Source of the DNA: an uncultured Gammaproteobacteria bacterium | Lineage (GTDB): Bacteria; Patescibacteriota; Microgenomatia; UBA10105; UBA927 | Direction: 5' to 3' | DNA length: 64,000 nt | Assembly: GCA_964448085.1 (NCBI GenBank) | Contig: CAYUUX010000003.1 | Location: forward strand, 5,865 to 69,864 | In this document: positions 1-64,000 of the stretch, one piece after another | Position numbering within the stretch: the stretch's first letter is position 1 | Layout of the letters: each line of letters begins with the position of its first letter | Notes under the pieces: model-generated | Databases searched by the model: none | The model's input: the letters and a program-made list of their open reading frames with translations, nothing else | What the model was told of the DNA's origin: nothing | Made by a program: the position numbers and the translations under genes

Positions 1-136
1 GTTGTTGTGTGGTGGTACAAAGCGTGCAGGAAGCGATAATGAAGCGTATAAATGTACAATGGCATATCTCCAATAAGATGCCAAAGAAACCAACGTTGGA
101 TCAAAGAGTTGCATGGCACGTTGAGCATGCAAGACA

Positions 137-943
137 TTGTACGTGCCGAAAGCTGAGTGGGAATATATTGGAAGAAATCCAACGGAGGGGAATAAAAGTG
201 TAAGAAAGCGGGTTATAGAGCATCAAATACGTTTCCTCCCAGCAAAAATAGCGTTCGTTTTGTTATATCTACAGCGTATGTATCAATGGAACTTTGCATT
301 TGCAAAACACGGACGGATATTTTTGCAAGCGGACAAAGAACTGGAGTCAATACGGAAAATTTTCCAAAAACATAATGTGCATACAGTATTGGATCTTGGA
401 TGTGGTTCGGGGAGACATCTGGTCTATTTATCAGAACACCATTTTGACATGTATGGTATTGATATTGCCAGGGAGGGAATCCATTTAGCGGAGGAATGGT
501 TGCGCAGCAAAAAGTTGTACGCTACTCTGGCAAGAGGTTCCGTATATAACAGGTTACCGTATAGAGACAATTTCTTTGATGCAGTTATTTCGACACGGGT
601 ATTGCACCATGCAGCTCCGGAGCGCATACAAAAAACGATTGCGGAAATTGAAAGAATTTTAAAACCGGGCGGTTTAGTGTATATAACGGTGCGAAAAAGA
701 AAACTGAAGAGATCATATACCAAGAACGAAGTTATTGAAAAATACGGAAAGCAGAAAACCGCATATAGAATTATTGGACCGAGAATGTATGCGCCGGTAG
801 AGGGAATAGAAAAGGGATTGACGCATTACCTTTTTAATAGGATCCTACTAAAAAAGGCGTTCCGTAATTTCACAAATATATCCATTTGGGTCGATGAGGA
901 AAAACGACATTATTGTCTGAGTGGAGAGAAAAAACGAGCATGA
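137..943 (+). CDS. Class I SAM-dependent methyltransferase
   Basis: Motif VLDLGCGSGRH (SAM-binding glycine-rich motif I) followed by an acidic loop, in a Rossmann-like layout. The start could be a later in-frame Met. Confidence 0.6.
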   Translation: MYVPKAEWEYIGRNPTEGNKSVRKRVIEHQIRFLPAKIAFVLLYLQRMYQWNFAFAKHGRIFLQADKELESIRKIFQKHNVHTVLDLGCGSGRHLVYLSEHHFDMYGIDIAREGIHLAEEWLRSKKLYATLARGSVYNRLPYRDNFFDAVISTRVLHHAAPERIQKTIAEIERILKPGGLVYITVRKRKLKRSYTKNEVIEKYGKQKTAYRIIGPRMYAPVEGIEKGLTHYLFNRILLKKAFRNFTNISIWVDEEKRHYCLSGEKKRA

Positions 944-1035
944 TTTCTTTTGCGTTGTTCTCTGGATATGGTACCCCTACAAAGGAATTGTTTATCAACA
1001 CACCGGTTTAAAAAAAGGGGAGGTGCCCGCAAAAG

Positions 1036-2016
1036 TTAATTTGCATCGGTGGCAGGTGAAGCACCTTCTTGCTTCACGGTATCTTTTTGGGTAAGCCGTA
1101 ACGTGGAAAGCATAGTATCGAATATGTCTTCGGTTGTCTGTTTTGTGAGTTTCATGTGGATGTTGAATCCATAATATCTATCATTCTCATGCAAATTGAC
1201 GAGAGCCCCCACATATCCTTCTCCCGGTGTCCCGAGAATCGGGAGGTACATTTGCTCGCCTCCATAATCTTGCCAGGTATTGATGCCATATATTTTGAGA
1301 TAGGTTACGCCATGAACATTTGTGTGTTCCGATACAACGGACGGAGGAAGATAAGTTTTGCTTACAGTGTGAATAAAGCGAGGATAATATTTTCCATCTT
1401 GAGTTACATATCCTGTGTGATCAGCAAATCCTCCTTCTCTTCCCGCGGAATAGTCTTTGGAAACACTGCCTATCGTAATGTCCCCGCCTCCGCATGCTCC
1501 ATATCCTGCAAAGACCGGTCGAATGAATGAGATGGACTGTATGAATGACTGACAATACTGTGTGCCCGTGTCTCCTGGCACTTCATTTCCGTTCGGTCGT
1601 TCCATCATGCCAAAATTGACAGGAAGTTTATATTCAATGCCAAGGACCGTATCTGTATAGAGTTTCCAGAGTGTTGTTGGATCAGCAGGTTGTGTTCCGG
1701 GGGGTGTGGAGTCGATATTTTGTTGAAGTGCTGATGAAACGAAAGTACGTTTTTGAACGTAGGAAAGCACACTTCGATAGAGAGGAGGATTCGTATGCCA
1801 TCCTGGGTTTGGACATACTTGTCCCATTTTACAAACCACTGCTTCGGTTTGGAAATAGGGGATGGGACAAAAGAGAACGAGGATAATCAAAAGAAATATG
1901 GCAGGGATACTAAACTTAGTATGGGATTTTTTTACAATGGGCGCTTGAGTTGGTTGCATGGATGCAGACGGTGGAAAATTTGGCGTTTGCGTTGGAGGTT
2001 GCGATGGTGATTCCAT
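1036..2016 (-). CDS. Hypothetical membrane-anchored extracellular protein with a Pro/Gln-rich N-terminal tail and one TM helix
   Basis: Low-complexity P/Q/T-rich N-terminus, then a basic patch and the hydrophobic helix IPAIFLLIILVLF. Shares the motif W(K/N)xYTDxxLG(I/F)xYxxP with the downstream ORF 2077..3231. Confidence 0.45.
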   Translation of the reverse strand: MESPSQPPTQTPNFPPSASMQPTQAPIVKKSHTKFSIPAIFLLIILVLFCPIPYFQTEAVVCKMGQVCPNPGWHTNPPLYRSVLSYVQKRTFVSSALQQNIDSTPPGTQPADPTTLWKLYTDTVLGIEYKLPVNFGMMERPNGNEVPGDTGTQYCQSFIQSISFIRPVFAGYGACGGGDITIGSVSKDYSAGREGGFADHTGYVTQDGKYYPRFIHTVSKTYLPPSVVSEHTNVHGVTYLKIYGINTWQDYGGEQMYLPILGTPGEGYVGALVNLHENDRYYGFNIHMKLTKQTTEDIFDTMLSTLRLTQKDTVKQEGASPATDAN

Positions 2017-2076
2017 AAATCAAAAATGTCTATCAATGCAAGAAACCGTGATGGTATCGGTGTCTATACCATTTTG

Positions 2077-3231
2077 TTACTGACAATCTTTTGGACAATT
2101 GCATGCATCTTCATATTGTGCGTCACATATGTTGTTCCCGCAAGGGCTACAGAGCGTGTGGGGAACACCCATTTGCTCTCTGCATATTTGAGAAAGATCC
2201 GGCGTTGACTGTTTGTCAGCTATTTTTGTAAGCCCAACGCAACAATCCATTGCTTTAATGGTAGGATTCGTTTTTCCTGTTGTCATATCAAAATTACTTA
2301 TCGCCCGTTCACCAGCACGAGCGCAGGAAGCTGGAGCCGACTCGGGAGCAGGAGAAGTATCAAAAAACTGTATCGTTGAAATGATTGAATCAAAACGATC
2401 AAACCAATCTTGGGCAAGTTGTGGTGCCTTTTGAGAAAAAAGGTCTTTGACAAAAACCTCTGGGGATTTCCAGATAAGAGCGTCACTGCAATTTTCTGTG
2501 TCCGTCGTAAAATATTGGGGCATCGCATCCGCATAGCTTCTCGGCGCAGTAAGCGTCAGAATAACTTGGTGATTATTTTTGAAAAAAATCAGTCCGCGGG
2601 TAAACCGCACATCACATACCTCAATTAACTGGAGAGAAAGATATGTTTTGCCGGAGAGAGACTGTATGGGAATCACGTTTTGCGAATTCGGATAGTTCGT
2701 GCCAAACGCTCGGGTGCCGTAATTTCCGTTTTCCAAAGCTTTTTTGTCTGCCAGAGCGGTTGTGAGATCAAATCCAAGAGGTTCGTCTTCATACTGAGCT
2801 AAGTCTTTGGTTCGTATATGTAAAACTACTGCGCGCGAGTTTTTGGTGTCCGCATTCAGCGTTATGTCATTGGGATATTGAATTTGGAACCCTAATTGTT
2901 CATCGGTATACGTATTCCAATCGGATGTAGCAGTTTCTTCTTTTTGCGTCTCTAACGTGGGTGTGGGAGCTTGTTGAATATTTGATATGTACATATTCTT
3001 TGACAAGAAGAAACCTCCAAAGAAGGTAGCGCATGGTACAAAAACACAAAGAAGTATGATAGATACTACGTTGCGCTTTGGTTTCCCAGTTGGTGAGGGA
3101 ATTTGAGATTCTGGTGGAATATCCTGTTTTGAAGAAGACGCTTGTTCTGGCTGTTGTAAGACGGGTTCTGGATACATATATGTAGGATAACATATTATTG
3201 TTTGATGTCGACAGCTCATTGTTAGAACCAT
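2077..3231 (-). CDS. Hypothetical membrane-anchored extracellular protein with a Cys-rich C-terminus; paralog-like to 1036..2016
   Basis: Pro-rich N-tail and the TM helix VVSIILLCVFVPCATFFGGFFL. Shared WNTYTDEQLGFQIQYP motif. C-terminal Cys cluster CSPCGNNICDAQYEDACNCPKDCQ. The real start may be the internal Met (MYPEP...). Confidence 0.45.
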   Translation of the reverse strand: MVLTMSCRHQTIICYPTYMYPEPVLQQPEQASSSKQDIPPESQIPSPTGKPKRNVVSIILLCVFVPCATFFGGFFLSKNMYISNIQQAPTPTLETQKEETATSDWNTYTDEQLGFQIQYPNDITLNADTKNSRAVVLHIRTKDLAQYEDEPLGFDLTTALADKKALENGNYGTRAFGTNYPNSQNVIPIQSLSGKTYLSLQLIEVCDVRFTRGLIFFKNNHQVILTLTAPRSYADAMPQYFTTDTENCSDALIWKSPEVFVKDLFSQKAPQLAQDWFDRFDSIISTIQFFDTSPAPESAPASCARAGERAISNFDMTTGKTNPTIKAMDCCVGLTKIADKQSTPDLSQICREQMGVPHTLCSPCGNNICDAQYEDACNCPKDCQ

Positions 3232-3237
3232 TGGAGT

Positions 3238-3798
3238 ATGAGCGATGGGGTATTGTTGAGATTATTTTCCAGAAGGAGGTATACTACGGGGAGTATGGAA
3301 AAAATAAAAACCACAGGAGCAGTGTCGACAAAAAAGGGCATAGCAGGAATTATCCTGCTTTTTATTATTCTATTCATCCTCCTTGGAGGCTTATTTGCAT
3401 TTGATTACGGATATATTGCGTATACGAAACAGACGCATATCTATCCCACCGCAACGCCTCCCCCCGGGGTGACGTACACGCCGATAACTGCGCGTGGGAG
3501 TTTTTCAAAAGATGCATACAGCGTGAACATAACACTCTATTTTGTTTCAGAGGGTGGTTCGGTGTCTGGGGATTTTTCTGGGGATTGCAGCGGAGTCATC
3601 ACGGGATATTATGACGGGAAAGACGGTGGAGTCATCAGCGGAAATGCATATGGAAGCTGTGATCCTCTTTTTGTCCCCATTCCGGCATCGGCGGAGTTCT
3701 CTGGTGTTGTACAGAAAAGCCAGAAGGCCATTCCCGTTACAGGAAAAGGATCTGCAATGGGGGTCTCCGGTGAGGGTTCGTTGACGTTTACTTTCTAG
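3238..3798 (+). CDS. Hypothetical single-pass membrane protein with a Gly/Ser-rich ectodomain
   Basis: Basic stretch, then the TM helix GIAGIILLFIILFILLGGLFAF. The likely true start is MEKIKTT near 3298. No recognisable domain. Confidence 0.35.
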   Translation: MSDGVLLRLFSRRRYTTGSMEKIKTTGAVSTKKGIAGIILLFIILFILLGGLFAFDYGYIAYTKQTHIYPTATPPPGVTYTPITARGSFSKDAYSVNITLYFVSEGGSVSGDFSGDCSGVITGYYDGKDGGVISGNAYGSCDPLFVPIPASAEFSGVVQKSQKAIPVTGKGSAMGVSGEGSLTFTF

Positions 3799-3825
3799 TC
3801 CTTCTTTTGAAAGAGGAAACAAAAA

Positions 3826-4314
3826 TTAGAGCCATTGGACATACGTGCATCCGGTTGGTGTTTTAGTTACCCGATCCCATCCCGAAGTGGAGCACTTTTT
3901 CATCCGCTTCCCATTTGCCGTTGTATACAGGACAAGTTTTGATCCGCAATCGGGGCATTCTTCTTCGAGTGGTTCTGTTGTTCCATTAATCCATTCGACA
4001 AAGTCGCACCCCGTCGCTTGTTTCTTTTCCGCATCCCAACCGCCAGTTGAGCATTTTTTCATTTTTTTCCCAAATCGCGTCATGGTGAGCACTAACGGTG
4101 CGCCACATTTTGGGCATTTTTCCTCCAGCGTCTGCGGTTCAAATGGGAGCCATAGAACGAAATCACACCCGTCGACTTTTTTGGTCGCCGCATTCCACAT
4201 ACCACCGGAGCACCTCCGTAATTTTTTTCCTGAATTCGTGAGAGTAATTTCTCCCAGTGGACTTCCACACTTTGGACAGGTGTCGGTTGTTGGTGTTTGC
4301 GTGTCGTTTTTCAT
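3826..4314 (-). CDS. Standalone protein made of three topoisomerase-I-type C4 zinc-ribbon repeats
   Basis: Three ~45-aa repeats of the form CPKCGxPL...KKxxRCSxGGW...GCDFVxW. This matches the zf-C4 topoisomerase-type (PF01396-like) pattern. Confidence 0.6.
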   Translation of the reverse strand: MKNDTQTPTTDTCPKCGSPLGEITLTNSGKKLRRCSGGMWNAATKKVDGCDFVLWLPFEPQTLEEKCPKCGAPLVLTMTRFGKKMKKCSTGGWDAEKKQATGCDFVEWINGTTEPLEEECPDCGSKLVLYTTANGKRMKKCSTSGWDRVTKTPTGCTYVQWL

Positions 4315-4421
4315 ATCTCTCTACTATACCATGCAGCGAAAGATATAAGAACGGAGAAAAAACAGCGAGGATGCCACTTAACAAATATGCTTCGTATTCA
4401 GTATACTTAACTGAATAAAAT

Positions 4422-5027
4422 ATGGTAACGGAATTATTTTTTGACGTAGAGACAAAAAAATTGTTCAGTGACATAGCATCTGATGATCCGGCAGATCTTG
4501 GGGTATCGATAGTCTCGGTGTATAAACGGCAACTCAATGAGGCATTGGAAGAGACACAAGGGGAGCTGCGGAGTTTTTGGGAAAAAGACTTCCCTTCTAT
4601 GTGGCAATGGTTTTCGGAAGCGGATCGCATTGTGGGATTCAACTCGCTAAAATTTGATGTTCCGGCACTGCGACCATATGCACCTGAAAATTTTTCGCGA
4701 CTACCACATTTTGATGTAATGGAACTCGTCCGGCAAAAACTTGGAAGAAGAATAGGATTAAACGCATTGGCACAGGTTTCCTTGGGGATAGAGAAGATTG
4801 ATCATGGGACAAACGCCGTTATTTACTGGGCTAAAGGAGATGCGGAAAACTTAAAAAAATTGCAAACGTATTGTGAATCAGATGTCTTGTTGACTCGTGA
4901 CCTGTATGAATACGGAAAAAAATTCGGTCACCTAAAATACATGGATAAATGGAACAGAGAGTCGACAATTGAAATTGATTTTTCGTATCCAAAGAAAGAG
5001 GTAAGTCCACAGATTGGATTATTCTGA
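4422..5027 (+). CDS. DEDDy-type 3'-5' exonuclease (RNase H-like fold, PolB-exonuclease-like)
   Basis: Exo I-like FFDVET. Exo II-like GFNSLKFDVPAL. Exo III-like YCESDVLLTRDLY (YxxxD). Confidence 0.5.
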   Translation: MVTELFFDVETKKLFSDIASDDPADLGVSIVSVYKRQLNEALEETQGELRSFWEKDFPSMWQWFSEADRIVGFNSLKFDVPALRPYAPENFSRLPHFDVMELVRQKLGRRIGLNALAQVSLGIEKIDHGTNAVIYWAKGDAENLKKLQTYCESDVLLTRDLYEYGKKFGHLKYMDKWNRESTIEIDFSYPKKEVSPQIGLF

Positions 5028-5831
5028 CGAAAGCAAACGTACGATGTCGGGAATTTTGCGTTCCGTTTCTTCTACACCAAGTGTAATGATTTCCTCTCCG
5101 TGAACCGCGCGCGTTATTGCAAGCGGTGTGACATGGGGCTCAAGGGGAATATCCGCAAGTTTCATATTTTCTTTTGCCAAACTGTATCGCAGGCTTGCAA
5201 TGGTAGATTTTGCAATCGTTAAAGACGAAGGGGGTGTTTTTGGAACAGGTGAAGATTTTCGGGTAAGATATGCATCACAGCTTACCGCAATAACTATATC
5301 CGCTCCCATGGAACGTACAACGGAGGCGGGAATTGGGAGAGATGCCCCGCCGTCCATAAGGTACATATCACCCAACGCCATTGGCTGAAACAGAAGCGGA
5401 ACGGAAATGCTTGCGCGGATAGCTTCCAATAGGTTACCTTTTTGTAGTATGACCGGCTCCCCTGAGGAAACATCCGTGGCCACAGCGGCAAAAGGAATTG
5501 TGAGTGATTCGATTGTGTGATGCCCGATGTGCTGTGTTAAAAATTCCATTGCCCGTTGCCCTTTGATGACTCCCGAGGAAAATGCTGCGTCTGAGAGTAC
5601 CCACGCAAGGTCACGATACCCGAAGGTGTGGGCAACTTGTTCAACTTTTTCGATGCTTCCAAGCGCGGCAAATGCACCCCCAATGAGTGCGCCGGCACTC
5701 GTTCCGGCAATCATATCAATGGGAATATGGTGAGCAAGAAGCGTTTTGATAACGCCGATATGAACAAAACCCCGAACACCACCGCTGCCAAGGGCGAGTC
5801 CAACTTTTTTTGTCGTTCGTTTTTGTCCCAT
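5019..5831 (-). CDS. Patatin-like phospholipase
   Basis: Oxyanion-hole motif GSGGVRG. Nucleophile elbow GTSAG (GxSxG). DGG catalytic Asp motif. Typical ~270-aa patatin layout. Confidence 0.75.
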   Translation of the reverse strand: MGQKRTTKKVGLALGSGGVRGFVHIGVIKTLLAHHIPIDMIAGTSAGALIGGAFAALGSIEKVEQVAHTFGYRDLAWVLSDAAFSSGVIKGQRAMEFLTQHIGHHTIESLTIPFAAVATDVSSGEPVILQKGNLLEAIRASISVPLLFQPMALGDMYLMDGGASLPIPASVVRSMGADIVIAVSCDAYLTRKSSPVPKTPPSSLTIAKSTIASLRYSLAKENMKLADIPLEPHVTPLAITRAVHGEEIITLGVEETERKIPDIVRLLSSE

Positions 5832-5886
5832 GAAGGTATTATAACAATTTGCGATAGGAGAAACGATTGGTCTATACTCAGGCTAT

Positions 5887-6375
5887 ATGAAACAGTATAT
5901 ATGGTATGTTGGCATTTTTATTGTATGTGTATTGGCAATCCGCATGCCTGTATATGGATTGGACCCAGGGCTGTTGCCTCCAAGGGATGCAATTCAAATT
6001 ACGCTACCAACGGCTACACCAACGCCCACAATAAAATTCATGATTCCGGATAAAAGCATTAGGATTTCTATTGCGCCGTTGTCAACAGCTACTCCAACAC
6101 AAACGACTGCACCGTTAACAACTACAACTGTGGCGGTAAGTCCTACTCCAGATTCATCTCTGGATGCATCAAGCGGAGCAAATGTTGAAAAAACAGAGAG
6201 TACACCATCTCCACAAGGCGAGGAAACAAAAAAAGGGGCTGTAAAAAGTATACTGAACAAGCGGGACATGGGTTTTTTTGGCATTATCGGAGCATTAGCG
6301 TTGATTATCTTGGTTATTCTTTTTTTCCCCAAAAGAAAAAAGGAATCTGACGGCATCACCGAAGAACAAACATAA
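5887..6375 (+). CDS. Hypothetical Thr/Pro-rich secreted protein with a C-terminal TM helix and basic tail
   Basis: N-terminal signal-like hydrophobic segment and a low-complexity TATPTPT region. The C-terminus is GFFGIIGALALIILVILFFPKRKKESDG (hydrophobic segment plus KRKK). Confidence 0.4.
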   Translation: MKQYIWYVGIFIVCVLAIRMPVYGLDPGLLPPRDAIQITLPTATPTPTIKFMIPDKSIRISIAPLSTATPTQTTAPLTTTTVAVSPTPDSSLDASSGANVEKTESTPSPQGEETKKGAVKSILNKRDMGFFGIIGALALIILVILFFPKRKKESDGITEEQT

Positions 6376-7129
6376 AATAGATTCCTGCAAGAAATATACG
6401 GTAGACCCCGAAGGGAACAAAAGAATGATGTCGTATATACTGAAGGAAGAGACGGACCGTAAAAAGCGCGGTGATAAAAGATGTCAAGATTCCCAAGAGA
6501 AGGAAATGTAGTGAAGAGGAATCAAAAGAAATGGGTGATTGAATAAGATCTAATACTGTTGCCGCTAGCATGGTGGGGATTGCAAGAAGAAACGAAAACT
6601 CTACAGATGCGGCTCTGGATAATCCCATAACCATTCCTGCAAACATTGTCGCTGCTGCACGAGATACGCCTGGTATGAGGGAAACAGACTGACCAATCCC
6701 AATACCAACCGCTTGTCGTATCGAAACCGTTTCTAAAGAAGCTCTAGGAAACGTCCTTTTTTTAAACACTGTTTCCATGAGAATAAAGACAGCGCCTCCA
6801 AGAGCGAGTGCGATAACGACTACATAGGGATTGCCTAAAAGATACTGTTTAACAAGTCGGTAGAATAAAAGTCCGGTAATCATGGTGGGAATAAACGCAC
6901 ACAAGAGCGGTACCCAAAGGAACCGTTTGGTTAGGAGAGTTTGAAAATAGATGACGCCCACAGCCATAATTGCCCCAAGCTGGATGATGATCTCAAACGA
7001 TTTTAAGAATTCATTGTTAGGAATGGAAAGCAGAGTTCCAACAAGAATCATATGACCCGTGGAAGATATGGGAAGGAATTCGGTAATACCCTCAACGATA
7101 CCAAGAATGATAGCGTGAACGTTTTGCAT
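6356..7129 (-). CDS. uppP: Undecaprenyl-diphosphatase (UppP/BacA)
   Basis: Hallmark N-terminal motif GIVEGITEFLPISSTGHM and a polytopic membrane profile. Confidence 0.85.
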   Translation of the reverse strand: MQNVHAIILGIVEGITEFLPISSTGHMILVGTLLSIPNNEFLKSFEIIIQLGAIMAVGVIYFQTLLTKRFLWVPLLCAFIPTMITGLLFYRLVKQYLLGNPYVVVIALALGGAVFILMETVFKKRTFPRASLETVSIRQAVGIGIGQSVSLIPGVSRAAATMFAGMVMGLSRAASVEFSFLLAIPTMLAATVLDLIQSPISFDSSSLHFLLLGILTSFITALFTVRLFLQYIRHHSFVPFGVYRIFLAGIYFMFVLR

Positions 7130-7137
7130 GGAAAGGT

Positions 7138-7332
7138 TTACGAGACTATTTCTATTGCTTCGGACGGACAGGATTTTGCTGCTTCTGTTGCAAGTTTTTT
7201 GTCCTTTTCTGTGTACGCATCAGGATTTTTTTTAAGAGCAACAACGCCACTGTCTAGGGTGAATAATTCTGGCGCAATTGAGGCGCAGAGTCCGCAAGAC
7301 AAACATTTATCTGTATGAAGGCGTATATTCAT
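7138..7332 (-). CDS. Small ferredoxin (single Fe-S cluster type)
   Basis: 64 aa with CLSCGLC...C(P) spacing, matching small bacterial ferredoxins. Confidence 0.5.
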   Translation of the reverse strand: MNIRLHTDKCLSCGLCASIAPELFTLDSGVVALKKNPDAYTEKDKKLATEAAKSCPSEAIEIVS

Positions 7333-7553
7333 AATCCTCCTAGATTTCTATCCTATACCGTTTGCCCCCTTTTTAAAAGGGGAAGGAAAGAGGAATTTGG
7401 GACAGAGACAACATATATGGTATACTTGCCGATGACTTAGGAAGAAGTAAGGAAGTAGGTTTCGAAGTCTTGTAAAGTCCACGTGTTTGGTCTTTGTCAA
7501 TCTTCGTAGTATACCCGTCCCGTTTTCCGTCCTAGGGAGAAAGGAATACTCAT

Positions 7554-7805
7554 ATGAATCTATTTGTCGGAAACCTTCCGTACACAATGGACAGCGCGAA
7601 ATTAAGCGAAACATTCGCTCCTGCAGGAACCGTTGTTTCTGCAAAAGTGATCGTTGATAAATACTCTGGACGATCACGTGGCTTTGGTTTTGTTGAAATG
7701 AGCTCAGATGAAGAGTCGAAAAAAGCAATCGAGATGCTCAATGGAACCGCTGTCGAAGGACGACCATTGGTCGTCAATGAAGCGCGACCCCCAAAACAAG
7801 GGTAA
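7554..7805 (+). CDS. RRM-domain RNA-binding protein
   Basis: RNP2 LFVGNL and RNP1 RGFGFVEM. An RBS (ggaga) lies upstream. Confidence 0.85.
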   Translation: MNLFVGNLPYTMDSAKLSETFAPAGTVVSAKVIVDKYSGRSRGFGFVEMSSDEESKKAIEMLNGTAVEGRPLVVNEARPPKQG

Positions 7806-7822
7806 ACGTTTGTAAACGAAAA

Positions 7823-7849
7823 AGGGCTGAGCAATCGGCCCTTTTTTTA
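7823..7849. terminator. Rho-independent terminator between convergent RRM and PBP genes
   Basis: The hairpin agggctgagcaatcggccct is followed by a T7 run on the plus strand. The reverse strand has an A-run/T-run, so it is probably bidirectional. Confidence 0.6.
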
Positions 7850-9937
7850 TGGTTGCTTCGAAGGGGACGGAGTGGGAATGGGAGCGCAGAGTTTTCCTGC
7901 AGGTTCCGTTCCACGAATGAAAAACTCCGGTCTTCCAAAATAACAGGATATAGACACAATGGATTCGTTGCGTATAGGTAACTCATCCGCCGTATCTTTG
8001 AGAAGTTCGGTCATAATATCATGCCAAATCGGTGCTGCTCCCGTAACTCCCGAGGAGAGATAGGGATTCATTGGTGAGTTATCGTTATTGCCTACCCAAA
8101 CAGCGGCAAGATAGGATGGTGTATAGCCAATGGTCCAATTATCGCGCTTGTCGTTGCTTGTTCCTGTTTTTACTGATACGGTTTTTCCTGGTATGACAAG
8201 TTCAGATTGTAATCCGAATGCGTTTGAGCGTGCGACGTTATCAGATAAGATATTCCCCATAATCCAGGCAACTTCCGGTTTTACCGCCTGGACGCCTTTC
8301 GATGGTGTATGCCGTTCATACACTTTTCCGGTGTAATCGGTTACCTCTAGGATCGGTTGTGTATCTTGACGAACGCCACCGTTAGCGAGCGTTCCGAAAA
8401 CTTCCGTCATATCAAGCATGGTGACATCTGCGCCGCCCAGTGTGATGGACAAACCATATCTTGATGGATCTGTCCAAGAGTCAATTCCCATTGCTTTTCC
8501 TTTTTCAACGATATCGCGTACGCCAAGTTTGGCAGCTAATTTTACCGCAGGAACATTGTAGGAATTGGCGAGCGCGTATCGAAGTGGTGTTATTCCATGA
8601 AATTTCCCATCGTAATTGACCGGAGCGTATGGTGGATTGTTTGGGATTGAATACACTACGGGACTGTCGTCCAAAAGGGAAGCTGCGGTAAATCCTTGCT
8701 CTAATGCGAGCGCGTACGTTACCACTTTTATGGAAGACCCCGGTTGTCTAAGTGAGGTGGTGACATTCACGTTCCCATCGTGTTCGCTGTCAAAATAGTC
8801 ATGGCTGCCAACCATCGCAAGAATTTCTCCCGTCTTTGGATTAGTAACCACCGCGGCTCCATTGCCGACATTGAGATATTTCAAAGATTGAATATGGGAT
8901 GAAACTATGGATTGGACAGAGTCCTGCAATTGCACGTCAAGTGACGTAACGATACGTAAGCCTCCCTGTTCTACCAATCGTGTTCCGTACTTTTTTTCAA
9001 GCAATTCCTTGATGTACATAACGAAATGCGGAGCCCGTATGGATATATTGGGAGGCGCAAATGAAATGGTTTCCGTGTATGCTGCTTCCGCTTCCTCTTT
9101 TGTGATGTATCCGTCTTCCACCATGCGGCGAAGCACTTCCATTTGTCGATTGAATGCTTTTTCTGGATGTGCGCCAAAGGGAGAATATTCCGTGGGTGCT
9201 GCAGGAAGGCCAGCAAGAAGAGTAATTTCCCCAAGGGAAAGGTCAACAAGTTTTTTACCGAAATATGTTTCACTTGCCGACTCTACACCCCACGCCGTTC
9301 CTCCATATGGGACCTGGTTTAAGTACATTTCAAGTATCTGATCTTTGGAATAAATGCGTTCTGCCCAGAATGCAAGTATGATTTCCTTTATTTTCCGATA
9401 GATGGAGACTTCCGGAGACAGCAGTGCGGATTTGATAAGTTGTTGTGTTATGGTGGATCCTCCTTGGATTGCTCCATGGAACACGATTTCTTTTAACGCC
9501 CGCACAATCCCTTTGATGGAGAATCCGTTGTGTTGGTAAAATTCACGGTCTTCTATAGCGATGGTTGCCTGTTTGAGTCGTTTCGGAATTTCTGACAATG
9601 GCATTGGGGATCGATTCTGTTCTGCGTATATTTCATACAAGAGTGTACCGTGTCGGTCAAAAATTTTGGAGGATACGGCAAGGTCTCTGCGGGAAAGCAT
9701 GGACGGGTTCGGAAGTGATCGTAACCAACCGTAGACAACATACGGGAGAAACACCAATACTATTGTGGTAAGGACGCCAATAACAAAGGAAGACAAAAGA
9801 AAACGTTTTTTACCACCTCGCGTATTTTTTGAGGATCTCCAGAAGGCCAATTGTTGCTTTTTCGATTGTACTTTGGGAAACACAGCGGGAACACGTTTTG
9901 GAAACAAGTATTGTTTATTGGCGTTCGTACGAGCCAT
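7847..9937 (-). CDS. mrcA: Class A penicillin-binding protein (PBP1A; glycosyltransferase GT51 + transpeptidase)
   Basis: GT51 motif IAIEDREFYQHNGF. Transpeptidase motifs SSIK (SxxK) and KTGT. N-terminal signal anchor. Confidence 0.9.
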   Translation of the reverse strand: MARTNANKQYLFPKRVPAVFPKVQSKKQQLAFWRSSKNTRGGKKRFLLSSFVIGVLTTIVLVFLPYVVYGWLRSLPNPSMLSRRDLAVSSKIFDRHGTLLYEIYAEQNRSPMPLSEIPKRLKQATIAIEDREFYQHNGFSIKGIVRALKEIVFHGAIQGGSTITQQLIKSALLSPEVSIYRKIKEIILAFWAERIYSKDQILEMYLNQVPYGGTAWGVESASETYFGKKLVDLSLGEITLLAGLPAAPTEYSPFGAHPEKAFNRQMEVLRRMVEDGYITKEEAEAAYTETISFAPPNISIRAPHFVMYIKELLEKKYGTRLVEQGGLRIVTSLDVQLQDSVQSIVSSHIQSLKYLNVGNGAAVVTNPKTGEILAMVGSHDYFDSEHDGNVNVTTSLRQPGSSIKVVTYALALEQGFTAASLLDDSPVVYSIPNNPPYAPVNYDGKFHGITPLRYALANSYNVPAVKLAAKLGVRDIVEKGKAMGIDSWTDPSRYGLSITLGGADVTMLDMTEVFGTLANGGVRQDTQPILEVTDYTGKVYERHTPSKGVQAVKPEVAWIMGNILSDNVARSNAFGLQSELVIPGKTVSVKTGTSNDKRDNWTIGYTPSYLAAVWVGNNDNSPMNPYLSSGVTGAAPIWHDIMTELLKDTADELPIRNESIVSISCYFGRPEFFIRGTEPAGKLCAPIPTPSPSKQP

Positions 9938-9988
9938 AACAGCAAATGAGTTATACCACAGGATGAAGAAAAAACAAATAACGAGATT

Positions 9989-12202
9989 TTATGGTGATAT
10001 ATAGGAGGAAGAACCACCAGGATGCTGACAGTCGAGACAATACGTAGAGAGTGGATCACGAAGTACCTGGTGTTCCTGAGTTTCGACATTGTCGGTTTTG
10101 CCTCGGGGTGCAAGGTCTCCCGTAGATTTATCAATGGGAATAGATTGTTTGATTTGTTCGCGTTCCGTTGGTACTGTGCCTTTGATAAAATATTCAAAGC
10201 GTGTCGTACATCCTTTGGAATCTCCTTCCGCTGATGGGTTAGGTGGGAGCAGTCCACTCATGGTACAAATTTGGGCGCCAACAACTCCTTCGGGTTGTTT
10301 GGGCCAAATATCGGGTTTATCAAGGAGCGCCCTTCGCATGAGTTGATTCCATATGGGTGCCGCGCCAGTGACTCCAGATACAAGGTACCGATTCATAGGG
10401 GAATTATCGTTGTTGCCAACCCATGTTGCGACAAGTATTTGTGGAGTATATCCAATTGTCCAGTTGTCTCGAAGATCATCCGTCGTGCCGGTTTTGACAG
10501 AAACAGCTTTTCCTGGAATGACAAGATAGGAATTGGATCCGAACGCGTCTTGTCGTGCATTGTTATCAAGAAGCATGTGAGATATCAAAAATGCTGTTTC
10601 CTGTGATATGACTCGGTCGCCGCGGAGCAATAATTGCGACGGAACATCTTTGTCCATATTGGGATCCGTCCGTTCCTCAAGAACGATGCCGTCTTTATTG
10701 ACGACTTTTTTGATGGCAAAGAGATCCTTGCGGATGCCGCCGTTGGCAAACACACCGAATGCTACCGCCATATCGATCATCTGTACCTCTCCACCGCCAA
10801 GCGTTAACGAAAGCCCGTAATTATCAGGATTGGATATGGTATTGAGACCAAATGCGCTTGCCGATGCGACAAAATCCCGGACCGTATTGAGATAGAGCGT
10901 TTTGACAGCTGGAATATTATATGAATTGCCAAGCGCAAAGCGGACCTGCACGGGTCCGTGGAATTTAAAATCATAATTGTGCGGACAATATGTGGGTTGG
11001 TTGACTATGCCAAAACACGTGGGTACATCCAAAAACATAGTAGCCGGAGTAATAAGCTTGCGCTCGAGCGCAACGGCATAGTTGATCGGCTTGATGGAAG
11101 ATCCTGGTTGTCGGAGCGCTGTCGTAACGTTAAAACCGCCCGAAGGAGTGGCAAAGTAATCAACACTTCCAACCATCGCTAATATTTCTCCCGTTGCTGG
11201 ATTTGTAATGATGGCTGCACCGTTCGTTACCTGGGTATCTTGAAGATCTGCAACCTCAGATGATACTGTTGCTTGGGCGTATTCCTGAAGCGAAAGATCA
11301 AGCGTGGTATATACTTTTAGGCCGCCGCGTTCCACCATGTGTTCTCCGTATTTTTCAACAAGTTGCTCTTTGACATACATGACAAAATGCGGCGCTTGGA
11401 TATTTGCAGGTGGAATAAAGGTAATCGTTTCTTCTGCAGCACGACGAGCCTCTTCTTCGGTGATATATCCGTCTTCTTTCATGCGGCGCAACACGTCTTT
11501 TTGTCGTTGATTGGCAAGATCCGGATTGTTGCCGTAGGGTGAGTAAAGCGTTGGTGCTTGTGGCAGTCCCGCAAGTAGTGCTGCCTGCGCGAGAGTGAGT
11601 TGCTTAACAGGTTTACCGAAGAATTTTTCAGACGCGGTTGCAATACCCCATGCGGTACCCCCATAGGGAACTTGATTCAAATACATTTCAAGGATTTTAT
11701 CTTTTGAATATAAAAACTCGACCCATTGTGCCAGGAAAATTTCTTTCAGTTTGCGAGTGATGGTTCGTTGTGGGGTCAATAAAGCGGACTTAACGAGTTG
11801 TTGTGTAATCGTTGATCCACCCTGAAGCTGTTTTCCCATGACCGTAGCGCTGATAGCCCGAAGTATTCCACCGACAGGATTTATGCCTTGATGTCGATAG
11901 AAGTCTTTGTCCTCTATGGCAATGGTTGCCTGACGAACCGGCAGGGGAATTTCAGAAAGAGGAACGATTGTGCGGTTTTCGTCGGTAAATATGTCAAACA
12001 ATAGAACACCGTTGCGGTCGTAGATTTTGGTGGAAAGGGGTATGTCGTAAGTTCCCAACTTTGAAGGCGATGGGAGATCTTTTATGAAAACCATGTAAAA
12101 AAATATGATGATACAAAGCGGAAGAAGCCAATAAATATAAGGAAGATATTTGCCGATACGCAAAGTCACGATGGATGGCTTTTTGTTCTGCGTTTTTTTC
12201 AT
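9989..12202 (-). CDS. Second class A PBP (PBP1A paralog) with a C-terminal extension
   Basis: IAIEDKDFYRHQGI, RQPGSSIKP and SVKTGTT motifs. The likely start is MKKTQNKK; the ORF-track start at 12262 is upstream of it. Confidence 0.9.
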   Translation of the reverse strand: MKKTQNKKPSIVTLRIGKYLPYIYWLLPLCIIIFFYMVFIKDLPSPSKLGTYDIPLSTKIYDRNGVLLFDIFTDENRTIVPLSEIPLPVRQATIAIEDKDFYRHQGINPVGGILRAISATVMGKQLQGGSTITQQLVKSALLTPQRTITRKLKEIFLAQWVEFLYSKDKILEMYLNQVPYGGTAWGIATASEKFFGKPVKQLTLAQAALLAGLPQAPTLYSPYGNNPDLANQRQKDVLRRMKEDGYITEEEARRAAEETITFIPPANIQAPHFVMYVKEQLVEKYGEHMVERGGLKVYTTLDLSLQEYAQATVSSEVADLQDTQVTNGAAIITNPATGEILAMVGSVDYFATPSGGFNVTTALRQPGSSIKPINYAVALERKLITPATMFLDVPTCFGIVNQPTYCPHNYDFKFHGPVQVRFALGNSYNIPAVKTLYLNTVRDFVASASAFGLNTISNPDNYGLSLTLGGGEVQMIDMAVAFGVFANGGIRKDLFAIKKVVNKDGIVLEERTDPNMDKDVPSQLLLRGDRVISQETAFLISHMLLDNNARQDAFGSNSYLVIPGKAVSVKTGTTDDLRDNWTIGYTPQILVATWVGNNDNSPMNRYLVSGVTGAAPIWNQLMRRALLDKPDIWPKQPEGVVGAQICTMSGLLPPNPSAEGDSKGCTTRFEYFIKGTVPTEREQIKQSIPIDKSTGDLAPRGKTDNVETQEHQVLRDPLSTYCLDCQHPGGSSSYISP

Positions 12203-12237
12203 AGTCCCTATTATAATAGATAGGCAATCATACAAAT

Positions 12238-12891
12238 ATGTCCCACTCAGATGAGATAACAATTGAACATTATATACCCGAAACGGCTGAATATGCGATA
12301 CGCCGGTTCGGTTCTGAATTTTTTGTCTGCGCTGGTGGGGTTAAGGGAGAAGAAATGTGGGAGTTGGCAAGGCTTGCGGCCGAGACCGCGCTGTGGGGAT
12401 ATCGGGAGATTAGAACACGGGCATGCTATTGGAAAAACAAAAAAATATTAATCGAACGCATACTACGGACGACAAATACCTGCATATGGCAAAAGAAGAA
12501 AAGGGGAGTAAATAGAGGTGGTGTATTGCCGGAATGCACTGTTGGAGTCATAGGTGTTCGATCCATGTGGATTGGATATGTTGGAGATGTACAGATATTG
12601 GAGCGAAGAGGAGACGGGGAAAGACGCATTTTGGACAAACACGACAACAACGGGAAAGTTTCCCGAAGCCAATTGGGGCAAGAACGGTATGTGCGGAAGT
12701 TTTCCGTAATTTCACTTCCGTTCGATGGAAAAGATACGGTCGTTATCGTGCAGGGTAAAAACACGAACCTTGGAACGAGAGAGCTTGACGGGATTTGCTC
12801 ACTTGAAGCACGGGAACGGAATACATTGGCTGACGCTTCACATAACGCGATTATATTGATACATTCTGCACAACAACCCACAAGCGTTTGA
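12238..12891 (+). CDS. Hypothetical protein
   Basis: 217-aa ORF with no recognisable motif. It may be non-coding. Confidence 0.25.
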   Translation: MSHSDEITIEHYIPETAEYAIRRFGSEFFVCAGGVKGEEMWELARLAAETALWGYREIRTRACYWKNKKILIERILRTTNTCIWQKKKRGVNRGGVLPECTVGVIGVRSMWIGYVGDVQILERRGDGERRILDKHDNNGKVSRSQLGQERYVRKFSVISLPFDGKDTVVIVQGKNTNLGTRELDGICSLEARERNTLADASHNAIILIHSAQQPTSV

Positions 12892-12929
12892 AGATCTTGC
12901 AACAGCAACAGATATACTATACTAGTAGT

Positions 12930-13961
12930 ATGCAATTACCATCTGTCAGAGAAATTCCCAACGCATCGCATGTTGTGTTGCGTCTTGATCTGGACGTGCC
13001 GGTAAAAAATGGCGTCGTGACAGATGATAGGCGTCTGCAAAAATCTCTATCCACAATAGTGCTGTTACTGGAAAAACAGTGTAAGATTGTTGTTCTCGGG
13101 CATATGGGGCGTCCAAAAACCAGGGAAGAACAATACTCTTTACGACCGGTATATACGCATTTGTTGGATCTAATGCGTGGGAAACGGGCGCAAGAAATAC
13201 AAAGCGTGTTTCTTGATGGAATTGATGATCGGAAACGCGTTGAGGATGCAGTGCAAAGTCATGATATTGTATGTGTCGAGAATGTGCGATATTGGACTGG
13301 AGAAGAACAAAACGATCCAACGTTCCTTGCAAACATTCTTAATGCAACGGATAGTTTTGTGAACGACGCCACAGCGGTTGCTCACAGGAGACATGCTTCC
13401 GTTATGTTGCATACTCAATTACCGACGTATTATGGTCTTTCTTTTATTGAGGAAATAGAAAAGATTATAAGCGTTATCGATCACCCCAAAAAGCCGATAA
13501 CGATACTTTTGGGTGGTGCGAAGAAAGACAAATTGTCATACGTTGCCGATTTGCTGGATATTGCTGACCATATAGATTTGGGGGGAAAACTTCCCATCCT
13601 TATACGGGAAGAGCCACAATTTCCACACAGTGACAAAGTGTACGTTGCAGGACTTCGGGAAGACGCCTTGGATCTTTGTGATAACGATGTTTTTGTAATA
13701 AAAAGCCACATTGCACAGGCGCAGACCGTGCTCTGGGTGGGTGCAATGGGATTTTACGAAAACGAAAGTGCACAAAAGGGAACGAATGAAATTGCAAAAG
13801 CAGTTGCAGAAAGTAATGCATTCACCATTGTTGCGGGAGGTGACACGGAGGCATCCATTGCCTCCCTTGGATACAATGACAAAATCGGTCTTATTGCTTC
13901 GGGTGGTGGTATGTTGTTGGAGTTATTAACGAAAAAATCACTTCCTGCATGGACTGTGTAA
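12930..13961 (+). CDS. pgk: Phosphoglycerate kinase (short form)
   Basis: N-terminal VVLRLDLDVP...NG.VTDD.R and LGHMGRPK. C-terminal AGGDTEA...GGGMLLELL. Confidence 0.8.
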   Translation: MQLPSVREIPNASHVVLRLDLDVPVKNGVVTDDRRLQKSLSTIVLLLEKQCKIVVLGHMGRPKTREEQYSLRPVYTHLLDLMRGKRAQEIQSVFLDGIDDRKRVEDAVQSHDIVCVENVRYWTGEEQNDPTFLANILNATDSFVNDATAVAHRRHASVMLHTQLPTYYGLSFIEEIEKIISVIDHPKKPITILLGGAKKDKLSYVADLLDIADHIDLGGKLPILIREEPQFPHSDKVYVAGLREDALDLCDNDVFVIKSHIAQAQTVLWVGAMGFYENESAQKGTNEIAKAVAESNAFTIVAGGDTEASIASLGYNDKIGLIASGGGMLLELLTKKSLPAWTV

Positions 13962-14005
13962 TCGTTTTTGTTTTTCTCTTATACAAGAAGGTATAGAATA
14001 GAACT

Positions 14006-15046
14006 ATGAAGAAAAAGCTTCGCATTGGTATCAATGGATTTGGAAGGATTGGAACTGTTGTCCTACGCGCTATTTTAGCTGAAGCGTATAACGTAGAAGT
14101 TGCTGCAATCAATACAAAAGGAACAATGGAAGCTGAAAGCTTAGCGCTGCAATTTAAATACGATTCCGTGTATGGAAGGGCACCTGTGCGCGTTTCATCA
14201 AGTGGACCAGATAAAGCAGCGGAGATTGGTATTCTTCACGTTGGTAACGAACATATACCGCTTCTTGGGGAATTGGTTCCTGAAAGAATCCCCTGGGGCG
14301 AATATGGTACAGACATAGTGCTCGAATGCACTGGGAAATTTACCAATACCGCCGCATTGGGACATATGACCGGTGGTGCAAAAAAAGTAATCATTTCCGC
14401 GCCCCCGAAAGATGAAAAAATTCCCGTGTATATCCTTGGAGTAAACGAATCTGCATATCAGGGGGAAACATTAGTTTCCAACGGATCATGCACCACGAAT
14501 TGCGTCGCTCCAATTGTAAAACTGATAGACGAAAAAATAGGGTTTCAAGAGGGCGTATTGACGACCATTCATGCCTATACTACAAATCAGAGTATTGTTG
14601 ATGGTGCCGGAAAAGATCCACGCCGCGCACGTGCAGGAGCTATGAATATAGTTCCCACGGCAACGGGTGCTGCAGAGGCGGTTATTGCCGCATACCCGCG
14701 GGCAAAGGGGAGATTTGCGGGTTCAGCTATACGTGTCCCTGTTGTCTGTGGTTCTTATTCAGACCTGACGTTTAAAGCGGTTCGAAAAACCACCATTGAT
14801 GAGGTGAATGCAATTTTTGAAGAGGCGTGCACATCGTCGGAATTGGTTGGGAAAATGAAAGTAACGTACGATCCAATCGTATCTTCAGATATTATCGGTG
14901 ATAATGCGTCTTGTATCATAGATACCCGGATGACAAAAGTTGTTTCAGACGACATGATTTCCATAGGAGCTTGGTATGATAACGAATACGGATATTCTTG
15001 TCGCCTCATAGAACTCGCGATGTATATGGCGGCGTTTAATAAGTAA
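14006..15046 (+). CDS. gap: Glyceraldehyde-3-phosphate dehydrogenase
   Basis: INGFGRIGT NAD-binding motif and the catalytic SNGSCTTNCVAP. Confidence 0.9.
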   Translation: MKKKLRIGINGFGRIGTVVLRAILAEAYNVEVAAINTKGTMEAESLALQFKYDSVYGRAPVRVSSSGPDKAAEIGILHVGNEHIPLLGELVPERIPWGEYGTDIVLECTGKFTNTAALGHMTGGAKKVIISAPPKDEKIPVYILGVNESAYQGETLVSNGSCTTNCVAPIVKLIDEKIGFQEGVLTTIHAYTTNQSIVDGAGKDPRRARAGAMNIVPTATGAAEAVIAAYPRAKGRFAGSAIRVPVVCGSYSDLTFKAVRKTTIDEVNAIFEEACTSSELVGKMKVTYDPIVSSDIIGDNASCIIDTRMTKVVSDDMISIGAWYDNEYGYSCRLIELAMYMAAFNK

Positions 15047-15061
15047 TGTTTGTGGGCAACG

Positions 15062-15649
15062 CTAAACAGCTGAAGAAAAAAAATATTTTCTCACAAAACG
15101 AATTTGTTCTTCTGTATATCCCAGTTGAGAAAGAAGCTCCTGTATCTCTGCTTTGGATTTGCCTTGATTTGTCATTGATTGTGTAATTTGCAGGATCATT
15201 TCTGTGGGTTCGTAGGGGAATAAAATCCATTGTGTGGTTTCCTTGGCAAAATAATCAGGGCGGTATACGGAGTGTGCTTTGTAAAACATCGTAACGACAC
15301 GTATGCTTGCCGGTTTAAAGCGTTTAAGGTAGCCAGTTGCACGAACAAGCGTTTTTCCGGAATCAGCAACATCGTCAACAAGAAGAACGTGTTTGTTCAC
15401 AATACGAGTTTTGAGCGGTTCCGTTATGCTCACCTCACCTTGGGTTTGGATATCCGTGTAGCTTTGAATGGCGAATGTAGCAACTGGTTTTCGGAGAAAG
15501 TCTGATAATATATGCCCCAACGTTAATCCTCCCCGGGAGATCGCGACGATTTGATCAACACCGGTTGAGTGGGATAGTATGGAGGCCGCAAGTTTCCTCG
15601 CTAAGTCATGATAGGTATTCCAGGATATGGGGAGGTATTGAATGGGCAT
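15062..15649 (-). CDS. Purine phosphoribosyltransferase (type I PRTase, Hpt/Xpt-like)
   Basis: PRPP-binding motif VLLVDDVADSGKTL and ~190 aa size. Confidence 0.65.
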   Translation of the reverse strand: MPIQYLPISWNTYHDLARKLAASILSHSTGVDQIVAISRGGLTLGHILSDFLRKPVATFAIQSYTDIQTQGEVSITEPLKTRIVNKHVLLVDDVADSGKTLVRATGYLKRFKPASIRVVTMFYKAHSVYRPDYFAKETTQWILFPYEPTEMILQITQSMTNQGKSKAEIQELLSQLGYTEEQIRFVRKYFFSSAV

Positions 15650-15670
15650 ATCTTAGTATCTCGTTTATAC

Positions 15671-15698
15671 TTGACGCTTGTCAATTGCGTTCTATAAT
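15671..15698 (+). promoter_or_regulatory. Sigma70-type promoter (TTGACG, 16-nt spacer, TATAAT) driving a leaderless transcript
   Basis: TTGACG at 15671-15676 and TATAAT at 15693-15698. The ATG of the next gene is at 15706, only ~8 nt past the -10 box, with no SD sequence. Confidence 0.5.
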
Positions 15699-15705
15699 GG
15701 GGTAC

Positions 15706-16317
15706 ATGAATATCCAACAAACAAGTAAACTCAAGTACGCAAGTATTGCCATATCTGGACGACCCGGGGCAGGGAGATCGACGCTTCTGAAGAATTTGAA
15801 GCCCATTGTTGAAGCATTGGGATGGGAGACGTTTTCCGGAGGGGATTGGGCAAGACAATTTGCTGTGAAAGCTGGGAAACACAATGCGAGCGATCCAACA
15901 CACCATAAAGCAACGGATTATTCTGACGAAATTGATCATCAGATTGATGCGGCGATGCGGGAAAAATTATCAGATCCCAACACACACGTAGCTGTAGAAT
16001 CTTGGATAGCGGGATGGAATATGAGAGGGTTGCCACATGTATTGAAAGTGCTTCTTATGTGTGATGACGCACTTCGAATTGATCGCGTGGTGAATAGGGA
16101 TAATTTGAGTGTGGATGAAGCAAAACAACACCTTCGCGTGCGGGAAGAAGCAAATTTGGGGAAATGGAAAAGAATGTATGACGCAACGGACTATTGGGAT
16201 CCGAAGTATTATGATTTAGTTATCAATACGTATTCTCATGGACCAAAAGAAACAGTAAATCTTGTTTTGCAGGCGCTTGGGTATTTTGCAGCAAATGGGC
16301 AAGATAAAGAAAGTTAA
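15706..16317 (+). CDS. P-loop nucleotide/nucleoside kinase (cytidylate-kinase-like)
   Basis: Walker A IAISGRPGAGRSTL near the N-terminus and ~200 aa size. Confidence 0.5.
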   Translation: MNIQQTSKLKYASIAISGRPGAGRSTLLKNLKPIVEALGWETFSGGDWARQFAVKAGKHNASDPTHHKATDYSDEIDHQIDAAMREKLSDPNTHVAVESWIAGWNMRGLPHVLKVLLMCDDALRIDRVVNRDNLSVDEAKQHLRVREEANLGKWKRMYDATDYWDPKYYDLVINTYSHGPKETVNLVLQALGYFAANGQDKES

Positions 16318-16321
16318 CAGA

Positions 16322-16897
16322 ATGATACCTTCAGGTGAAACGATTGCCAAACTGTGGGATGTTCACGGGCTTCCGGAAGAAAAAAAACACCATTGCGGGT
16401 TAGTTGCTGGTTTAGCAATGTATATTGTGGAGCAAATACAGGAAAAACAAGCGATAGCGATTCAAAAAAACCTCGTGTACGCAAGCGCGCTTCTCCATGA
16501 TATTGATAAAAAAATGGAAAACCTGCCGGGTGAACAACACCCGGATGCTGCGGTGCGTATGTTAACCGAGCTTGGAATGCAGGAAATTGCTCGCATGGTA
16601 CAATCACACCCGCTTCACGCGATTCTTGATGAGCGTATTGCCCCAAAAACAATAGAGGAAAAGATACTTTTCTTGTCCGATAAAATGGTCAAACACGACG
16701 TTATATCCGTCGAGGAACGATTCCGATTGTGGGAAAAGGAATCGCTTGACGAACACGGGAGAAGCGTTTTAGTCAGGGCGTATCCGAAAGTGAAGCAGTT
16801 GGAGCGTATATTATTGGGTATGATGCAGTTGCGTAGTGATGAAGTGATATTGGGATGCAAAACCAGTATACTAACAGAAGGAGGAAGTGTTTTATGA
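16322..16897 (+). CDS. HD-domain phosphohydrolase
   Basis: His...HD metal-binding pattern (HHCG ... LLHDIDK). Confidence 0.5.
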   Translation: MIPSGETIAKLWDVHGLPEEKKHHCGLVAGLAMYIVEQIQEKQAIAIQKNLVYASALLHDIDKKMENLPGEQHPDAAVRMLTELGMQEIARMVQSHPLHAILDERIAPKTIEEKILFLSDKMVKHDVISVEERFRLWEKESLDEHGRSVLVRAYPKVKQLERILLGMMQLRSDEVILGCKTSILTEGGSVL

Positions 16898-17448
16898 AAA
16901 ATCGAATACTAATAGTATTTGTTTTATGTTTATTTTCGCTTTCGGCTCGATTAAACATTGTACGCGCCGCGGATACAGTACCATTGTCATCTGGTGTTGC
17001 GGCGGAGGAAAAAATTGAATACACACTTCCGTATCCGGGAATTCTTCCGGATCACCCCTTATACTCAATCAAGCGTTTTCGTGATTATGTTCTAGAATTA
17101 GTGATTGCAGATCCGGTTCGGAAGGCGGAATTTTATATATTACAGGGAGACAAACGGTTACAAATGGGTATCATGCTTCATGCGAACAAAAAAGATGTTC
17201 TTGCCGAAACCACGATTTCCAAAGGCGAAAAGTATTTAGGGAAGGCAATAGATATGCTTGTATCGTACAAGAAAAATTCTGGAACCATACCGGAATATAT
17301 TGTTGAAAAGATACAAAAGTCATTGCAAAAACATGGAGAAGAGATAACGGTTTTGTTGCAAAATGTTTCGGAGGCACAAAAACGAGGATTAACAGAGTCA
17401 TTACAATACATCCAATCGTTGCAGAAGGAAATAGAAAAGCTTAAATAA
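16894..17448 (+). CDS. Secreted hypothetical protein (LPYPGILPDHPLY motif, DUF5667-like)
   Basis: Signal peptide MKNRILIVFVLCLFSLSA. The conserved N-terminal motif YTLPYPGILPDHPLYSIK is recurrent in CPR proteins. The C-terminal half is coiled-coil-like. Confidence 0.4.
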   Translation: MKNRILIVFVLCLFSLSARLNIVRAADTVPLSSGVAAEEKIEYTLPYPGILPDHPLYSIKRFRDYVLELVIADPVRKAEFYILQGDKRLQMGIMLHANKKDVLAETTISKGEKYLGKAIDMLVSYKKNSGTIPEYIVEKIQKSLQKHGEEITVLLQNVSEAQKRGLTESLQYIQSLQKEIEKLK

Positions 17449-17575
17449 CTGGATGTGTTCAGGGAAATGAATACATTCTTTTTGTTATTTCTTGATATTC
17501 TCCGAAGAATTTCTTCATGGAGTTAAAAAAGAAGCTGGGAGAAAAATTGACTGTTTTTGATATAGTAATTCTCTA

Positions 17576-17604
17576 TTGACCACCCCTAATTAGTGTTCTA
17601 CACT
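17576..17604 (+). promoter_or_regulatory. Candidate promoter of nrdR-nrdJ (TTGACC, 17-nt spacer, TACACT)
   Basis: TTGACC at 17576-17581, a 17-nt spacer, then TACACT at 17599-17604. Confidence 0.4.
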
Positions 17605-17612
17605 CGATGAGT

Positions 17613-17627
17613 GCACCATATATAGCG
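17613..17627 (+). promoter_or_regulatory. NrdR-box-like palindrome at the predicted TSS
   Basis: gcaCcATATATaGcg resembles the NrdR box consensus acaCwAtATaTwGtgt. It lies immediately downstream of the -10 box and ~35 nt upstream of the nrdR ATG. Confidence 0.4.
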
Positions 17628-17660
17628 TTTTATTTTTCACAGCTCTATTCACACGACACT

Positions 17661-18107
17661 ATGAAATGCCCGTATTGTGACCATAAGGATACCGATGTTT
17701 TGGAGACGCGGGATAGTGAAGACCTCTCCGTGACCAGGAGAAGACGGACATGTCCGAAATGCGATAAACGATTCACTACCTATGAGCGAGTTGAGCATGT
17801 TCCAATCACCGTTATCAAAAAAGACAAACGGCGCGAAACGTTTGACAGAGAAAAACTCAGTCGTGGAATATGGAGAGCAAGTGGAAAAACAACGTTGTCC
17901 GCAGACGATGTCAATAGAATTGTTGACGAGGTTGAGCGCGAGATTATAATCGGTGACAAGAATGAAGTGGAAAGCAAAACGATCGGTGAGCTTGTTGCAA
18001 AACGGCTGAAAAAGCTGGATAAAATTGCCTATATCAGATTTTCTAGCGTCTTTAAACAATTTGTAGACATAGAAGATTTGGCAAAGGAAGTAAAAAAAAT
18101 TAGTTGA
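17661..18107 (+). CDS. nrdR: Transcriptional repressor NrdR (zinc ribbon + ATP-cone)
   Basis: MKCPYC...RRRTCPKCDKRFTTYE zinc ribbon followed by an ATP-cone-sized region. Confidence 0.85.
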   Translation: MKCPYCDHKDTDVLETRDSEDLSVTRRRRTCPKCDKRFTTYERVEHVPITVIKKDKRRETFDREKLSRGIWRASGKTTLSADDVNRIVDEVEREIIIGDKNEVESKTIGELVAKRLKKLDKIAYIRFSSVFKQFVDIEDLAKEVKKIS

Positions 18108-18133
18108 CCTGTCAGCACAAAGGAGAATGTTCT

Positions 18134-20560
18134 ATGGAATTAACCGGCATTCGTAATACTGTATTTTTAGACAGATATGCGTTGAAAGACGAAGCTGGTA
18201 ATCCTATTGAAAAAACTCCTGAAGATATGTGGCGTCGTGTTGCACATGCGGTTGCAACCATGGAAAAACCAAGCGTGAGGGAACAGTGGGAAGAAAGATT
18301 CTATGACATCATGAGGGATTTTATCTTTGTTCCCGGCGGAAGAATCTTATCTGGAGCCGGCACGGGATACAAAGTTACATTTTATAATTGCTTCGTTATT
18401 CCCAGTCCAAAGGATTCCCGAGGAGGTATCCTTACCACATTATCCAACATGGTCGAAATTATGGCACGGGGAGGAGGGGTTGGTATCAATTTATCAACAT
18501 TGCGTCCGAGAGGATCTCGCGTGAAAAAAGTAAACGGGTTTTCTTCAGGACCGATCAATTGGGCAGAACTTTTTTCTGTTGCGACAAAAGATATTATTCA
18601 GCAGGGTGGGACGAGACGCGGTGCCCTCATGCTCATGTTGTGGGACTGGCATCCAGATATTGAGGAGTTCATAACAGTAAAAAAAGATCTGACAAAAATT
18701 AACGGAGCAAATCTTTCCGTTTGTGTATCTGACGCCTTTATGACCGCCGTTAAAAATGATGCGGATTGGGATTTAGTGTTTCCGGACACTCAGGATCCGG
18801 ACTATGACACGAAATGGGATGGGTACATGCCCAATTGGATCGCCTTGGGAAAAAAACCAAAAATCGTTCGGACGATAAAAGCGCGGGCGTTATGGGATCA
18901 GATAGCAACCTCCGCATGGGCAAGCGCGGAACCAGGCGTAGTATTCATGGAACGCTATAACAAACAATTCAACAATTATTATTATGAATTCGTCAATTGC
19001 GTAAACCCATGTGGAGAAGAAGGGCTTCCATACTGGGGGGTATGTAATTTATGTTCCATTAACCTTGCTGCGCTTGTTGATGCACAGGGAAACATGGATT
19101 ATGAACGGTTGGCCCAGGTGGCAAAGATAGGCGTACGGTTTCAGGATAATGTCGTCGATGCCGATGTATATATTTTTGATGAAATCAAAAAAGTACAACT
19201 GCAGGGGGAACGTCGTATTGGTCTTGGAACCATGGGATTGGGTGACGCATTGATTAAAATGCATATCCGGTACGGATCGCCGGAGAGTTTATTGGTGATT
19301 GATAAAATATACAGAACCGTTCGTGATGCCGCTTATGAGTCGTCAATAGACATTGCGAAAGAAAAGGGAGCATTCCCAAAAATCGATAAGAAAAAACACG
19401 TAGAAGGGTATTTTGTGCGACAGCTTCCCGATAGATTGAAAAATAAACTGCGCCGATACGGGATACGCAATTCTTTACTCCTGCAGCAGGCCCCGACGGG
19501 TTCCACATCGCTATTGGCAGGAGTATCCAGTGGTATCGAACCCGTATTCGAATTTGAGTTTATTCGTCGCGATCGTTTGGGAGAACATTTGATCAGACAC
19601 CCACTGTATGATGCATGGGTTGAATCGTTCAAAAATGAATATGGACACGAACCCACAAAGGAGGAACGACCGGACTATTTTGCGTCTGCCAATGACTTAA
19701 CTCCGGAAAATCATGTGGAAGTGCAAGCGGCTATCCAGAAATATGTGGATGCATCCATCAGCAAAACAGTGAACGCTCCCAACGCGCATACGGTTGAGGA
19801 TGTGAAGCGGGTATATACAAAAGCATATGAATTGGGATGTAAGGGTATTGCATATATGCGGGAAGGGAGTAGGCAGGGTGTATTAACAAGAACGGAAGCT
19901 GAAAAAAAGGAAGAACCTGTTCATGAAGAAACAGTTCCCCTTGTTCCAGAAGTAAAACCAAGACCTTCTATTGTTCATGGGTCAACATATCAAGTCGAAA
20001 CGCCGGTTGGGCAAGCATATGTAACGGTGAATACGAATGGAGGAAATCAGCCAATTGAGATGTTTATAAATGTCGGAAAAGCAGGAAGTGACGTTACTGC
20101 CATGGCGGAAGCGGTTGGAAGATTAATATCTCTTATTTTGCGTATCGCATCACCAATTGCACCGATGGAGCGGGCAAGAAAAATTGCAGCAGAACTTATC
20201 GGTATCGGCGGCGCTCGATCTTTAGGTTTTGGAGAAAATAGGGTAAGAAGCCTGCCTGATGCGGTTGCAAAAGTCATAGATAGACATTTTGGTTTTTTTG
20301 CAAAACACCGACTAGATGCATCTGCAACAGAGCCAGACAGGGTTGTTGGAGACCATCAGGGGGAGCAAGGGGAAAAGCAGGAAGAAAATATCGAGGCATT
20401 GCTTGCAAAGATGGGCGCTTCACCCCAACAGATAATGGTGCAGAAACCATCAGAAAACCGCATGGTTACCGTGGACTTGTGTCCCAAGTGCGGGGAGGGC
20501 AGTCTTGTTTTTGAGGAGTCCTGCAAAAAGTGTTACAGCTGCGGATATTCAGAATGTTGA
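18134..20560 (+). CDS. nrdJ: Ribonucleotide reductase, class II (adenosylcobalamin-dependent, NrdJ) with a C-terminal zinc ribbon
   Basis: Active-site NPCGEEGLP and C-terminal CPKCGEG...CKKCYSCG. No adjacent NrdB/NrdG partner. It is immediately followed by a PduO-type adenosyltransferase and preceded by nrdR. Confidence 0.75.
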   Translation: MELTGIRNTVFLDRYALKDEAGNPIEKTPEDMWRRVAHAVATMEKPSVREQWEERFYDIMRDFIFVPGGRILSGAGTGYKVTFYNCFVIPSPKDSRGGILTTLSNMVEIMARGGGVGINLSTLRPRGSRVKKVNGFSSGPINWAELFSVATKDIIQQGGTRRGALMLMLWDWHPDIEEFITVKKDLTKINGANLSVCVSDAFMTAVKNDADWDLVFPDTQDPDYDTKWDGYMPNWIALGKKPKIVRTIKARALWDQIATSAWASAEPGVVFMERYNKQFNNYYYEFVNCVNPCGEEGLPYWGVCNLCSINLAALVDAQGNMDYERLAQVAKIGVRFQDNVVDADVYIFDEIKKVQLQGERRIGLGTMGLGDALIKMHIRYGSPESLLVIDKIYRTVRDAAYESSIDIAKEKGAFPKIDKKKHVEGYFVRQLPDRLKNKLRRYGIRNSLLLQQAPTGSTSLLAGVSSGIEPVFEFEFIRRDRLGEHLIRHPLYDAWVESFKNEYGHEPTKEERPDYFASANDLTPENHVEVQAAIQKYVDASISKTVNAPNAHTVEDVKRVYTKAYELGCKGIAYMREGSRQGVLTRTEAEKKEEPVHEETVPLVPEVKPRPSIVHGSTYQVETPVGQAYVTVNTNGGNQPIEMFINVGKAGSDVTAMAEAVGRLISLILRIASPIAPMERARKIAAELIGIGGARSLGFGENRVRSLPDAVAKVIDRHFGFFAKHRLDASATEPDRVVGDHQGEQGEKQEENIEALLAKMGASPQQIMVQKPSENRMVTVDLCPKCGEGSLVFEESCKKCYSCGYSEC

Positions 20561-20563
20561 TAT

Positions 20564-21103
20564 ATGACTATTTACACCCGAACGGGCGATAGTGGAACAA
20601 CTGCTTTGTTTGGGGGAAAGCGTGTATCAAAAGGAGATTCCAGAGTTGAGTCATATGGATCGATAGATGAGCTGAATAGCGCCCTAGGGTTACTTTTATC
20701 CTTTCTTCCCGATACGATGCGCCAAAGGAAAATTCTGCACAGCATTCAGCAAGACTTGTTTACGTGTGCATCCTGTATAGCGGGAAACAACATCAACATG
20801 GATGGCATTCAGGAACGGATCCGCGACATAGAAGAGACAATCGATGCAATGGACAAAAGCGTACCGGATTTACATAACTTTATTCTTCCCGGCGGATCCC
20901 CCGCCGGCGCATTAGCGCATGTTGTGCGGACAATATGTCGGAAGACGGAACGTATGGTTGTAAAAGAAAACACAAGAGGAAGATACGACGTGGTCGTTGC
21001 ATATCTCAATCGTGTTTCAGACTTGTTATTTGTGCTCGCAAGGTTTATAAATAAGATCGACGGTGCTAAAGAAGAATTGTGGAGGGGCAACGTCAAAATG
21101 TGA
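20564..21103 (+). CDS. pduO: ATP:cob(I)alamin adenosyltransferase, PduO type
   Basis: Signature N-terminus MTIYTRTGDSGTTALFGG and ~180 aa size. Confidence 0.85.
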   Translation: MTIYTRTGDSGTTALFGGKRVSKGDSRVESYGSIDELNSALGLLLSFLPDTMRQRKILHSIQQDLFTCASCIAGNNINMDGIQERIRDIEETIDAMDKSVPDLHNFILPGGSPAGALAHVVRTICRKTERMVVKENTRGRYDVVVAYLNRVSDLLFVLARFINKIDGAKEELWRGNVKM

Positions 21104-21104
21104 A

Positions 21105-21252
21105 TGCGCGAGGAAGACCGTGAAAATCGGTCACTGTGCCGCAACGGTAATTCTGCCTTGGCAGGACAGTCCGGAACTCTCATTCATATATCCCGAGCAG
21201 GAAAATGAAAATTGGTAGCCTTCTCGGGTACAGCGTATCGAGAAGGTTTTTT
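21105..21252 (+). promoter_or_regulatory. 5' leader with alternative antiterminator/terminator hairpins; candidate cobalamin riboswitch
   Basis: Terminator: ccttctcg (21219-21226) pairs with cgagaagg (21239-21246), then a T6 run, ending 15 nt before the RBS/ATG at 21268. An alternative stem cccgag (21192-21197) with ctcggg (21223-21228) overlaps the terminator's 5' arm. Upstream, GTGAAAATCGG ... CCGCAACGGTAA resemble cobalamin-riboswitch core motifs. Confidence 0.4.
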
Positions 21253-21267
21253 AATGGGAGATAGTGT

Positions 21268-21687
21268 ATGAAAATAAAATCGCATTTGAAGACATATTTT
21301 TTAGTTGTCTGCTGTGTTGTTCTTGGGGTTTTATTTGTGAGAAACGGTCTGCAGGGGAAACAAACGCCGCAAACAAGTGTTGAGCAGGAATCGGTTCCTG
21401 CAAGTGTTGTAACCATAAATGATGCAACGCGTATTGTAACGGGGAGGGAACAGGCAAAAACGCCGTTTGAAGCCTTGTCATTTCTGGCTAAAAAAAATAA
21501 TATTCCTGTTGTAACAAAATCATATGATTTTGGCATATTTGTCCAGTCGATAGGAGACAAAGAATCTGGGTCTGAGATGGCATGGATTTATTATGTCAAT
21601 GGAGCGGCCGGAAACGTTGCATCGGACAAATATGAATTGAAAGAAAACGATAGTGTTGAGTGGAAATATGAAAAGTCGATATATTAA
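21268..21687 (+). CDS. Secreted DUF4430-like protein (cobalamin-binding/uptake-associated family)
   Basis: Signal peptide and a ~110-aa beta-rich domain (…VEWKYE). This family typically sits beside B12 transporters and behind B12 riboswitches. The family assignment is from memory. Confidence 0.45.
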   Translation: MKIKSHLKTYFLVVCCVVLGVLFVRNGLQGKQTPQTSVEQESVPASVVTINDATRIVTGREQAKTPFEALSFLAKKNNIPVVTKSYDFGIFVQSIGDKESGSEMAWIYYVNGAAGNVASDKYELKENDSVEWKYEKSIY

Positions 21688-22210
21688 TGCAGAATTTATG
21701 GAAATTCTATTTTTTTCATTTATTGGAATCATTTCTCGCTTGGTGCCCCATCTTCCCAATATGACAACGATCGGTGCGGCTTCGGTATTTATGGGCGCAA
21801 AATTCGGAGTGAAAAAAGGAATGCTTGTGATGCTGCTTACTATGTTGATAACAGACAGTATTAAAGGATTGCATTCCGTTATGTGGGCAACCTATGGAGC
21901 TTTATTTATTGCGGTGTTGATAGGGAAATATGCGATCGGCAACCGTCGGGCCGGATGGATAATGGGGGGTACCCTGCTCTCCTCTCTCATCTTTTTTATC
22001 GTTTCCAATTTTGCCGTTTGGCTATCCCCGCATTTTATGTATCCTTTAACTCCAGATGGTTTGATGCGCTGTTATGTAATGGCTTTGCCGTTTTTTAGAA
22101 ATTCTTTGATCGGCGATGTACTTTATACGGTGATTTTCTTTGGGGTATATGATATCGTTCTCTCAATAAAAAGAAGCTATTCGTTGCAGAGACAAATCGC
22201 TAATCAGTGA
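21653..22210 (+). CDS. Small polytopic membrane protein, possible ECF-type S-component (vitamin uptake)
   Basis: ~5-6 hydrophobic helices in ~170 aa. It overlaps or abuts the DUF4430-like gene. Alternative starts are at 21668 or 21698. Confidence 0.4.
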   Translation: MLSGNMKSRYINAEFMEILFFSFIGIISRLVPHLPNMTTIGAASVFMGAKFGVKKGMLVMLLTMLITDSIKGLHSVMWATYGALFIAVLIGKYAIGNRRAGWIMGGTLLSSLIFFIVSNFAVWLSPHFMYPLTPDGLMRCYVMALPFFRNSLIGDVLYTVIFFGVYDIVLSIKRSYSLQRQIANQ

Positions 22211-22249
22211 GGCTTTCCCATCTGTACCATCATCGCGTAATTTTCTGCT

Positions 22250-22654
22250 ATGATTAGAAGTATGAATAACCTGCCTGATACCAGGAATAGTTCTAATACT
22301 ATAGCAACTCCGGCAAATCCAGTGGGGAGAGTAAATAAAGAATTAGAACCTTCAGCAATCGGGAACAGTGAGCCTGCAGTTAGAGATGCTGCAAAGGAAA
22401 TCGATCTTCCAAAAGAACTTACTTCATTTGGTGTCCATACGACATCAACAGTAGTACCGATACCCCCGCCGGTACAACAAATGGGAGTGATGCCTACCGG
22501 TCAAAATATTCCCAACGCCGGAATCTCCATCTCATTACCGTTGTCTGATGATCAAATAGCGCAAGGAATGCGAACGAGCGTGCTGGATTCGTTCCGTTGG
22601 TTAGCGGAGTGGTGTAAGCGGCAATTAAAACGCATCGGTATGGTAAAAGCATAA
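22250..22654 (+). CDS. Hypothetical protein (134 aa) co-transcribed with the membrane ATPase
   Basis: Stop is 1 nt before the next ATG. Pro/Ser-rich with a basic amphipathic C-terminus. No recognisable domain. Confidence 0.3.
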   Translation: MIRSMNNLPDTRNSSNTIATPANPVGRVNKELEPSAIGNSEPAVRDAAKEIDLPKELTSFGVHTTSTVVPIPPPVQQMGVMPTGQNIPNAGISISLPLSDDQIAQGMRTSVLDSFRWLAEWCKRQLKRIGMVKA

Positions 22655-22655
22655 T

Positions 22656-25004
22656 ATGCCAATAGAGACAACTGCCATTATCAGCAAACTTGAAACCTTC
22701 GGTATAAGCCTGTTTATGCTCATTCTGTTGGGTGCATTATGTCTTGGTGTTATCTATGCAATTTTTCTCCTATGGAAGTATCGGGGTCGTGAGGCACGAT
22801 CGCTTTCATATGTGTTACTGCAAATAGCCGTGCCCAGAGAAAATGAGATCAAAATCGATGCTGCGGAACAAATGTTTTCCAGTATTTACGGAATTTACAA
22901 TAATAAATGGTGGGCCTTTATCCAACCACAAGAACACATCTCTTTTGAGATTGTTGCCCGGAGGGAAGATATTCGGTTTTATGTGTCCGTTCCAAAGAAC
23001 ATCATGGATCTAGTGGAAAAACAGATCCATGGAGCATATCCCGGCGCAGATATCAAAGAAGTTGAAGAGCAGTCGATATTTTCGGAGAAAGGAAAGGTTG
23101 CATTTGCCGCTCTGCGTCTTCGGTATGGGAATCATTATCCGTTACGCACCTATCGGGATCTTCCAACTGACGCGCTGTCATCGATTACATCGGTTCTTGC
23201 CAAAATGCAGGAAGGTGAAGGAGCTGTCATCCAGGTATTAATACAACCAACAGGGGACAGATGGAAACGAACTGGCCGATCATATATAGCAAAGGTAAAA
23301 AAAGATGAGGCTAATCCAGAGAAGGCAAATTTTAAAGTGAATGCAAAATCGCTTGAAGCGATTGAACAAAAACTCCAGAAGCCCGGTTTTAATACGGTGA
23401 TCCGCTTGGTAGTGACTTCAGAAACAAAAGAACAGGCAAAAATTCACTTAAAAAATATCATAGCTTCATTTGGGCAATTTTCCTCAGATAATAATTCTTT
23501 CTGGGAAGTAAAATTTCCCATAAAACATTTATTCCTAACCGATTTTATCTATCGGTACTTTCCAATTTTCAATGTGCCCCTTCTTCGACAATTCAGCGTT
23601 TTGAATACCGATGAGTTGGCAAGCGTCTATCATTTGCCAAATAAGACCATTGAAACACCACATATTTTTTGGCTTAACGCGAAACGTGCACCGGCACCGC
23701 TGTTAATTCCGCAGTCAGGTCTTTATTTAGGTATGTCCAAATATCGAGGTGTGGAACGTCCAATATATGTAGGGGACGATGACAGAAGACGGCATATGTA
23801 TGTGATCGGTAAAACGGGAACCGGTAAATCACAACTTTTGGAAGAATTAGTGATGCAGGATATCAATTCGGGGAAAGGCGTTGCGGTGATTGATCCACAT
23901 GGAGATCTCATTTCAGGTATCTTAGCGAGAATGCCGGTTTCTCGTGCTGAAGATGTGATTTATTTCGATCCTTCGGACACGGAACGACCCATGGGATTGA
24001 ATATGCTGGAAGCAAAAACAGAAGAACAAAAACATTTCGTTGTCACTTCAATTGTCGGCCTTATGTACAAATTATACGATCCGATGAAAACCGGTATAAT
24101 CGGTCCGCGGTTTGAACATGCGATACGAAATGCCATGTTGACGGTTATGAGTGAACCCGGGAATACGTTCGTTGAGGTTGTCAGAGCATTGACGGATCAG
24201 TCGTTTGTGCAGGAGCTTCTGCCAAAAGTATCGGATCCTTTAATACGAAGGTACTGGACTGATCAGATAGCGCAAACCGCAGATTTTCATAAATCGGAAG
24301 TGCTTGATTATATTGTTTCAAAATTTGGGCGGTTTGTTACGAATAAGCTCATGCGCAACATTATAGGACAGTCATCTTCTTCGTTTGATTTTAGAAAGGT
24401 AATGGATGAGGGAAAAATATTACTGGTAAATCTTGCGAAAGGAAAATTGGGAGAAGAAAACAGTAATTTCCTCGGGCTTATTCTCGTACCGCGTATTTTG
24501 GTTGCGGCAATGAGCAGACAAGAAATTCCTGAAGCCGATAGACGAGATTTTTATCTCTATGTGGATGAATTTCAAAATTTTGCAACGCCAGATTTTGCGC
24601 AGATACTATCAGAGGCCAGAAAATATCGGTTGAATTTGATCGTTGCCAACCAATTTATTGGGCAGATGGAGGAGGAGGTTAAGAATGCTGTGTTTGGGAA
24701 CGTTGGAACCCTTGTCGCATTTCGTGTCGGAGTGACTGATGCCAATTATCTTCAGCACGAATTTCAGCCGACGTTCTCTGAATCCGATCTTATCAATATT
24801 GATAAATATAATGCCTATATTAAAACAATCGTTCATAACGAACCCGCGAAACCCTTTTCTATTGATTTGACGAAAAATATGAGACAAATAGAATCGGCGA
24901 GGAATCCGCAGATTGCAAATGCAATTATCCAGCTTTCCCGTTTAAAATATGGGCGTTCGAAGGAATTGGTTGAAGCAGAAGTGTCGGAACGCGCACGATT
25001 ATAA
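22656..25004 (+). CDS. Membrane-anchored HerA/FtsK/TraD-VirD4-superfamily P-loop ATPase (T4SS coupling-protein-like)
   Basis: N-terminal TM helix ISLFMLILLGALCLGVIYAIFLLW. Walker A GKTGTGKS. Walker B YLYVDEFQNF. ~780 aa. Confidence 0.5.
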   Translation: MPIETTAIISKLETFGISLFMLILLGALCLGVIYAIFLLWKYRGREARSLSYVLLQIAVPRENEIKIDAAEQMFSSIYGIYNNKWWAFIQPQEHISFEIVARREDIRFYVSVPKNIMDLVEKQIHGAYPGADIKEVEEQSIFSEKGKVAFAALRLRYGNHYPLRTYRDLPTDALSSITSVLAKMQEGEGAVIQVLIQPTGDRWKRTGRSYIAKVKKDEANPEKANFKVNAKSLEAIEQKLQKPGFNTVIRLVVTSETKEQAKIHLKNIIASFGQFSSDNNSFWEVKFPIKHLFLTDFIYRYFPIFNVPLLRQFSVLNTDELASVYHLPNKTIETPHIFWLNAKRAPAPLLIPQSGLYLGMSKYRGVERPIYVGDDDRRRHMYVIGKTGTGKSQLLEELVMQDINSGKGVAVIDPHGDLISGILARMPVSRAEDVIYFDPSDTERPMGLNMLEAKTEEQKHFVVTSIVGLMYKLYDPMKTGIIGPRFEHAIRNAMLTVMSEPGNTFVEVVRALTDQSFVQELLPKVSDPLIRRYWTDQIAQTADFHKSEVLDYIVSKFGRFVTNKLMRNIIGQSSSSFDFRKVMDEGKILLVNLAKGKLGEENSNFLGLILVPRILVAAMSRQEIPEADRRDFYLYVDEFQNFATPDFAQILSEARKYRLNLIVANQFIGQMEEEVKNAVFGNVGTLVAFRVGVTDANYLQHEFQPTFSESDLINIDKYNAYIKTIVHNEPAKPFSIDLTKNMRQIESARNPQIANAIIQLSRLKYGRSKELVEAEVSERARL

Positions 25005-25064
25005 AATTCCCCCTTTACTTTACGTCCAATTACGATACACTTTTAAAATATTAGCGAATTATTT

Positions 25065-26471
25065 ATGGATCAATCAGAGGAGCCGCTTAATCCCACAATT
25101 CAAAAACGCCACGAAAAAGTCGTTTATATCTTTAATCTTTCCGAGGACGTATGGCCGTTTATTAAGGCGATGTCTGATACGCACGAACGGCAATTTGAAA
25201 TAGATTGGAACGCGAATCTTGCTGAGCGCGACCTGCTTTCCATTGCGGAAGAAAACGAAGCGATTTTTATTTCTCCCCGACCAATACGACAGTCATTCCT
25301 TACGTACCATGAACAGGTGTTTGGCGCAAAACACATAAAAATACTGGTACCAAAAACACACACGGGGGAAATATGTGAAGACATTATTAACGATAACGAA
25401 GTAATGGATGAGTTGGTAGCTGCGGCAAATTCGGTAAAAAAATTAACACTGCTTAGCTATTCAACAAGCCCGCAATTTTTCCATCTCGTTGAAGTTCTGC
25501 AAAAAAAAGATATTTCCGTATATACGCCCGAATCCCCAGAGGTATCCAGCGCTTGGACGGTAAATTTTTTCGGGAGCAAATCCGGCATACGGCAATTGGC
25601 ACAAAAAAGCGGAGCAATCGAGCCCGATTTTAAAATCGCTGACGGTCTTATCTGTTCATCAATTTACGACGCCGCCATGATAGCCGCAAACAAGTTTGTA
25701 AAAGAAGACGGCGTGGTCATTAAAACGAACAAAGGGCACTCAGGTGCGGGAGTATTATTGTTCCGTTCCGGAGATCTTCCGAAGGAATATAAATCATGCG
25801 AACAAGCAATACATAAGATTTTAAAAAAAGACAGTTATTGGGAAAAGTTTCCCATTGTTATCGAAGATCTTCTCAATGTAAATTCCGCGATAGGCGGTGG
25901 ATTCCCGAATGTGGAATTTAAAATAACCAAGAGTGGAAAAATAGAATTTTTGTATTATTGCGCAATGCGGGTTGATCGGGATGGAATATATAAAGGACAA
26001 GAGATGCATGAATCCGTGCTTCCTGACCGCATTGCGGCTCGAGTGATTGATACTGGGTATTTCATCGGCGAACAATATGCAGCCGCGGGGTATCGTGGGT
26101 ACTTCGATGTCGATTTTGTCGCGGCAAAAAATGGAGAGATTTATGTGACAGAGTCAAACGCACGACGCACGGGCGGAACACATATGTATAAGACCGCGGA
26201 GAATCTTATTGGAAAAGAATTTATGACAGATTCGTATACCTTATCGAATAACGATTACGCGCTCCCGAAAGGAAAAAAACCTTCGTTTTCAGAAATAATT
26301 ACCGTATTGCAACCGGTTTTGTTTGACAAGAAAACAAAGGAGGGGGTTGTTCTGGCTTCATCGAATTTATTGGAACAAAGTAAATTCGCATATATAGTCT
26401 TCGGAAAGAACGAAAAGCGGTCTTTGGAATTAGAGGGGGAAATGGAGCAACTGCTTACTACACTTCAGTAA
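25065..26471 (+). CDS. ATP-grasp family enzyme with a ~200-aa N-terminal extension
   Basis: VVIKTNKGHSGAGVLLF (Lys plus Gly-rich loop) and the C-terminal YVTESNARRTGGTH (E-x-N-x-R) typical of ATP-grasp ligases. Confidence 0.5.
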   Translation: MDQSEEPLNPTIQKRHEKVVYIFNLSEDVWPFIKAMSDTHERQFEIDWNANLAERDLLSIAEENEAIFISPRPIRQSFLTYHEQVFGAKHIKILVPKTHTGEICEDIINDNEVMDELVAAANSVKKLTLLSYSTSPQFFHLVEVLQKKDISVYTPESPEVSSAWTVNFFGSKSGIRQLAQKSGAIEPDFKIADGLICSSIYDAAMIAANKFVKEDGVVIKTNKGHSGAGVLLFRSGDLPKEYKSCEQAIHKILKKDSYWEKFPIVIEDLLNVNSAIGGGFPNVEFKITKSGKIEFLYYCAMRVDRDGIYKGQEMHESVLPDRIAARVIDTGYFIGEQYAAAGYRGYFDVDFVAAKNGEIYVTESNARRTGGTHMYKTAENLIGKEFMTDSYTLSNNDYALPKGKKPSFSEIITVLQPVLFDKKTKEGVVLASSNLLEQSKFAYIVFGKNEKRSLELEGEMEQLLTTLQ

Positions 26472-26592
26472 TAACCGTTCTTCGGTAAATTTTGGTATAA
26501 TTTCTGGTATTACCGTTCGGAGCTGTAGTTCATCGGTTAGAACGCGATCCTTATAAGATCGATGTAGATGGTCCGACTCCATCCAGCTCCAC

Positions 26593-27117
26593 ATGGAACA
26601 AGTGATTTTAGTAGACGATAAGAACCGCCGTATAGGGGTTTGTCCTAAGGAGACGGTACATACCCAAAATACTCCTTTGCATCGCGCATTTTCCGTGTTT
26701 CTTTTTAACAGCAATCATGAGTTGTTGCTTACAAAAAGAGCTGCAACAAAAAAAACGTTTGCGGGTGTATGGACGAATAGCGTGTGTGGGCATGTCTCTC
26801 CCGGAGAAAAAACTTTTTTGTCAGCCAAACGCAGGACGCAGGAAGAATTGGGGATTGCCCCACACGCCATCAGAAAAGTCTCGCCGTATAGATATTCCTT
26901 TAAAGATGCGAATGGAATTGTCGAAAACGAAATATGTCCAATTTACGTGGGATATGCTGCTATGGATCCAAAACCCAATAAGAAGGAAGTAGAAGACTGG
27001 AAATGGATAGCATGGGATAAGTTTCTTTCCCAAATTCAATCTCATCCGGGTTCATATTCTCCGTGGTGTGAGGAAGAAGCCATGATTCTTCGTTCACGCA
27101 ATATTTTCAACCGATAA
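26593..27117 (+). CDS. idi: Isopentenyl-diphosphate delta-isomerase, type 1 (Nudix fold)
   Basis: HRAFSVFLFN, TFAGVWTNSVCGH and RRTQEELGI match the IDI-1 catalytic Cys/Glu region. Confidence 0.8.
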   Translation: MEQVILVDDKNRRIGVCPKETVHTQNTPLHRAFSVFLFNSNHELLLTKRAATKKTFAGVWTNSVCGHVSPGEKTFLSAKRRTQEELGIAPHAIRKVSPYRYSFKDANGIVENEICPIYVGYAAMDPKPNKKEVEDWKWIAWDKFLSQIQSHPGSYSPWCEEEAMILRSRNIFNR

Positions 27118-28116
27118 TTCTGGATTCGCAGAAACTGTATTGAAAGGAACAGCGTTTCCTCTAAAATATGCATACGCTCCAATATACGATGCGTTGTCCG
27201 TGCACAGAGCAATGGGTGGGCAATGGAAAGGGATGCTCGATTGTTGAAATTTTTTCCGAAGGTGAAGATTTGACGCAACCCCTCCTCCGATGAGGATAGA
27301 CCGTGCTCCTTGCTGTTCTACGGCTTTCAATGTTTTTGCAACGAGTACGTCAACAATTGCGTCTTGCACCTCATAAGCTATTCGTTGAACGGTAGTTTCG
27401 GTATACCCCGGTAATTCCTTTTGCCTGGTTATTTCGCGCAAGATTGCCGTTTTTAAACCAGAGAATGAGAAATTTAATGTATCATCATGAAGGAGCGGTC
27501 TGGGCAGCGTGCTTTTGTGTTTTCCTTGGATTTTTGGATACAAATTCGCTGCCTCTTGTATAGCAAGACCTCCTCGTGACCCAAATCCGAGGAGTCGTGC
27601 TGCTTTATCAAACGCTTCACCGGCCGCATCGTCAATCGTACCCCCAAGCCACCGGAGTTCTTTTGTATTCTTCATGAGAAAAAGTTCAGTGTGTCCGCCG
27701 GATACAACAAGTCCGATTGCCGGGAAAAGAATCTCGGTTGTTTGCGAAGATGCAAGAAAATTTGCATAGAGATGCGCGAGAACATGGTTGACGGGTATGA
27801 GGGGTTTTTTTGTGACATAACTTATTGTTTTTGCCGTTTCAACACCAATAAGGAGTGATCCGATAAGTCCGGGACCTATCGTCACGGCAACCGCGTCAAT
27901 ATGTTTCCAATCTTGGTTTGCTGCTCGCAGCGCCTCGTTGATGACGGGAAGCATGCATTTAAGTTGCTCCCGTGACGCCACCTCGGGAACAATGCCACCA
28001 TATTTTTCATGCATGGCTGAAGAAGTGGCGACGATATTGCTTAGAATTGTTGTTCCGTTTTTAACCACGGATGCGGACGTTTCATCACAGCTTGATTCAA
28101 TTGCGAGAATTATCAT
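27094..28116 (-). CDS. tsaD: tRNA N6-adenosine threonylcarbamoyltransferase TsaD (Kae1/YgjD family)
   Basis: N-terminal ILAIESSCDETSASVV, then HxxAH and GGVASN motifs. The start is set at MIILAIESS; the ORF track extends upstream. Confidence 0.85.
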   Translation of the reverse strand: MIILAIESSCDETSASVVKNGTTILSNIVATSSAMHEKYGGIVPEVASREQLKCMLPVINEALRAANQDWKHIDAVAVTIGPGLIGSLLIGVETAKTISYVTKKPLIPVNHVLAHLYANFLASSQTTEILFPAIGLVVSGGHTELFLMKNTKELRWLGGTIDDAAGEAFDKAARLLGFGSRGGLAIQEAANLYPKIQGKHKSTLPRPLLHDDTLNFSFSGLKTAILREITRQKELPGYTETTVQRIAYEVQDAIVDVLVAKTLKAVEQQGARSILIGGGVASNLHLRKKFQQSSIPFHCPPIALCTDNASYIGAYAYFRGNAVPFNTVSANPELSVENIA

Positions 28117-29267
28117 GTATGTAGCCGTTTCTTTAATTGTAATAAGAATACAATCCTTGGGAGCATAAAGATCTGAGATAGTAAGAGTGCAGTTGCAGGA
28201 GAGGTCCAATCGGCCACCACTCCAAGAAGAATTGAAAATATTCCAAACGCTACGTTTCCCATAAAGGAGACGATGGAAGCAAGGGTCGCTCGTTCGTTTT
28301 CCGTAAACTCCTTTTGCATTAATGCGTTTGATGCAACACCTGTTACACCAAATAAAAACGACGTAGACGACATGATAATGGGGGATGCAATGGTCGGAAA
28401 AACGAGAGAGATACCATTGATAATACGGTTTATACAGGTGTCAAATAACATAAGATTTAAACCACCGAATTTTTTAATCAGTTTCCCTGCATACCAATAG
28501 CTTATCCCGCCTCCTGCAAATGAGAGAGCTTTTGAAATACCGATCGCCCATGTTGGCCAAAGTGTTGCTATAAATGCAGATTTAAATTGGAAACCGGATT
28601 CGCCAACTCCAAATCCGATAATTTCGTCAATGCTGAGGAGTCTAAGGGTTTTGTTACGCCATATGTGTTTGATTGCATTTGAAAGATGCGAATAAATATT
28701 CGCCGTGGTCAATGATTGACTCTTTGGTTCTCGGACATAGAAAGAAAGAATGAAGCAGATAACTTGTGGAATAACAGAAAGCCACATGACCCATGCATAA
28801 GAAAAATAGGCGATAACGCTTCCTATGACAGTTCCAATCGTTAAAGCTGCTTGGAACATGGCGCTTACCTTCCCAAGGTAGTGATCATAGAGATCAGATT
28901 TTTTTAAATCGCGCAGTGAATCATGAAGTAGCGCATCATTATTGCCGCTATAAAATGCCCGTCCGACGCCTTCAAAAATGGCGCCAGCGGCAAGAAATCC
29001 GTATCCTCCACCGATTGCATAGCATGTTATGCTAACAACAGATGCGATCGCGCCTGCAGTTATGGTATTTTTCCTTCCAATTTTATCCGAAAGAATTCCT
29101 GTGGGAACCTCAAAAAAAGCGGAGGACACCATTGCTATGCTAAAAAGGCTCATTGCTAATGCATATGACCCGGTTATTTTTGCAAAATATAGAATGAGAA
29201 TTGCACTATAAAAATTAAAATCCGTAAAGAAATTAAATAGCGCTAAAACCCTGATATTACGCTCCAT
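28113..29267 (-). CDS. MFS transporter
   Basis: 12-TM hydropathy profile and MFS-like loop motifs (GILSDKIGRK). Confidence 0.7.
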   Translation of the reverse strand: MERNIRVLALFNFFTDFNFYSAILILYFAKITGSYALAMSLFSIAMVSSAFFEVPTGILSDKIGRKNTITAGAIASVVSITCYAIGGGYGFLAAGAIFEGVGRAFYSGNNDALLHDSLRDLKKSDLYDHYLGKVSAMFQAALTIGTVIGSVIAYFSYAWVMWLSVIPQVICFILSFYVREPKSQSLTTANIYSHLSNAIKHIWRNKTLRLLSIDEIIGFGVGESGFQFKSAFIATLWPTWAIGISKALSFAGGGISYWYAGKLIKKFGGLNLMLFDTCINRIINGISLVFPTIASPIIMSSTSFLFGVTGVASNALMQKEFTENERATLASIVSFMGNVAFGIFSILLGVVADWTSPATALLLSQIFMLPRIVFLLQLKKRLHT

Positions 29268-29278
29268 ATACGTATATT

Positions 29279-29704
29279 CTACTCGAGTTGAAGCAATTTC
29301 GCGAGAACGGACGTTGAGGGTGTTTCAACTTTTGGTATCACAATGGCTTTGGCACCAACGAGTTCAGTTTGCCGAAGTTTTTTTTCCAATATAGGATCAC
29401 CCTCTGTCAAAGCTATGTGCGTTGGTTGTATCCGTTGGACCATTGCGAAATAGTCAGCATCGTTGGTGAATGTGGGGAGCGATATAACCTCATCCACATA
29501 AATGAGAGACTCAAGCATTTTTTTTCGTTGTTCCTGTGTATGGAATGGTCTTCCTGGCCCTTTGAGTCGTTTGATTGTTTCATCGGATTCGAGCATAACA
29601 ACGAGTTTTCCTCCGTGTTGTTTAGCCTTTTCCAAAAAACTGATATGTCCGAAATGGAGTATGTCAAAACATCCACCGACAAGTATGAGAGGTGTTTTTT
29701 TCAT
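29279..29704 (-). CDS. Cytidylyl-/adenylyltransferase-family nucleotidyltransferase (HxGH)
   Basis: LVGGCFDILHFGHISFL carries the (T/H)xGH motif. ~140 aa, like TagD/RfaE-II/FAD-synthetase-type enzymes. Confidence 0.6.
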   Translation of the reverse strand: MKKTPLILVGGCFDILHFGHISFLEKAKQHGGKLVVMLESDETIKRLKGPGRPFHTQEQRKKMLESLIYVDEVISLPTFTNDADYFAMVQRIQPTHIALTEGDPILEKKLRQTELVGAKAIVIPKVETPSTSVLAKLLQLE

Positions 29705-31098
29705 TGTTTAACTCCTTTCAAAAAGACGGCTTGCCACGGTCGATAATTGGATGAGAATGTTTGTTCTGTTTGGACAACGCCGTTTTTCGTTACCCTATAA
29801 AGGAAGGATGCTTTTGCTCCCCAGGCGGCAAAATCGACCTGCCTGATTACGCCAACGGGAAGTGTTGGATCATCTTGGTATAACGGAGGAGGGGGTGCAA
29901 CAATGCCTCCTACAACATGATTCAGGATTTCCGCTTTTCTTCCATCAGGAGCGCCATAAAATTCGACAGTGAGTGTGAGATTGTCCGTATCGGTTTTTGT
30001 TTGAATAAGAATGTAGGAAGCGGTGTCGTTTATAAAACGTAAATCTTCCGTTGGATTAAAAACCGTTGCGTCTAGTCCGGCTTTTGATCCATCATCCTCA
30101 TAATAATGAACGCGATAGGAATGTTCGTGCCGTTCAGTGATGGGAAGACCCGCATTGAGTGCTGCCCGAAAGACAGTCGTCGAAACCTGACAGACTCCGC
30201 CTCCATCGCCCAAAACGGTTCTCCCGTCTTTTATGATATACGCAGATTGGTATCCCGTTGCGGCCGATATGTCCCCAACTGTTTTGTTAAAGGAAAAAGT
30301 GTCACCGGGGGCAATGAGAACACCGTTTAATTTCGACGCGGCAAGCGCAACATTGTGTATTCTACCCGGGATGGATCCGGGAAATTCAGAATATCCAATA
30401 CTGATGCGTTCTTTGATGCCAAATGAATTCGTCTGTTTTGTTGAAACAAGCGGTTCTATGGACAGGACGGGTATGGGAATGGTTATGTATCGCACATCGC
30501 GGGAAAGCGCCTCAATAAGTTTGTTGGAAATAAGCGTTCTCAAAGCGTCTTCATCAACGGATTTTCCCGTCTGGGATGGTTTAAATACTGCTACCTTACC
30601 GTTTGAAAATGAAAAAAGAGCATTTTGCACGGGTATATTAATTGAAGCAGAGAGGGAAGCTATGGTTGCATCAACTGCGTCTCTGTTCCACGTGTATGCA
30701 GGAGGAAGATTTGTAGGCTGCCGTCCATAGCGTTCACGGATATTACTTATAAAATGGGATGATCGTCCGATCAGTAATGCTTGCGTTGCTGACAAAGTCG
30801 CGTCATAGCCGATTCGTAATTCCGTTCCTGATACCGTTGCTGTTGTTGATTCGTATGTGAGTTCAATTTGGATATCGTTAAACGAGGTGTTTTTTTCCAT
30901 CCAATACGCCTTAATTTCTTCTTTGGTTTCGCCCCCAAATGGGATAGTATCAATGAAAACTTGCGGGTATGCCTTGTCCTTAAATGAAGATTCAAAATAC
31001 CATACAGCTCCGGCACTGGCGCCAATAAAGATGGTGATGCAAGAAAAAATGATCCATAAAACAGGGATATGCGCCGCCTTGTTGTTTTTATGAGCCAT
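29701..31098 (-). CDS. VanW-family protein (membrane anchored)
   Basis: N-terminal TM, then the VanW core GDGGGVCQVSTTVFRAALNAGLPITERHEHSY. Confidence 0.65.
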   Translation of the reverse strand: MAHKNNKAAHIPVLWIIFSCITIFIGASAGAVWYFESSFKDKAYPQVFIDTIPFGGETKEEIKAYWMEKNTSFNDIQIELTYESTTATVSGTELRIGYDATLSATQALLIGRSSHFISNIRERYGRQPTNLPPAYTWNRDAVDATIASLSASINIPVQNALFSFSNGKVAVFKPSQTGKSVDEDALRTLISNKLIEALSRDVRYITIPIPVLSIEPLVSTKQTNSFGIKERISIGYSEFPGSIPGRIHNVALAASKLNGVLIAPGDTFSFNKTVGDISAATGYQSAYIIKDGRTVLGDGGGVCQVSTTVFRAALNAGLPITERHEHSYRVHYYEDDGSKAGLDATVFNPTEDLRFINDTASYILIQTKTDTDNLTLTVEFYGAPDGRKAEILNHVVGGIVAPPPPLYQDDPTLPVGVIRQVDFAAWGAKASFLYRVTKNGVVQTEQTFSSNYRPWQAVFLKGVKQ

Positions 31099-32649
31099 GG
31101 TATGATTATTGTACAGGATTTTTTTATGATTACGCCACCATCAAACCCGAATCCAAACGAAGGTATTACATTTGGACAATTACAGGATTTTTCTGGACAG
31201 GAAACCGTTGTTGTTCCCCCTACGCCCACACCAGAAGCAACAGCGCCTGTGGTAGAAGTATCGCCGGATATGCAAGTCCCTTTGCCAACGATACCTGAAA
31301 AGGAGCAAGGGGGACGGCGATCTAACCCGTGGCCAAAAAGGATTATCCTTTTTTTGTTATTGATCATTCTTATTATTGGTGGCCTATTTGGAGGAAGATA
31401 CATCATCGATATGATGAATGCGTCTAAAGAGGTCACAATATCCTATTGGGGCTTATGGGAAGATGAATCGATTATACAGCCAGTGATCGCAGCGTTTGAA
31501 GCAAAAAATCCTAAAATTAAGGTTCAATACAGCAAACAATCCCATAAACAGTATCGGGAACGGTTGCAAGCTGCTATATCCCGCGGGGAAGGTCCTGACG
31601 TATTTCGATTTCATAATACTTGGGTTCCGATGATGCGCAACGATTTATCGCTTGTTCCCGAAGGAGTGATGACGACGAACGAATTTGATAATATATTTTA
31701 TCCAGTTGCGTCAAATGATCTTGTTGCAGGAAACGCAATTTATGGGATTCCCGTTATGTTTGATGGTTTGGGACTGTATTACAACGAAGACCTGTTTGCG
31801 ACAGCGGGAATTACTGCGCCACCCTCAACATGGGAAGAATTGCTGACGATGGTACCGAAGATTGCTAAGCCAGACGGGGAAACCTTCACAATATCCGCCA
31901 TAGCATTGGGAACAACAGGCAACGTTGAACATTATTCCGACATTCTTTCAACCATGTTTATGCAAAACGGTATCGGAAACGGAATACCGCAAGGAACCAC
32001 TGCGCAAGAAGCGCTTATGTTTTATAGGAAATTCGCAACGCCGAATGATCCTGTATACACTTGGAATGACACCATGGATAATTCGATTTACGCATTTGCC
32101 ATAGGAAAAGTAGCCATGATCATGGCACCTTCTTGGAGAGCGTTCGATATTCAATCAATCAATCCGAATTTACGTTTTAAAATTGCACCAATTCCCCAAT
32201 TGCCCGGTTCTTCAGTCAATTGGGCTTCGTATTGGGTGGAAGGGGTATCCAGTCAGAGTAAATACCAGCAACAGGCATGGGAATTTGTGAAGTTTTTGAC
32301 CAGTAAAGAAGGGGCGACGCTTCTCTATAGCGAAGCACAACGATCCAGAAAACTTTTTGGAGAACCATATGCTCGAAAAGAGCTCGCTGCTATGCTGGAG
32401 GATGACCCGTATGTTGGTGCATATATAAAACAAGCGCCGACCGCACAATCATTTCCCTTGGCATCAAGAACGTTTGATAACGGACTCAATGATCGATTGA
32501 TCGTATATCTGCAAAATGCCGTGAATGCGATAAAAGACGGCTCTTCTCCGGAAAGCGAAATGGAAACAATGGTTGCCGGTTTTCAACAAGTGTTTTCAAC
32601 ATACGGATTGGTGTCAAACACTGCCCCAGCAGCCTCCGGACAACAATAA
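31069..32649 (+). CDS. Membrane-anchored extracellular solute-binding protein (ABC-type family 1) with a Pro-rich N-terminal region
   Basis: TM helix ILFLLLIILIIGGLFGG followed by an SBP_bac_1-like fold (ISYWGLWED...KIKVQY...). Confidence 0.5.
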   Translation: MRRLVVFMSHGMIIVQDFFMITPPSNPNPNEGITFGQLQDFSGQETVVVPPTPTPEATAPVVEVSPDMQVPLPTIPEKEQGGRRSNPWPKRIILFLLLIILIIGGLFGGRYIIDMMNASKEVTISYWGLWEDESIIQPVIAAFEAKNPKIKVQYSKQSHKQYRERLQAAISRGEGPDVFRFHNTWVPMMRNDLSLVPEGVMTTNEFDNIFYPVASNDLVAGNAIYGIPVMFDGLGLYYNEDLFATAGITAPPSTWEELLTMVPKIAKPDGETFTISAIALGTTGNVEHYSDILSTMFMQNGIGNGIPQGTTAQEALMFYRKFATPNDPVYTWNDTMDNSIYAFAIGKVAMIMAPSWRAFDIQSINPNLRFKIAPIPQLPGSSVNWASYWVEGVSSQSKYQQQAWEFVKFLTSKEGATLLYSEAQRSRKLFGEPYARKELAAMLEDDPYVGAYIKQAPTAQSFPLASRTFDNGLNDRLIVYLQNAVNAIKDGSSPESEMETMVAGFQQVFSTYGLVSNTAPAASGQQ

Positions 32650-33554
32650 TGGCGTCCTTACAATCGATGGTTCTCTCCGCGATGCTTTATGCGGATATTT
32701 TTCATTATCCATTGACGTTTCGTGAAATTGTTTTTTGGGTTCCTTCAGCCAAGCGTATCCAAGCAAAGAGTATTACGAAAGTATTGTCGTATTTGGTGAA
32801 GTACAGAAAAATTCAGTATTATGCGCCATTTTTTGTCCTGCCGCGAAGGGTGTCGCTCATAGGGATTCGCGCAAGGCACTTGGAGGCAAGCAGGAAAAAA
32901 TGGACCAAAGCCTATACATTTGCGCGTTGGGTGCAATGGATACCGACGGTGATGCTTGTCGGCGTGACGGGTGGTGTTGCCATGAATAATGCAGACATTG
33001 ATGATGATATCGATATTTGTATTGTGGCAAGAAAAAAAACGGTGTGGATTACTCGGTTTTTCGTCACGCTGTTTGCGGAGTTGATGAATAATAGGAGAAG
33101 GCCAGATTCGACACATGTTAAAGATAAGATTTGTTTGAATATGTTTCTTTCAGAAACGTCCCTTGCTGTTCCAATGTCAGAGCGTGGTCTTTATGAGGCT
33201 CATGAAGTATTACAAATGGTTCCTTTGTGGGAGCGAAGTTCTACCTATAAGAAATTCGTATCTGCTAACACATGGGCAAGCTTGTGTTACCATAATGCAT
33301 TTTTTTCTCGAAATAAATTGAAGAGTAAACAGATACGAAGATTCAGAGGGGCAGAAAAAATATGTTCTTTGTTTGAGTCACCAGCAAGGGTATTACAGCT
33401 TTGGTATATGAATAAACGGAGAACGTCAGAAGTGGTTACGAAAGACAAAATACGTTTTCATCCGATTGACAGGCGAGCATTGATACATAATCAATATAGG
33501 AAGCTCCTTGGGTTAAGAAAAATTCCCCTTGACAAGAATCTTGCCCAAATCTAA
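32649..33554 (+). CDS. Hypothetical protein with a minimal nucleotidyltransferase (Pol-beta-like) motif
   Basis: VGVTGGVAMNNADIDDDIDICIV resembles the GS/GG...DxD NTase motif. Highly basic. The assignment is tentative. Confidence 0.3.
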   Translation: MASLQSMVLSAMLYADIFHYPLTFREIVFWVPSAKRIQAKSITKVLSYLVKYRKIQYYAPFFVLPRRVSLIGIRARHLEASRKKWTKAYTFARWVQWIPTVMLVGVTGGVAMNNADIDDDIDICIVARKKTVWITRFFVTLFAELMNNRRRPDSTHVKDKICLNMFLSETSLAVPMSERGLYEAHEVLQMVPLWERSSTYKKFVSANTWASLCYHNAFFSRNKLKSKQIRRFRGAEKICSLFESPARVLQLWYMNKRRTSEVVTKDKIRFHPIDRRALIHNQYRKLLGLRKIPLDKNLAQI

Positions 33555-33557
33555 AAT
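33529..33557 (+). promoter_or_regulatory. Near-consensus sigma70 promoter of groES-groL (TTGACA, 17-nt spacer, TAAAAT)
   Basis: TTGACA at 33529-33534 and TAAAAT at 33552-33557. Confidence 0.55.
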
Positions 33558-33562
33558 AGCAG

Positions 33563-33578
33563 TCACTCATAATGAGTG
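33563..33578 (+). promoter_or_regulatory. CIRCE-like inverted repeat (CACTCAT-a-ATGAGTG) at the groES TSS; putative HrcA operator with a short spacer
   Basis: Perfect palindrome tcactcataatgagtg whose arms contain the CIRCE half-site cores CACTC/GAGTG. The spacer is shorter than canonical CIRCE. Confidence 0.45.
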
Positions 33579-33615
33579 CCAAAGAAAAGTTAGTAGAATT
33601 TTTTAAGGAGGATGT

Positions 33616-33906
33616 ATGACAAAGATAACGCCACTGTTTGATAATGTGTTAATCAAACCGCTTGAAGCAGAAGAGAAGCTCCCTTCAGGAATCGTTCTTC
33701 CTGACAATGCAAAAGAAAAACCACAAATGGGAGAGATTATGGCAGTTGGTCCTGGAGCAAAGGACGAAAAAGGGAACACCATTTCAATGGTCGTGAAACA
33801 GGGGGATAAGGTTATGTATAAGAAGTGGGGAGGAAACGAAGTGAAAGTCAACGGAGAAGAATGGATGATTGTTGAACAAAAAGATATATTAGCAGTTATT
33901 AAATAA
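33616..33906 (+). CDS. groES: Co-chaperonin GroES
   Basis: [10 protein letters not shown]...GIVLPD...GEIMAVGPG, 96 aa, with the RBS aaggagg. Confidence 0.92.
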
Positions 33907-33926
33907 CCACTTTTAAAGGAGGACAT

Positions 33927-35570
33927 ATGGCAAAACAAATTACTTTTTCAGACGAAGCGAGAACAAAATTGGTAAACGGAGTCAACGTTCTTGCAAAAGC
34001 AGTTGTTACCACTTTGGGACCCAAAGGGCGAAATGTGGCCATTGATAGAAAATGGGGAGCTCCAAACGTTATTCACGACGGTGTAACGGTTGCAAAGGAA
34101 ATAGAATTACAGGATCCCTTTGAAAACATGGGGGCACAACTTGTAAAAGAAGCTGCCAGTAAAACAAATGATGTGGCAGGAGATGGAACAACGACAGCCA
34201 CGCTGTTGGCCCAATCGATAGTAAACGCCGGGTTCAAAAACGTAACCGCCGGAGCAAACCCAATGATTTTGAAAGTGGGTATGGAAAAAGGCGTTGAGAC
34301 GGTGGTTACAGAGATTAAAAAGATGGCAAAAACCGTCAAAGAAGCTGACGTAGCGAAAGTGGCAACGATTTCTGCACAGGATGAAAAAATTGGGGGATTG
34401 ATAGCAGAAGCATTGCAAAAAGTAGGGAAAGACGGCGTTGTAACAGTAGAAGAAGGAAAAGGGCTGACAATGGAAATCGAATACAAGGAAGGAATGGAGT
34501 TTGACAAGGGATATGCTTCACCGTATTTTGTGACAAACGCAGATAAAATGGAAGCAGAAATTTCCGATGCGTATCTTTTGATCACTGACAAGAAGATTTC
34601 AGCAATTTCCGATTTACTTCCGTTTTTGGAAAAATTTATCAAAGTATCCAAAAACCTCGTTATTATAGCTGATGAAATTGACGGTGAAGCGCTTGCGACG
34701 CTCGTTGTGAATAAAATGCGGGGCACATTTAATGTGCTGGCTATTAAAGCTCCCGGATTTGGCGACAGACGGAAAGCAATGCTTGAGGATATCGCAATAT
34801 TAACGGGCGGCACTGTTATTTCAGAAGACACAGGTCGGAAGATTGAGAATATTACAGTTGAAGATTGTGGACGCGCTGATAAAGTTTGGGCAGATAAAGA
34901 AAACTGCAGGATTATCGGCGGCAAAGGTCCGGCAACAGCCTTAAAAGCAAGGATTGCACAGATCCGTCGGGAAATTGACGATACAACGAGTGATTTTGAT
35001 CGAGAGAAATTACAAGAACGACTCGCAAAACTTTCTGGAGGAGTAGCTGTTATTAACGTAGGGGCTGCAACGGAGGTAGAGTTGAAAGATAAAAAAGAAC
35101 GGGTGAATGACGCTGTTTCCGCCACCAAAGCGGCTCTTGAGGAAGGTATTGTGGCAGGGGGAGGCGTTGCGCTTCTTCGTGCAAGGACAGCATTGTTAAA
35201 ACTGAAAGAAACGTTATCCGTTGAAGATGAGAAGACCGGTATAGACATTTTATACAAAGCATTAGGTGAACCGGTAAGATGGATTGCTAAAAACGCCGGC
35301 GCAGATGATGGGTGGGTGTTAAAGACCATTGAACAGTCAAAAGTGTCCGATTTTGGCTTCAACGCGATGACACTGGTTTTTGAACCAATGATTCAAGCGG
35401 GAATACTTGATCCAGCAAAGGTGACACGAAGCGCTGTACAAAATGCGGCAAGCATTGGCATGATGGTGTTAACGACAGAGGCATTAATAACTGATATTCC
35501 GGAAAAGAAAGATGCCGGAGCTGGAGCTATGCCGGGTGGCATGGGCGGCATGGGTGGAATGGACTATTAA
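33927..35570 (+). CDS. groL: Chaperonin GroEL
   Basis: [11 protein letters not shown]..., [12 protein letters not shown], and a C-terminal GGMGGMGGM tail. Confidence 0.95.
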
Positions 35571-35588
35571 CGGTAATAAAACAACATA

Positions 35589-35614
35589 AGCCCCGGGAAA
35601 CCGGGGTTTTTGTT
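35589..35614 (+). terminator. Rho-independent terminator of the groESL operon
   Basis: The hairpin ccccgggaaaccgggg is followed by tttttgtt. Confidence 0.75.
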
Positions 35615-35655
35615 GTAAAATGGGAGTTATGGTGATACGTTGACTGTGTGTTTGT

Positions 35656-36531
35656 ATGAAACAGTATTTTTTGACAGAAATCATCACAAAAGATCAAGTA
35701 GTCCATCAGGGTGTATACCACCATCCAGCAAAAAAATCTGATATCGCAATCCTTTGGATACATGGATTAGCAAGTACGTTCTACGGGAATATTCCTCTCC
35801 TGGATGCTTTTACAGCAGCATGCGACGAACATGGATATGGTTTTGCATCCTTTAATAACAGAGGGCATGATGTGGTAACCGGACCCAAGAAACTGGACGA
35901 AACAAGTGCAAAAGGGTATATCCGGATATCAGGGGGAGCAGGAAAGGAACATTTTGAAGATTGCGCTCAAGATATCGAAGCTGGCATTTCGTTTCTTGCA
36001 TCCCAGGGGTACAAGAAAATTATTCTTGCCGGTCACAGCACTGGAGCAAATAAAGCGTGTTATTATGCAGGAGCCACGAATGATGATCGCGTGGCGGGGG
36101 TTGTGCTTGCGGGTCCAATGAGCGACAGGCTTGGTACCTCCATACCAAAAATTTCCTATCTTTTGATGAAACTTTGTATCACTTTTGGTTTCGGAGATAC
36201 ACTTTTGAAACCAAAAGGGTCAGTTTTTTCTCTTACTCCAAAAAGATTCTTAAGCTTATTTCAAAAAGGCTCCACGGAAGACCTCTTTGATTATGGAGAC
36301 AAAAGGCCTCGATTAAAAGAATTTCAAAGAATACGCAAGCCGGTGATGGTGATCATAGGGGAGCGAGATGAGTATGCCGACAGGCCAGTTGGGGATATTC
36401 TAAAGGTATTTGATAGTCGCCATAGGGCGACTATCTACAAAAGCATCATTGTGCAGGGAGCCAACCATAGATTCGAAGGGGCAGAAAAAAAGTTTGTCGA
36501 AGAAGTGGCGCGTTGGATTCAATCGATATAG
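35656..36531 (+). CDS. Alpha/beta-hydrolase-fold protein
   Basis: Nucleophile elbow AGHSTGA (GxSxG), an upstream HG-type oxyanion region (WIHGLAST), and a C-terminal acid/His region. Confidence 0.55.
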   Translation: MKQYFLTEIITKDQVVHQGVYHHPAKKSDIAILWIHGLASTFYGNIPLLDAFTAACDEHGYGFASFNNRGHDVVTGPKKLDETSAKGYIRISGGAGKEHFEDCAQDIEAGISFLASQGYKKIILAGHSTGANKACYYAGATNDDRVAGVVLAGPMSDRLGTSIPKISYLLMKLCITFGFGDTLLKPKGSVFSLTPKRFLSLFQKGSTEDLFDYGDKRPRLKEFQRIRKPVMVIIGERDEYADRPVGDILKVFDSRHRATIYKSIIVQGANHRFEGAEKKFVEEVARWIQSI

Positions 36532-36540
36532 ATTTTTTGG

Positions 36541-37503
36541 TTGATTGTAGTTTTGTCGTGTGCTAGTATCGTCTGTACCATGAAGAAAAAGATTATTTTT
36601 CTGATCGGATTATTATTATTTGGCGCCATAATCATTGGCGGTATTAAATATTTATTGCAGCGTGCACCCAAGCAAGGAAACCTCAAAGTAGATAGTAATC
36701 CCGTGGCAAGCGTATTTTTGAACAATAAACATATCGGAAGAACACCTATAGATGCTACAGCCATGAAAGTTGATGCTGGTGAATATACGCTGAAAATCGT
36801 ACCGGAATCGGGAACCACGCAATTTGCAAGTTGGCAGGGGAATATTAAGATAGGAGCGAACTTACTGACGTATATCCGAAGCGACTTATCTGAATCAGAA
36901 CTCTCCAGCGCGGTTGATGTCGTGTGGTTGGAAAAAATTTCCGGGAAAAATGCAGAAATAGCTGTGACAACAACACCTGATAGTGCCATGGTATTGCTTG
37001 ATGATGTCACGAAGGGAATGACCCCGATTACTATTGAAAACGTAGTTCCTGGAAATCATACGATTACCGTATCTTCATCAGGATTTTTACAAAGAACATT
37101 AAAGGTACAATTAACGCCCGGATATCGATTGGTGGCTGCGGTAAAGCTTGCCTTATCCTCTTTTACCGAGGATCGTGTCGCTTCAGTAGCAGCAACCAGC
37201 GAGAAACCTGCTACAGCATCCGGAACCCCAAAAACGAGTCCTAAACCAAGTGCAACGGGAACCGCGAGCGTGGTTGACCCGGAAAAACCGTACGCTTTAA
37301 TAAAAGACACTCCGACAGGATATTTGAATGTACGTATGGCTCCTTCTAAGACCGCGACAAAAACAGCAGAGGTGAAACCCGGTGAGAAATATTCGTATGA
37401 AGATTCACAAAAAGATTCCGCTGGTACCGTTTGGTATGAAATTAAAAAAGATGAAGCTGTATTAGGTTGGGTTTCCGGACAGTATATTACCGTCGTTGAG
37501 TGA
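36541..37503 (+). CDS. Membrane-anchored PEGA-domain protein with a C-terminal SH3b-like domain
   Basis: TM helix, PEGA-like VTTTPDSAMVLLDDVTKGMTPITIENVVPGNHTITVS, a T/P-rich linker, and the C-terminal GYLNVRMAP...VWYEIK...GWVSGQY (bacterial SH3-like). Confidence 0.45.
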   Translation: MIVVLSCASIVCTMKKKIIFLIGLLLFGAIIIGGIKYLLQRAPKQGNLKVDSNPVASVFLNNKHIGRTPIDATAMKVDAGEYTLKIVPESGTTQFASWQGNIKIGANLLTYIRSDLSESELSSAVDVVWLEKISGKNAEIAVTTTPDSAMVLLDDVTKGMTPITIENVVPGNHTITVSSSGFLQRTLKVQLTPGYRLVAAVKLALSSFTEDRVASVAATSEKPATASGTPKTSPKPSATGTASVVDPEKPYALIKDTPTGYLNVRMAPSKTATKTAEVKPGEKYSYEDSQKDSAGTVWYEIKKDEAVLGWVSGQYITVVE

Positions 37504-37514
37504 TTTCCCCATTT

Positions 37515-38456
37515 TTATCCGCCTATTCCGTAGATGACCAAGAGTACGGAGCTTGCCCATAAGACAACAGTTGTTAATAGCGGGAGATCTGAGGTCAAAA
37601 CTTTTTCTGGAGACTCTCCTTTTCCTTCGTAAATCAACTGCATGTATCGCATAATGCCGTACAATACGAATGGGATCGTAATCATCATCCACTTCCTGTC
37701 AGAAATAGCAGTAAAATTTCCTATAGCCGAGTTGGTAAAAAGTATCCCTTTGTTCGCGGGTTTTTCCAAAAATGTGTAATATACATACGTGATGAATGTT
37801 GAATTCGCAAACATTGCAGTAAATGTATCAAGGAGTTTTTCGGAATAGTGCAACAGGCTATCACGCGTGTCTTTTGGAACAACCCCCTCATATCCTTGAA
37901 TAAGCGTGAGTTCCGCACGACGTTTTCCCGTTGCAAGAAAGAGTGCTAAAGAAAGAACTGCTAACGCAAGCCATATGGAGATGTGATACCCCGTCGCTGC
38001 CTCTCCAGCGTAGACACGTATGAAATACGCAGTCGTTATTGCAAGAATATCAATGATGCTGATATGTTTCAAAATGAGCGAGTAGCTATATTGAAGAAGC
38101 ACAAAGCCAATGGCAAGGAGTAAGAATGTCGTTCCGACGGACGCAGCGATACCAATGCCAATGATAAAAAGAAGCGCTGATGATAAAAGCGCAACGTGCG
38201 TTGATATTTTTCCGCTTGCAACAGGACGGAATTTTTTAAACGGGTGCTTTCTGTCCTTTGGTGCGTCGAGCACATCATTGACGATATATCCTGATGAGGA
38301 AAGGCAGCAAAACGATAGAAAAGCCAAGAAAGTTGAGAAAAAATACTGCGATGTGAATAGGGTGCCCGTAAAGAGTATTGGGGTAAAAACAGCGAGATTT
38401 TTTAACCATTGTCTTGGTCGCGCGGTTTTGAAAATTGCGAAAAGAAGTTGACCCAT
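37515..38456 (-). CDS. UbiA-family prenyltransferase, decaprenyl-phosphate phosphoribosyltransferase-like
   Basis: ARPRQWLKN near the N-terminus and NDVLDAPKDRKHPFKKFRPVASGKIS (the UbiA NDxxDxxxD plus Arg/Pro motif typical of DPPR-synthase-like enzymes). ~9 TM helices. Confidence 0.7.
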   Translation of the reverse strand: MGQLLFAIFKTARPRQWLKNLAVFTPILFTGTLFTSQYFFSTFLAFLSFCCLSSSGYIVNDVLDAPKDRKHPFKKFRPVASGKISTHVALLSSALLFIIGIGIAASVGTTFLLLAIGFVLLQYSYSLILKHISIIDILAITTAYFIRVYAGEAATGYHISIWLALAVLSLALFLATGKRRAELTLIQGYEGVVPKDTRDSLLHYSEKLLDTFTAMFANSTFITYVYYTFLEKPANKGILFTNSAIGNFTAISDRKWMMITIPFVLYGIMRYMQLIYEGKGESPEKVLTSDLPLLTTVVLWASSVLLVIYGIGG

Positions 38457-39505
38457 AGAAAAAATCCTCCGATGCCAACAGCAATTAAGAATAATGTGAA
38501 TATTTTTTGTCTGCTATTAACCGTTAATGCAATTGCACCCAGTATAGCCGAGAGCATCCAGTAAAACAAGGCAATTCTTCGTTTGCCCCAACCAGCTTTC
38601 AGAAGGACATGATGGAGATGTTTTTTGTCTGCCCAGACAGGTGACCCTCCTTTAACTATTCTTCTGATAAGCGTGTACACAGCATCCACGGTTGGAATTC
38701 CGAGCACGAGCAGGGCAGTACCAAGTTTTCCGTAAGACAAAATCGCAAGGATTCCAAGGAGGAAACCGGCGAGTGTTTTACCACTATATCCCGGCATAAT
38801 CTTTTGTGGGTAGAAATTCCACGGAAGAAAACCTGCATATGCACCGGATACGATAAATGACAATATGGTGATTGGGAGCTGTGAAGCGTCGTGTATGCTA
38901 TAGCGAAGAGACAATATGCCGATGATGGCGGCGCTTATGGAAACAAATCCCGGCATTTGACCCTCAACGCCAGCGGACCAACCAACGATATTTGTGGTCC
39001 ACATTAACCATAGAAAGGCGACGAGCGCCGACCATACAAGGAGGGAGTGTGTTCCAAACAGATTGATGGGTATGCGCCAGGAATCAAGGTGTAAAACACC
39101 GCCGCTCAGCGGATTTGTGATGTATGGTATCCCTGCCCCAGCACAAACTGCAATACCTATTGCTAACGTATTCGTGACGATACGAATATACGGACTGATA
39201 TCTTTCACATCATCTAAGAGGCCGACGGTGGTAAAAATCAGGCAAGAAATGAGCAAGCCGATAAATAATTTATTTATCGGCAACAGCAGGAGAGCAACTG
39301 CTGTGATGCCAATAAACAACGCCAGACCTCCCGCTCGTGGAATGACTCCCGTATGTGTGTGCGCAGGATGCAGTCTTTTTTTGGGATCATCTACTAGGCC
39401 AAATTTTTTTGCTATGCGTATCACGAGGGGCGTAATGGCTGTCGTGACTAAAAAGGAAAGAAGAAAAGGGATAAGAATGGCCAATGTCCACATAGAGAGA
39501 TTCAT
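38402..39505 (-). CDS. MraY/WecA-family polyprenyl-phosphate sugar-1-phosphate transferase
   Basis: Polytopic protein with the DD motif (LGLLDDVKDIS). The WecA/MraY-like cytoplasmic loop pattern places it in Glycos_transf_4. The start is set at MNLSMW (4-nt overlap with the upstream gene). Confidence 0.65.
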   Translation of the reverse strand: MNLSMWTLAILIPFLLSFLVTTAITPLVIRIAKKFGLVDDPKKRLHPAHTHTGVIPRAGGLALFIGITAVALLLLPINKLFIGLLISCLIFTTVGLLDDVKDISPYIRIVTNTLAIGIAVCAGAGIPYITNPLSGGVLHLDSWRIPINLFGTHSLLVWSALVAFLWLMWTTNIVGWSAGVEGQMPGFVSISAAIIGILSLRYSIHDASQLPITILSFIVSGAYAGFLPWNFYPQKIMPGYSGKTLAGFLLGILAILSYGKLGTALLVLGIPTVDAVYTLIRRIVKGGSPVWADKKHLHHVLLKAGWGKRRIALFYWMLSAILGAIALTVNSRQKIFTLFLIAVGIGGFFLWVNFFSQFSKPRDQDNG

Positions 39506-39900
39506 GTAATAATCAAAATTATTTTGATCAACGTAATTAAAGACATAACACTTATCACAAAGGAACCAATTGAAAGAATTTGTGAGAACACAAGATACTC
39601 TGCAATAAGTGATGCAGAGAGAAGACTGTTGATTGTGTTCCAAAGAAGAGAAGAGAGTGGTAGTATAAATAACCAATAGGGTGAGGTAAGTCTGTCAAGT
39701 CCCCAAGGCCTTGAATACCATAGTGGGACAACAGGTGGAAATGAATGAAAGGAAACAAGAATCAAGATTATTCCAATAAACGATGAGAATATCGCTCCAT
39801 ACATGGTCCAACGGATGATTGTGTTTTGTCTTAATCGTTGAGACGATTCAGCAACCATAGTAAAAAATTGGCGCATGGATGATAATGTAAAAACGCTCAT
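39502..39900 (-). CDS. Small integral membrane protein (3-4 TM)
   Basis: Hydrophobic 132-aa ORF translationally coupled (ATGA overlap) to the WecA-like gene. Confidence 0.3.
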   Translation of the reverse strand: MSVFTLSSMRQFFTMVAESSQRLRQNTIIRWTMYGAIFSSFIGIILILVSFHSFPPVVPLWYSRPWGLDRLTSPYWLFILPLSSLLWNTINSLLSASLIAEYLVFSQILSIGSFVISVMSLITLIKIILIIT

Positions 39901-39901
39901 A

Positions 39902-41239
39902 TTATTTTGCTTGCGATTGATGATTTATGAGTGGAAGGTCATACGCAATCGAATAGGTTTGATCTTCATGGAGGACAAAAGCGCGTGTTGGATAAGATGG
40001 ATATGTTGTTCTCATAAAGTTCGGTTCTACAATTGCATCTCCTACATACCATGGAAAAGCTCCGTTTGCAGGATTGAACAAAAAGACTCTGGTGGGATTT
40101 TGTGCGTAGTATTTTGCTTCAAATAGTACCAGAGGGCTCTCAACATAGATAACATCGTTTGGACCAATCAGAGAATTAATTTCTTTCATGGGTGTACGGT
40201 AATCGGATTTCATGTGTTGCTGGGGATACCATATGTTCATAAGGATGTTAAACAGAAGAAGAATCCCCACGAGGACAATTTGGATGATTTTTTGTCGTAG
40301 CGACGCGAGTGCAAACCCGATCGAAAACACTTCTGCGATGGTAACTGCTGTGAGATACCGATTAACATAAATTGGTTCAAAGAAGGAAAATCCAATAACA
40401 ATGCTAAGCGGAAGAAAAATAAGCAGAACAAAAAAACCAGACTTTATCCTCTGTGATTTTGGGATAAGCGATATGGCAAAAATCAAAAGAAGAAACAAGG
40501 AAAGATAGTGTGTGTAGCCCCATCCGTACCACGGAGTGCCCTCATAGCCAACATACAGGTTTCCCAAAACAGATTTGATAAGGTGCCAATCGACAGGAAA
40601 GTACCAACTGGTTTGAAATTTAGGAACGCTGGTGGCTATCCATATAAGCCACGGGAGAACGAAAAGTCCAATTGTAAGAAGACTTCGTATAAATTGATCT
40701 TTTATGAGAAAGGGAACCGAGAGAATCTTTTTGCGGTGCACAAGAATGTAATGGATGGCACACACAAAAGGAACAATAGCAACATATTCATGGGTATAGA
40801 ATCCCAAAATAGAGAAAACACTAAACCAAAGCCACCGGGCATTTAGATAACTTGCTACAATTCCCATTGTAAAGAACATGTACCAGCCATACGCGCGTGC
40901 CTCAAATGCATAATATAAAAGCATTGGGTTAAGGAAGAAAAGTATGGGTACTATTCTTTGAATCCACATTTTTTTGAACAACTGTTCTGAAAGACGGACA
41001 ACAATGACAAGGGCGAGCGCAAATCCGAGAAGTGAAAATGAGCGAACGGCAATTTCCCCTTGTCCGAATATTTTCATCCAATAATGAAGGAGTATGTAAT
41101 AGAAGGGTGGATCAAATGATGATTTGGTTATAATAAACGGGATGGATTTTGCCGCAAAAAATACGGAAAAAACTTCATCACGCCATAAAGGTTGTAATAA
41201 ATAGAGGAGTGGAGAGTGTAGCAATATGTTGTTGAACAT
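39902..41239 (-). CDS. GT-C-fold membrane glycosyltransferase (ArnT/PMT/GT39-GT83-like)
   Basis: ~12 TM helices, an N-terminal DE-containing first loop, and the polytopic architecture typical of polyprenyl-phosphate-sugar-dependent GT-C enzymes. Confidence 0.5.
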   Translation of the reverse strand: MFNNILLHSPLLYLLQPLWRDEVFSVFFAAKSIPFIITKSSFDPPFYYILLHYWMKIFGQGEIAVRSFSLLGFALALVIVVRLSEQLFKKMWIQRIVPILFFLNPMLLYYAFEARAYGWYMFFTMGIVASYLNARWLWFSVFSILGFYTHEYVAIVPFVCAIHYILVHRKKILSVPFLIKDQFIRSLLTIGLFVLPWLIWIATSVPKFQTSWYFPVDWHLIKSVLGNLYVGYEGTPWYGWGYTHYLSLFLLLIFAISLIPKSQRIKSGFFVLLIFLPLSIVIGFSFFEPIYVNRYLTAVTIAEVFSIGFALASLRQKIIQIVLVGILLLFNILMNIWYPQQHMKSDYRTPMKEINSLIGPNDVIYVESPLVLFEAKYYAQNPTRVFLFNPANGAFPWYVGDAIVEPNFMRTTYPSYPTRAFVLHEDQTYSIAYDLPLINHQSQAK

Positions 41240-41249
41240 AGCCTCCGTA

Positions 41250-42728
41250 TTATACCTTTTCTGTTACCCTGTATTCCAATCGTTTGCCAAGCATTAATCG
41301 GGTGTGCGCGTCTAATCCTGGAAGAGCGGATAGGAAAAAGGAAATTATCGGAATGGTAAACCATTGCAGATATAAAAAGGGGAGTTTCCATGCGGCGTAT
41401 TCCTTTGGTTTAGGCGGTCGAATGCGCCAATCGATGACAAAAACTATCACAAGAAATATTGTGGAAAGCGTGAGAATGCTCGAAGAAATTTGCGCAAGAT
41501 TGTGTCCAAGAACCGTGCGGCCGAACGCCGGATTCACAAGTGGAGGAATAGTGCTGCCAATCGTTAAGAGAAACCAATTGGCCGGCCAAAAAATATGATG
41601 CTCCAATATAGAAATAACCCGTCGAAGACGGTCCCGCAAGGGGATTTCTGAATGAAGAAAGGCGTTTCTGATTACAAAAGGAATGTCAGACACTCCCCAA
41701 GCCCAACGCTTTGACTGCTCATATTGATTGATTGCGGTGCGGAAAAAACCGTGGCTTTCCGCAGCATCCACTAAAACCGGCAAGAATAGCCCCTCCGTTT
41801 TTACCAATTTTCCTTTTGCAAAATATACCTTGAAAAAAAGATGATAATCTTCAGGAATAACGTCCACATCCCAATACCCAACGTCAATGATGGTTGAGAG
41901 TGAGATGGAATACGTGGAAAAATTAATAAAACGGGAAGTTTGAGAAAGAAGGGATAAATTCCAAATACTGTTTATGGTATTAAATAACCTATTCGGCATC
42001 GGTATACGCCAAATATTTGAATAAAAAAGAATTGCCCCCTGATAAAAGTGATACATGCGAGATGAATCAGTGAGAAACCGATAGGTAAGACAAGAGTAGT
42101 ATTTTGGGTGAAGAAGTGCATCAGCGTCACACGACGTTACTGTTGAAAAGTCTGTTTCAATCGAGTTTTTCAATTGTTGGACAACCTGCTTTGCAGCCCA
42201 TGCCATGTTGGATGATTTTCCTGCGACTTCATTCGGTAAGACCGGATGTTCTGTAACAAGAAAAGCGCCGAATTTCCCTCCGTATTCTTTACGAAGTATG
42301 GTGCTTGTATTTTGCGCATCCGGATCCTTTTTTTCCGTCGCAAGCACGACAATCAACCGTTTTTTGGGAAAATCCTGTAGAACAAGATTGTCCAACGTTC
42401 TGCGAAGTATATGAAGCGGTTCTTTGTATTCGGGTATGATTACGATATGTCGTACGCGATCGAAATCTGGAAGCGATTGCGCTCGCGAAAGCCAATCTAC
42501 TTTAATATGTGCCTGCATTGTTAAATAGGATCGAACTGCGGAATATCCGAGTGTGAAGGATTTATAAAACCAATAAATATCGAAAGTGATAATAATATAT
42601 GCAACCAGAGCGGGATGCCAAAAAGAAAGCCATAAAGGCATTGTGATAAGTACCCACGAGGTAAGGGGAATGGAAATTTCCAAAAACCTTTGTGTTTTAT
42701 TTGGGTAGAGAAGAAATAATCGGCGCAT
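41250..42728 (-). CDS. Processive family-2 glycosyltransferase (cellulose/chitin-synthase-like, QxxRW)
   Basis: Central GT2 domain with D, DxD (CDADALL) and QSKRWAWG (QxxRW), flanked by N- and C-terminal TM helices. Confidence 0.6.
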   Translation of the reverse strand: MRRLFLLYPNKTQRFLEISIPLTSWVLITMPLWLSFWHPALVAYIIITFDIYWFYKSFTLGYSAVRSYLTMQAHIKVDWLSRAQSLPDFDRVRHIVIIPEYKEPLHILRRTLDNLVLQDFPKKRLIVVLATEKKDPDAQNTSTILRKEYGGKFGAFLVTEHPVLPNEVAGKSSNMAWAAKQVVQQLKNSIETDFSTVTSCDADALLHPKYYSCLTYRFLTDSSRMYHFYQGAILFYSNIWRIPMPNRLFNTINSIWNLSLLSQTSRFINFSTYSISLSTIIDVGYWDVDVIPEDYHLFFKVYFAKGKLVKTEGLFLPVLVDAAESHGFFRTAINQYEQSKRWAWGVSDIPFVIRNAFLHSEIPLRDRLRRVISILEHHIFWPANWFLLTIGSTIPPLVNPAFGRTVLGHNLAQISSSILTLSTIFLVIVFVIDWRIRPPKPKEYAAWKLPFLYLQWFTIPIISFFLSALPGLDAHTRLMLGKRLEYRVTEKV

Positions 42729-42764
42729 ACGAACAATCCATAGTATTGTATCACGAGGAAGGGG

Positions 42765-43460
42765 TTAACGCACTTCGGGGAACCCTATCGTGTCAGCCTT
42801 GCGGAATATAAAATAAAGCACAAAAACCTTAAAAACTCGAAGAAAAAGTCCTTTTTCAAAACCTCGTCTTCCCGATGCGCTGACATATTCTTTTTGTGTG
42901 AAGAGTATTTTGCCGGCGGTCATGAGGCGGCGCGCAATTTCAATGTCTTCCGCCATGCGAAAATGGGTCGGAATACCTCCAACTGCAAGGGCGGTTTTTT
43001 TAAAAAAAGCCATGTTTTGGCCAGTTGCCATTGGCATGCGAAACAAGAAAAACAGAACACTATTCAGAATGGGTTGTACTACGTTTATATAAAAACGATA
43101 GAAGGGGGGGCCATCAAAGACGCGAAAACCGCCAAAATACCCAACAACACCAGGTTTTGATAATGCGGTATCAATCCTGTTGAGCCAGTCGTGAGGTAAC
43201 AGCGCGTCTGCATCGGTAAACGCGACGACATCACTTTTTGCAGCCTCGATGCCTTTTTGTCGGGAGAAACCGATGGTTCCTTTGGGTACCGTTAATACAA
43301 CAGCGCCGGCTTGGCGCGCAATACGAACAGTGTCGTCAGTTGATGACGCGTCAACAACGATGATCTCATCCGGTTTTTTGTCGAGCTTGTTAAGCGTCGC
43401 TAACGTCTTCGGAAGAAGCTTTTCTTCATTGAGTGCGGGAATAACAACAGAAATTTTCAT
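42765..43460 (-). CDS. Family-2 glycosyltransferase (Dpm1/GtrB-like polyprenyl-phosphate glycosyltransferase)
   Basis: ISVVIPALNEE...VVDASSTDDT...FTDAD, the classic GT2 N-terminal motifs. 231 aa. Confidence 0.75.
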   Translation of the reverse strand: MKISVVIPALNEEKLLPKTLATLNKLDKKPDEIIVVDASSTDDTVRIARQAGAVVLTVPKGTIGFSRQKGIEAAKSDVVAFTDADALLPHDWLNRIDTALSKPGVVGYFGGFRVFDGPPFYRFYINVVQPILNSVLFFLFRMPMATGQNMAFFKKTALAVGGIPTHFRMAEDIEIARRLMTAGKILFTQKEYVSASGRRGFEKGLFLRVFKVFVLYFIFRKADTIGFPEVR

Positions 43461-43515
43461 AATAAGTTTATGCTATCAGAAAATTGTATAGTTTGTCATT
43501 ATAAACTATACTAGG

Positions 43516-44787
43516 ATGGTAAATATGCCGATAGAACAACAAATACCAACAGTTATGAAGATTCAAGGCGAACGCTTTGGTACTGAGGGTATGTTCACGA
43601 CGATAAAACACGTAATCGGTGTTCAGACGGAACAAGTTGGGAAGGTAGACTATTCTGTAAACATAATTCGTCGAGAACATAATCCCCATTTAGGAAAAGA
43701 ACAAAATCAAGGTGAGAAAAAGCAAATACTGTTAATGTCGGGACTTGATACATCTGGTACGGATTGGCTTCGAATGGCAGAACAATTGATGTTGGATATG
43801 CCAAACGTTGAACAACTAACGCTTCTTGATCACCCTTCACATTCTGGAGTCCGTCATGAACGAACAAATGTCGCACTTAATACAAATTCATTTGAAAACT
43901 CTGCAAAGGTAGTATCAAAAGCAATGGAAACGTTACTTGAACGAGGAGAGATAAAGAAAGGACAGACAGCGATAGGTATATCAACTGGGTGTGCTGTAAT
44001 TGAAGAGGTTGTTGCAATGAATCCGAAAATGATTGACAGACTTGTTTTGTGTGCACCAGCAAGTATGCTTGATAGAACTGAAGAAAAAATGGTAAAAGGT
44101 GGGGCGCATGGAGGAATGGAATATTTAAAACAGTTTTTTAGTGATCTTTTTAGAAAAATTCCTGATAAATATTTAAAACCTAAAGCAGAACGAGCACAAG
44201 CTGCACCAGTTGCTATTGTAATTTCTATTCCAAAAGCATCAGATGCTATACCCGCTGAAGACCTAAAAAACATTCGTTTTAAAAATTTTATTTTTGAAAC
44301 AGCTTTTTCTATAGGAAGAAAATTCCCTCGTTTTTGGCAACACTTTACTGGTATGTGGGGTGACGGGAATCCACACGTTCCTATCATAAAAGCAGATTAT
44401 AAAAAAGATCTTGCGCTTGTTTCAAAAAATACAACAGAAAAAGCAAGAGAAAAAATATCAGGAAAAAAGGTTGTTGTTGTATTAGGTATGGATGATCACG
44501 CTGTTCCACCTGAAGAATTTTTGTTGAAAGAGGATAAGACACATCTTGAAACAATCACTGATCAAAATGAAAAATCGGAAAAAACAATTGACACAATTAT
44601 TTCTAGAGTAAAAGGAAAGTTTAAAAATAACGCAGATACAACTGTTGTGTTAGCTGTCGGGGGGCCTGATACACACGTTGGGTTAAAGACAAATACAGAG
44701 CTGTTCGGACCAGTTATCGCAAATATATTAAAGCCAATTGTGCCAGAAAAATCATGGACAAGAGAGTCAGGATGGCAAAAACCGTAA
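43516..44787 (+). CDS. Alpha/beta-hydrolase-like protein (low-GC gene)
   Basis: GISTG nucleophile elbow and a downstream DDH segment. The local GC is visibly lower than in flanking genes. Confidence 0.4.
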   Translation: MVNMPIEQQIPTVMKIQGERFGTEGMFTTIKHVIGVQTEQVGKVDYSVNIIRREHNPHLGKEQNQGEKKQILLMSGLDTSGTDWLRMAEQLMLDMPNVEQLTLLDHPSHSGVRHERTNVALNTNSFENSAKVVSKAMETLLERGEIKKGQTAIGISTGCAVIEEVVAMNPKMIDRLVLCAPASMLDRTEEKMVKGGAHGGMEYLKQFFSDLFRKIPDKYLKPKAERAQAAPVAIVISIPKASDAIPAEDLKNIRFKNFIFETAFSIGRKFPRFWQHFTGMWGDGNPHVPIIKADYKKDLALVSKNTTEKAREKISGKKVVVVLGMDDHAVPPEEFLLKEDKTHLETITDQNEKSEKTIDTIISRVKGKFKNNADTTVVLAVGGPDTHVGLKTNTELFGPVIANILKPIVPEKSWTRESGWQKP

Positions 44788-44792
44788 AGGAT

Positions 44793-45584
44793 TTACGTAG
44801 TAAGATGAAATAGTTGTTCCGCGTTTTTAGTTGTTTGTTCTTCAACTTCTTTTTGATTTTTTCCCTGAAGCTCTGCTATTTTATGTGCAATGAGCGGAAC
44901 ATATTTTGGCTCTGATCGTTCTCCTCGGTGTCCTTCTGGTGGGAGGTATGGAGAGTCTGTTTCAAGAAGGAGTCGATATAAGGGGATAGATGGAATGATC
45001 ATGGCAAGTTGTTTGGAATAGGTTGCATTTCCGTCCAGTCCTATATAAAAACCGCGATCAACAATGTTTCTTATATCTTCTATCCCACCGCTAAAACAAT
45101 GAAACACTCCGCGTGGCATGGTAGGCAATTGATCAAGAACAGTAAATATATCTGAAAATGCATCGCGGCTATGGATTATTACCGGAAGGTCGCGTTTAAT
45201 CGCGATGCGAAGTTGTATGTCAAATAATTGTTTCTGATCCTCCTTTTTTCCGGTTGCAGAAAATCCTTTGTATTGGTGATAATCAAGACCACATTCGCCA
45301 ACTGCAACTGTATGATGAGAAATTACTCTTTCGATATCTTGTGAAGAAAAATGCTGTTCCGCGTTATATGGGTGGATGCCGACTGCTGCATAAATTGTGT
45401 TTGGATGACAAGAGGCAAGATCGGCAGCACTGATCGATGTTTTTATATCATCACCGGGATTGATAAATTTTTTAACCCCCGCCTTTTTTGCGTTCCCTAT
45501 GACCATGGAACGGTCAACATCAAAATCGCTGAAATTGAGATGACAATGGGTATCAATATACATAGGTTTTTTGATAAGTACCAA
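44793..45584 (-). CDS. tatD: TatD-family metal-dependent nuclease
   Basis: MYIDTHCHLNFSDF N-terminus and conserved His/Glu/Asp positions for a TIM-barrel hydrolase. Confidence 0.8.
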   Translation of the reverse strand: MVLIKKPMYIDTHCHLNFSDFDVDRSMVIGNAKKAGVKKFINPGDDIKTSISAADLASCHPNTIYAAVGIHPYNAEQHFSSQDIERVISHHTVAVGECGLDYHQYKGFSATGKKEDQKQLFDIQLRIAIKRDLPVIIHSRDAFSDIFTVLDQLPTMPRGVFHCFSGGIEDIRNIVDRGFYIGLDGNATYSKQLAMIIPSIPLYRLLLETDSPYLPPEGHRGERSEPKYVPLIAHKIAELQGKNQKEVEEQTTKNAEQLFHLTT

Positions 45585-45619
45585 TAATAACAGTAAGCGT
45601 CTAGAAACTCCAACCGCGC

Positions 45620-47047
45620 TTAAAGTATCCGGGGAAACATCGGCGCTTGTGGAGTTATCGTCGGACCTTTAAATTGGGTAAGGATATGCTCTGCTGTTAT
45701 TGGGAGGAACGGTTGTAACAACACTGCGATGGTAAGAATCTGCTGAATCATATTTTGTAAAATAGTCACGCGCTTTTCTGGAGGATACTTCCATGGTTTC
45801 TCATCATTTAGCGTTTTATCACAAAGTTTTATGCGTTCCCATATGAGCGCAAGAGCGTCATGGAGCCTATATTCCTCAATAGCGTTTTTATAGGAGCCTT
45901 CGTATACATCCTGATAGCTTGGGATGTTGGGTGTGTAAGAGACTGTATCCGAAAGTTTGGCAACGCGTGAGAGAAGGTTACCGAGTCCGTTTGCAAGATC
46001 TGCGTTATACAGTTCTTTCAGTCGACGTTCTGAGAAATCCCCATCCGCATATGTTGGGAGCTCTCGAAGAAAATAATATCGGAGGGTTTCAGAACCATAG
46101 GAAGAAATGAGCATTTCGGGATCGATGATGTTCCCAACGGTTTTACTCATTTTCTGTCCGTTGACAGTAAAGTATCCATGGACAAGGAGGGTTTTTGGAA
46201 TCGGTAATCCCGCCGACATAAGAAATGCAGGCCAATATATTGCATGAAAACGCGTAATACCTTTCCCGATCACATGGAGATCTGCAGGCCACCACTTTGA
46301 ATATGAGTCGGTATTCCATCCAAATCCAATGCCGGATTGATAGATATTAAGCGCGTCAAACCAAACGTACATGCGTTGTGACGGATCGTTGGGAACGGGG
46401 ACCCCCCATTGTTTTGCCCGCTGATTGCTTCTTGATATGCTTATGTCTTGAAGCGGTTGACGAAGGAAGGCAAGCATTTCATTTTTTCTCACTTCAGGAA
46501 CGATTTTGAGGGTCCCGGAATCGATTAAGTTGATCAATTTATCTTGATATGATGACAACCGGAAAAAATAATTTTCTTCTTTTACAAGGTCCAGTTTTTT
46601 CCCTGGGTGTTCGATACACTCCCCGTGTTCATCCAGCTCATCCTTCGTGTAATATTGTTCGCAGCCAATGCAGTAAAGCCCCTCATAGGATTTTTTGTAA
46701 ATATCATGTTGACAAAGACCCCAAAGTTTTTGGCTGGCTGGATAATGTTTTTGAGTGTCACTTCCTTTTTGGAATACGTCAAAAAGAACGTGAAGATGAT
46801 CAGCGAGCTTCTTGAAGAGTTGTGAATTCGTGTCAATAAACTGTTGTAATGGTACGCCGGCTTTTTCCGCTGCCTGTACATTTTTTAAGGCGTTCTCGTC
46901 ACCTCCGGACAAAAGACACGTGTCATGTCCAAGGAGCCTATGGATTCGGGCAATTGTATCCGCCTGGACAAATTCAAGCGCGTGACCGACATGTGGTGCG
47001 GCATTGACGTAGGGAATAGCTGTGGTGATATAAAACTTTTCCTTCAT
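45620..47047 (-). CDS. metG: Methionyl-tRNA synthetase (short form)
   Basis: FYITTAIPYVNAAPHVGHA (HIGH region) and KMSKTVGN (KMSKS). Confidence 0.85.
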   Translation of the reverse strand: MKEKFYITTAIPYVNAAPHVGHALEFVQADTIARIHRLLGHDTCLLSGGDENALKNVQAAEKAGVPLQQFIDTNSQLFKKLADHLHVLFDVFQKGSDTQKHYPASQKLWGLCQHDIYKKSYEGLYCIGCEQYYTKDELDEHGECIEHPGKKLDLVKEENYFFRLSSYQDKLINLIDSGTLKIVPEVRKNEMLAFLRQPLQDISISRSNQRAKQWGVPVPNDPSQRMYVWFDALNIYQSGIGFGWNTDSYSKWWPADLHVIGKGITRFHAIYWPAFLMSAGLPIPKTLLVHGYFTVNGQKMSKTVGNIIDPEMLISSYGSETLRYYFLRELPTYADGDFSERRLKELYNADLANGLGNLLSRVAKLSDTVSYTPNIPSYQDVYEGSYKNAIEEYRLHDALALIWERIKLCDKTLNDEKPWKYPPEKRVTILQNMIQQILTIAVLLQPFLPITAEHILTQFKGPTITPQAPMFPRIL

Positions 47048-47087
47048 GTTCTTGTATTATACAGCCTCTATTTGATGAAGACATTGG

Positions 47088-47471
47088 TTACATTTTTTTG
47101 GTTTGTTTCCACAAACGAACAAGAGAGATGGCACAGAAGAGAAGCAGTATGCCGTATATGGGGTGGCGTAAATTAAATGAACGGAGAAGAAAGTAGACGC
47201 AAAAGGACCCTGCAACGATAATTGCAAAACGTAGATTGGCAAAGAGAAAAAGGAGGAAAAAAAATAATGTTCCTGCGAGCAGGCCATAGAAAACAACATA
47301 CTGCCAGATTGAATCTGGGCCAATTGTGGTGATAAACCATGAAAATGCGGATAAAAGTACGATGCTAATAAGAAGGTGTGAAAAATTTCTTTGGTGAGAG
47401 AGAAACTGGTGCATAGTTCTATTGTACCGCTTGCATGTCGATGTTAGAATAACCCCACATGGAGATCTCAC
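47088..47471 (-). CDS. Small integral membrane protein
   Basis: Three hydrophobic helices. No domain recognised. Confidence 0.3.
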   Translation of the reverse strand: MRSPCGVILTSTCKRYNRTMHQFLSHQRNFSHLLISIVLLSAFSWFITTIGPDSIWQYVVFYGLLAGTLFFFLLFLFANLRFAIIVAGSFCVYFLLRSFNLRHPIYGILLLFCAISLVRLWKQTKKM

Positions 47472-48466
47472 TCATTCTTCTTACGATAATTCTTTGTTTT
47501 ATCGTGCTTTTTGTCTTCCTGAAACGAGAAATAAAACAGCCGGTAAACATGTCGGAAAATGAAGCGCTCTCGCAATGGCTCCGGTCGTTGCAGCAATCCA
47601 TCGAAAGAACCAATCATACGGTCGCCGAAGCGATGCGTGGTCAAACGGGTGATGTTGCGCGCATGCTTCAATCAAATACACAACAATTAAATGAACGACT
47701 TGATACCGCGGCGCATATTATCGGGGATTTAAAGAAAAATCTTGGTGAAATGTCTGAGGTTGGACGAGGTATCCGGAGTCTACAGGATTTTCTTCAATCA
47801 CCAAAGCTTCGTGGTAATATTGGCGAACAGGTATTGGCAGATATGATTGGGCAAACCTTTCCCAAAAAATCGTTTCATCTACAATACGCATTTCGTTCCG
47901 GGACAAAAGTCGATGCTGTATTAGAAACAGACGCAGGATTGTTGTGTATAGATTCAAAGTTTCCGATGGAAAATTTTACCCTGATGCACAAAGGTGAAAC
48001 AGAAACGATACGAGAACGAGCAAAAAAGGATTTTGTAGGTGACGTAAAAAAACATCTGCAAGACATTGCAAAAAAATATATTTTGCCGGAGGAAAGAACA
48101 ATGGATTTTGCGTTGATGTATATCCCGTCGGAAGCTGTGTATTACGAAATTGTCAATAATCAGTCATTGATGGATTGTGCAAAAAATGTTCGTGTCTATC
48201 CCGTCTCACCAAACACATTGTATGCGCATCTACAGGTACTGCTCTTATCCTTTCAGGGGAAAGAGCTTGAGGAGCAATCGCGTGAAGTATTTCGACTTCT
48301 CCGTGCAATGCAGAAGGATTATGAAAAAATCGACGAAGCGATTGGTACATTGGGAAAACATGTGACGAATGCATACAACAGTATGAATACGGTTGCGACA
48401 TCAGTGGCTCAGTTGGGACAAAAACTTGACAGGACGAAACGTATATCAACTTCAGAGAAAGCATAA
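47459..48466 (+). CDS. rmuC: DNA recombination protein RmuC
   Basis: N-terminal TM plus coiled coil, and an RmuC-like C-terminal nuclease core (RGNIGEQVLADMIG ... YIPSEAVY). Confidence 0.65.
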   Translation: MEISLILLTIILCFIVLFVFLKREIKQPVNMSENEALSQWLRSLQQSIERTNHTVAEAMRGQTGDVARMLQSNTQQLNERLDTAAHIIGDLKKNLGEMSEVGRGIRSLQDFLQSPKLRGNIGEQVLADMIGQTFPKKSFHLQYAFRSGTKVDAVLETDAGLLCIDSKFPMENFTLMHKGETETIRERAKKDFVGDVKKHLQDIAKKYILPEERTMDFALMYIPSEAVYYEIVNNQSLMDCAKNVRVYPVSPNTLYAHLQVLLLSFQGKELEEQSREVFRLLRAMQKDYEKIDEAIGTLGKHVTNAYNSMNTVATSVAQLGQKLDRTKRISTSEKA

Positions 48467-48502
48467 AACCACGTCGGTACCCACGAAGAAAGATCCAAAC
48501 AA

Positions 48503-49786
48503 ATGCTGTTTTGTAGTATACTCATCTGCATGTTTTCCCATGTGCGTCACAAGGTGGCAAGTTTTGTGCCCGCTCTTCGTTCTCCGAACTATCGGATGTA
48601 CTTTATTGGGCAGGGGATTTCGCTCGTCGGTACATGGATGCAATCCGTAGCAGAGCAATGGCTTGTATATCCGGTGTTGACAAACAACAAGTCACTTCTC
48701 GGACTCATTAGTGCGGCAAACATGGTGCCCACGCTTATTTTTGTATTGTTTGCCGGCGTTCTTGTTGACCGAATCAATAAAAGAAAAGCATTTATTATAT
48801 TTCAACTTATTTATGCTGGAATCGCTTTTTTCTTGTATATACTCATCGTGACCGGCAAGATTCAGTTGTGGCATATTTTTTCTGCCGCGGTTTTGGGAGG
48901 AATCATTTTTTCGTTTGAAAATCCAACTCGACAGACGTTTATGATGGCGCTTGTAGAAAAAAAGCACATTCCTTCTGCCATGTCATTAAGTTCAGCGTTG
49001 TTCAATTCGGCGCGCGCTGTTGGTCCTGCTGTTGCTGGTATAGTGATAGCAACATTGGGTATAGCTCCAGCATACCTTGTCAACAGCGTAAGCTTCTTTG
49101 CAGTTATTATCAGTCTTTTGATGATGAAATTCCCTTCACAGGAAACGAAAAAGGTAGATGCGCAATCATTTACAGAAGGGATTAAAGAGGGGATAGCATT
49201 CATACGCAGCAACACAATATATATTGCGATTTTGGCAATTGTCGGTAGTATGACATTGTTTACGTGGCCGGGATCGATACTCCAGCCGGTCTTTGCACAT
49301 GATATTTTCAAAAAGGGGGAAATTGGGTTTGGTCTCATACAAAGTATGTTTGGTATTGGTGCCATGTTTGGTGGATTAACCTTTTCGAAGATGTTTGAAA
49401 AAGTGAAACAAAAACATCGACTCCTGTATGTAAGTGTGGGTATGGCAGTCGTGGCAATGATTGGATATGCATGGGCTCCATGGTTTTGGTTTGCTCTAAG
49501 TATGCAAATAATTTTTGGTTGGGCTATAGCAACAACGTATTCTTTGAATGGAACACTGGTGGTAATTGCGGTTCCCGAACAGTTACGCGGAAGAATAACG
49601 AGTATTTATACGTTTGTTTTTATGGGGTTTATGCCTTTTGGTGCGCTTCTCGCGAGTTTTCTCGTTGGGTTCATAAATCCGCGCATTATTATTACGATAT
49701 GCGCCGTTGGGATAGCACTCAGTGTAAGCGGTGTTATATTCTGCATGAAGGGAAAGTACCAAGAACAAATTAACGCAATGGTATAA
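48503..49786 (+). CDS. MFS transporter
   Basis: 12-TM profile and the motif GVLVDRINKRK (MFS loop 2-3). Confidence 0.7.
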   Translation: MLFCSILICMFSHVRHKVASFVPALRSPNYRMYFIGQGISLVGTWMQSVAEQWLVYPVLTNNKSLLGLISAANMVPTLIFVLFAGVLVDRINKRKAFIIFQLIYAGIAFFLYILIVTGKIQLWHIFSAAVLGGIIFSFENPTRQTFMMALVEKKHIPSAMSLSSALFNSARAVGPAVAGIVIATLGIAPAYLVNSVSFFAVIISLLMMKFPSQETKKVDAQSFTEGIKEGIAFIRSNTIYIAILAIVGSMTLFTWPGSILQPVFAHDIFKKGEIGFGLIQSMFGIGAMFGGLTFSKMFEKVKQKHRLLYVSVGMAVVAMIGYAWAPWFWFALSMQIIFGWAIATTYSLNGTLVVIAVPEQLRGRITSIYTFVFMGFMPFGALLASFLVGFINPRIIITICAVGIALSVSGVIFCMKGKYQEQINAMV

Positions 49787-49792
49787 TGGCTT

Positions 49793-52705
49793 TTGATGAC
49801 GAAAGAAGATAGCTCCGAACGAATTCTGAATCCAGAACAACAAAAGGCAGTGAAATTCGGTTCTGGTCCGTTGCTTGTTATCGCCGGCGCGGGAACTGGG
49901 AAAACCACAGTGATATCTGAACGGATTAAATACCTTATTCTTTCAAGAAAAGCGTTACCGCAGGAAATTCTTGCGCTTACATTTACGGAAAAAGCCGCGC
50001 GTGAAATGGAGGAACGTGCAGACCGCATATTACCGTATGGGACAACACAAATGTGGATATCTACATTTCATGCATTCTGCGATCGAGTACTTCGCAACGA
50101 GAGTGTATCAATAGGACTGAATCCGAACTATACATTAATGGGTGAAGCTGAAGCGATACAATTTTTTTCGCATCATTTGTTTGATTTTACTTTTTCCTAT
50201 TTTCGTCCTCTTGGCAATCCAACAAAATTCGTTACCGGTATTTTGCAGCATTTTTCACGTTTGAAGGATGAAGATATCACTCCTGAACAATATCGAATAT
50301 GGGTAGAAACGCACGGAAAACAAAGACAATCTCCGGAATCACGTGAGGAAACGGATAAATATAGGGAGCTGGCAAACGCATATGGAAAATATGAGGAATT
50401 AAAAATAAAGGAAGGTAAGGTTGATTACGGAGATCTGATAACAAATACCCTAAAAGTTTTTCGTACCAGAAAAAAACTACTTGCCCAATATCAAAAGCAA
50501 TTTAAATATATCCTGATAGATGAATTCCAAGACACGAATTTTGCGCAAAACGAATTGGCCATACTCCTATCAGGAACGAAACAAAATATTACTGTTGTTG
50601 GAGATGATGATCAAGCGATTTATCGTTGGCGTGGAGCGGCAATTTCAAATATCATTCAATTCCGTAAGCATTTCAAAAAAGCAAAAATTATCGTACTTTC
50701 CAAAAATTACCGATCAACGCAGAAAATTCTTGATACGTCATATGAGTTAATTCAGCACAATAACCCCGATCGCTTGGAGGTCGTTGAGAAAATAAACAAA
50801 AGATTGGAATGTATGCGCCGGGTACATGGTGAATCAGTGCAGGTACTGTATGCGGAGCGGGTGGAAGACGAGGCAGAGCGAGTTGTAAAAGAGATACGAA
50901 TGTTGATGGATGATGGGGGAAAAACATTGCGTTGGAAAGACTTCGCAATCCTCGTGCGGGCAAACGCGCACGCCGATCCATTTGTCAGATCATTACAGAG
51001 GGCGGGTATTCCATATCAGTTCCTGGGTCCTGGACAATTGTTTCGTCAGCCCGAGGTGAAGGACATCATTGCATATCTGAAAACACTTACGGACATAAAC
51101 GATAGCGTATCCATGTATCGGGTGTTGACGATGGATGTGTTTGCAATTCCGCCGCGGGACGTAGCGGAACTCGTGTCACAGGCAAAACAAAACAATATTT
51201 CGCTTTTTGCCTCCTGCGAAAAATTTTCTGCGATACTTTCCGAATCGGGCAAAAAGAAGATCGAAATGCTTGTTTCGATGATATATAAACACCTGGAGCG
51301 CATTAGCAAAGAGACAGCTGGGCAAATTGCGTATTATTTTTTGCAGGATTCCGGTTTGTTGCAATTCTTCACGACGCTTGCAAGCGTGAAAGATGAACAT
51401 AAGGCAGAAAATATAGCAAAATTTTTCGATAAGATAAAAACGTATGAAGCTGACCATGATGATGCAAGCGTTTTTGCTTTAATCGACTGGTTGATGCTCG
51501 CTATGGAGCTGGGGGAATCCCCGCTTGCAACAAACAGTGATTGGGGGGATATAGACGCAGTAAATATCTTAACAGTACATTCTGCGAAAGGTTTGGAATT
51601 TCCAATTGTATTTATGGTGAATTTAGTGAACGCTCGTTTTCCGACAACCGAACGACGCGAACAAATTCCCATTCCAGACGCTTTGGTGAAAGAAGTGTTA
51701 CCGGTTGGTGACTATCATCTTGAGGAGGAGCGGAGATTATTTTATGTGGGGATGACAAGGGCGCGTGACAGACTGTTTTTAACAGGTGCGAAGTATTATG
51801 GGGACGGAAAACGGGAAAAGAAACTATCTCCATATATTGCTGAAAGCTTAGGAAATCAAGCTGTTCTCACAATGCCGACGATGTCAAAAAATGATACAAC
51901 CCAGTTATTTCTTATCGATTGGGCAAAATCAAAACAACCCATGCGCTCAGAAGAAGCGGTTAAGAAATCACCTCTTACACATATTTGGTATACGCACATA
52001 GAATCTTTCAGAAGATGTCCGCTGCAATATAAATACAGATACGTAGTAAAAATTCCTATTCCAACCTCTGTTGCGTTGGGGTTTGGGGACATTATGCATC
52101 GGTCCATGCAGGAATTCTATAAACAGGTCGTTGCTGGAGGTAAAGTGTCGGAAACTTTACTTCTTTCCATATATGAAAGCCAATGGAAATCAAAAGGATT
52201 CATGAACAAACAATATGAAGAAGAGATGAAACAGCACGGAAAAATGCTTCTTTCTGAATATTATACGAAGGGATACGATGCAAAGACAAAGACGATCGCT
52301 GTTGAGCAGGCTTTTAAGATCAAAATCGCAAAAGATATTACACTTGGCGGCAAAATAGATCGCGTAGATAAAAACCCAGATGGGACGCTTGAGATTATTG
52401 ATTATAAAACCGGCGCAGCGCCAAAAAAAAGAGACCCACAGGAAGATTTTCAATTATCCATCTATGCGCTTGCGGCAACTGATCCGGGTGTGTATGGGAT
52501 CATACCGGAAAAGATAAAAGTATCATTTTATTTTTTTGAGGGTCAAGAACGTGTCTCTGGTACAAGAACGAAAGACCAATTGCTGAAAGTGAAAGAAGAA
52601 ATCGTCGATGCGGCGGAAGCGATACAAAAAAGCCAATTCTTGCCTACTCCGGGTATGTACTGTACATTCTGCGAGTTTCGATTGCTTTGCGATGCGTGGA
52701 AGTAA
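49793..52705 (+). CDS. UvrD/PcrA-family helicase fused to a C-terminal Cas4-like PD-(D/E)xK nuclease domain
   Basis: Walker A AGAGTGKTTV and UvrD motifs (DEFQDTN, VGDDDQAIYRWRGA). C-terminal domain with RRCP...DYKTG...YCTFCEFRLLCD (Cys cluster plus DxK-type core). Confidence 0.75.
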   Translation: MMTKEDSSERILNPEQQKAVKFGSGPLLVIAGAGTGKTTVISERIKYLILSRKALPQEILALTFTEKAAREMEERADRILPYGTTQMWISTFHAFCDRVLRNESVSIGLNPNYTLMGEAEAIQFFSHHLFDFTFSYFRPLGNPTKFVTGILQHFSRLKDEDITPEQYRIWVETHGKQRQSPESREETDKYRELANAYGKYEELKIKEGKVDYGDLITNTLKVFRTRKKLLAQYQKQFKYILIDEFQDTNFAQNELAILLSGTKQNITVVGDDDQAIYRWRGAAISNIIQFRKHFKKAKIIVLSKNYRSTQKILDTSYELIQHNNPDRLEVVEKINKRLECMRRVHGESVQVLYAERVEDEAERVVKEIRMLMDDGGKTLRWKDFAILVRANAHADPFVRSLQRAGIPYQFLGPGQLFRQPEVKDIIAYLKTLTDINDSVSMYRVLTMDVFAIPPRDVAELVSQAKQNNISLFASCEKFSAILSESGKKKIEMLVSMIYKHLERISKETAGQIAYYFLQDSGLLQFFTTLASVKDEHKAENIAKFFDKIKTYEADHDDASVFALIDWLMLAMELGESPLATNSDWGDIDAVNILTVHSAKGLEFPIVFMVNLVNARFPTTERREQIPIPDALVKEVLPVGDYHLEEERRLFYVGMTRARDRLFLTGAKYYGDGKREKKLSPYIAESLGNQAVLTMPTMSKNDTTQLFLIDWAKSKQPMRSEEAVKKSPLTHIWYTHIESFRRCPLQYKYRYVVKIPIPTSVALGFGDIMHRSMQEFYKQVVAGGKVSETLLLSIYESQWKSKGFMNKQYEEEMKQHGKMLLSEYYTKGYDAKTKTIAVEQAFKIKIAKDITLGGKIDRVDKNPDGTLEIIDYKTGAAPKKRDPQEDFQLSIYALAATDPGVYGIIPEKIKVSFYFFEGQERVSGTRTKDQLLKVKEEIVDAAEAIQKSQFLPTPGMYCTFCEFRLLCDAWK

Positions 52706-52714
52706 GGGATACTT

Positions 52715-53560
52715 CTATGGATTTGGGTCTATCAGGGGATAGTAAAGATTCTGACCACCAAAGCCTTCTTTGAATTTGGTAAAACCTTTCCACGCGGTAT
52801 ATTGTCGTGGTCTTCGTTCGTCCCAAACACCGACAAAATCAAATGTCCGGCAACGGTGTCTTCTGGCAAGTTTAATGGATTCCCATACGAGGAGTGTCGG
52901 CGCAAATAATTTTTTCCCTTTTTGCGTAGCCCCCGCTATCCAATAGTAGCAACAGGTATTCCATGTTAGAAGAAGCACCCCTCCAACGACGTTCCCCGTT
53001 TTTTCTTTAGCCAGTAATATGTACGCTTTCTTTTTGGGAGAAAAGATATTCCATAATTTATCTATTCCGTATGTCGTGATGCCTCCAAATAACCCGGCAG
53101 ACGAATTTTTAACCGCGATAAGTTCGTGAATAGCATTTGTTTCCTTTACCGTCAGACCGTTTTTTTGTGCTTTACGAACTGCACGTCTTTTGGCAGACGT
53201 GCATGCGTTAAATAGGTCTAATTCCTGTCTCTTGAGGTTGATGCGGATCGTTTTCGTTGGAAGAAAAGGGGAGCGCATAATTCTAAAAGATTGTGCAAGA
53301 GTGTGTATCCACGCATTGAACGCCGCTTCATCTTCAGTTGCTTTTGGCTCGATACTGACTTGTCGAACGTGGAGGGAATGAAGATGTGCAACTAAATCTG
53401 GAATGTCCGGTAATTTTTCCGGGCGTTGAATTTTCGCCAGCACGCCAAGGAAGGGGATCCTTTTTGAAAATACCGTTATCCCTTGGACTGTTGATACTCC
53501 CCACCGAAGGGAAGTTATGTACTGCTGATATAGTGGGGATTGTTGCAGTTCCATAGTCAT
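52715..53560 (-). CDS. FemAB-family peptidyl/aminoacyl transferase (peptidoglycan interpeptide bridge formation)
   Basis: C-terminal AWKGFTKFKEGFGG (the FemAB FKxgFg motif) and GNAT-like dimensions. Confidence 0.55.
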   Translation of the reverse strand: MTMELQQSPLYQQYITSLRWGVSTVQGITVFSKRIPFLGVLAKIQRPEKLPDIPDLVAHLHSLHVRQVSIEPKATEDEAAFNAWIHTLAQSFRIMRSPFLPTKTIRINLKRQELDLFNACTSAKRRAVRKAQKNGLTVKETNAIHELIAVKNSSAGLFGGITTYGIDKLWNIFSPKKKAYILLAKEKTGNVVGGVLLLTWNTCCYYWIAGATQKGKKLFAPTLLVWESIKLARRHRCRTFDFVGVWDERRPRQYTAWKGFTKFKEGFGGQNLYYPLIDPNP

Positions 53561-53586
53561 TCTATTCGACTCGTTGAAGCATCGTG

Positions 53587-54597
53587 TTATTTGCTAAGTT
53601 TTAGTATCATCCAGCGAACGGTGTCAATTGCGCAGTAGATGGTATATAAGGAAGGTTTCAAAACGAGGTCATAAGAACCGACAAATTCCACGAGCTCTGG
53701 AGCATAGCCGACTTTAAAACGATGAAAACCGTACCAAGGATCCTTGGGATCTGGATTTGGTCCCATTGCACCCCATAAGTCAAATTTTTGTACGTTATGG
53801 TTTTTTCCCCATTTCATCAATTCCCACAACAATACGTTTGGCGCCATCGTTTCCTTGTGAAGGCGTGAAGATGCTCCGTAGGGATAATACATTATCCCGT
53901 CATAAACAAAAATAATCCACGCAGCGAGAACTTCGTGATCGTATGATGCCGTCCAAAGATGTGCGATGCCTGCGTCACGCATGATACGCCACATGGTTCT
54001 ATGGTACGTGCTGTTGTGGGCATAAAACTTTTGCCGTGCAGTCGTTTCTTCTTCTAACCGTAAATACTGTGAAAAAGCTGCATCGCTATTGTCTTCCGTA
54101 ACTTGAACTCCGTGTTTTTGTGCAACCCTGATGTTATACCGAGTTTTTGAATGCATGGCTCGAAGCAATTGTTCCTCTGTTTTAGTGAGATCAATAACGA
54201 AGGTATATCTTGTAAAGAGTGGATGATGTGATGGTTTGAGATGGATATCGTGAGGGATGTGCCTTTTTTTATCAACCAGGATATTGGGTTCAATTTGGAT
54301 GAAAATTGCTTGTTGGTTGTGACCGACGTTTCGTAATTCTTCAAGCGTTTTTTTTGTGAGAACGTTTCCTTTTGGGAAATACCCAATTGTATATGGTGTA
54401 TGCGGTATTCGATGAAATGATACATACCCGTTTGATGTCTTTTCAATCGTGACTCCCATGGATTGTCTAAAATTTGCCCAGGCCTCTGTTTGAATAGGGT
54501 GTATGGGGGCGCTCGGTGTGTTTTTTTTGGATGTCATAGGCATATTATCGCGTTTTTCTCCATGTGTTACAATAGAAGTGGTATGAAAAGACGTCAA
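53587..54597 (-). CDS. FemAB-family transferase (second paralog)
   Basis: YGFHRFKVGYAPE C-terminal motif. ~330 aa, like FemX/FemA. Confidence 0.55.
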   Translation of the reverse strand: MTSFHTTSIVTHGEKRDNMPMTSKKNTPSAPIHPIQTEAWANFRQSMGVTIEKTSNGYVSFHRIPHTPYTIGYFPKGNVLTKKTLEELRNVGHNQQAIFIQIEPNILVDKKRHIPHDIHLKPSHHPLFTRYTFVIDLTKTEEQLLRAMHSKTRYNIRVAQKHGVQVTEDNSDAAFSQYLRLEEETTARQKFYAHNSTYHRTMWRIMRDAGIAHLWTASYDHEVLAAWIIFVYDGIMYYPYGASSRLHKETMAPNVLLWELMKWGKNHNVQKFDLWGAMGPNPDPKDPWYGFHRFKVGYAPELVEFVGSYDLVLKPSLYTIYCAIDTVRWMILKLSK

Positions 54598-54785
54598 CTG
54601 CCAAGACGCAGCATAAGGAAAAAGTCTTCGTTTTTCCCCTTTATTGATAACAGCATTTTTCCGGACATCATTTCATTTAAGTGCGTCAAGGGTCCGCTTC
54701 GGATATTCTTGCAGATAGAAATTGCACTGTCTCTCCTCGTTGTAATTGGAACCTGCATCGCTGTTACAGTAAAGTTTTGGCCGTA

Positions 54786-56660
54786 CTAGAGAAGAAGCGT
54801 GTCCTCATTAAATCCCCAGGATGCATCGATTGAAACATGTCGTTCAATGAGATGTTCTGGAATATCGGAAATAAAACGGGAAATAAGATTTTGTGTTCGT
54901 GTACCAAAAAAGAGTCTTCTGTTTGCATACGTTAAATAGAGGCGTTCTTTTGCGCGTGTAACCCCAACATAGCAGAGTCTCCGTTCTTCTTCGAGTTCTT
55001 CCCGGTCCATAAGTGATCGGCTGTGCGGAAACAACCCCTCTTCCATGCCAACGATAAATACGATTGGGAATTCAAGTCCTTTTGCCGCGTGCATGGTCAT
55101 AAGTGTGACCGCGTTTGATTTCTTCCCGGTCTCCCTTGATTTTTTAGACACGTATTTTTCCTCAAGGAGCGCTACAACTTCAAGAAAGTCTTGAAGTATC
55201 GGGTATTCGGCTGCAACAGATCGAAGTTCCTTTATATTTTCAAGACGCGACGCTTCTTCGTCGACGGTTGCGTCGTACAAGGAAAGATAATCCGTTTTTT
55301 CCAATATTTTGTCCATGAGTTCTAGTGTGGTAAAGGAAACGAGTTTTGTATCCTGGATTATTTTTTGGGCAAAAGACTGGAATTTTGCTAATCTTCCCTT
55401 ACCAAGTTTTTCTATGCGTCTGTATGAAACAGAGTCTTTTGGATTTGCAAGATTTTTAAGATATGCAAGGACGTCCTTGATTTCCTTCCTTTCATAAAAG
55501 CGCGTCCCTCCGACAAGAACGTAAGGGACACCGGAGCGAAGAAACGCCTCCTCAATCGTTCGTGATTGCGCATTGGTTCGATACAGTACCGCAAAATCGG
55601 AGAAATTGCGGTGCGTTTGCAATATTGTTGTTACTAAAAACAACGCTTCGTCGTGTTCAGTCCTTGCTTCATACAGAAGGACCGGTTCTCCGCTTGCGTT
55701 GTTTGTCCAAAGTTTCAAAACTGGGTGGGAAGTATTTTTGGATATGACACACGTTGCTGCATCCAGGATGGTTTGTGTGGAGCGATAGTTTTGTTCCAGA
55801 TGAAATTCCTTTGCCTGTGGATAGTCTCGTTTGAAGTTGGTTATGTTGGTAAAATCAGCCCCTCTAAAACGATAAATACTTTGTGATGCATCCCCAACCA
55901 CGCTGATGTTTTTATGGCGATTCGCAAGTTGTCTTGCGAGAACATACTGTGCACGGTTGGTGTCCTGATATTCATCAATAAGAATGTAGCGATACTGTTC
56001 TTGATATGTTCCAAGCACGTTGGGATTCGTATCAAAAAGTTGCACGGTTTTCATGAGAAGATCATCAAAATCGAGTGCTGCGTTTTCCAGAAGTTTTTTC
56101 TGATACAAAAGATATACTCTCGCGACAGTTTCTTGAAAGAAGCCCCGAGCGAATTGGGGATATTCCAACGCGGGTATTAATTGATTTTTTGCTTCTGAAA
56201 TTGTTGATAGGACTGCTTGCGGATGGAAATCCTTTGTTGATATATCAGCTTCTTTCATAACATCTTTAATCGCGTCCAACTGATCCTGACTGTCATAAAT
56301 AGTGAAATGGGGCGGTATCTGAATGAGTACTCCATCACGTCTAAGGATTTTTGCGCAAAACGCATGAAACGTTCCGGCAAACGGAAGATCTGAAATTGCC
56401 GTTCGTGTAGATGCCTTTTGTTCTGTGTGTAACAACTGAATAATTCGTTCCTTCATCTCACCCGCTGCCTTATTGGTAAACGTAACCATGAGAATTGACA
56501 AAGGATCAACGTGTTTTTCAAGGATAAGATATGCGACCTTATATGTAAGGACTCTCGTTTTTCCGCTTCCAGCACCTGCGAGGATGAGAATTGGGCCATC
56601 GGTTGTCTTTACTGCGCGTCGTTGATCGGGATTTAATTCATTGAGGAGATCGCTTTCCAT
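54786..56660 (-). CDS. pcrA: ATP-dependent DNA helicase UvrD/PcrA
   Basis: MESDLLNELNPDQRRAV...ILAGAGSGKTRVLT, then DEYQDTN and VGDASQSIYRFRGA. The start is set at MESDLL; the ORF track extends upstream. Confidence 0.85.
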   Translation of the reverse strand: MESDLLNELNPDQRRAVKTTDGPILILAGAGSGKTRVLTYKVAYLILEKHVDPLSILMVTFTNKAAGEMKERIIQLLHTEQKASTRTAISDLPFAGTFHAFCAKILRRDGVLIQIPPHFTIYDSQDQLDAIKDVMKEADISTKDFHPQAVLSTISEAKNQLIPALEYPQFARGFFQETVARVYLLYQKKLLENAALDFDDLLMKTVQLFDTNPNVLGTYQEQYRYILIDEYQDTNRAQYVLARQLANRHKNISVVGDASQSIYRFRGADFTNITNFKRDYPQAKEFHLEQNYRSTQTILDAATCVISKNTSHPVLKLWTNNASGEPVLLYEARTEHDEALFLVTTILQTHRNFSDFAVLYRTNAQSRTIEEAFLRSGVPYVLVGGTRFYERKEIKDVLAYLKNLANPKDSVSYRRIEKLGKGRLAKFQSFAQKIIQDTKLVSFTTLELMDKILEKTDYLSLYDATVDEEASRLENIKELRSVAAEYPILQDFLEVVALLEEKYVSKKSRETGKKSNAVTLMTMHAAKGLEFPIVFIVGMEEGLFPHSRSLMDREELEEERRLCYVGVTRAKERLYLTYANRRLFFGTRTQNLISRFISDIPEHLIERHVSIDASWGFNEDTLLL

Positions 56661-56670
56661 AGAGTATAAT
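56641..56670 (+). promoter_or_regulatory. Sigma70-type promoter of tpiA (TTGAGG, 18-nt spacer, TATAAT) giving a leaderless mRNA
   Basis: TTGAGG at 56641-56646 and TATAAT at 56665-56670. The ATG is at 56680, 10 nt after the -10 box, with no SD. It overlaps the divergent pcrA start codon. Confidence 0.5.
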
Positions 56671-56679
56671 CTTATCATA

Positions 56680-57327
56680 ATGCCGAAGCGCTTTTTGATA
56701 GGAAACTGGAAGAGTAACATGACTCTTTCTGAGATGAATGAATGGTTTGAGGTGTTTATACCAACACCTGGTATTACCACAGTGCTATGTCTTCCGTTTA
56801 CATTGTTGTCATCAGCAAAAGAGCTTATACAAAAGAAAAACCTTCCAATTGCAATTGGGGCGCAGGATGTATCACCTTTTGGAAAAGGTCCATATACAGG
56901 AGAAGTAACTGCGGACATGATAAAAGAATTCGCTTCGTACGTATTAGTGGGGCATTCAGAAAGAAGACAATATTTTCAGGAGTCCCTTGAGGAACTTTCC
57001 TATGAAACATTGCAGGCAAAAACGGCAGGGTTAACAGTAATCTATTGTGTTGCCGATGAAGAGGAACACATACCAAAGGAAGCCGATATGGTTGCTTTTG
57101 AACCAATCGGATCCATAGGCACGGGGAATCCGGAAAAACCAGAAATTATACAGGCAAAATGCGAAATATTCAGGAAAACTTCAGGAAAAACGATATTATA
57201 TGGAGGTAGTATTACAGAGGAGATCGTTCGGGATATTCTTAAAACAGAAGCGGTAGATGGATTGCTTGTGGGTCAGGCAAGTTTGGATCCAGTGCAATTT
57301 ACTTTAATTGGTAAACAACTTTCATGA
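56680..57327 (+). CDS. tpiA: Triosephosphate isomerase
   Basis: FLIGNWKSN, VGHSERR and GGS...GLLVGQASL motifs. Confidence 0.85.
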   Translation: MPKRFLIGNWKSNMTLSEMNEWFEVFIPTPGITTVLCLPFTLLSSAKELIQKKNLPIAIGAQDVSPFGKGPYTGEVTADMIKEFASYVLVGHSERRQYFQESLEELSYETLQAKTAGLTVIYCVADEEEHIPKEADMVAFEPIGSIGTGNPEKPEIIQAKCEIFRKTSGKTILYGGSITEEIVRDILKTEAVDGLLVGQASLDPVQFTLIGKQLS

Positions 57328-58349
57328 GACACGTACGACGTTTGTTTTCACCACTAGCAGTCGGTATAGCGATAGCATGTATAGGTATTTTATGCGTGAG
57401 TATTCTTTATGTCGTTCGATTAAGCAAAGAATTTACCAAGGAAACGGGATTGAATAGGTCAATACTTATTAAACTATTAATAGATGGGGGATCCAACTTA
57501 AAATCAACTGACAATAAGACCAATATTGCGCTTCTTGGTATGGCGGGTGGTAGTCACGATGGACCAGACCTCACAGATACGATTGTAGTCGTATCATTTG
57601 ATATCAAGAAACAGACGCTTGCAATGATTTCTGTGCCTCGAGATATTTGGTCAGATTCACTCAAAGATAAGATAAACAGCGCATATCATTATGGTGAGGC
57701 AAAAAAAGAAGGTGGTGGTATCATTCTTTCCAGGGCAGTATTGGAGGATGTGGTTGGTTTCCCAATTCATTATGTGATGACGCTAGATTTTTCTCAATTT
57801 GAATCGGTTATCGATGCGTTAGGCGGCATAGATGTTAATGTAACAAAAGGATTTGTGGATAAAGAATTTCCAATTGCGGGTAAAGAAAACGATGAATGTG
57901 GAGGAGATCCGTTGTATGCATGCAGATATGAAACTGTAGCATTCACCCAGGGGAGCCAGCACATGGACGGTTCAACTGCATTAAAATATGTCAGAAGCAG
58001 AAATGCTGAAGGAGATGAGGGGACGGATTTTGCTCGAGGGAAAAGGCAGCAGGATATTATCATTGCGCTTAAAGACGCAATCATTGATGCGAAGATCTGG
58101 TTTCATCCTGCTCTGGCAAAAAAGCTGCTGGATATTATGGATAAAGCAACGGATACTGACATGACGCTTGGTGAACAGTTGACGATAGGGAAGTACGCAA
58201 TAAAAGTTAACTCTACCTCAATTCAAAAAATTTCCATAGAACCATTGCTTATAGTGCCACCCTCATGGGTGTATGGAAGATATGTGTTGGTTCCAGAAAA
58301 AGATTTTGCTTCTATTCACGCATTTATACAACAGGAAATGAACAAGTAA
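57324..58349 (+). CDS. LytR-CpsA-Psr (LCP) family cell-wall polymer phosphotransferase
   Basis: N-terminal TM, then LGMAGGSHDGPDLTDTIVVVS...ISVPRDIW. Translationally coupled to tpiA. Confidence 0.8.
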   Translation: MRHVRRLFSPLAVGIAIACIGILCVSILYVVRLSKEFTKETGLNRSILIKLLIDGGSNLKSTDNKTNIALLGMAGGSHDGPDLTDTIVVVSFDIKKQTLAMISVPRDIWSDSLKDKINSAYHYGEAKKEGGGIILSRAVLEDVVGFPIHYVMTLDFSQFESVIDALGGIDVNVTKGFVDKEFPIAGKENDECGGDPLYACRYETVAFTQGSQHMDGSTALKYVRSRNAEGDEGTDFARGKRQQDIIIALKDAIIDAKIWFHPALAKKLLDIMDKATDTDMTLGEQLTIGKYAIKVNSTSIQKISIEPLLIVPPSWVYGRYVLVPEKDFASIHAFIQQEMNK

Positions 58350-58405
58350 AGGGAAGAAAAAGATTCAATAATGTGATATAAAAATCAGGTGTTAGCACTT
58401 AATGT

Positions 58406-60310
58406 TTAAAGGACTAACCCGAGCATAAGCAAAACAACGCTTCCAACGACTGTTAATATTCCCAAAAATCCAGGGCCGATACCTGAGACTGGAACCTTTG
58501 GCGTTGGAATCCCAGTTGGAGTGGCTTCAGCAATCAATTGACTACTCGTTGGTGTCGGTGAGGATGCAGCAAAGGAACGTCGTGTTGGCGTGGGCGTTGA
58601 CGTTGCTCCAGGACAGGAACAATCAACTTCTGACGGACAGGCAGCTTTCCTACATCGTTTAACCCCAGTTGTTGTCACACACGATAAACCCGATTCACAG
58701 TTGTCGTCGCTGTCACAGGACGCGTCACAAGTTCCCGGTGCTGGTGTTGCTGTCGGACCACTCGTTGGGGTGTTGGTTGGTGTATTAGTCAACGTTCCAG
58801 TTGGTGTATTGGTTGGTGTATTAGTCAACGTTCCAGTTGGTGTATTGGTTGGCGTATCGCTAATTGTTCCCGTTGGTGTTTTTGTGGGGGTTTTTGTTGG
58901 TGTTTTTGTGGGGGTTTTTGTTGGTTGTTTTGGCGTTGCTGTTGGGCCACCCTGACAAGAACCACCACATTGAATAAGGGCATCACATCCTGTGACCGGC
59001 ATACAATAATTTCCAGATGTTCCAGTTATGGTATCGATTTGTCCGCACTCAGTAGGACTGAGTTTTCCGCTGTTGCATGGGCCAAATTCCCACCACACAC
59101 CAGGATCACCTTCTCCACAACCCTTCCCTACAGTTCCGCATCCGAGCGGACAATGGAAGAAGACACAATACCCATTAAATGTAGCTAAAGAACCAGTGCT
59201 TGAACCGATATGACAATCTTGTGGAAGGCCTGGCCCATTTGGATACCAATTTCGTATTCCAGGACATCCGGATATGCCGCTTGGTGTGGCTGTCGGAGGA
59301 GGTTTTGTCGGAGTGACACATGCTGCATAATTCAAAACACACTTTTGTCCCGAAGGACATGTATAAACAAACGTTGAAGGAGGATTACATACATAAGATG
59401 ATGCTACGCATTTTTTACCATTATCTGCACAACTGTTGCTTGCTGGCGTTGGCACTATGCATGTTGCATCGCTCGGCACGCACTTTCTCCCCGGGGCGCA
59501 ATGCCAATTATATGTCGTACTTGGAGTACAAGTTGCTTTTTCGTCCACACATTTATCGTCATGGTCAGCACAATCATCTAGTTTTTTAGTTGGTGTTGCG
59601 GTGGATTTTTGGGTTGGTGTTCTGGTTGCAGTAGGTGCTGTGATTTCATCCCATCTACAACAGTTTCTTCCTTCGTATGGTGCTATACAAGAAGCTTTAG
59701 TTGCGATAGTGGAACAAACAATGTCAGCACAAATCCCAGATCCTTGTGCTTGCTTACAAGATCCTGCAGCTCTGCTTCTGATTTCTGCAATTTGTGGAGA
59801 TCGAGCTATGTAGTAGAGTGCAAGAGGAAGTGTCAAAATTAAAAAGAGCACAATGGCAAGAAGTGGTCCAGCACCCTTAGTTTTTTTCTCTTTGGGTTTA
59901 TTATCGGGTGGAACTGTAGGTTTTTGAGCATCTTCCTTTGTTTCTTCTGGTTTTACGATTACAGAAGGATTGGATGGTTCTAACTCTGGAAGCGGTTCAA
60001 GAGCCGGAGGTTTCGGGAATGGAGGGGGCACATCTGTTGAGTTTGATAAAGTTGGTTGTTCCAAAACAGGCGGTGTAATTGGTTCAAGCGGCTTATCCTT
60101 ATTAGGAAGAGGTTTTTCATTTTTTTTTGATTCCTTTCCTTCTTCAACTGGCGTTGTTTGCATGAGAGGAGCTGGGGGAACGGGAATAACATCTGTTTTT
60201 TCCGCCTCAACTATTGGTTCTGATGGGGGTGTCGAACCCAATGCTTTTGCAGCATCATCAATCAATTTTTGTGGTGATATGGGTTCGTCTGCCATTGAAA
60301 CAAAAAACAA
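58406..60310 (-). CDS. Double-anchored Cys-rich Thr/Pro-repeat surface protein (paralog 1)
   Basis: Pro-rich N-tail, TM helix (LLAIVLFLILTLPLALYYIA), Cys-rich ectodomain, PTKT/TNTPTNTPTGTL repeats, and the conserved module CDASCDSDDNCESGLSC...RCRKAACPSEVDCSCP. C-terminus is VPVSG plus GPGFLGILTVVGSVVLLMLGLVL. Confidence 0.5.
   Translation of the reverse strand: MFFVSMADEPISPQKLIDDAAKALGSTPPSEPIVEAEKTDVIPVPPAPLMQTTPVEEGKESKKNEKPLPNKDKPLEPITPPVLEQPTLSNSTDVPPPFPKPPALEPLPELEPSNPSVIVKPEETKEDAQKPTVPPDNKPKEKKTKGAGPLLAIVLFLILTLPLALYYIARSPQIAEIRSRAAGSCKQAQGSGICADIVCSTIATKASCIAPYEGRNCCRWDEITAPTATRTPTQKSTATPTKKLDDCADHDDKCVDEKATCTPSTTYNWHCAPGRKCVPSDATCIVPTPASNSCADNGKKCVASSYVCNPPSTFVYTCPSGQKCVLNYAACVTPTKPPPTATPSGISGCPGIRNWYPNGPGLPQDCHIGSSTGSLATFNGYCVFFHCPLGCGTVGKGCGEGDPGVWWEFGPCNSGKLSPTECGQIDTITGTSGNYCMPVTGCDALIQCGGSCQGGPTATPKQPTKTPTKTPTKTPTKTPTGTISDTPTNTPTGTLTNTPTNTPTGTLTNTPTNTPTSGPTATPAPGTCDASCDSDDNCESGLSCVTTTGVKRCRKAACPSEVDCSCPGATSTPTPTRRSFAASSPTPTSSQLIAEATPTGIPTPKVPVSGIGPGFLGILTVVGSVVLLMLGLVL
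58775..58846. repeat. Perfect 36-bp x2 tandem repeat (with a partial third copy) inside a coding region
   Basis: ggttggtgtattagtcaacgttccagttggtgtatt duplicated head-to-tail. It encodes TNTPTNTPTGTL on the minus strand. Adjacent 12-bp PTKT-coding repeats run to ~58930. Confidence 0.8.
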
Positions 60311-60367
60311 TACAATACGTCCTATATCCAGCGTATCGCAATGGATGCAATATAGTCAAGGAAGAAC

Positions 60368-61378
60368 TTAAAGAAGAAGACCTAAGAGAAGGAGAACGAC
60401 ACTTCCTGCAACAGTTAATACGCCGGTTATGTTTAACCCTCCAGAGACAGGCATATCCTGTCCTGATGTATCCTCTGTATCTGATTGATCATCTGCAACG
60501 ACAGGACACGAACAGTCTGACTCAGCTGGACACTCAGCATTTCGACATCGGTTTACACCATTGACTGAAGAACAACTCAAACCGGATGTACAATCATCAT
60601 CGGTTTCGCAAGACGCATCACATTGAGCTGGGTCATTATTCGCTGCTCCTTGCGTTGGAGTTGCTGTAGGTTCACCCGTTGGTTCATCTGTTGGTGTTGC
60701 TGTGGGTTCACCCGTTGGTTCATCTGTTGGTGTTGCTGTGGGTTCACCCGTTGGGGTTTTTGTGGGTGTTTTTGTTGGGGTCTTTGTAGGATCTGTTTTT
60801 TTAGAATCTTCGCAAGCTTTTGCTCCGCAGCTAGCTTTAAAGCAGTAGTGTCCACAGCTATACGAATATATTCCGCAATCTTTTGGTGCTGTTACACATG
60901 CGTCACAATTTAACGTTGATACGGGCGTTTTATAATCACACCCATATATAGTATCGTCCTTTCCTCCAACAGGCTCTGGTTTTTCTGTTGGTGTTGCCGT
61001 TGGCACATTGGCATCAACCCAATTGCAACAAGATGCACCAGTTATAGTTCCTTTTTTTGACAAGCAAATTGTTTTGTCTGTAATACTCGGTCCGCATTGA
61101 CCAGTGCATCCATTTACGGTTTGATAATCGCCTGTGCCATTAAAATGGCAAGGATACTCTCCAGCAGCTTTACTTCGCTGCTCTGTTAATTGGCGTTGTT
61201 GAGAGATATAGAAAACAGCAACCGGAAGGGTAATGATTAAAAATACAACAATAAATAGAATTACCCATTTCCCGGCGCCTGATTTTTTCTTTATCGGTTG
61301 ACTAGAAGAGCTGCTTCCTTGTGTGGGAGCTGCGGCATCTGTTGGGGGAATGATGAATGTATCTGGGGTTGCAGCCAT
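60368..61378 (-). CDS. Double-anchored Cys-rich Thr/Pro-repeat surface protein (paralog 2)
   Basis: Same architecture as 58406..60310. Module CDASCETDDDCTSGLSC...RCRNAECPAESDCSCP. Repeat GEPTATPTDEPT x3. C-terminus is MPVSG plus GLNITGVLTVAGSVVLLLLGLLL. Confidence 0.5.
   Translation of the reverse strand: MAATPDTFIIPPTDAAAPTQGSSSSSQPIKKKSGAGKWVILFIVVFLIITLPVAVFYISQQRQLTEQRSKAAGEYPCHFNGTGDYQTVNGCTGQCGPSITDKTICLSKKGTITGASCCNWVDANVPTATPTEKPEPVGGKDDTIYGCDYKTPVSTLNCDACVTAPKDCGIYSYSCGHYCFKASCGAKACEDSKKTDPTKTPTKTPTKTPTGEPTATPTDEPTGEPTATPTDEPTGEPTATPTQGAANNDPAQCDASCETDDDCTSGLSCSSVNGVNRCRNAECPAESDCSCPVVADDQSDTEDTSGQDMPVSGGLNITGVLTVAGSVVLLLLGLLL
60669..60753. repeat. Perfect 36-bp tandem repeat, ~2.4 copies, in a coding region
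   Basis: ggttcacccgttggttcatctgttggtgttgctgtg repeated, followed by 12-bp PTKT-coding repeats to ~60790. Confidence 0.8.
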
Positions 61379-61424
61379 AATAGTGTTGTGTCTATTTAGT
61401 GTATCATGAAATGCGATTGGAATA

Positions 61425-62753
61425 TTATTTTATAAAAAATACCACACCTCCTCCCAAAAAGAGCGTGGTTCCCAAAATGAGAAGAATAAGCGTTGGAAGA
61501 AGTGATCCACTTGTCGGCATGGGTTCTGATGTATCCGTTGCTTCTTCTGTTGGTGTTGCGGAATCCGTTGCTTCTTCTGTTGGTGTTGGAGTTTCCGTTA
61601 ATTCTCCCGAAGGTGTTGCATCTCCCAATACTTGCGTGCCACTTTTAAGAACGGTAAATGTATGGGTGATTGCAACCGGTTTTTTCTTTGCATCAACAGT
61701 CGTCATGGTCACGGTTTGTTTGCCTGCCTGAAGGATTTTTGATGGGGTATACCGCCATAAACCGTCAGATCCGACTGTTGTCGTGCCAACGATAGGTGTG
61801 GCTGATCCTAATGTCACAGTTACTTTTTTTCCGGGAATGCCAATACCGCTGATGAGTGGTCGGTTACTCGTAAGTGTTGCACCTTCAGCTGGTTGGGTAA
61901 GCGTGATACTGCCAGATGTGGTTTTGGTAGTGGTTTGTGTTCCCAAAACGGAAGTATTTGATGTTTTACTGTTTTTTGGAACGACGGCAATATTGGATTT
62001 TGTCAGTTTTTTAGCATCCCTTCCGCGAAAATCATAAGTATTTCCGAGCGTTATATCAGGAACAGGAGCGTCATTGAGTGTGTCTGTTTGCACTTGCGAT
62101 TCCTGTATACCAAGTTTTACCGTAATGGATTCTGTCATGCGTTCGGAAACGGGGAGATAGGAACTTCCATCGTCAACGCGCGTTGCTCCTAAGGGGATTA
62201 TCCATGAACCGGAATTCCTCACGACTGCAGAAAGCAGTTGGCCGTCTGCCAGCCGAAGAAAAACAATCGCTCCTTCTGCGGGAGTTCCTCCTTCGGTAAA
62301 TACAGATCCGTATGCAGGATCAATACCGGGTGCCACTTCATCAATAGATGGGAATGTGACGACTTCATATGCTTTCGAATCGATGGGATACTTTTTTCCA
62401 TTGGATAAGATCGTGACTGTGTATTTTGTTGAAGGAATAAGTGTTTTTACGGTAACGCTGTGCGTGCGATACTTACCAAGTTTGCCTGTTGCATCCCGTT
62501 CGTCAAATGCAGAATATTTTTTTCCGTCTGCAGATTGTATCAGAAGTCCTCCTGAGGTTGGTTCTTCGGTTTCCCATACGAAAGAGAAAGATGATTCTGT
62601 GATATTCGTGACGGTTACCTGCTTGGGCTCAAGGGTAACAGATGCGCGTGTTTGTCCTCGAGCCATATATTCAAAAAGAAACGAAACCCCTGCAATTATG
62701 GCAATGACAAGCACTATGGCTAAAAGCGTTGGTATTTTTCGTGGTCCAAGCAT
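61425..62753 (-). CDS. Secreted surface protein with an N-terminal signal anchor and the same C-terminal sorting-signal-like tail
   Basis: N-terminal TM/signal sequence and a beta-rich ectodomain. The acidic T/P repeat TPTEEATDxx occurs x2 (30-bp DNA repeat at 61541..61600). C-terminus is MPTSG plus SLLPTLILLILGTTLFLGGGVVFFIK. Confidence 0.45.
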   Translation of the reverse strand: MLGPRKIPTLLAIVLVIAIIAGVSFLFEYMARGQTRASVTLEPKQVTVTNITESSFSFVWETEEPTSGGLLIQSADGKKYSAFDERDATGKLGKYRTHSVTVKTLIPSTKYTVTILSNGKKYPIDSKAYEVVTFPSIDEVAPGIDPAYGSVFTEGGTPAEGAIVFLRLADGQLLSAVVRNSGSWIIPLGATRVDDGSSYLPVSERMTESITVKLGIQESQVQTDTLNDAPVPDITLGNTYDFRGRDAKKLTKSNIAVVPKNSKTSNTSVLGTQTTTKTTSGSITLTQPAEGATLTSNRPLISGIGIPGKKVTVTLGSATPIVGTTTVGSDGLWRYTPSKILQAGKQTVTMTTVDAKKKPVAITHTFTVLKSGTQVLGDATPSGELTETPTPTEEATDSATPTEEATDTSEPMPTSGSLLPTLILLILGTTLFLGGGVVFFIK

Positions 62754-62761
62754 ACAAAACC

Positions 62762-62956
62762 TTAGAGCTTCACTTTCTTCTCTAATATATCCAGTGTACC
62801 AGTATCAAGCGAAGGTGTTAAGGGTGTGATGATCTGATTGACTTTTGTTTCCACGGTGGATGTCTTTGTGGTTTTTACCAATTCAAAAAAGATCCACGAC
62901 AATACAGTGACAAAGGTGAATAAAGTGATGAGAAATAAATCGCGATCTGTTTTCAT
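62762..62956 (-). CDS. Small single-TM protein in the pilus operon
   Basis: 64 aa with an N-terminal TM helix. Its stop overlaps the downstream start. Confidence 0.3.
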   Translation of the reverse strand: MKTDRDLFLITLFTFVTVLSWIFFELVKTTKTSTVETKVNQIITPLTPSLDTGTLDILEKKVKL

Positions 62957-63603
62957 AAGGTTTGATAATAAGTTAATACTTTCATGTTTAGCTGTATGAG
63001 CGGGGACGCAACAACCGTTTGTCCACTTTTGTTTGTTGAGAATGTCAGAGAATCGATTACAAAAACCCGACGCATGGAAATAAGATTGGTAAAGAAGGAT
63101 GAGAGCGTCTGGTATGTCCCCTCAATGGAAGCAGTTATGGAAAATTCTACGTTTTTAACAGCGAACGCCTTGCTTGATGCGCTTGCCGACGATTCAACAA
63201 TGACAGGGACAGCGCTTACCTGTATGGCGGAAATAGATGCTCCCGCTTGTGATGCAAGATCACGGATAACCCGAACAACATCGATTGCCTCAGGATTTTG
63301 CGGTATCGCGTCTGCAGCAAGCGGCAACTTAGTTTGCACATTTTCAAGAAGCGCTTGTGCCTGAATGAGGGCATTAATTTTGGTATCCATCTTTTCATTA
63401 ATTTCCTTCTTATCAATAATTTCCCGACGAAGATAGAGAATGGTTTGAATCGTTGGACGTATTGCGTACCAACCAAAAAGGGCTACGACAAGAAAAAAGA
63501 AAATAACAGTCGAATATGTCCGTGTCTTTGGTTTTGCCAGCATCGGTTCAAGCTGTTGATAGTACTTCTTATATTGGTTTGGTAGATTGAATTGAGAAGC
63601 CAT
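62953..63603 (-). CDS. pilO: Type IV pilus assembly protein PilO-like
   Basis: Short cytoplasmic N-terminus, one TM (VIFFFLVVALFGWYAI), a coiled-coil segment, and a C-terminal GTYQTLSSFFTNLISMRRVFVIDSLTF motif typical of PilO. Confidence 0.5.
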   Translation of the reverse strand: MASQFNLPNQYKKYYQQLEPMLAKPKTRTYSTVIFFFLVVALFGWYAIRPTIQTILYLRREIIDKKEINEKMDTKINALIQAQALLENVQTKLPLAADAIPQNPEAIDVVRVIRDLASQAGASISAIQVSAVPVIVESSASASSKAFAVKNVEFSITASIEGTYQTLSSFFTNLISMRRVFVIDSLTFSTNKSGQTVVASPLIQLNMKVLTYYQTL

Positions 63604-63604
63604 A

Positions 63605-64000
63605 TTATTTTTTTGTTTGCACGCCCGCTATTTGAGCGTTCATGGTATATTGAATACCTATTTTTGATGCTTTATCTACTGTACCGATTTCAATATTGCT
63701 CAATGACTTATTTGCGCTCGCGTTTAAAAGAAATTGAGAAAAGCTTTGGATGGTGAGTGATATGACTGATGCGGTAATTTTATTATTCGTTACTGTAAGC
63801 GATTGAAGGTATGTGCCGGAGGGCAACAGTGTGTGTACGCTTGTTAATGTTTGGGTGGGTACAGTCTGTTTATCAAGCAATGCCTTAATTTTCGCGAGCG
63901 CATCCTGTGTTTGGCGAAACGAAGTTTCCAGATCCTTATTCGCTTCGATGATTTCTTGTTTTTGGAGGATTTCATCGCGTAAATCCGTGAGTTGTCTATC
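63605..64000 (-). CDS. pilN: Type IV pilus assembly PilN-like protein, 5'-truncated by the window edge
   Basis: The reading frame stays open to position 64000 (…DRQLTDLRDEILQKQEII…coiled coil). The C-terminal LLPSGTYLQSLTV…ITASV is PilN-like. It lies immediately upstream of pilO. Confidence 0.45.
   Translation of the reverse strand, partial: DRQLTDLRDEILQKQEIIEANKDLETSFRQTQDALAKIKALLDKQTVPTQTLTSVHTLLPSGTYLQSLTVTNNKITASVISLTIQSFSQFLLNASANKSLSNIEIGTVDKASKIGIQYTMNAQIAGVQTKK

Follow-up and report, generated by a model that had tools for sequence, protein, structure and literature searches.

The five genes and structured leader that occupy positions 17576 to 22210 of the window (the whole 64-kb stretch of DNA analysed here) quite probably form a single transcription unit, with two tiers of regulation, through which vitamin B12 would be acquired, activated and used. 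The leader and the five ORFs all lie on the plus strand, and the family assignments stand well above chance. The gene order, nrdR-nrdJ-pduO-DUF4430-DUF6580, is common to nine genome loci (L005-L008, L010-L014) and recurs in dozens of metagenome loci. The initial annotation had read the locus as one that takes up external cobalamin, adenosylates it and uses it to make dNTPs in a reduced, host-dependent genome that lacks visible corrin-biosynthesis genes. That reading is supported, on its testable points, by the family assignments and by the riboswitch found in the leader; the description of the genome fits the Gottesmanbacteria/Microgenomates relatives, and scans of the gene products of the 64-kb window returned no corrin-biosynthesis gene, and likewise no btuFCD, no gene of an ECF module and no further enzyme dependent on B12. 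The layout itself is already known from lactobacilli, while the membrane-protein family DUF6580 is unstudied and is the more novel part; literature searches found nothing on CPR together with nrdJ, and nothing on DUF6580 in the searchable corpus. The genes and the elements upstream of them are as follows.

17451..17485, plus strand: terminator-like hairpin and T-run, from a consensus scan, ending the upstream DUF5667 gene
17576..17604, plus strand: sigma-70-like promoter (TTGACC, 17-nt spacer, TACACT; 9/12 matches in a consensus scan)
17581..17628, plus strand: candidate NrdR operator of two boxes, from consensus match and conservation
17588-17596, plus strand: candidate operator box 1, half-site AATTAGTGT, ~32 bp upstream of box 2 and overlapping the promoter
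17613-17628, plus strand: candidate operator box 2, GCACCATATATAGCGT
17658..18107, plus strand: nrdR, repressor of RNR genes, with zinc ribbon and ATP-cone (Pfam and TIGR profiles)
18134..20560, plus strand: nrdJ, predicted class II (adenosylcobalamin-dependent) RNR with TSCPD domain and Cys-rich C-terminal tail (profiles, solved relatives)
20564..21103, plus strand: pduO, PduO-type ATP:cob(I)alamin adenosyltransferase (profiles, alignment to solved enzymes)
21268..21687, plus strand: DUF4430 protein, anchored in the membrane by its N-terminus and predicted to bind a corrinoid outside the cytoplasm (PF14478)
21698..22210, plus strand: DUF6580 membrane protein, 170 aa, with predicted ECF S-component-like fold, predicted corrinoid transporter (PF20221)

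On its 5' side the transcription unit is bounded by the hairpin at 17451..17485. Position 17576 is the -35 box of the promoter-like site, and six orthologous loci (L005, L006, L008, L010, L011, L014) keep this box, the motif TTAGTGT in the spacer and the placing of the -10 box. Box 2 agrees with the NrdR-box consensus at 13/16 positions, a match that is weak alone given five equal or better ones in the 64 kb; a scan for single NrdR boxes does no better than chance in this window and was set aside as stand-alone evidence. CACCATAKRTAGCGTTT and TTAGTGT are both kept upstream of nrdR in at least eight orthologous loci. The start of nrdR is most likely ATG 17658, since NrdR models begin at MKCPYC; the alternative start at 17607 would bury a conserved operator-like box. 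The promoter, with its NrdR-box-like sites, would drive nrdR, nrdJ and pduO.

The RNR was said to follow nrdR directly and to precede pduO directly, and this order was recovered. NrdR scored 175.9 bits against TIGR00244 (cut-off 124.65), with its Zn-ribbon and ATP-cone domains at 65.5 (PF22811) and 65.1 (PF03477). The start of nrdJ is ATG 18134, after AAGGAG (alternative, TTG 18104). Its product matched TIGR02504 (NrdJ_Z) at 563.6 (cut-off 399.95), well above its score of 348.5 with the class I model TIGR02506 (NrdA/NrdE, cut-off 341.05), and the best solved relative is the B12-dependent RNR of Thermotoga maritima (1xje, 273 bits) rather than a class Ia enzyme (human R1, 187 bits). No NrdB family member was found among the gene products of the 64-kb window. 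We assign the RNR to class II on these comparisons, as had been proposed, and predict that it depends on adenosylcobalamin. PduO scored 179.2 bits against PF01923 (Cob_adeno_trans, cut-off 24; residues 1-170 of 171) and 171.5 against TIGR00636 (cut-off 108.45). The motifs TRTGDSGTT...RVESYGSIDELNS, FILPGGSP...HVVRTICRKTER and YLNRVSDLLFVLAR align with identical motifs in the solved enzymes 36zl and 2zhy, and we take the former to be the motif that binds ATP near the N-terminus and the rest to include the conserved helix with its Arg and Glu. PduO would convert imported cobalamin to the adenosylcobalamin with which NrdJ makes deoxyribonucleotides; no cob(II)alamin reductase to serve PduO was identified. 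The supply of DNA precursors in these CPR bacteria, which so far cannot be grown alone, appears to depend on scavenged B12, a concrete metabolic dependency.

One claim of the initial annotation, that linkage of pduO to nrdJ is uncommon, was not borne out, as the two genes adjoin in 51/55 related loci. A cluster nrdJ-cbrS-cbrT-pduO in Lactobacillus delbrueckii was reportedly described by Rodionov in 2009. This cluster, with its transporter ECF-CbrT, is in the published literature (Santos 2018, PMC5997447), and since the overall logic of our locus matches it, the linkage is not unusual. Each of the two loci joins a class II RNR to PduO and to a B12 transporter of S-component type, a predicted one in ours, in an organism that is auxotrophic for B12, presumably so in our case. 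They differ in that the membrane protein here belongs to DUF6580, whereas CbrT and its homologues carry PF12822/PF07155, in that no ECF module lies nearby, in that nrdR is within the operon, in gene order, and in the placing of the riboswitch inside the operon, after pduO.

The last two genes would serve uptake. The first had been described as a secreted DUF4430-like protein, and the family was confirmed (PF14478, 51.5 bits against a cut-off of 23.8, positions 3-72 of 72) but not the free secretion, as an N-terminal hydrophobic anchor, without a lipobox, is present in 34/34 orthologues. DUF4430 sits in the C-terminus of TCN (transcobalamin) proteins (PMC4350170); sequence searches with the window protein found no solved relative. 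We regard it as a relative of the domain with which B12 binders of the transcobalamin family end, and predict that it binds cobalamin, in which case, tethered outside the membrane, it would capture the corrinoid.

The second gene, annotated earlier as a small polytopic membrane protein in a leader-controlled pair, encodes a member of DUF6580 (PF20221, 138.8 bits against a cut-off of 27), a family of 5,418 clusters at 50% identity (E up to 1e-3). Its start is ATG 21698, because 22/22 aligned homologues start there, which also rules out GTG 21653. Its AlphaFold model (pLDDT 90.8) has a predicted fold resembling that of ECF S-components, the best Foldseek matches being RibU, PanT, ThiT, FolT and 4huq_S (TM 0.55-0.74), although their E-values (>= 0.27) are not significant. 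The S-component families PF12822 and PF07155 gave no match to the window protein (E up to 0.01), for which PF20221 alone was reported, and the DUF6580 profile touches one solved protein only, CbrT (6fnp_A). Comparison by hhalign with fragmentary, frameshifted CbrT sequences gave a probability of 86-88% (E ~3e-6), against at most 2.7% for reversed and block-shuffled controls; it covers the N-terminal half only, because the 81-residue aligned stretch, when used to look for complete homologues of CbrT, recovered just short frameshifted fragments. DUF6580 is thus probably a distant relative of the B12 S-component CbrT, and the S-component affinity that the initial annotation had raised is suggested by the predicted fold and by this half-length remote signal, not by the established S-component families.

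The distribution of the family points to B12 as well. A cobalamin riboswitch lies upstream of DUF6580, on the same strand, in 13/28 CPR and 8/26 non-CPR loci, that is, in 21/54 species loci from five phyla. In about 60% of the scanned loci no riboswitch above threshold lies close enough, and the link to B12 may therefore not extend to the whole family. In one Ignavibacteriaceae and one Acidobacteriota locus (L017, L083) the operon runs from riboswitch to TonB-dependent receptor to DUF6580, which directly follows a BtuB-like receptor in both Gram-negative operons examined. This is the context of BtuM, a solitary S-component-like B12 transporter of Proteobacteria that was predicted from its B12-regulon context (PMC6072759) and that adjoins btuB in organisms without an ECF module. 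DUF6580 proteins are, like BtuM, small and predicted to have an S-component-like fold. They differ from it in showing no detectable sequence similarity (6FFV is unmatched at E up to 10) and in lacking an invariant counterpart of Cys80, the cysteine that ligates cobalt in BtuM. Among 58 DUF6580 sequences the invariant residues are R14, P17, H18, N21, D53, F99, Y115, G121 and P131, and no Cys is invariant.

In the mechanism that we propose, DUF6580 would be a six-helix S-component-like protein that carries the corrinoid across the membrane, either unaided, as BtuM does, or together with an ECF module whose genes lie elsewhere. The latter course, in which DUF6580 is an ordinary 'group II' S-component that needs a shared EcfAA'T module, is a real possibility, if not our first choice, as CbrT, the closest detectable relative, works with an ECF module (PMC5997447) and the predicted fold matches S-components that depend on one. 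Against it, neither an ECF module nor an ABC ATPase lies near DUF6580 in the window, where no ORF combines Walker A with LSGGQ across all 64 kb, and such an ORF occurs within ~6 kb in just 1/80 DUF6580 loci; DUF6580 is, moreover, common beside BtuB-like receptors in Bacteroidota, Planctomycetota and Acidobacteriota, the setting of BtuM (PMC6072759). The question concerns energisation only, and either answer is compatible with a B12-uptake role. The membrane proteins for B12 uptake are still unidentified for most prokaryotes (PMC6072759), and the locus and its relatives offer DUF6580, a large family, as a specific and testable candidate. We suggest tentatively, as a reading less likely than not, that DUF6580 (~5,400 clusters at 50% identity) is a third, hitherto unrecognised and ECF-independent family of S-component-like B12 transporters, that it provides CPR bacteria with B12, as it does many Bacteroidota, Ignavibacteriota, Planctomycetota and Acidobacteriota, that its CPR partner is the membrane-tethered DUF4430 protein, and that the CPR riboswitch also governs B12-starvation proteins without known fold or family (famX, famY, famZ, famW).

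It is improbable that the pair imports heme or some other tetrapyrrole in place of cobalamin, or that it takes up nothing but an incomplete corrinoid, for example cobinamide. The idea has precedent in lsa1836-1840 of Lactobacillus sakei, an ECF transporter with transcobalamin alpha- and beta-like proteins for which heme uptake 'instead or additionally to' cobalamin was proposed (bioRxiv 10.1101/864751), and in the carriage of cobinamide as well by ECF-CbrT (PMC5997447). The resemblance to lsa1836-1840 is that an S-component resembling CbrT is paired with an extracellular binder of the transcobalamin kind, both being predictions for our locus; the window has, unlike that system with its two kinds of binder and full ECF module, a single DUF4430-domain protein and no ECF module. 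Cobalamin is favoured by the controlling RNA, which is of the cobalamin riboswitch clan, by the adjoining nrdJ and pduO, by the position of Gram-negative DUF6580 after a riboswitch-controlled TonB-dependent receptor, and, as regards cobinamide, by the lack of CobS, CobT and CobU (cobinamide to cobalamin) among the window's gene products.

Control of the uptake pair is assigned to the leader, which spans 21100-21252 and whose first helix overlaps the stop codon of pduO. Its elements are these.

21100..21187, plus strand: predicted cobalamin riboswitch aptamer (Rfam match, covariation)
21100-21106 with 21181-21187, plus strand: aptamer P1
21116-21120 with 21128-21132, plus strand: aptamer P3
21135-21137 with 21141-21143, plus strand: aptamer P5
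21145-21147 with 21171-21173, plus strand: aptamer P6
21153-21164, plus strand: P6 extension hairpin of the aptamer
21192..21202, plus strand: switching sequence CCCGAGCAGGA, able to pair with the terminator 5' arm as antiterminator
21217..21252, plus strand: intrinsic terminator, CCTTCTCG (21219-21226) with CGAGAAGG (21239-21246), then T6 (21247-21252)

That a structured leader precedes DUF4430 was correctly foreseen, although an Rfam scan of the window copy does not by itself identify it: the aptamer scored 34.5 bits against RF01482 (AdoCbl; E = 1.1e-4, cut-off 50), lower against RF00174 and RF01689, and so below the gathering score of all three CL00101 models. Orthologous leaders do pass (L007 at 44.5 and L013 at 43.6, cut-off 36.5; L010 at 34.6 and L005 at 40.0, cut-off 31.5), those of L007, L013 and L010 at the position equivalent to that in the window, and loci of Saccharibacteria and Berkelbacteria (L046, L015, L018) likewise have above-cut-off riboswitches upstream of DUF4430/DUF6580. 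Covariation across 63 distinct sequences, collected with a pattern that left P1 and P3 unconstrained, is pronounced, with 89.2% of cells paired (73.6% when shuffled, 34-51% when slid), 219 cells changed on both sides where 78 were expected, and 0/500 shuffles reaching the observed score. In P3, pairing reaches 98.7% and 4/5 pairs carry compensatory changes, and the P6 pair at alignment columns 54/116 is GC in 49 sequences, UA in nine, CG in four and AU in one, with zero mismatches. The core helices and the GCC...AGYCNGGAAC core are shared with the CL00101 riboswitches, especially the short AdoCbl-II type (RF01689), from which the window copy differs by its P6 extension hairpin; relatives lacking this hairpin pass the RF01689 cut-off. 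These features identify the leader as a cobalamin riboswitch, with cobalamin as its predicted ligand, of a subclass that Rfam thresholds partly miss, which matters for riboswitch annotation in reduced genomes. In 62 of 83 copies a pduO lies upstream at a distance of <=250 nt. In related CPR genomes this riboswitch is also predicted to control several families of large proteins (famX, famY, famZ, famW; 470-830 aa) without database match; famX had no Pfam, PDB-sequence or Foldseek match.

The expression platform follows directly. The switching sequence is present in 7/7 riboswitch leaders that were recovered via protein homology alone (window, L005, L007, L010, L011, L013, L014), and its duplex with 21219-21228 is worth -15.6 kcal/mol, compared with an RNAfold energy of -13 to -15.9 kcal/mol for the terminator. 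No convincing complement of CCCGAGCAGGA, for the kissing-loop contact expected to hold it, was seen on inspection of loop L5. The terminator/antiterminator platform sets the window copy apart from CL00101 riboswitches, as does its place: its 5' end coincides with the pduO stop codon, so that it acts within an operon and not in a 5' UTR. As the riboswitch begins at the pduO stop and ends in a terminator/antiterminator, it would be a B12-repressed gate inside the operon. The polymerase would pass from pduO straight into the riboswitch. When B12 is plentiful, the aptamer would hold CCCGAGCAGGA, the terminator at 21217-21252 would form and the transcript would stop after pduO; when B12 is scarce, CCCGAGCAGGA would pair with the terminator 5' arm and transcription would read through into the DUF4430 and DUF6580 genes.

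Were the aptamer a decayed remnant, the leader would be a mere terminator of nrdR-nrdJ-pduO, and DUF4430 and DUF6580 would be expressed independently of B12. The sub-threshold Rfam score would fit such decay, as would the close relatives L005 and L008, which have no leader between pduO and DUF4430. We consider it very unlikely, as the window aptamer keeps all invariant core nucleotides of the 63-sequence family, its P1 and P3 are fully paired with window-specific compensatory changes, its switching sequence finds a complement in the terminator arm, and a consensus scan between pduO and DUF4430 found no promoter-like site from which they might be expressed. Least credible of all is riboswitch-coupled attenuation through translation of a 19-codon leader ORF (21205-21264), which is opened by AAAATG after the switching sequence, runs through the terminator hairpin and stops 4 nt short of the DUF4430 start codon; this mini-ORF is absent from the directly read relatives with the same terminator (L095, L130, L158, L132, L167), and the recurring antiterminator pairing explains the conservation without it.

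The terminator design is one of two forms that the platform takes among relatives. A CCUYCUCGG-type hairpin with a U-run is found in 34/75 related leaders, most of which, like the window, carry in the 5' arm a CUCGG-type motif that complements the switching sequence. The remaining relatives have AGGAG 5-8 nt before the start codon, and in these translationally controlled leaders the switching sequence itself holds this Shine-Dalgarno motif. The regulatory segment CGAGCAGGAG, which holds the ribosome-binding site in translational versions of the riboswitch, presumably resembles that of the env8 class II riboswitch. One aptamer thus serves translational control in some relatives and transcriptional control in others, in the window from within an operon.

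Five consecutive genes on the forward strand occupy 17.4 to 22.3 kb in the ORF list of the window, and the predicted family assignments of all five products are unambiguous. Homologue alignments and model boundaries moved the start codons of nrdR to 17658, of nrdJ to 18134 and of the DUF6580 gene to 21698. The first product carries the NrdR zinc ribbon and ATP-cone (equivalog model, 175.9 bits; cut-off 124.65). The second had been called a class II ribonucleotide reductase in the initial annotation, and the profile searches agree: it scores 563.6 bits against the class II model TIGR02504 (cut-off 399.95) while barely reaching the class I model (348.5; cut-off 341.05), and its nearest solved relative is the B12-dependent reductase of Thermotoga maritima (273 bits, versus 187 bits for class Ia). 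The third is, again as proposed, a full-length PduO-type adenosyltransferase (PF01923, 179 bits; TIGR00636, 171.5 bits, cut-off 108.45), whose N-terminal nucleotide-binding motif and RTxCRxxER helix align with those of solved PduO enzymes. The fourth (21268-21687) and fifth (21698-22210) match DUF4430 (51.5 bits; cut-off 23.8) and DUF6580 (138.8 bits; cut-off 27). The window belongs to a JGI metagenome contig of 90 kb, and the nearest relatives of its proteins are found in Gottesmanbacteria and Microgenomates, i.e. CPR/Patescibacteria. Nearly the whole 64 kb was covered by gene lists and Pfam scans, which contained no corrin-synthesis genes, as had been noted before, and no other B12-dependent enzymes, btuFCD or ECF module. 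A motif scan of the 64 kb detected no ABC ATPase, though a gene for an ABC-type solute-binding protein lies at about 31.1-32.6 kb.

The upstream end of the operon is marked by two features:

17451-17485, terminator-like hairpin closing the upstream gene
17576-17604, promoter-like site TTGACC-17-TACACT, downstream of the terminator-like hairpin

An NrdR-box-like 16-mer at 17613-17628 has 13 of 16 matches, alone no better than chance; at least eight orthologous loci conserve both it and a half-box lying 32 bp further upstream. The operon is likely to be autoregulated by NrdR.

A structured leader had also been proposed between pduO and the DUF4430 gene. When the whole 64-kb window was scanned, no Rfam family, not even tRNA, reached its curated threshold, and a permissive scan of 501 bases placed the AdoCbl model at 21096-21213 (34.5 bits, E = 1.1e-4; cut-off 50). 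By itself this single sub-threshold match is weak evidence for a riboswitch, and the loci of relatives were therefore gathered for comparison (80 species-level loci encoding DUF6580 relatives). A riboswitch of the Rfam cobalamin clan exceeds threshold in the same pduO-DUF4430 gap of three orthologous loci (L007, L013 and L010), and loci from Saccharibacteria and Berkelbacteria likewise have one above threshold ahead of their DUF4430/DUF6580 pair. Seven riboswitch leaders found through protein homology, the window's included, have a nearly identical core, and a pattern built from it recovered 82 metagenome stretches. When 63 distinct sequences were aligned and pairs counted for P1, P3, P5 and P6, 89.2% of cells were paired, compared with 73.6% after shuffling (0 of 500 shuffles reached the observed value) and 34-51% with slid partners. 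The search pattern constrained P5, most of P6 and the 3' segment, which thus provide no independent information, and left P1 and P3 free. P3 was 98.7% paired, with compensatory changes at four of its five pairs, and one P6 pair occurred as all four Watson-Crick types with zero mismatch. The window aptamer (21100-21187) retains every invariant core base, and its P1 (TGAATG/CATTCA) and P3 (GACCG/CGGTC) carry compensated changes of their own. The proposed leader is upheld as a cobalamin riboswitch predicted from sequence, of a clearly defined and partly sub-threshold subclass.

Every riboswitch copy ends in CCCGAGCAGGA. About half of the copies place AGGAG 5-8 nt ahead of the next gene's start codon, the usual layout for translational control. 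In 34 of 75 copies, including that of the window, a spacer with a hairpin and U-run comes next, and most of these have, in the 5' arm of the hairpin, a motif of the CUCGG type that is complementary to CCCGAG(C)AGG; in the window, as in many of the other copies, it reads CCUYCUCGG. The window's antiterminator duplex (21192-21201 with 21219-21228) has an energy of -15.6 kcal/mol and its terminator (21217-21252) one of -13 to -15.9 kcal/mol; the predicted platform is a standard terminator/antiterminator OFF switch. P1 begins at 21100, overlapping the pduO stop codon (21101-21103), and a consensus scan found no promoter-like site between pduO and the DUF4430 gene; the riboswitch would therefore work inside the operon, and in the presence of B12 its terminator would also end the nrdR-nrdJ-pduO transcript. 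By inspection, loop L5 offered no convincing partner for the tertiary contact expected to hold the switching sequence in the bound state. A 19-codon leader ORF (21205-21264) was considered first and then dropped because it is missing from the relatives read directly.

B12 binders of the transcobalamin family carry the DUF4430 domain at their C-terminal end (PMC4350170). Each of the 34 orthologues that follow the riboswitch begins with a basic segment, next to which lies a hydrophobic one of ~20 residues, and none has a lipobox, an arrangement from which the domain is predicted to be tethered outside the membrane; the soluble part comprises residues about 30-139. The earlier description of a secreted DUF4430-like protein stands for the family and is amended from secreted to membrane-tethered.

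No literature on DUF6580 was found in the searchable corpus, and a plain sequence search gave it no solved relative; its identity was judged from structure, remote homology and genomic context. The family comprises about 5,400 clusters at 50% identity and at least 563 loci, and is encoded in complete genomes such as OY970230.1 and CP181398.1. The best structural matches to its confident AlphaFold model (pLDDT 90.8) are the ECF S-components RibU, PanT, ThiT, FolT and 4huq_S (TM 0.55-0.74, with Foldseek E-values that are not significant). In the PDB, the one sequence touched by the family profile was that of the ECF-CbrT B12 transporter (6FNP, chain A; E = 6.2). When 58 diverse DUF6580 proteins were compared, profile to profile, with CbrT-family fragments, the probability was 86-88% (E about 3e-6, 75-91 columns), versus at most 2.7% for reversed and block-shuffled controls, and the two families share the motifs R..(x)PN.xPV and M.IS(D/N)..LGF. 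The CbrT relatives fall in Pfam families other than that of DUF6580, so the relationship is one of remote homology, not membership. No cysteine is invariant across the 58 sequences, whose invariant residues include His18 and Asp53, both of which may contact the ligand. A scan of 54 loci at Rfam thresholds placed a same-strand cobalamin riboswitch upstream in 13 of 28 CPR and eight of 26 non-CPR loci. One Ignavibacteriaceae and one Acidobacteriota locus have the operon riboswitch, TonB-dependent receptor, DUF6580, a context like that from which BtuM was predicted (PMC6072759). An ABC ATPase adjoins DUF6580 in only one of 80 loci. The main value of the analysis lies in this well-supported functional prediction for DUF6580, as a corrinoid transporter, together with the defined riboswitch subclass. 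Behind the riboswitch in two Planctomycetes loci (L069:2382-6510 and L026:1481-4295) lie genes for a DUF1559/prepilin-like protein (SBP_bac_10 with an N-terminal methylation motif), for PEP-CTERM proteins and then for DUF6580, an order that suggests an outer capture apparatus other than BtuB.

The Lactobacillus delbrueckii cluster nrdJ-cbrS-cbrT-pduO (PMC5997447) follows the same logic as the window module, a DUF4430 gene adjoins the class II reductase gene of L. rhamnosus, and in L. sakei binders resembling transcobalamin accompany a CbrT-like ECF system, proposed there for heme import. By analogy with these, the window module would be a known design in CPR form, differing in that its predicted transporter is of another family, that it apparently lacks an ECF module, that nrdR is included and that the riboswitch lies inside the operon. 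Linkage of nrdJ and pduO, initially thought uncommon, proves otherwise: the two adjoin in 51 of 55 related loci, and the published L. delbrueckii cluster contains both. The observation is otherwise confirmed and the overall B12 salvage interpretation supported, with three corrections in all.

The full order nrdR-nrdJ-pduO-DUF4430-DUF6580 is kept in nine of the 80 DUF6580 loci, whose records assign them to Gottesmanbacteria, Patescibacteria or Gammaproteobacteria. Five records titled 'uncultured Gammaproteobacteria' (L006, L008, L009, L011 and L029) have the CPR-type five-gene array and an NrdJ 75-85% identical to that of Gottesmanbacteria, and are probably mislabelled bins. Related CPR loci keep the array nrdR-nrdJ-pduO-[riboswitch]-X-orf134 with a variable slot X, filled by DUF4430 and DUF6580 or by one of several families of large hydrophilic proteins, absent from the window, such as these that follow the riboswitch in other loci:

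L087:4037-6052, - strand, large hydrophilic protein
L005:6624-8231, + strand, large hydrophilic protein (famX)
L140:1421-3670, + strand, large hydrophilic protein
L098:4647-6605, - strand, large hydrophilic protein
L097:6937-8358, + strand, large hydrophilic protein

These families (famX, 17 copies of 517-684 aa; famY, nine; famZ, three; famW, two, with a Cys-rich tail) had no Pfam, PDB or Foldseek matches. The N-terminal domain of famX (residues about 55-285) is confidently predicted and has many invariant polar residues, and its conserved C-terminus comprises a hydrophobic helix, a basic patch and GIIFxFxS. Occupying the same post-pduO slot behind the same riboswitch, all four are predicted to be B12-repressed. 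The closest genome relative, L005, has no leader between pduO and DUF4430 and carries its riboswitch at 6504-6614, after DUF6580 and ahead of the famX gene; in other loci one copy precedes DUF4430 and another precedes famX, L095 and L106 having two copies each. Within the array, the switch thus changes place or is duplicated. At 22250-25004 (+) the window encodes orf134 (134 aa, no family), then a VirD4/TraG-like ATPase of 782 aa (DUF8128, TraG-D_C). The 39-nt gap between DUF6580 and orf134 has no terminator-like site, orf134 closely follows the slot under riboswitch control in most related loci, and both genes may be co-transcribed with the operon and B12-controlled.

Follow-up and report, generated by a model that had tools for sequence, protein, structure and literature searches.

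The classes of cobalamin riboswitches are used here as previously defined (PMC7367189), and members of class II are among the described systems closest to the element reported below. The Rfam family RF01689 (AdoCbl-II), which represents env8HyCbl and the Cbl-IIa type, combines P1, P3, a P4 with the T-loop GUGAAAUUC, a P5 core of the form CUGU.CC.GCAAC.GU, a 3-bp P6 and J6/3, with neither a P2 arm nor a long extension of P6, and its model carries a 7-nt T-loop-forming bulge at J1/3. For the second type, Cbl-IIb, no structure exists to our knowledge. Cbl-IIb riboswitches, with an example from Enterococcus faecalis, bind AdoCbl and have a J1/3 that is short and mismatched, along with a short P6 hairpin (PMC7367189), and class-II members lacking the J1/3 element have also been documented (PMC6158498). 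In env8 regulation is translational, with the ribosome binding site (RBS) located in L13 (PMC5028336). The logic by which a kissing loop acts on P13, P13 on an antiterminator and the antiterminator on a terminator has been shown by mutagenesis for the repressing metE corrinoid riboswitch of Priestia megaterium, in which the core of the kissing loop pairs CCG of L5 with CGG of L13 (PMC10327014).

Here we describe an element within a 64,000-nucleotide stretch of Patescibacteria (CPR) DNA (the window, meaning the whole stretch analysed) that spans positions 21100-21252 and consists of an aptamer, a linker, a P13/L13 hairpin and a terminator; all features given coordinates below lie on the + strand. 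Our analysis indicates that this is very probably a transcription-terminating, ligand-repressed (OFF) class-II cobalamin riboswitch placed between pduO and a DUF4430-DUF6580 operon. A first-pass annotation had suggested a terminator/antiterminator attenuator at this locus, possibly a cobalamin riboswitch, beginning at 21105. Rfam E-values, a covariance model built from relatives and covariation support a cobalamin riboswitch with such a platform, and its start moves to 21100, where the 5' strand of P1 (GUGAAUG) begins.

The aptamer and its family

The aptamer comprises 88 nt (21100..21187), as determined by end-to-end alignment to RF01689, a leave-one-out covariance model and covariation. It is closed by P1 (21100-06/21181-87; 5' strand GUGAAUG, 3' strand CAUUCAU), which is followed by J1/3 (CGC, 21107-09, facing U21180) and P3 (21110-12/21177-79). 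P4 (21116-20/21128-32) is capped by the T-loop L4, UGAAAAU; P5 (21135-37/21141-43) is capped by L5, GCC(G); and P6 (21145-47/21171-73), itself 3 bp long, bears a 6-bp extension hairpin with a CUUG tetraloop (21151..21166, its pairing read from the sequence) and is followed by J6/3 GAA (21174-76). The core motifs GTGAAAATCGG (21120-21130) and CCGCAACGGTAA (21139-21150), whose resemblance to cobalamin riboswitch cores had been remarked on at first pass, do align with the conserved core of the Rfam cobalamin models. Additionally, the conserved core letters GGAA, the L4 T-loop GUGAAAAUC, CUGUGCCGCAACGGU and AGUCCGG are all present in alignments to RF01482, RF01689 and the leave-one-out model.

In the aptamer, P1 leads to P3 without an intervening P2 arm, and P6 carries one 16-nt hairpin, as in class II. 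Its architecture and core letters are the same as those of RF01689, with three differences: only CGC opposite U is found at J1/3, where seven model positions are deleted; the 16-nt hairpin forms a 19-nt insertion in L6; and L5 reads GCC rather than ACCU. Cbl-IIa is defined by a bulged J1/3 whose T-loop contacts J6/3, and as this bulge is missing here the element is not filed under that type; in modelled secondary structure it instead resembles Cbl-IIb and the class-II members without a J1/3 element. The aptamer had been thought unusually short, perhaps a minimal variant. A length of 88 nt is ordinary for class II, however, given the 81 positions of the RF01689 model, and the element is an ordinary class-II cobalamin riboswitch that scores below threshold in Rfam.

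An Rfam search of the entire 64-kb window at gathering scores, which are operational cut-offs and not structural features, returned no matches, either to the cobalamin riboswitch clan CL00101 (RF00174, RF01482 and RF01689) or to any other family. When searched by E-value threshold (20950-21350), RF01482 (AdoCbl) matched 21096-21213 with E = 8.7e-5 and a score of 34.5 bits, its cut-off being 50. On the aptamer alone (21095-21190), RF01689 scored 27.7 bits, with a cut-off of 36.5 and E = 4.6e-5. The RF01689 alignment covers all 81 model positions and reads P1 as UGAAUG/CAUUCA, departing from the model by the 19-nt L6 insertion and the seven deletions at J1/3; the RF01482 alignment drops the model's 12-bp closing helix. 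The low Rfam score is thus partly explained by the P6-extension hairpin, which is inserted relative to the model and is variable or missing in relatives (it is missing in loci L001, L016 and L015). Orthologous leaders do pass, two of them with RF01689 (L001 and L016) and two with RF00174 (L007 and L008), and the more distant family members L063 and L066 exceed the gathering score of RF01482. The Rfam check proposed with the first-pass annotation therefore gave sub-threshold matches in the window and passing matches among its orthologues.

For comparison, 80 DUF4430 loci were sampled. A family covariance model (R1), built from 12 sequences with a hand-drawn structure, detected 61 elements in 81 sources, and a second model (R2) was built from 11 relatives with the window left out. 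R2 scored 21098-21204 at 100.6 bits (E = 1.4e-24), the sole match in 64 kb, and all 24 model pairs are standard pairs in the window, with core letters matching the consensus. Across the 61 family members, 92.7% of pair cells hold standard pairs, as compared to 66.4% after shuffling, and 20 of the 24 pairs show compensatory changes on both sides; the underlying alignment (A5) was fitted to the model, so these counts lean towards the structure, and R2 serves as the unbiased test of the window. In a control, sliding the pairing partner by 1-3 columns lowered pairing to 40-50%. The closing helix varies in sequence from locus to locus (GUGAAUG/CAUUCAU, GUAAAG/CUUUAC, GUAAGG/CCUUAC, GUAUGG/CCAUAC), native P1/P3 duplexes average -9.6 kcal/mol versus -4.4 kcal/mol for swapped partners (p = 3e-21, Mann-Whitney test), and none of 53 foreign 3' flanks equals the window's own in pairing with the window 5' flank. 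Taken together, covariation backs a four-way junction of P3-P6 closed by P1/P3, and the comparison of related leaders that had been proposed as a check strongly supports the aptamer.

An ordinary intergenic terminator next to fortuitous words resembling a B12 box would offer a chance explanation for the locus, and the folding energy of the single sequence is in keeping with it, being not significant (z = -1.3 to -1.6). Both the E-value obtained with the window-excluding model and the covariation across 61 sequences refute chance resemblance, and genes related to B12 lie on both sides of the element; we consider this explanation scarcely credible.

The leaders share a common layout, in which GGAAG is followed by the P4 hairpin, (C/G)ACUGUGCCGCAAC(G/U)GU, a hairpin that varies or is missing, AGUCCGG, the 3' strand of P1, a short linker and UCCCGAGCAGGA. 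R1 detected 25 elements within 20 related loci from Patescibacteria, of which Rfam passed 12; B12 regulons are therefore under-called in these reduced genomes. The riboswitch in the window is one of many copies in this lineage that fall just below the curated Rfam cut-offs and are missed by them. The value of the element lies mainly in annotation, both of B12 regulons and of candidate importers of B12 in Patescibacteria; to mechanism it adds nothing new.

The P13/L13 hairpin, antiterminator and terminator

Downstream of P1, a 3-nt J1/13 linker (AUA, 21188..21190, from alignment A5) leads to the 12-nt regulatory hairpin P13/L13, UCC-CGAGCA-GGA (21191..21202), composed of a covarying 3-bp stem and the hexaloop CGAGCA. 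Of 57 aptamer cores, 54 are followed by a hairpin with a CG-N-GC-N hexaloop, a count pre-selected for at least two pairs, and the P13 stem covaries among UCC/GGA, GCC/GGC, CUU/AAG, UCU/AGA and CCUU/AAGG. Linkers across the family measure 2-19 nt, mostly 3-9. Regulation was lost in env8 when the linker measured 0-4 nt (PMC5028336); the linker in the window falls in that range, but P13 is much shorter here.

L5 GCCG (21138-21141) can pair with CG(A)GC of L13 to give 4 bp with one bulge. The likely register of a kissing loop is G38-C39-C40-G41 of L5 (numbered by the last digits of 211xx) with C94-G95-(A96 bulged)-G97-C98 of L13. This register agrees with the rule that one or more nucleotides of the kissing loop are always left unpaired (PMC5028336), with the CCG/CGG core of metE (PMC10327014) and with the consensus of RF01482. 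RF01482 is the best-scoring Rfam model for the window once P13 is included, and where its P13 loop reads UCGAGGcAA and its L5 CcCg, the window has CGAGCA and GCCG, with one compensatory difference. As the letters of L5 and L13 are nearly invariant in the 61 family sequences, there is no L5-L13 covariation to count, and the divergent members L061, L069, L055 and L013b are too few and too different for a kissing-loop comparison.

Four other pairings were considered and set aside. A kissing loop between CUUGG in the P6-extension loop (21158-62) and CCGAG was rejected, as the hairpin is missing in L001, L015 and L016 while CCCGAGCAGGA is kept. The P13 that RF01482 would draw (UUCAU 21183-87 with AUGAA 21205-09) uses CAUUCAU, which both covariation and the RF01689 alignment assign to the 3' strand of P1. 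An env8-like register pairing CC of L5 with GG of CAGGA is less likely, since CUCGAGCAAGA and UUCGAGCAAAGA lose the GG and CGAGC is invariant. Lastly, CCCGAG/CUCGGG was rejected as a long P13 stem, as translational relatives are without CUCGGG and it is the 3-bp P13 stem that covaries.

The leader ends in a predicted intrinsic terminator (21217..21252), a G+C-rich hairpin with a U-tract immediately 3'. As the first-pass annotation had stated, its core is a perfect 8-bp stem (ccttctcg 21219-21226 / cgagaagg 21239-21246) followed by T6 (21247-21252); with flanking and inner pairs included, the hairpin (21217-21248) reaches -15.9 kcal/mol. It had been placed 15 nt before the RBS, a distance that belongs to the start codon: the end of the U-tract is separated by 3 nt from the Shine-Dalgarno (SD) sequence GGGAG and by 15 nt from the ATG at 21268. 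A terminator scan missed the hairpin, whose 12-nt loop exceeds the scan's stated limit of 8.

The strand CCUUCUCGGG (21219..21228) is shared by two structures, as the 5' arm in the terminator and as the 3' strand in the antiterminator; the 5' strand of the latter (21192-21201) lies within P13/L13. The alternative pairing of the terminator arm with cccgag is present and proved longer than first described: 6 bp between cccgag (21192-21197) and ctcggg (21223-21228), a C/U mismatch, and 3 further bp (A21199-U21221, G21200-C21220 and G21201-C21219), so that the entire 5' arm of the terminator is covered. When the leader was folded, another of the checks proposed at first pass, nascent RNA 21188-21232 adopted the antiterminator at minimum free energy (-13.5 kcal/mol, 9 bp). 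The energy of the single sequence, as noted above, is unremarkable.

The conservation of this alternative stem could be followed across relatives. In the window, the duplex between the L13 motif and the terminator arm measures -15.6 kcal/mol, as compared to -8.3 kcal/mol for shuffled arms; in 31 terminator-bearing relatives the mean is -11.2 versus -5.9 kcal/mol, and the complementarity is individually significant at <=0.05 in 17 of these 31. Terminator arms differ between loci (CUCGG(G), CUGCUC, CCUGCUCG), and the arm tracks the motif, as in CCCGAG/CUCGGG versus UUCGAGC/GCUCGAA; where the motif is UUCGAGC, the arm is GCUCGAA or CUUGAA. The cccgag/ctcggg stem, offered at first pass as a feature that should be conserved, is thus kept in relatives, including L003 and L004, and co-varies with the L13 motif.

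The proposed mechanism follows the metE precedent, in which an L5-L13 kissing loop likewise stabilises P13 (PMC10327014). When cobalamin is bound, the L5-L13 kissing loop would form and hold P13 closed, so that the antiterminator could not form; the terminator hairpin would then fold, RNA polymerase would stop at U21247-21252, and the DUF4430-DUF6580 uptake genes would be off. Without ligand, P13 alone (-1.6 kcal/mol) would be too weak to hold, and the antiterminator would form once 21219-21228 had been made, blocking the terminator and allowing read-through into the DUF4430 gene. Ligand dependence of such a switch would come from cccgag being part of the conserved P13/L13 hairpin, which makes the kissing loop with L5 in cobalamin riboswitches. 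The two systems differ in that metE has a long P13 with internal looping, of which just the 3' side enters the antiterminator, whereas in the window the whole 3-bp P13 and its loop (10 nt) make up the antiterminator strand, and L13 has a bulged A in CG(A)GC.

The full platform of P13 plus terminator measures -17.5 kcal/mol, making the terminator state approximately 4 kcal/mol more stable than the antiterminator. Because the terminator is favoured thermodynamically, ligand-free read-through must be kinetic. The same preference would be expected if the hairpin and its U6 were simply the constitutive terminator of nrdR-nrdJ-pduO, with the aptamer a decaying or non-functional relic, a reading also in line with an aptamer score under every Rfam gathering score and with the lack of a riboswitch upstream of the DUF4430 gene in the nearest relatives (L002, L005 and L009). 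Arguing against decay, each of the 24 model pairs is intact, with core letters that equal the consensus of a model trained without the window, the loss of Rfam score comes mostly from the L6 insert and the short J1/3 and not from the core, and complementarity between the terminator arm and L13 is maintained in L003, L004 and other relatives. We therefore regard a relic as very improbable and a working switch as the far better account.

Other relatives have no terminator. In these (L001, L016, L018 and L021), CCCGAGCAGGAG lies 5-8 nt before the start codon, so that the 3' strand of P13 is itself the SD sequence, as in env8, where the RBS resides in L13; the copy in the window has a terminator instead and is the transcriptional version of a design that is translational in these relatives. 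The prevalence of translational control among close relatives also raises the question of whether a genuine cobalamin aptamer in the window controls translation, or switches expression ON, instead of working by ligand-induced termination; in a corrinoid riboswitch known to activate, the antiterminator is P13 itself (PMC10327014). In the window, however, the SD sequence (21256-60) and ATG lie 3' of the hairpin and U-tract and pair with nothing in the leader, and P13 is clear of the terminator, with the structure that excludes P13 being the one that blocks the terminator, which is a repressing layout. Repression by B12 is moreover the expected direction for an uptake operon. A translational or activating switch thus appears improbable, and ligand-induced termination remains our preferred reading.

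A 19-codon upstream open reading frame (uORF; AUG 21205 to UAG 21262-64) extends across the terminator. Neither L003 nor L004 conserves it, and it was treated as chance. By estimate, about 40% of random 19-codon stretches would be without a stop.

Ligand and gene context

The genes flanking the riboswitch are related to B12. The upstream operon carries nrdR (encoding NrdR), nrdJ, whose product is a class II ribonucleotide reductase that depends on AdoCbl (TIGR02504, 563.6 bits), and pduO (20564..21103), encoding a PduO-type ATP:cob(I)alamin adenosyltransferase (Pfam PF01923, E = 9.6e-53; TIGR00636, 171.5 bits against a cut-off of 108). AdoCbl is probably the ligand, a prediction made by analogy: NrdJ uses AdoCbl, PduO makes it, and the aptamer lacks the J1/3 T-loop and is like Cbl-IIb.

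Directly downstream, the DUF4430 gene (21268-21687; Pfam PF14478, 1.4e-13) is preceded by GGGAG (21256-60) and starts with the ATG at 21268, which together span 21256..21270, lie 3' of the terminator and are left unsequestered by its hairpin; it is overlapped by a DUF6580 gene (21653-22210; Pfam PF20221, 2.5e-40). The DUF4430 domain also occurs in the C-terminal region of transcobalamins (PMC4350170). Homologues of the DUF4430 protein are almost all from Patescibacteria/CPR (Gottesmanbacteria, Woesebacteria, Microgenomates), and the riboswitch lies directly 5' of the gene in 41 of the 80 DUF4430 loci. Neither the DUF4430 nor the DUF6580 protein matched NCBIfam, or the PDB by sequence search, and the literature searched contained nothing relevant on DUF6580 or on cobalamin riboswitches in Patescibacteria/CPR. 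The two genes form a putative B12-uptake pair, and the riboswitch points to them as the B12-uptake genes that would supply NrdJ and PduO.

A promoter scan upstream of the leader found no + strand sigma-70-like site, and the pduO stop codon UGA (21101-21103) falls within the 5' strand of P1. Given an aptamer that begins inside the stop codon and no promoter found by the scan, the riboswitch probably works as an intercistronic attenuator. The arrangement recurs in relatives: the window shares a pduO stop within P1 or J1/3 with L001, L003, L004 and L016, and in L018, L021 and L024 the stop precedes the riboswitch model by 2-4 nt. With the stop codon in P1 or J1/3, a terminating ribosome would cover P1/P3, and the aptamer would fold only after its departure. 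A broader proposal, to which we assign a small chance, is that upstream translation gates B12 sensing, making the element an intercistronic attenuator by which B12 use (nrdJ, pduO) is uncoupled from uptake in a functionally distinct Patescibacteria sub-lineage, with DUF4430-DUF6580 as an undescribed B12 importer. The traits that would mark this sub-lineage are the missing J1/3 T-loop, an invariant UGCCG in L5 and the CGAGCA hexaloop on a 3-bp P13.

The pduO-riboswitch junction

In the window and four related DUF4430 loci, the stop codon of pduO lies inside the riboswitch itself, within P1 or J1/3; the positions concerned are 21098-21112 in the window, 2888-2902 in L001, 2784-2796 in L003, 2777-2790 in L004 and 2893-2898 in L016. 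A slightly looser arrangement is found in L018, L021 and L024, where the pduO stop codon falls 2-4 nt upstream of the start of the riboswitch model match. The junction leaves no intergenic room for a promoter, and a ribosome terminating at the pduO stop would cover P1/P3 of the riboswitch. Among the remaining clades, only L063 and L072 have a long upstream ORF that stops 30 nt or less before the riboswitch begins; the distance there is 29-30 nt.

Leader riboswitch turnover and a second copy

Three of the closest relatives (L002, L005 and L009; protein identity 47-59%) have a DUF4430 gene with no riboswitch before it (upstream of position 3001), and in L002 pduO continues directly into the DUF4430 gene. 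Because it is absent from some of the closest relatives, the leader riboswitch has been gained or lost among close lineages. A further copy of the same riboswitch is found 3' of the DUF6580 gene in 12 loci, including L001 (3939-4028), L002 (3953-4058), L003 (3950-4059), L004 (3947-4101), L005 (3913-4061) and L009 (3751-3864). In L001-L004, this second copy is followed by a gene whose protein begins MYCVPEKEISL (542 aa in L001), an uncharacterised protein without a Pfam match that is predicted to be under B12 control via the second riboswitch. The window contains neither the second riboswitch nor the MYCVPEKEISL gene (tblastn, zero matches).

Variable inserts in the aptamer

The L4 T-loop normally docks with L6. 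In several family members, a hairpin of 20-35 nt is inserted into this loop between GUG and AAUUC: L003 (2797-2927), L004 (2791-2921 and 3960-4096), L005 (3928-4056), L009 (3765-3859), L015 (4224-4340), L022, L036, L048 and L059. The L4 of the window riboswitch is a plain 7-nt loop with no insert. The P6 extension of several relatives is a recurring CCUGAG...UUGUCGAAGG module (L003, in both copies; L004 2791-2921; L058; L013), possibly k-turn-like with tandem G-A pairs.

The window leader also contains a 19-codon uORF (MKIGSLLGYSVSRRFFNGR, 21205-21264) that begins directly after L13, the loop of the regulatory hairpin, crosses the terminator and stops 3 nt upstream of the ATG of the DUF4430 gene. 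This reading frame shows no conservation in L003 or L004, and it has probably arisen by chance.

DUF6580 and the downstream genes

DUF6580 (185 aa; window 21653-22210) is paired with DUF4430 in every locus inspected, and searches of the literature, NCBIfam and PDB returned zero matches for it. The next gene encodes a 134-aa protein (22250-22654) that has no Pfam match but has a conserved counterpart in L001, at 5676-6080. Downstream of this gene, the window encodes a TraG/VirD4-like ATPase (22656-25004). Short contigs from three sequencing runs (L081-L083; Logan assemblies SRR22184566, SRR22184563 and SRR22184545) carry nrdJ, pduO, DUF4430, DUF6580 and the 134-aa gene in the same order as the window, with an identical DUF4430 protein.

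Follow-up and report, generated by a model that had tools for sequence, protein, structure and literature searches.

Six co-directional open reading frames fill positions 37515-43460 on the minus strand of the 64-kb stretch of DNA analysed here (the window), from a host assigned to Candidatus Gottesmanbacteria (CPR/Microgenomates). What would such a run of membrane and sugar-transferring enzymes make, and with which sugar? An earlier note took it for a cluster assembling a polyprenyl-phosphate-linked glycan. The cluster is genuine: independent gene calls on public contigs of identical sequence recover all six. Five of the six products have a significant family or fold assignment (UbiA, Glycos_transf_4, two GT2 and, by structure prediction, GT-C), and the one that the note had left undescribed is a conserved three-TM protein (Table 1). 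The mechanical ORF 38402-39676 is overlong; the actual WecA-like gene is 38402-39505 (367 aa).

Table 1. Genes of the operon and relevant neighbours in the window.
Feature	Position	Strand	Basis
Undecaprenyl-diphosphatase (BacA/UppP), polyprenyl phosphate supply	6356..7129	-	Pfam PF02673, E-value: 1.8e-68
Secreted/anchored PEGA + SH3_3 protein, convergent with operon	36580..37503	+	Pfam PEGA, E-value: 5.5e-18; SH3_3, E-value: 5.4e-9
Putative polyprenyl-phosphate 5-phosphoribosyltransferase (PPPRS/DPPR-synthase-like UbiA), 313 aa	37515..38456	-	Pfam UbiA, NCBIfam, PDB, residues
WecA-like PNPT (Glycos_transf_4), 367 aa, non-canonical active site	38402..39505	-	Pfam PF00953, WecA identity, motifs
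Conserved three-TM small membrane protein, 132 aa	39502..39900	-	Position between GT-C and PNPT genes; alignment
Predicted GT-C-fold glycosyltransferase, ArnT/PMT_2-like, 445 aa	39902..41239	-	AF2 model, Foldseek, PMT_2 matches of homologs
Membrane-integrated GT2, cellulose/hyaluronan-synthase-like, 492 aa	41250..42728	-	Pfam, motifs, model
Accessory soluble GT2, 231 aa, variable presence	42765..43460	-	Pfam Glycos_transf_2, no TM
LytR-CpsA-Psr (LCP) family protein	57324..58349	+	Pfam PF03816, E-value: 3.7e-32

The core operon comprises five genes (encoding the synthase-like GT2, the GT-C enzyme, the three-TM protein, the WecA-like PNPT and UbiA), with one accessory GT2 gene. It is tightly packed and conserved class-wide. 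When the cluster is compared across related genomes, a check proposed in the earlier note, gene order and core-gene spacing (-55, ~3, -4 and ~9-14 nt) are kept in ~80 species-level genomes, and the identical arrangement is found on metagenome contigs; an order and spacing that recur this often lie far beyond chance. The start ATG of the PNPT gene overlaps the stop codon of the 132-aa gene as ATGA (4-nt overlap). The PNPT and UbiA genes share 55 nt, a genuine overlap seen at 76 of 82 loci. In a divergent clade, whose UbiA is 41-45% identical, the sequence of genes (GT2, GT-C(s), small protein, PNPT and UbiA) is retained, with a different ArnT-like GT-C swapped in or added. The small gene is invariably flanked by the GT-C and PNPT genes, and in metagenome loci found via the small protein it co-occurs with PNPT in 44/44, UbiA in 34/34 and GT2 in 42/43 cases. 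Housekeeping neighbours (TatD and MetRS) are just as syntenic as the operon genes, so conserved adjacency alone is not proof of a shared pathway.

The UbiA protein matches Pfam PF01040 (E-value: 2.3e-22). Its best PDB match is Rv3806c (8j8j; E-value: 1.2e-29), with other UbiA enzymes at ~1e-4. The NCBIfam DPPR-synthase models NF008978 and NF008977 score 201.4 bits (cutoff 207) and 198.8 bits (cutoff 234), and other prenyltransferase models in NCBIfam score at most 54 bits. All 11 substrate-binding residues of Rv3806c, whose roles have been described (PMC10994848), are kept and are invariant in 15 homologs: R22, K28, Y70, N73, D77, K87, R90, Q135, Y138, K143 and Y157 correspond to R13, K19, Y57, N60, D64, K74, R77, Q122, Y125, K130 and Y144, respectively. 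The motif equivalence with characterized PPPRS enzymes is drawn from PMC11127046. Judged by sequence, the protein groups with the decaprenyl-phosphate phosphoribosyltransferase Rv3806c, as the earlier note had proposed, rather than with menaquinone or heme-O enzymes.

The AF2 model of the 445-aa protein (pLDDT 88.9, pTM 0.90) is most similar in a Foldseek search of the PDB to ArnT (5ezm/5f15; E-value: 3e-5, TM 0.6), followed by PglB, ALG9/12, STT3 and AftB. PMT_2 is matched weakly by 15 of 46 homologs, and W19-R20-D21-E22 after TM1, P45, Y47 and R294-Y295 are invariant. On this predicted structure, the protein has a GT-C fold and is not the unrelated transporter that the earlier note had considered as an alternative.

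The 492-aa GT2 matches Pfam Glyco_trans_2_3 (31 bits) and has the invariant motifs D201-A-D203, P292-E-D294 and Q338-S-K-R-W342. Its model has two N-terminal and ~4 C-terminal TM helices, the TM part being of low confidence, and Foldseek places PcManGT, hyaluronan synthases and BcsA at the top. A PDB profile search found nothing significant, and similarity to any characterized synthase is marginal. The D, DxD, ED and QxxRW motifs, the 2 + 4 TM layout and the fold matches resemble class I hyaluronan synthase and BcsA; in contrast to BcsA-type synthases, there is no c-di-GMP/PilZ domain and no BcsB-like partner. The motif and fold thus agree with the processive QxxRW enzyme first proposed, and the protein may well be processive. 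Salmonella O:54 WbbF provides an example of synthase-dependent glycan export primed via WecA, and here too a synthase co-occurs with a WecA-like gene.

The 231-aa GT2 matches Pfam Glycos_transf_2 (86.7 bits). No TM segment was found in it, and its best matches are generic (TIGR04283, 98 bits, cutoff 182; GpgS and PcManGT in the PDB). Of 73 related loci, ~25 carry its gene, in each case immediately upstream of the gene for the synthase. On these grounds the Dpm-like lipid-carrier identity proposed earlier is not supported, and the protein is a soluble generic GT-A. The 132-aa protein matches nothing significantly in Pfam or NCBIfam (DUF2537 only; E-value: 0.099), and among 33 homologs 8 give weak matches to DUF1648 (best E-value: 4.7e-4). 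An extracytoplasmic-loop motif, LPPxVPLWYSxPWG, is invariant.

Around the operon, the PEGA + SH3_3 gene comes after UbiA at practically every related locus, the divergent clade included, but a link to the operon is not proven because general synteny is conserved too. Genes for PilO and other surface proteins are also present in the window. The LCP protein is a candidate ligase joining a lipid-linked polymer to peptidoglycan. The 64 kb contain no 5-phosphatase (PAP2 or HAD-PRP), no recognized flippase (MATE, GtrA or SMR) and no DprE1/E2-like epimerase, so ribofuranose is taken as the default donor sugar.

With moderate confidence, the operon is proposed to specify an envelope glycan that is primed on a lipid, made by a synthase and modified outside the membrane with pentofuranose from polyprenyl-phospho-ribose. 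The pathway would run as follows. The UbiA-family enzyme would transfer 5-phosphoribose from PRPP to polyprenyl phosphate at the cytoplasmic face, like Rv3806c. The polyprenyl-phospho-ribofuranose, dephosphorylated and flipped by other proteins, would be the donor for the GT-C enzyme, which would put pentofuranose onto an extracytoplasmic acceptor. This acceptor is probably a glycan that the neighbouring hyaluronan/cellulose-synthase-like GT2 would synthesize and export, and a polyprenyl-PP-HexNAc primer from the WecA-like protein may start this glycan. Finally, the LCP enzyme would attach the glycan to peptidoglycan. The three-TM protein is a putative further participant.

Systems combining a PPPRS, a flippase and a GT-C enzyme are a known framework (PMC11127046). 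In Citrobacter youngae O1/O2 the three components are ORF15 (PPPRS-PRP), ORF14 (MATE flippase) and ORF12 (GT136 GT-C) (Kelly et al., PNAS 2024, PMC11127046). As in that system, a UbiA-type PPPRS adjoins a GT-C enzyme, both the NDxxDxxxD and the R..E loop are kept, and ArnT is the closest fold to the GT-C enzyme, as reported for ORF12 (PMC11127046). The Asp/Glu after TM1 and the late Arg-Tyr recall D31/E34 and R349/Y350 of ORF12, a likeness by position only. The operon differs in that its PPPRS lacks a fused PRP phosphatase domain, the three-TM protein stands in place of a MATE flippase, and a PNPT and a synthase-type GT2 are encoded in the same operon, which is not an O-antigen locus. Furthermore, the operon occurs in a CPR host of monoderm type, where it is a core feature of the whole class and does not vary by serotype.

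The mycobacterial arabinogalactan/DPA pathway (WecA Rv1302, GlfT2, Rv3806c, Rv3807c, DprE1/E2, Rv3789, AftA/Emb/AftB and Lcp1) likewise has a PNPT primer, a polymerizing GT2, a PRPP-derived polyprenyl-phospho-pentose donor, extracytoplasmic GT-C enzymes and LCP ligation to peptidoglycan; the operon UbiA keeps all the substrate residues of Rv3806c. In contrast, near the operon neither DprE1/E2 nor a PAP2 phosphatase nor a GtrA/SMR-like Rv3789 was found, its GT2 is of the membrane-channel synthase type whereas GlfT2 is of the soluble type, and one small GT-C enzyme (445 aa) without a carbohydrate-binding module stands against several large ones. By analogy, the operon is best read as a variant on two themes, the three-component pentofuranose systems and the logic of mycobacterial arabinogalactan.

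It is possible, though rather unlikely, that the operon combines two independent modules: the PPPRS, GT-C and small protein would pentofuranosylate surface proteins (type IV pilins, S-layer or the PEGA protein), and the GT2 would make an unrelated exopolysaccharide. The GT-C enzyme is closest to ArnT/PMT_2-type enzymes, a group with protein O-glycosyltransferases, and genes for PilO and other surface proteins lie in the window. Distant GT2 homologs in other phyla stand alone, without UbiA or GT-C, so the synthase has no intrinsic need for the other operon genes. TfpW-dependent pilin D-arabinofuranosylation in Pseudomonas aeruginosa is a precedent for a PPPRS and GT-C pair outside Actinobacteria that performs extracytoplasmic pentofuranosyl transfer (PMC11127046). 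Against this stands the tight packing of five genes in the same order across deep divergence, and the constant adjacency of the PEGA/SH3 gene is weak evidence since the unrelated TatD and MetRS genes also stay adjacent.

An arabinan-type system, in which DprE1/DprE2-like enzymes elsewhere in the genome make polyprenyl-P-arabinofuranose from polyprenyl-P-ribose and the GT-C enzyme is an arabinofuranosyltransferase, is unlikely. In mycobacteria the PPPRS catalyses the committed step towards DPA, and in Pseudomonas that towards pilin Araf (PMC11127046), and AftB is among the GT-C fold matches. However, no FAD-oxidase/SDR pair is present in the 64-kb window or in ~10 kb around the operon in related genomes with gene tables examined, and DprE1/E2 are usually in or near the cluster in known Araf systems (PMC11127046), as are the epimerases (DprE1/E2 homologs) of the P. 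aeruginosa locus. The resemblance to actinobacterial arabinan and ribose-derived donors drawn in the earlier note therefore holds for the logic of the pathway and not for the sugar, which is probably ribose rather than arabinose.

The priming step raises a separate doubt. The PNPT has the conserved domain PF00953 (Glycos_transf_4; 78 bits, E-value: 9.9e-22) and is 31% identical to E. coli WecA (E-value: 9e-20). E. coli MraY has no match in the window and matched 1 of ~89 related sequences (E-value: 2e-4). The DD motif (D98, D99) and the WecA-type HLHH motif (296-299) are retained. In contrast to mycobacterial WecA, Tyr240 occupies the position of the Mg-binding VFMGD Asp of E. coli WecA, E. 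coli MraY and aligned MraY structures, and the first Asp of DGxDG is changed to Ala (Ala178). Because the Mg-binding Asp and two other catalytically important MraY positions are missing, priming activity is not assured; the protein is classified, from its domain and motifs, as a probable WecA-like member of the polyprenyl-phosphate HexNAc-1-P transferase family, and the WecA side of the earlier WecA/MraY-like call stands.

It is quite unlikely that the PNPT does not prime a glycan and has instead a new role tied to the PPPRS, as partner or scaffold, carrier-lipid handler or flippase, or phosphoribosyl-lipid transferase. Such a role would fit the Tyr at the VFMGD Asp in both clades, the changes at two further MraY-critical positions, a protein that is still 54-81% conserved and has numerous invariant residues not shared with its relatives, the 55-64 nt overlap with the UbiA gene, which is kept in the divergent clade and in which the protein sequences of both frames are conserved, and an operon without a recognized flippase or phosphatase. 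On the other side, the DD and HxHH motifs are retained and the LCP gene suggests that some polyprenyl-PP-linked polymer exists. The DPAGT1 motif of eukaryotic GlcNAc-1-P transferases also has Ala at the first DGxDG Asp, and to our knowledge such a role for a WecA-like protein is without precedent. That UbiA is an ordinary aromatic prenyltransferase (quinone or heme O) in a coincidental neighbourhood of membrane enzymes is very improbable: although Pfam gives the general family only and the DPPR-synthase scores fall slightly under curated equivalog cutoffs, the match to Rv3806c exceeds those to all other UbiA structures by ~25 orders of magnitude, the gene overlaps that of the PNPT inside a glycan-enzyme operon, and phosphoribose-binding residues said to be non-conserved across the wider UbiA superfamily are all present and invariant here (PMC10994848).

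On the favoured reading, a lipid-primed, synthase-made glycan carrying pentofuranose, an ultra-small uncultivated bacterium would most likely decorate a surface polymer with a lipid-carried five-carbon sugar, as in part of the tuberculosis cell-wall pathway.

The interval 37515-43460 is filled by six minus-strand ORFs, as the earlier note had described, and the layout is the same in gene calls made independently on public contigs of identical sequence. One boundary is revised: the gene for the WecA-like protein (a Glycos_transf_4 protein, here called the PNPT) occupies 38402-39505 (367 aa) and not 38402-39676, and its start ATG overlaps the stop of the preceding 132-aa gene as ATGA. In a scan covering one genome per species, related loci were found 80 times, all of them in the Gottesmanbacteria lineage, and the order membrane GT2, GT-C, small protein, PNPT, UbiA is kept in every locus with sufficient sequence. 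A metagenome scan seeded by the small protein found it accompanied by the PNPT in 44 of 44 cases, by UbiA in 34 of 34 and by the GT2 in 42 of 43. The same gene order is present in a divergent clade of more distant metagenome loci, in which UbiA is 41-45% identical to the window protein.

Genes of the operon in coding-strand order, followed by other features of the window; identities (to the window protein) and spacings (to the next gene, typical values unless a count is given) are those of related loci
Feature	Operon position	Coordinates	Strand	Length (aa)	Identity	Spacing
Soluble GT2	1	42765-43460	-	231		
Membrane GT2	2	41250-42728	-	492	60-83%	9-14 nt
Multi-TM protein (GT-C)	3	39902-41239	-	445	35-55%	-4 nt
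Three-TM small protein	4	39502-39900	-	132	28-54%	~3 nt
Glycos_transf_4 protein (PNPT)	5	38402-39505	-	367	54-81%	-55 nt in 76/82 loci
UbiA	6	37515-38456	-	313	58-78%	
Variable insertion (231-aa and 423-aa genes)		42765-44787				
Patatin-like phospholipase		5019-5831				
BacA/UppP		6356-7129	-			
Class A penicillin-binding protein		7847-9937	-			
Class A penicillin-binding protein		9989-12262	-			
TraG-like ATPase, then 468-aa protein		22656-26471	+	782; 468		
tRNA-Ile (anticodon TAT)		26519-26592	+			
ORF antisense to GroEL		34073-35362	-	429		
Two adjacent FemAB-family genes		52715-54597	-			
LCP (LytR-CpsA-Psr)		57324-58349	+			
Probable surface/pilus genes		58406-63603	-			

The UbiA protein has the conserved domain PF01040 (E-value: 2.3e-22), a Pfam assignment that resolves the superfamily only. 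Among NCBIfam models it scores highest against two for decaprenyl-phosphate phosphoribosyltransferase (NF008978: 201.4 bits, cutoff 207; NF008977: 198.8 bits, cutoff 234), narrowly below the curated equivalog cutoffs, with all other prenyltransferase models at 54 bits or less. Its best sequence match in the PDB is the DPPR synthase Rv3806c of M. tuberculosis (E-value: 1.2e-29), followed by other UbiA enzymes at E-values of about 2e-4. By both measures the protein is nearer to Rv3806c than to quinone, heme-O, chlorophyll or GGGP prenyltransferases; the grouping with menaquinone or heme-O enzymes that would have spoken against a DPPR-synthase-like identity was looked for and not seen. In Rv3806c, the residues that contact PRPP, Mg and decaprenyl phosphate are R22, K28, Y70, N73, D77, K87, R90, Q135, Y138, K143 and Y157, and the phosphoribose-binding sites are not conserved across the wider UbiA superfamily (PMC10994848). 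In a HMMER alignment the window protein has the same residue at each of the 11 positions (R13, K19, Y57, N60, D64, K74, R77, Q122, Y125, K130 and Y144), and all of these are invariant in 15 UbiA homologs. Also present are the two loops NDxxDxxxD (N60, D61, D64 and D68) and R..E (R179/R180 and E182), whose importance has been shown in a Citrobacter enzyme of this type (PMC11127046). Because of the Rv3806c match, the NCBIfam scores and the conserved substrate residues and loops, the protein is treated here as a putative polyprenyl-phosphate phosphoribosyltransferase (PPPRS), an assignment based on family membership and active-site residues. It is identical to a database protein on public contigs, many of its orthologs and close homologs have already been named DPPR synthase by NCBI, and relatives at 70-79% identity are named Candidatus Gottesmanbacteria or Microgenomates (CPR/Patescibacteria).

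The 445-aa protein has no Pfam match, and its sole NCBIfam match is a weak one to a mannosyltransferase model. Weak PMT_2 matches are present in 15 of 46 homologs (best E-value: 1.9e-6), and the ortholog in the divergent clade scores 29.8 against a PMT_2 cutoff of 26.1. As an alignment profile of the family found no match among PDB sequences, a fold search was needed. The AlphaFold2 model built from the alignment of 46 homologs (pLDDT 88.9, pTM 0.90) gives only GT-C enzymes at the top of a Foldseek search of the PDB, namely ArnT (E-value: 3e-5, TM-score 0.6), PglB, ALG9, ALG12, STT3 and AftB, with probability 1.0. An unrelated transporter, the alternative to the GT-C call of the earlier note, can be dismissed, with transporters and GPCRs appearing only at E-values of about 0.3 or weaker and probabilities of at most 0.14, none of them above the GT-C enzymes. 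In GT-C enzymes the catalytic acid sits right after the first TM helix. Directly after TM1, W19-R20-D21-E22 is invariant in the 46 sequences, as is a later R294-Y295 pair; D21-E22 and R294-Y295 correspond, by position only, to D31/E34 and R349/Y350, which are functionally required in the GT136 prototype (PMC11127046). The modeled structure identifies the protein as having a GT-C fold, probably of the ArnT/PMT_2-like type. A putative PPPRS and this GT-C protein are encoded in one operon and occur together in all loci with sufficient flank, and from the fold and the adjacent PPPRS we infer that the donor of the GT-C enzyme is a sugar linked to polyprenyl phosphate at the outer membrane face.

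The divergent clade has a different GT-C protein, which either replaces the 445-aa type or stands beside its PMT_2-scoring ortholog. An ArnT-like identity for this second multi-TM protein is suggested solely by its N-terminal signature (ADEGIY...NKPPLLY), its hhalign comparison with the GT-C profile not being significant. Exchange or addition of the GT-C protein while the rest of the operon stays constant is what would be expected if the GT-C proteins were transferases that vary while the module supplying their lipid donor does not. In one locus of this clade (L165, 8208-8597, minus strand), a small cupin-domain gene with weak mannose-6-phosphate-isomerase-like matches lies between the UbiA and PEGA genes.

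The donor sugar is by default taken to be ribofuranose, with arabinofuranose a less likely alternative, since no epimerase, phosphatase or flippase was found among the long ORFs of the 64 kb. The long ORFs of the window were covered by Pfam and NCBIfam scans or precomputed Pfam calls, and among them there is no DprE1/DprE2-like epimerase pair and no PAP2 or HAD phosphoribose phosphatase; the UbiA protein carries no extra domain. Nor is there a MATE, GtrA or SMR flippase in the operon or among the long ORFs of the window.

The 492-aa membrane GT2 retains D135, D201-A-D203, P-E293-D294 and Q338-S-K-R-W342, all of which are invariant. Sequence comparison with the PDB gave only marginal matches, with the single sequence and with a profile, and a fold search was again needed. 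The AlphaFold2 model (mean pLDDT 67) is good in the GT-A core and poor in the C-terminal TM part (pLDDT <50). Its best Foldseek matches are PcManGT (described as a "minimal cellulose-synthase-like" enzyme), the Chlorella virus and Xenopus hyaluronan synthases and BcsA, with E-values of 2e-8 to 1e-6 and TM-scores of about 0.4. An exhaustive HMMER search shows the family to be sizeable and uncharacterised, with 365 clusters at an E-value below 1e-30. In two distant members the neighbouring genes include none for UbiA, GT-C or PNPT, which argues that the 492-aa protein is of a synthase type able to work alone. Of the processive QxxRW GT2 proposed from the sequence, the motif is borne out as an invariant QSKRW, and processive polymerisation and export are predicted activities of the protein. 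One of the two distant members, a 43% identical homolog in Chloroflexota (L089; DATCNQ010000800.1, 2209-5047), directly follows a GH18 (chitinase-family) gene, with the other operon genes absent nearby; this neighbour weakly hints that a GlcNAc-containing polymer may be what the family produces. A search of 171 proteins (150 GT2-family representatives plus cluster members) for distant GT2 homologs fused with the small protein, GT-C, UbiA or PNPT found none.

The PNPT has the conserved domain PF00953 (78 bits, cutoff 27) and is 31% identical to E. coli WecA (E-value: 9e-20), with a TIGR02380 score of 90.2 bits that is below the curated cutoff of 326. E. coli MraY has no match to the window and a single weak match (E-value: 2e-4) among about 89 related sequences. 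That the gene encodes the cell's own MraY is thereby ruled out. Alignment with E. coli WecA, E. coli MraY and MraY structures places the DD motif (D98-D99) and H296-L-H298-H299, the latter opposite the WecA HIHH, in the PNPT. The Asp of the VFMGD motif (WecA D217, E. coli MraY D267, Aquifex MraY D265) is replaced by Tyr240; D265 of Aquifex MraY is the residue beside the bound Mg2+ (PMC5039524). The local motif is K-I-M-P-G-Y-G/S-G-K, the whole stretch W229-K243 is free of acidic residues, and Tyr occupies this position in 33 of 33 aligned Gottesmanbacteria sequences and in the divergent clade (about 46-48% identical). The NxxNxxDGxDG motif is likewise altered to N-I-V-G-W-S-A-G-V-E-G, with the second Asn replaced by Gly, the first Asp by Ala and the second Asp by Glu (Asp in most homologs). 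The Gly and Ala stand at the positions of N171 and D174 of B. subtilis MraY, which are listed as catalytically important (PMC5039524). The WecA/MraY-like transferase of the earlier note is upheld as a member of the WecA-like family and lacks the canonical Mg-binding Asp. Because it is strongly conserved, the protein is taken to be functional; formation of polyprenyl-PP-HexNAc is a possible activity of it. A literature search on the WecA VFMGD motif found nothing. The enzyme superfamily is the target of tunicamycin and of MraY inhibitors, and a subfamily without the canonical VFMGD Mg-binding Asp raises a mechanistic question about it.

Three TM helices are predicted for the 132-aa protein, and the motif LPPxVPLWYSxPWG in one of its loops is invariant. 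The protein has no significant family match and is not recognisably GtrA, SMR or MATE; 8 of 33 homologs weakly touch DUF1648. The 231-aa protein has a clear GT2 domain (Pfam, 86.7 bits) and no TM segment. Its best NCBIfam model is TIGR04283 (98 bits, cutoff 182), models for dolichyl-P-hexose transferase and PpgS score 27-36 bits, and its best PDB matches, GpgS and PcManGT, are generic. It had been proposed as a Dpm-like lipid-carrier GT2, an identity that the lack of a TM segment and the generic matches do not support, and is instead an accessory cytoplasmic glycosyltransferase. Of 73 related loci about 25 have the gene, and in all of these it immediately precedes that of the synthase. Together with a divergently transcribed gene for a 423-aa protein (weak alpha/beta-hydrolase match; confined to the three closest relatives), it makes up an insertion of variable occurrence that separates TatD from the core operon.

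The last two genes of the operon overlap at 38402-38456, and both the C-terminal tail of the PNPT (..QFSKPxDxDNG) and the N-terminus of UbiA are conserved at the protein level across this stretch. As both protein ends are conserved, the overlap is under dual coding constraint and suggests translational coupling; in the divergent clade the overlap is 64 nt. Promoter and terminator consensus scans gave sites no more numerous than in shuffled sequence, and an Rfam scan of the window at gathering threshold gave no match. TatD, MetRS and a PEGA/SH3 gene are as syntenic as the operon genes, so adjacency alone is no proof of a shared pathway; the case for one is made by the tight spacing and by the coherence of the functions.

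The window is bacterial, with a GC content of about 42%, and its other genes include GroEL and MetRS. BacA/UppP is followed by two consecutive class A penicillin-binding proteins, and a patatin-like phospholipase is also encoded. The FemAB-family pair (peptidoglycan cross-bridge formation) and the LCP gene point to a wall of the Gram-positive type to which a polymer is attached. The probable surface or pilus genes encode a 634-aa protein without Pfam match and PT-repeat, fn3/Big_13 and PilO-like proteins. A 782-aa DUF8128/DUF87/TraG-like ATPase (type IV secretion or coupling-protein-like) precedes a 468-aa protein with weak pre-ATP-grasp and ATP-grasp matches, and the tRNA-Ile gene is the sole tRNA found in the 64 kb. 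The 429-aa ORF lying wholly within the GroEL gene is almost certainly a non-coding shadow ORF. Many TPA MAGs titled "uncultured Gammaproteobacteria bacterium" (related loci L007, L010, L012, L014-L016 and others) have the Gottesmanbacteria-type operon and synteny at 65-77% identity, and from gene content and identity these titles appear to be taxonomically wrong.

The pathway that these proteins may form would begin with the UbiA enzyme, which, from its family and active site, is predicted to convert PRPP and polyprenyl phosphate to polyprenyl-P-ribose-5-P. This product would then be dephosphorylated and flipped by proteins other than those recognised here. On the outer face, the GT-C enzyme would transfer the pentofuranose, its role following from the fold and its donor and acceptor being presumed. 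The likely acceptor is a glycan made by the synthase-type GT2; the WecA-like protein may provide the primer of this glycan, and the LCP protein may then ligate it to peptidoglycan. With the PNPT and the 231-aa GT2 corrected, the glycan assembly cluster read from the sequence by the earlier note is largely right.

The closest systems are the "three-component" pentofuranose systems of PPPRS, flippase and GT-C (PMC11127046) and the mycobacterial arabinogalactan/DPA pathway. Unlike these, the operon has no phosphatase, flippase or epimerase components nearby, and its genes for the donor module stand in a single operon with those for a PNPT and a channel-type synthase. Its PNPT has Tyr at the place of the Mg-binding Asp, its small three-TM protein is of unknown family, and the operon belongs to the class-wide core of a CPR lineage and is not a variable antigen locus. 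A literature search on UbiA, decaprenyl and glycosyltransferase in CPR lineages including Gottesmanbacteria found no paper describing the operon.

A further, improbable reading is that the operon specifies a minimal pathway for a cell-wall glycopolymer, of a kind not described before and part of the core of a whole CPR class. A repurposed WecA-like protein that has lost its Mg-binding Asp would there partner a translationally coupled phosphoribosyl-lipid synthase and might handle, flip or modify polyprenyl-P-ribose-5-P, and the three-TM protein with its similarity to DUF1648 would serve a GT-C enzyme as a new subunit, either accessory or flippase. If this were true, ultra-small episymbiotic bacteria would have a wall polymer with ribofuranose or phosphoribose.

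CPR bacteria are uncultivated, with tiny genomes and envelopes that are almost uncharacterised. The active-site change of the PNPT and the 132-aa protein are most worth follow-up, and the very small GT-C (445 aa) and PPPRS are available for structural or glyco-engineering use. No Gottesmanbacteria genome examined lacks the five-gene operon, and such retention argues for an important role of the glycan in these cells. The operon predicts a pentofuranose, probably ribofuranose, on an envelope polymer, donated from a PRPP-derived lipid, and would extend the principle of pentofuranosylation by PPPRS and GT-C from the variable antigens of pathogens to what is, in a deep-branching lineage, a core trait.
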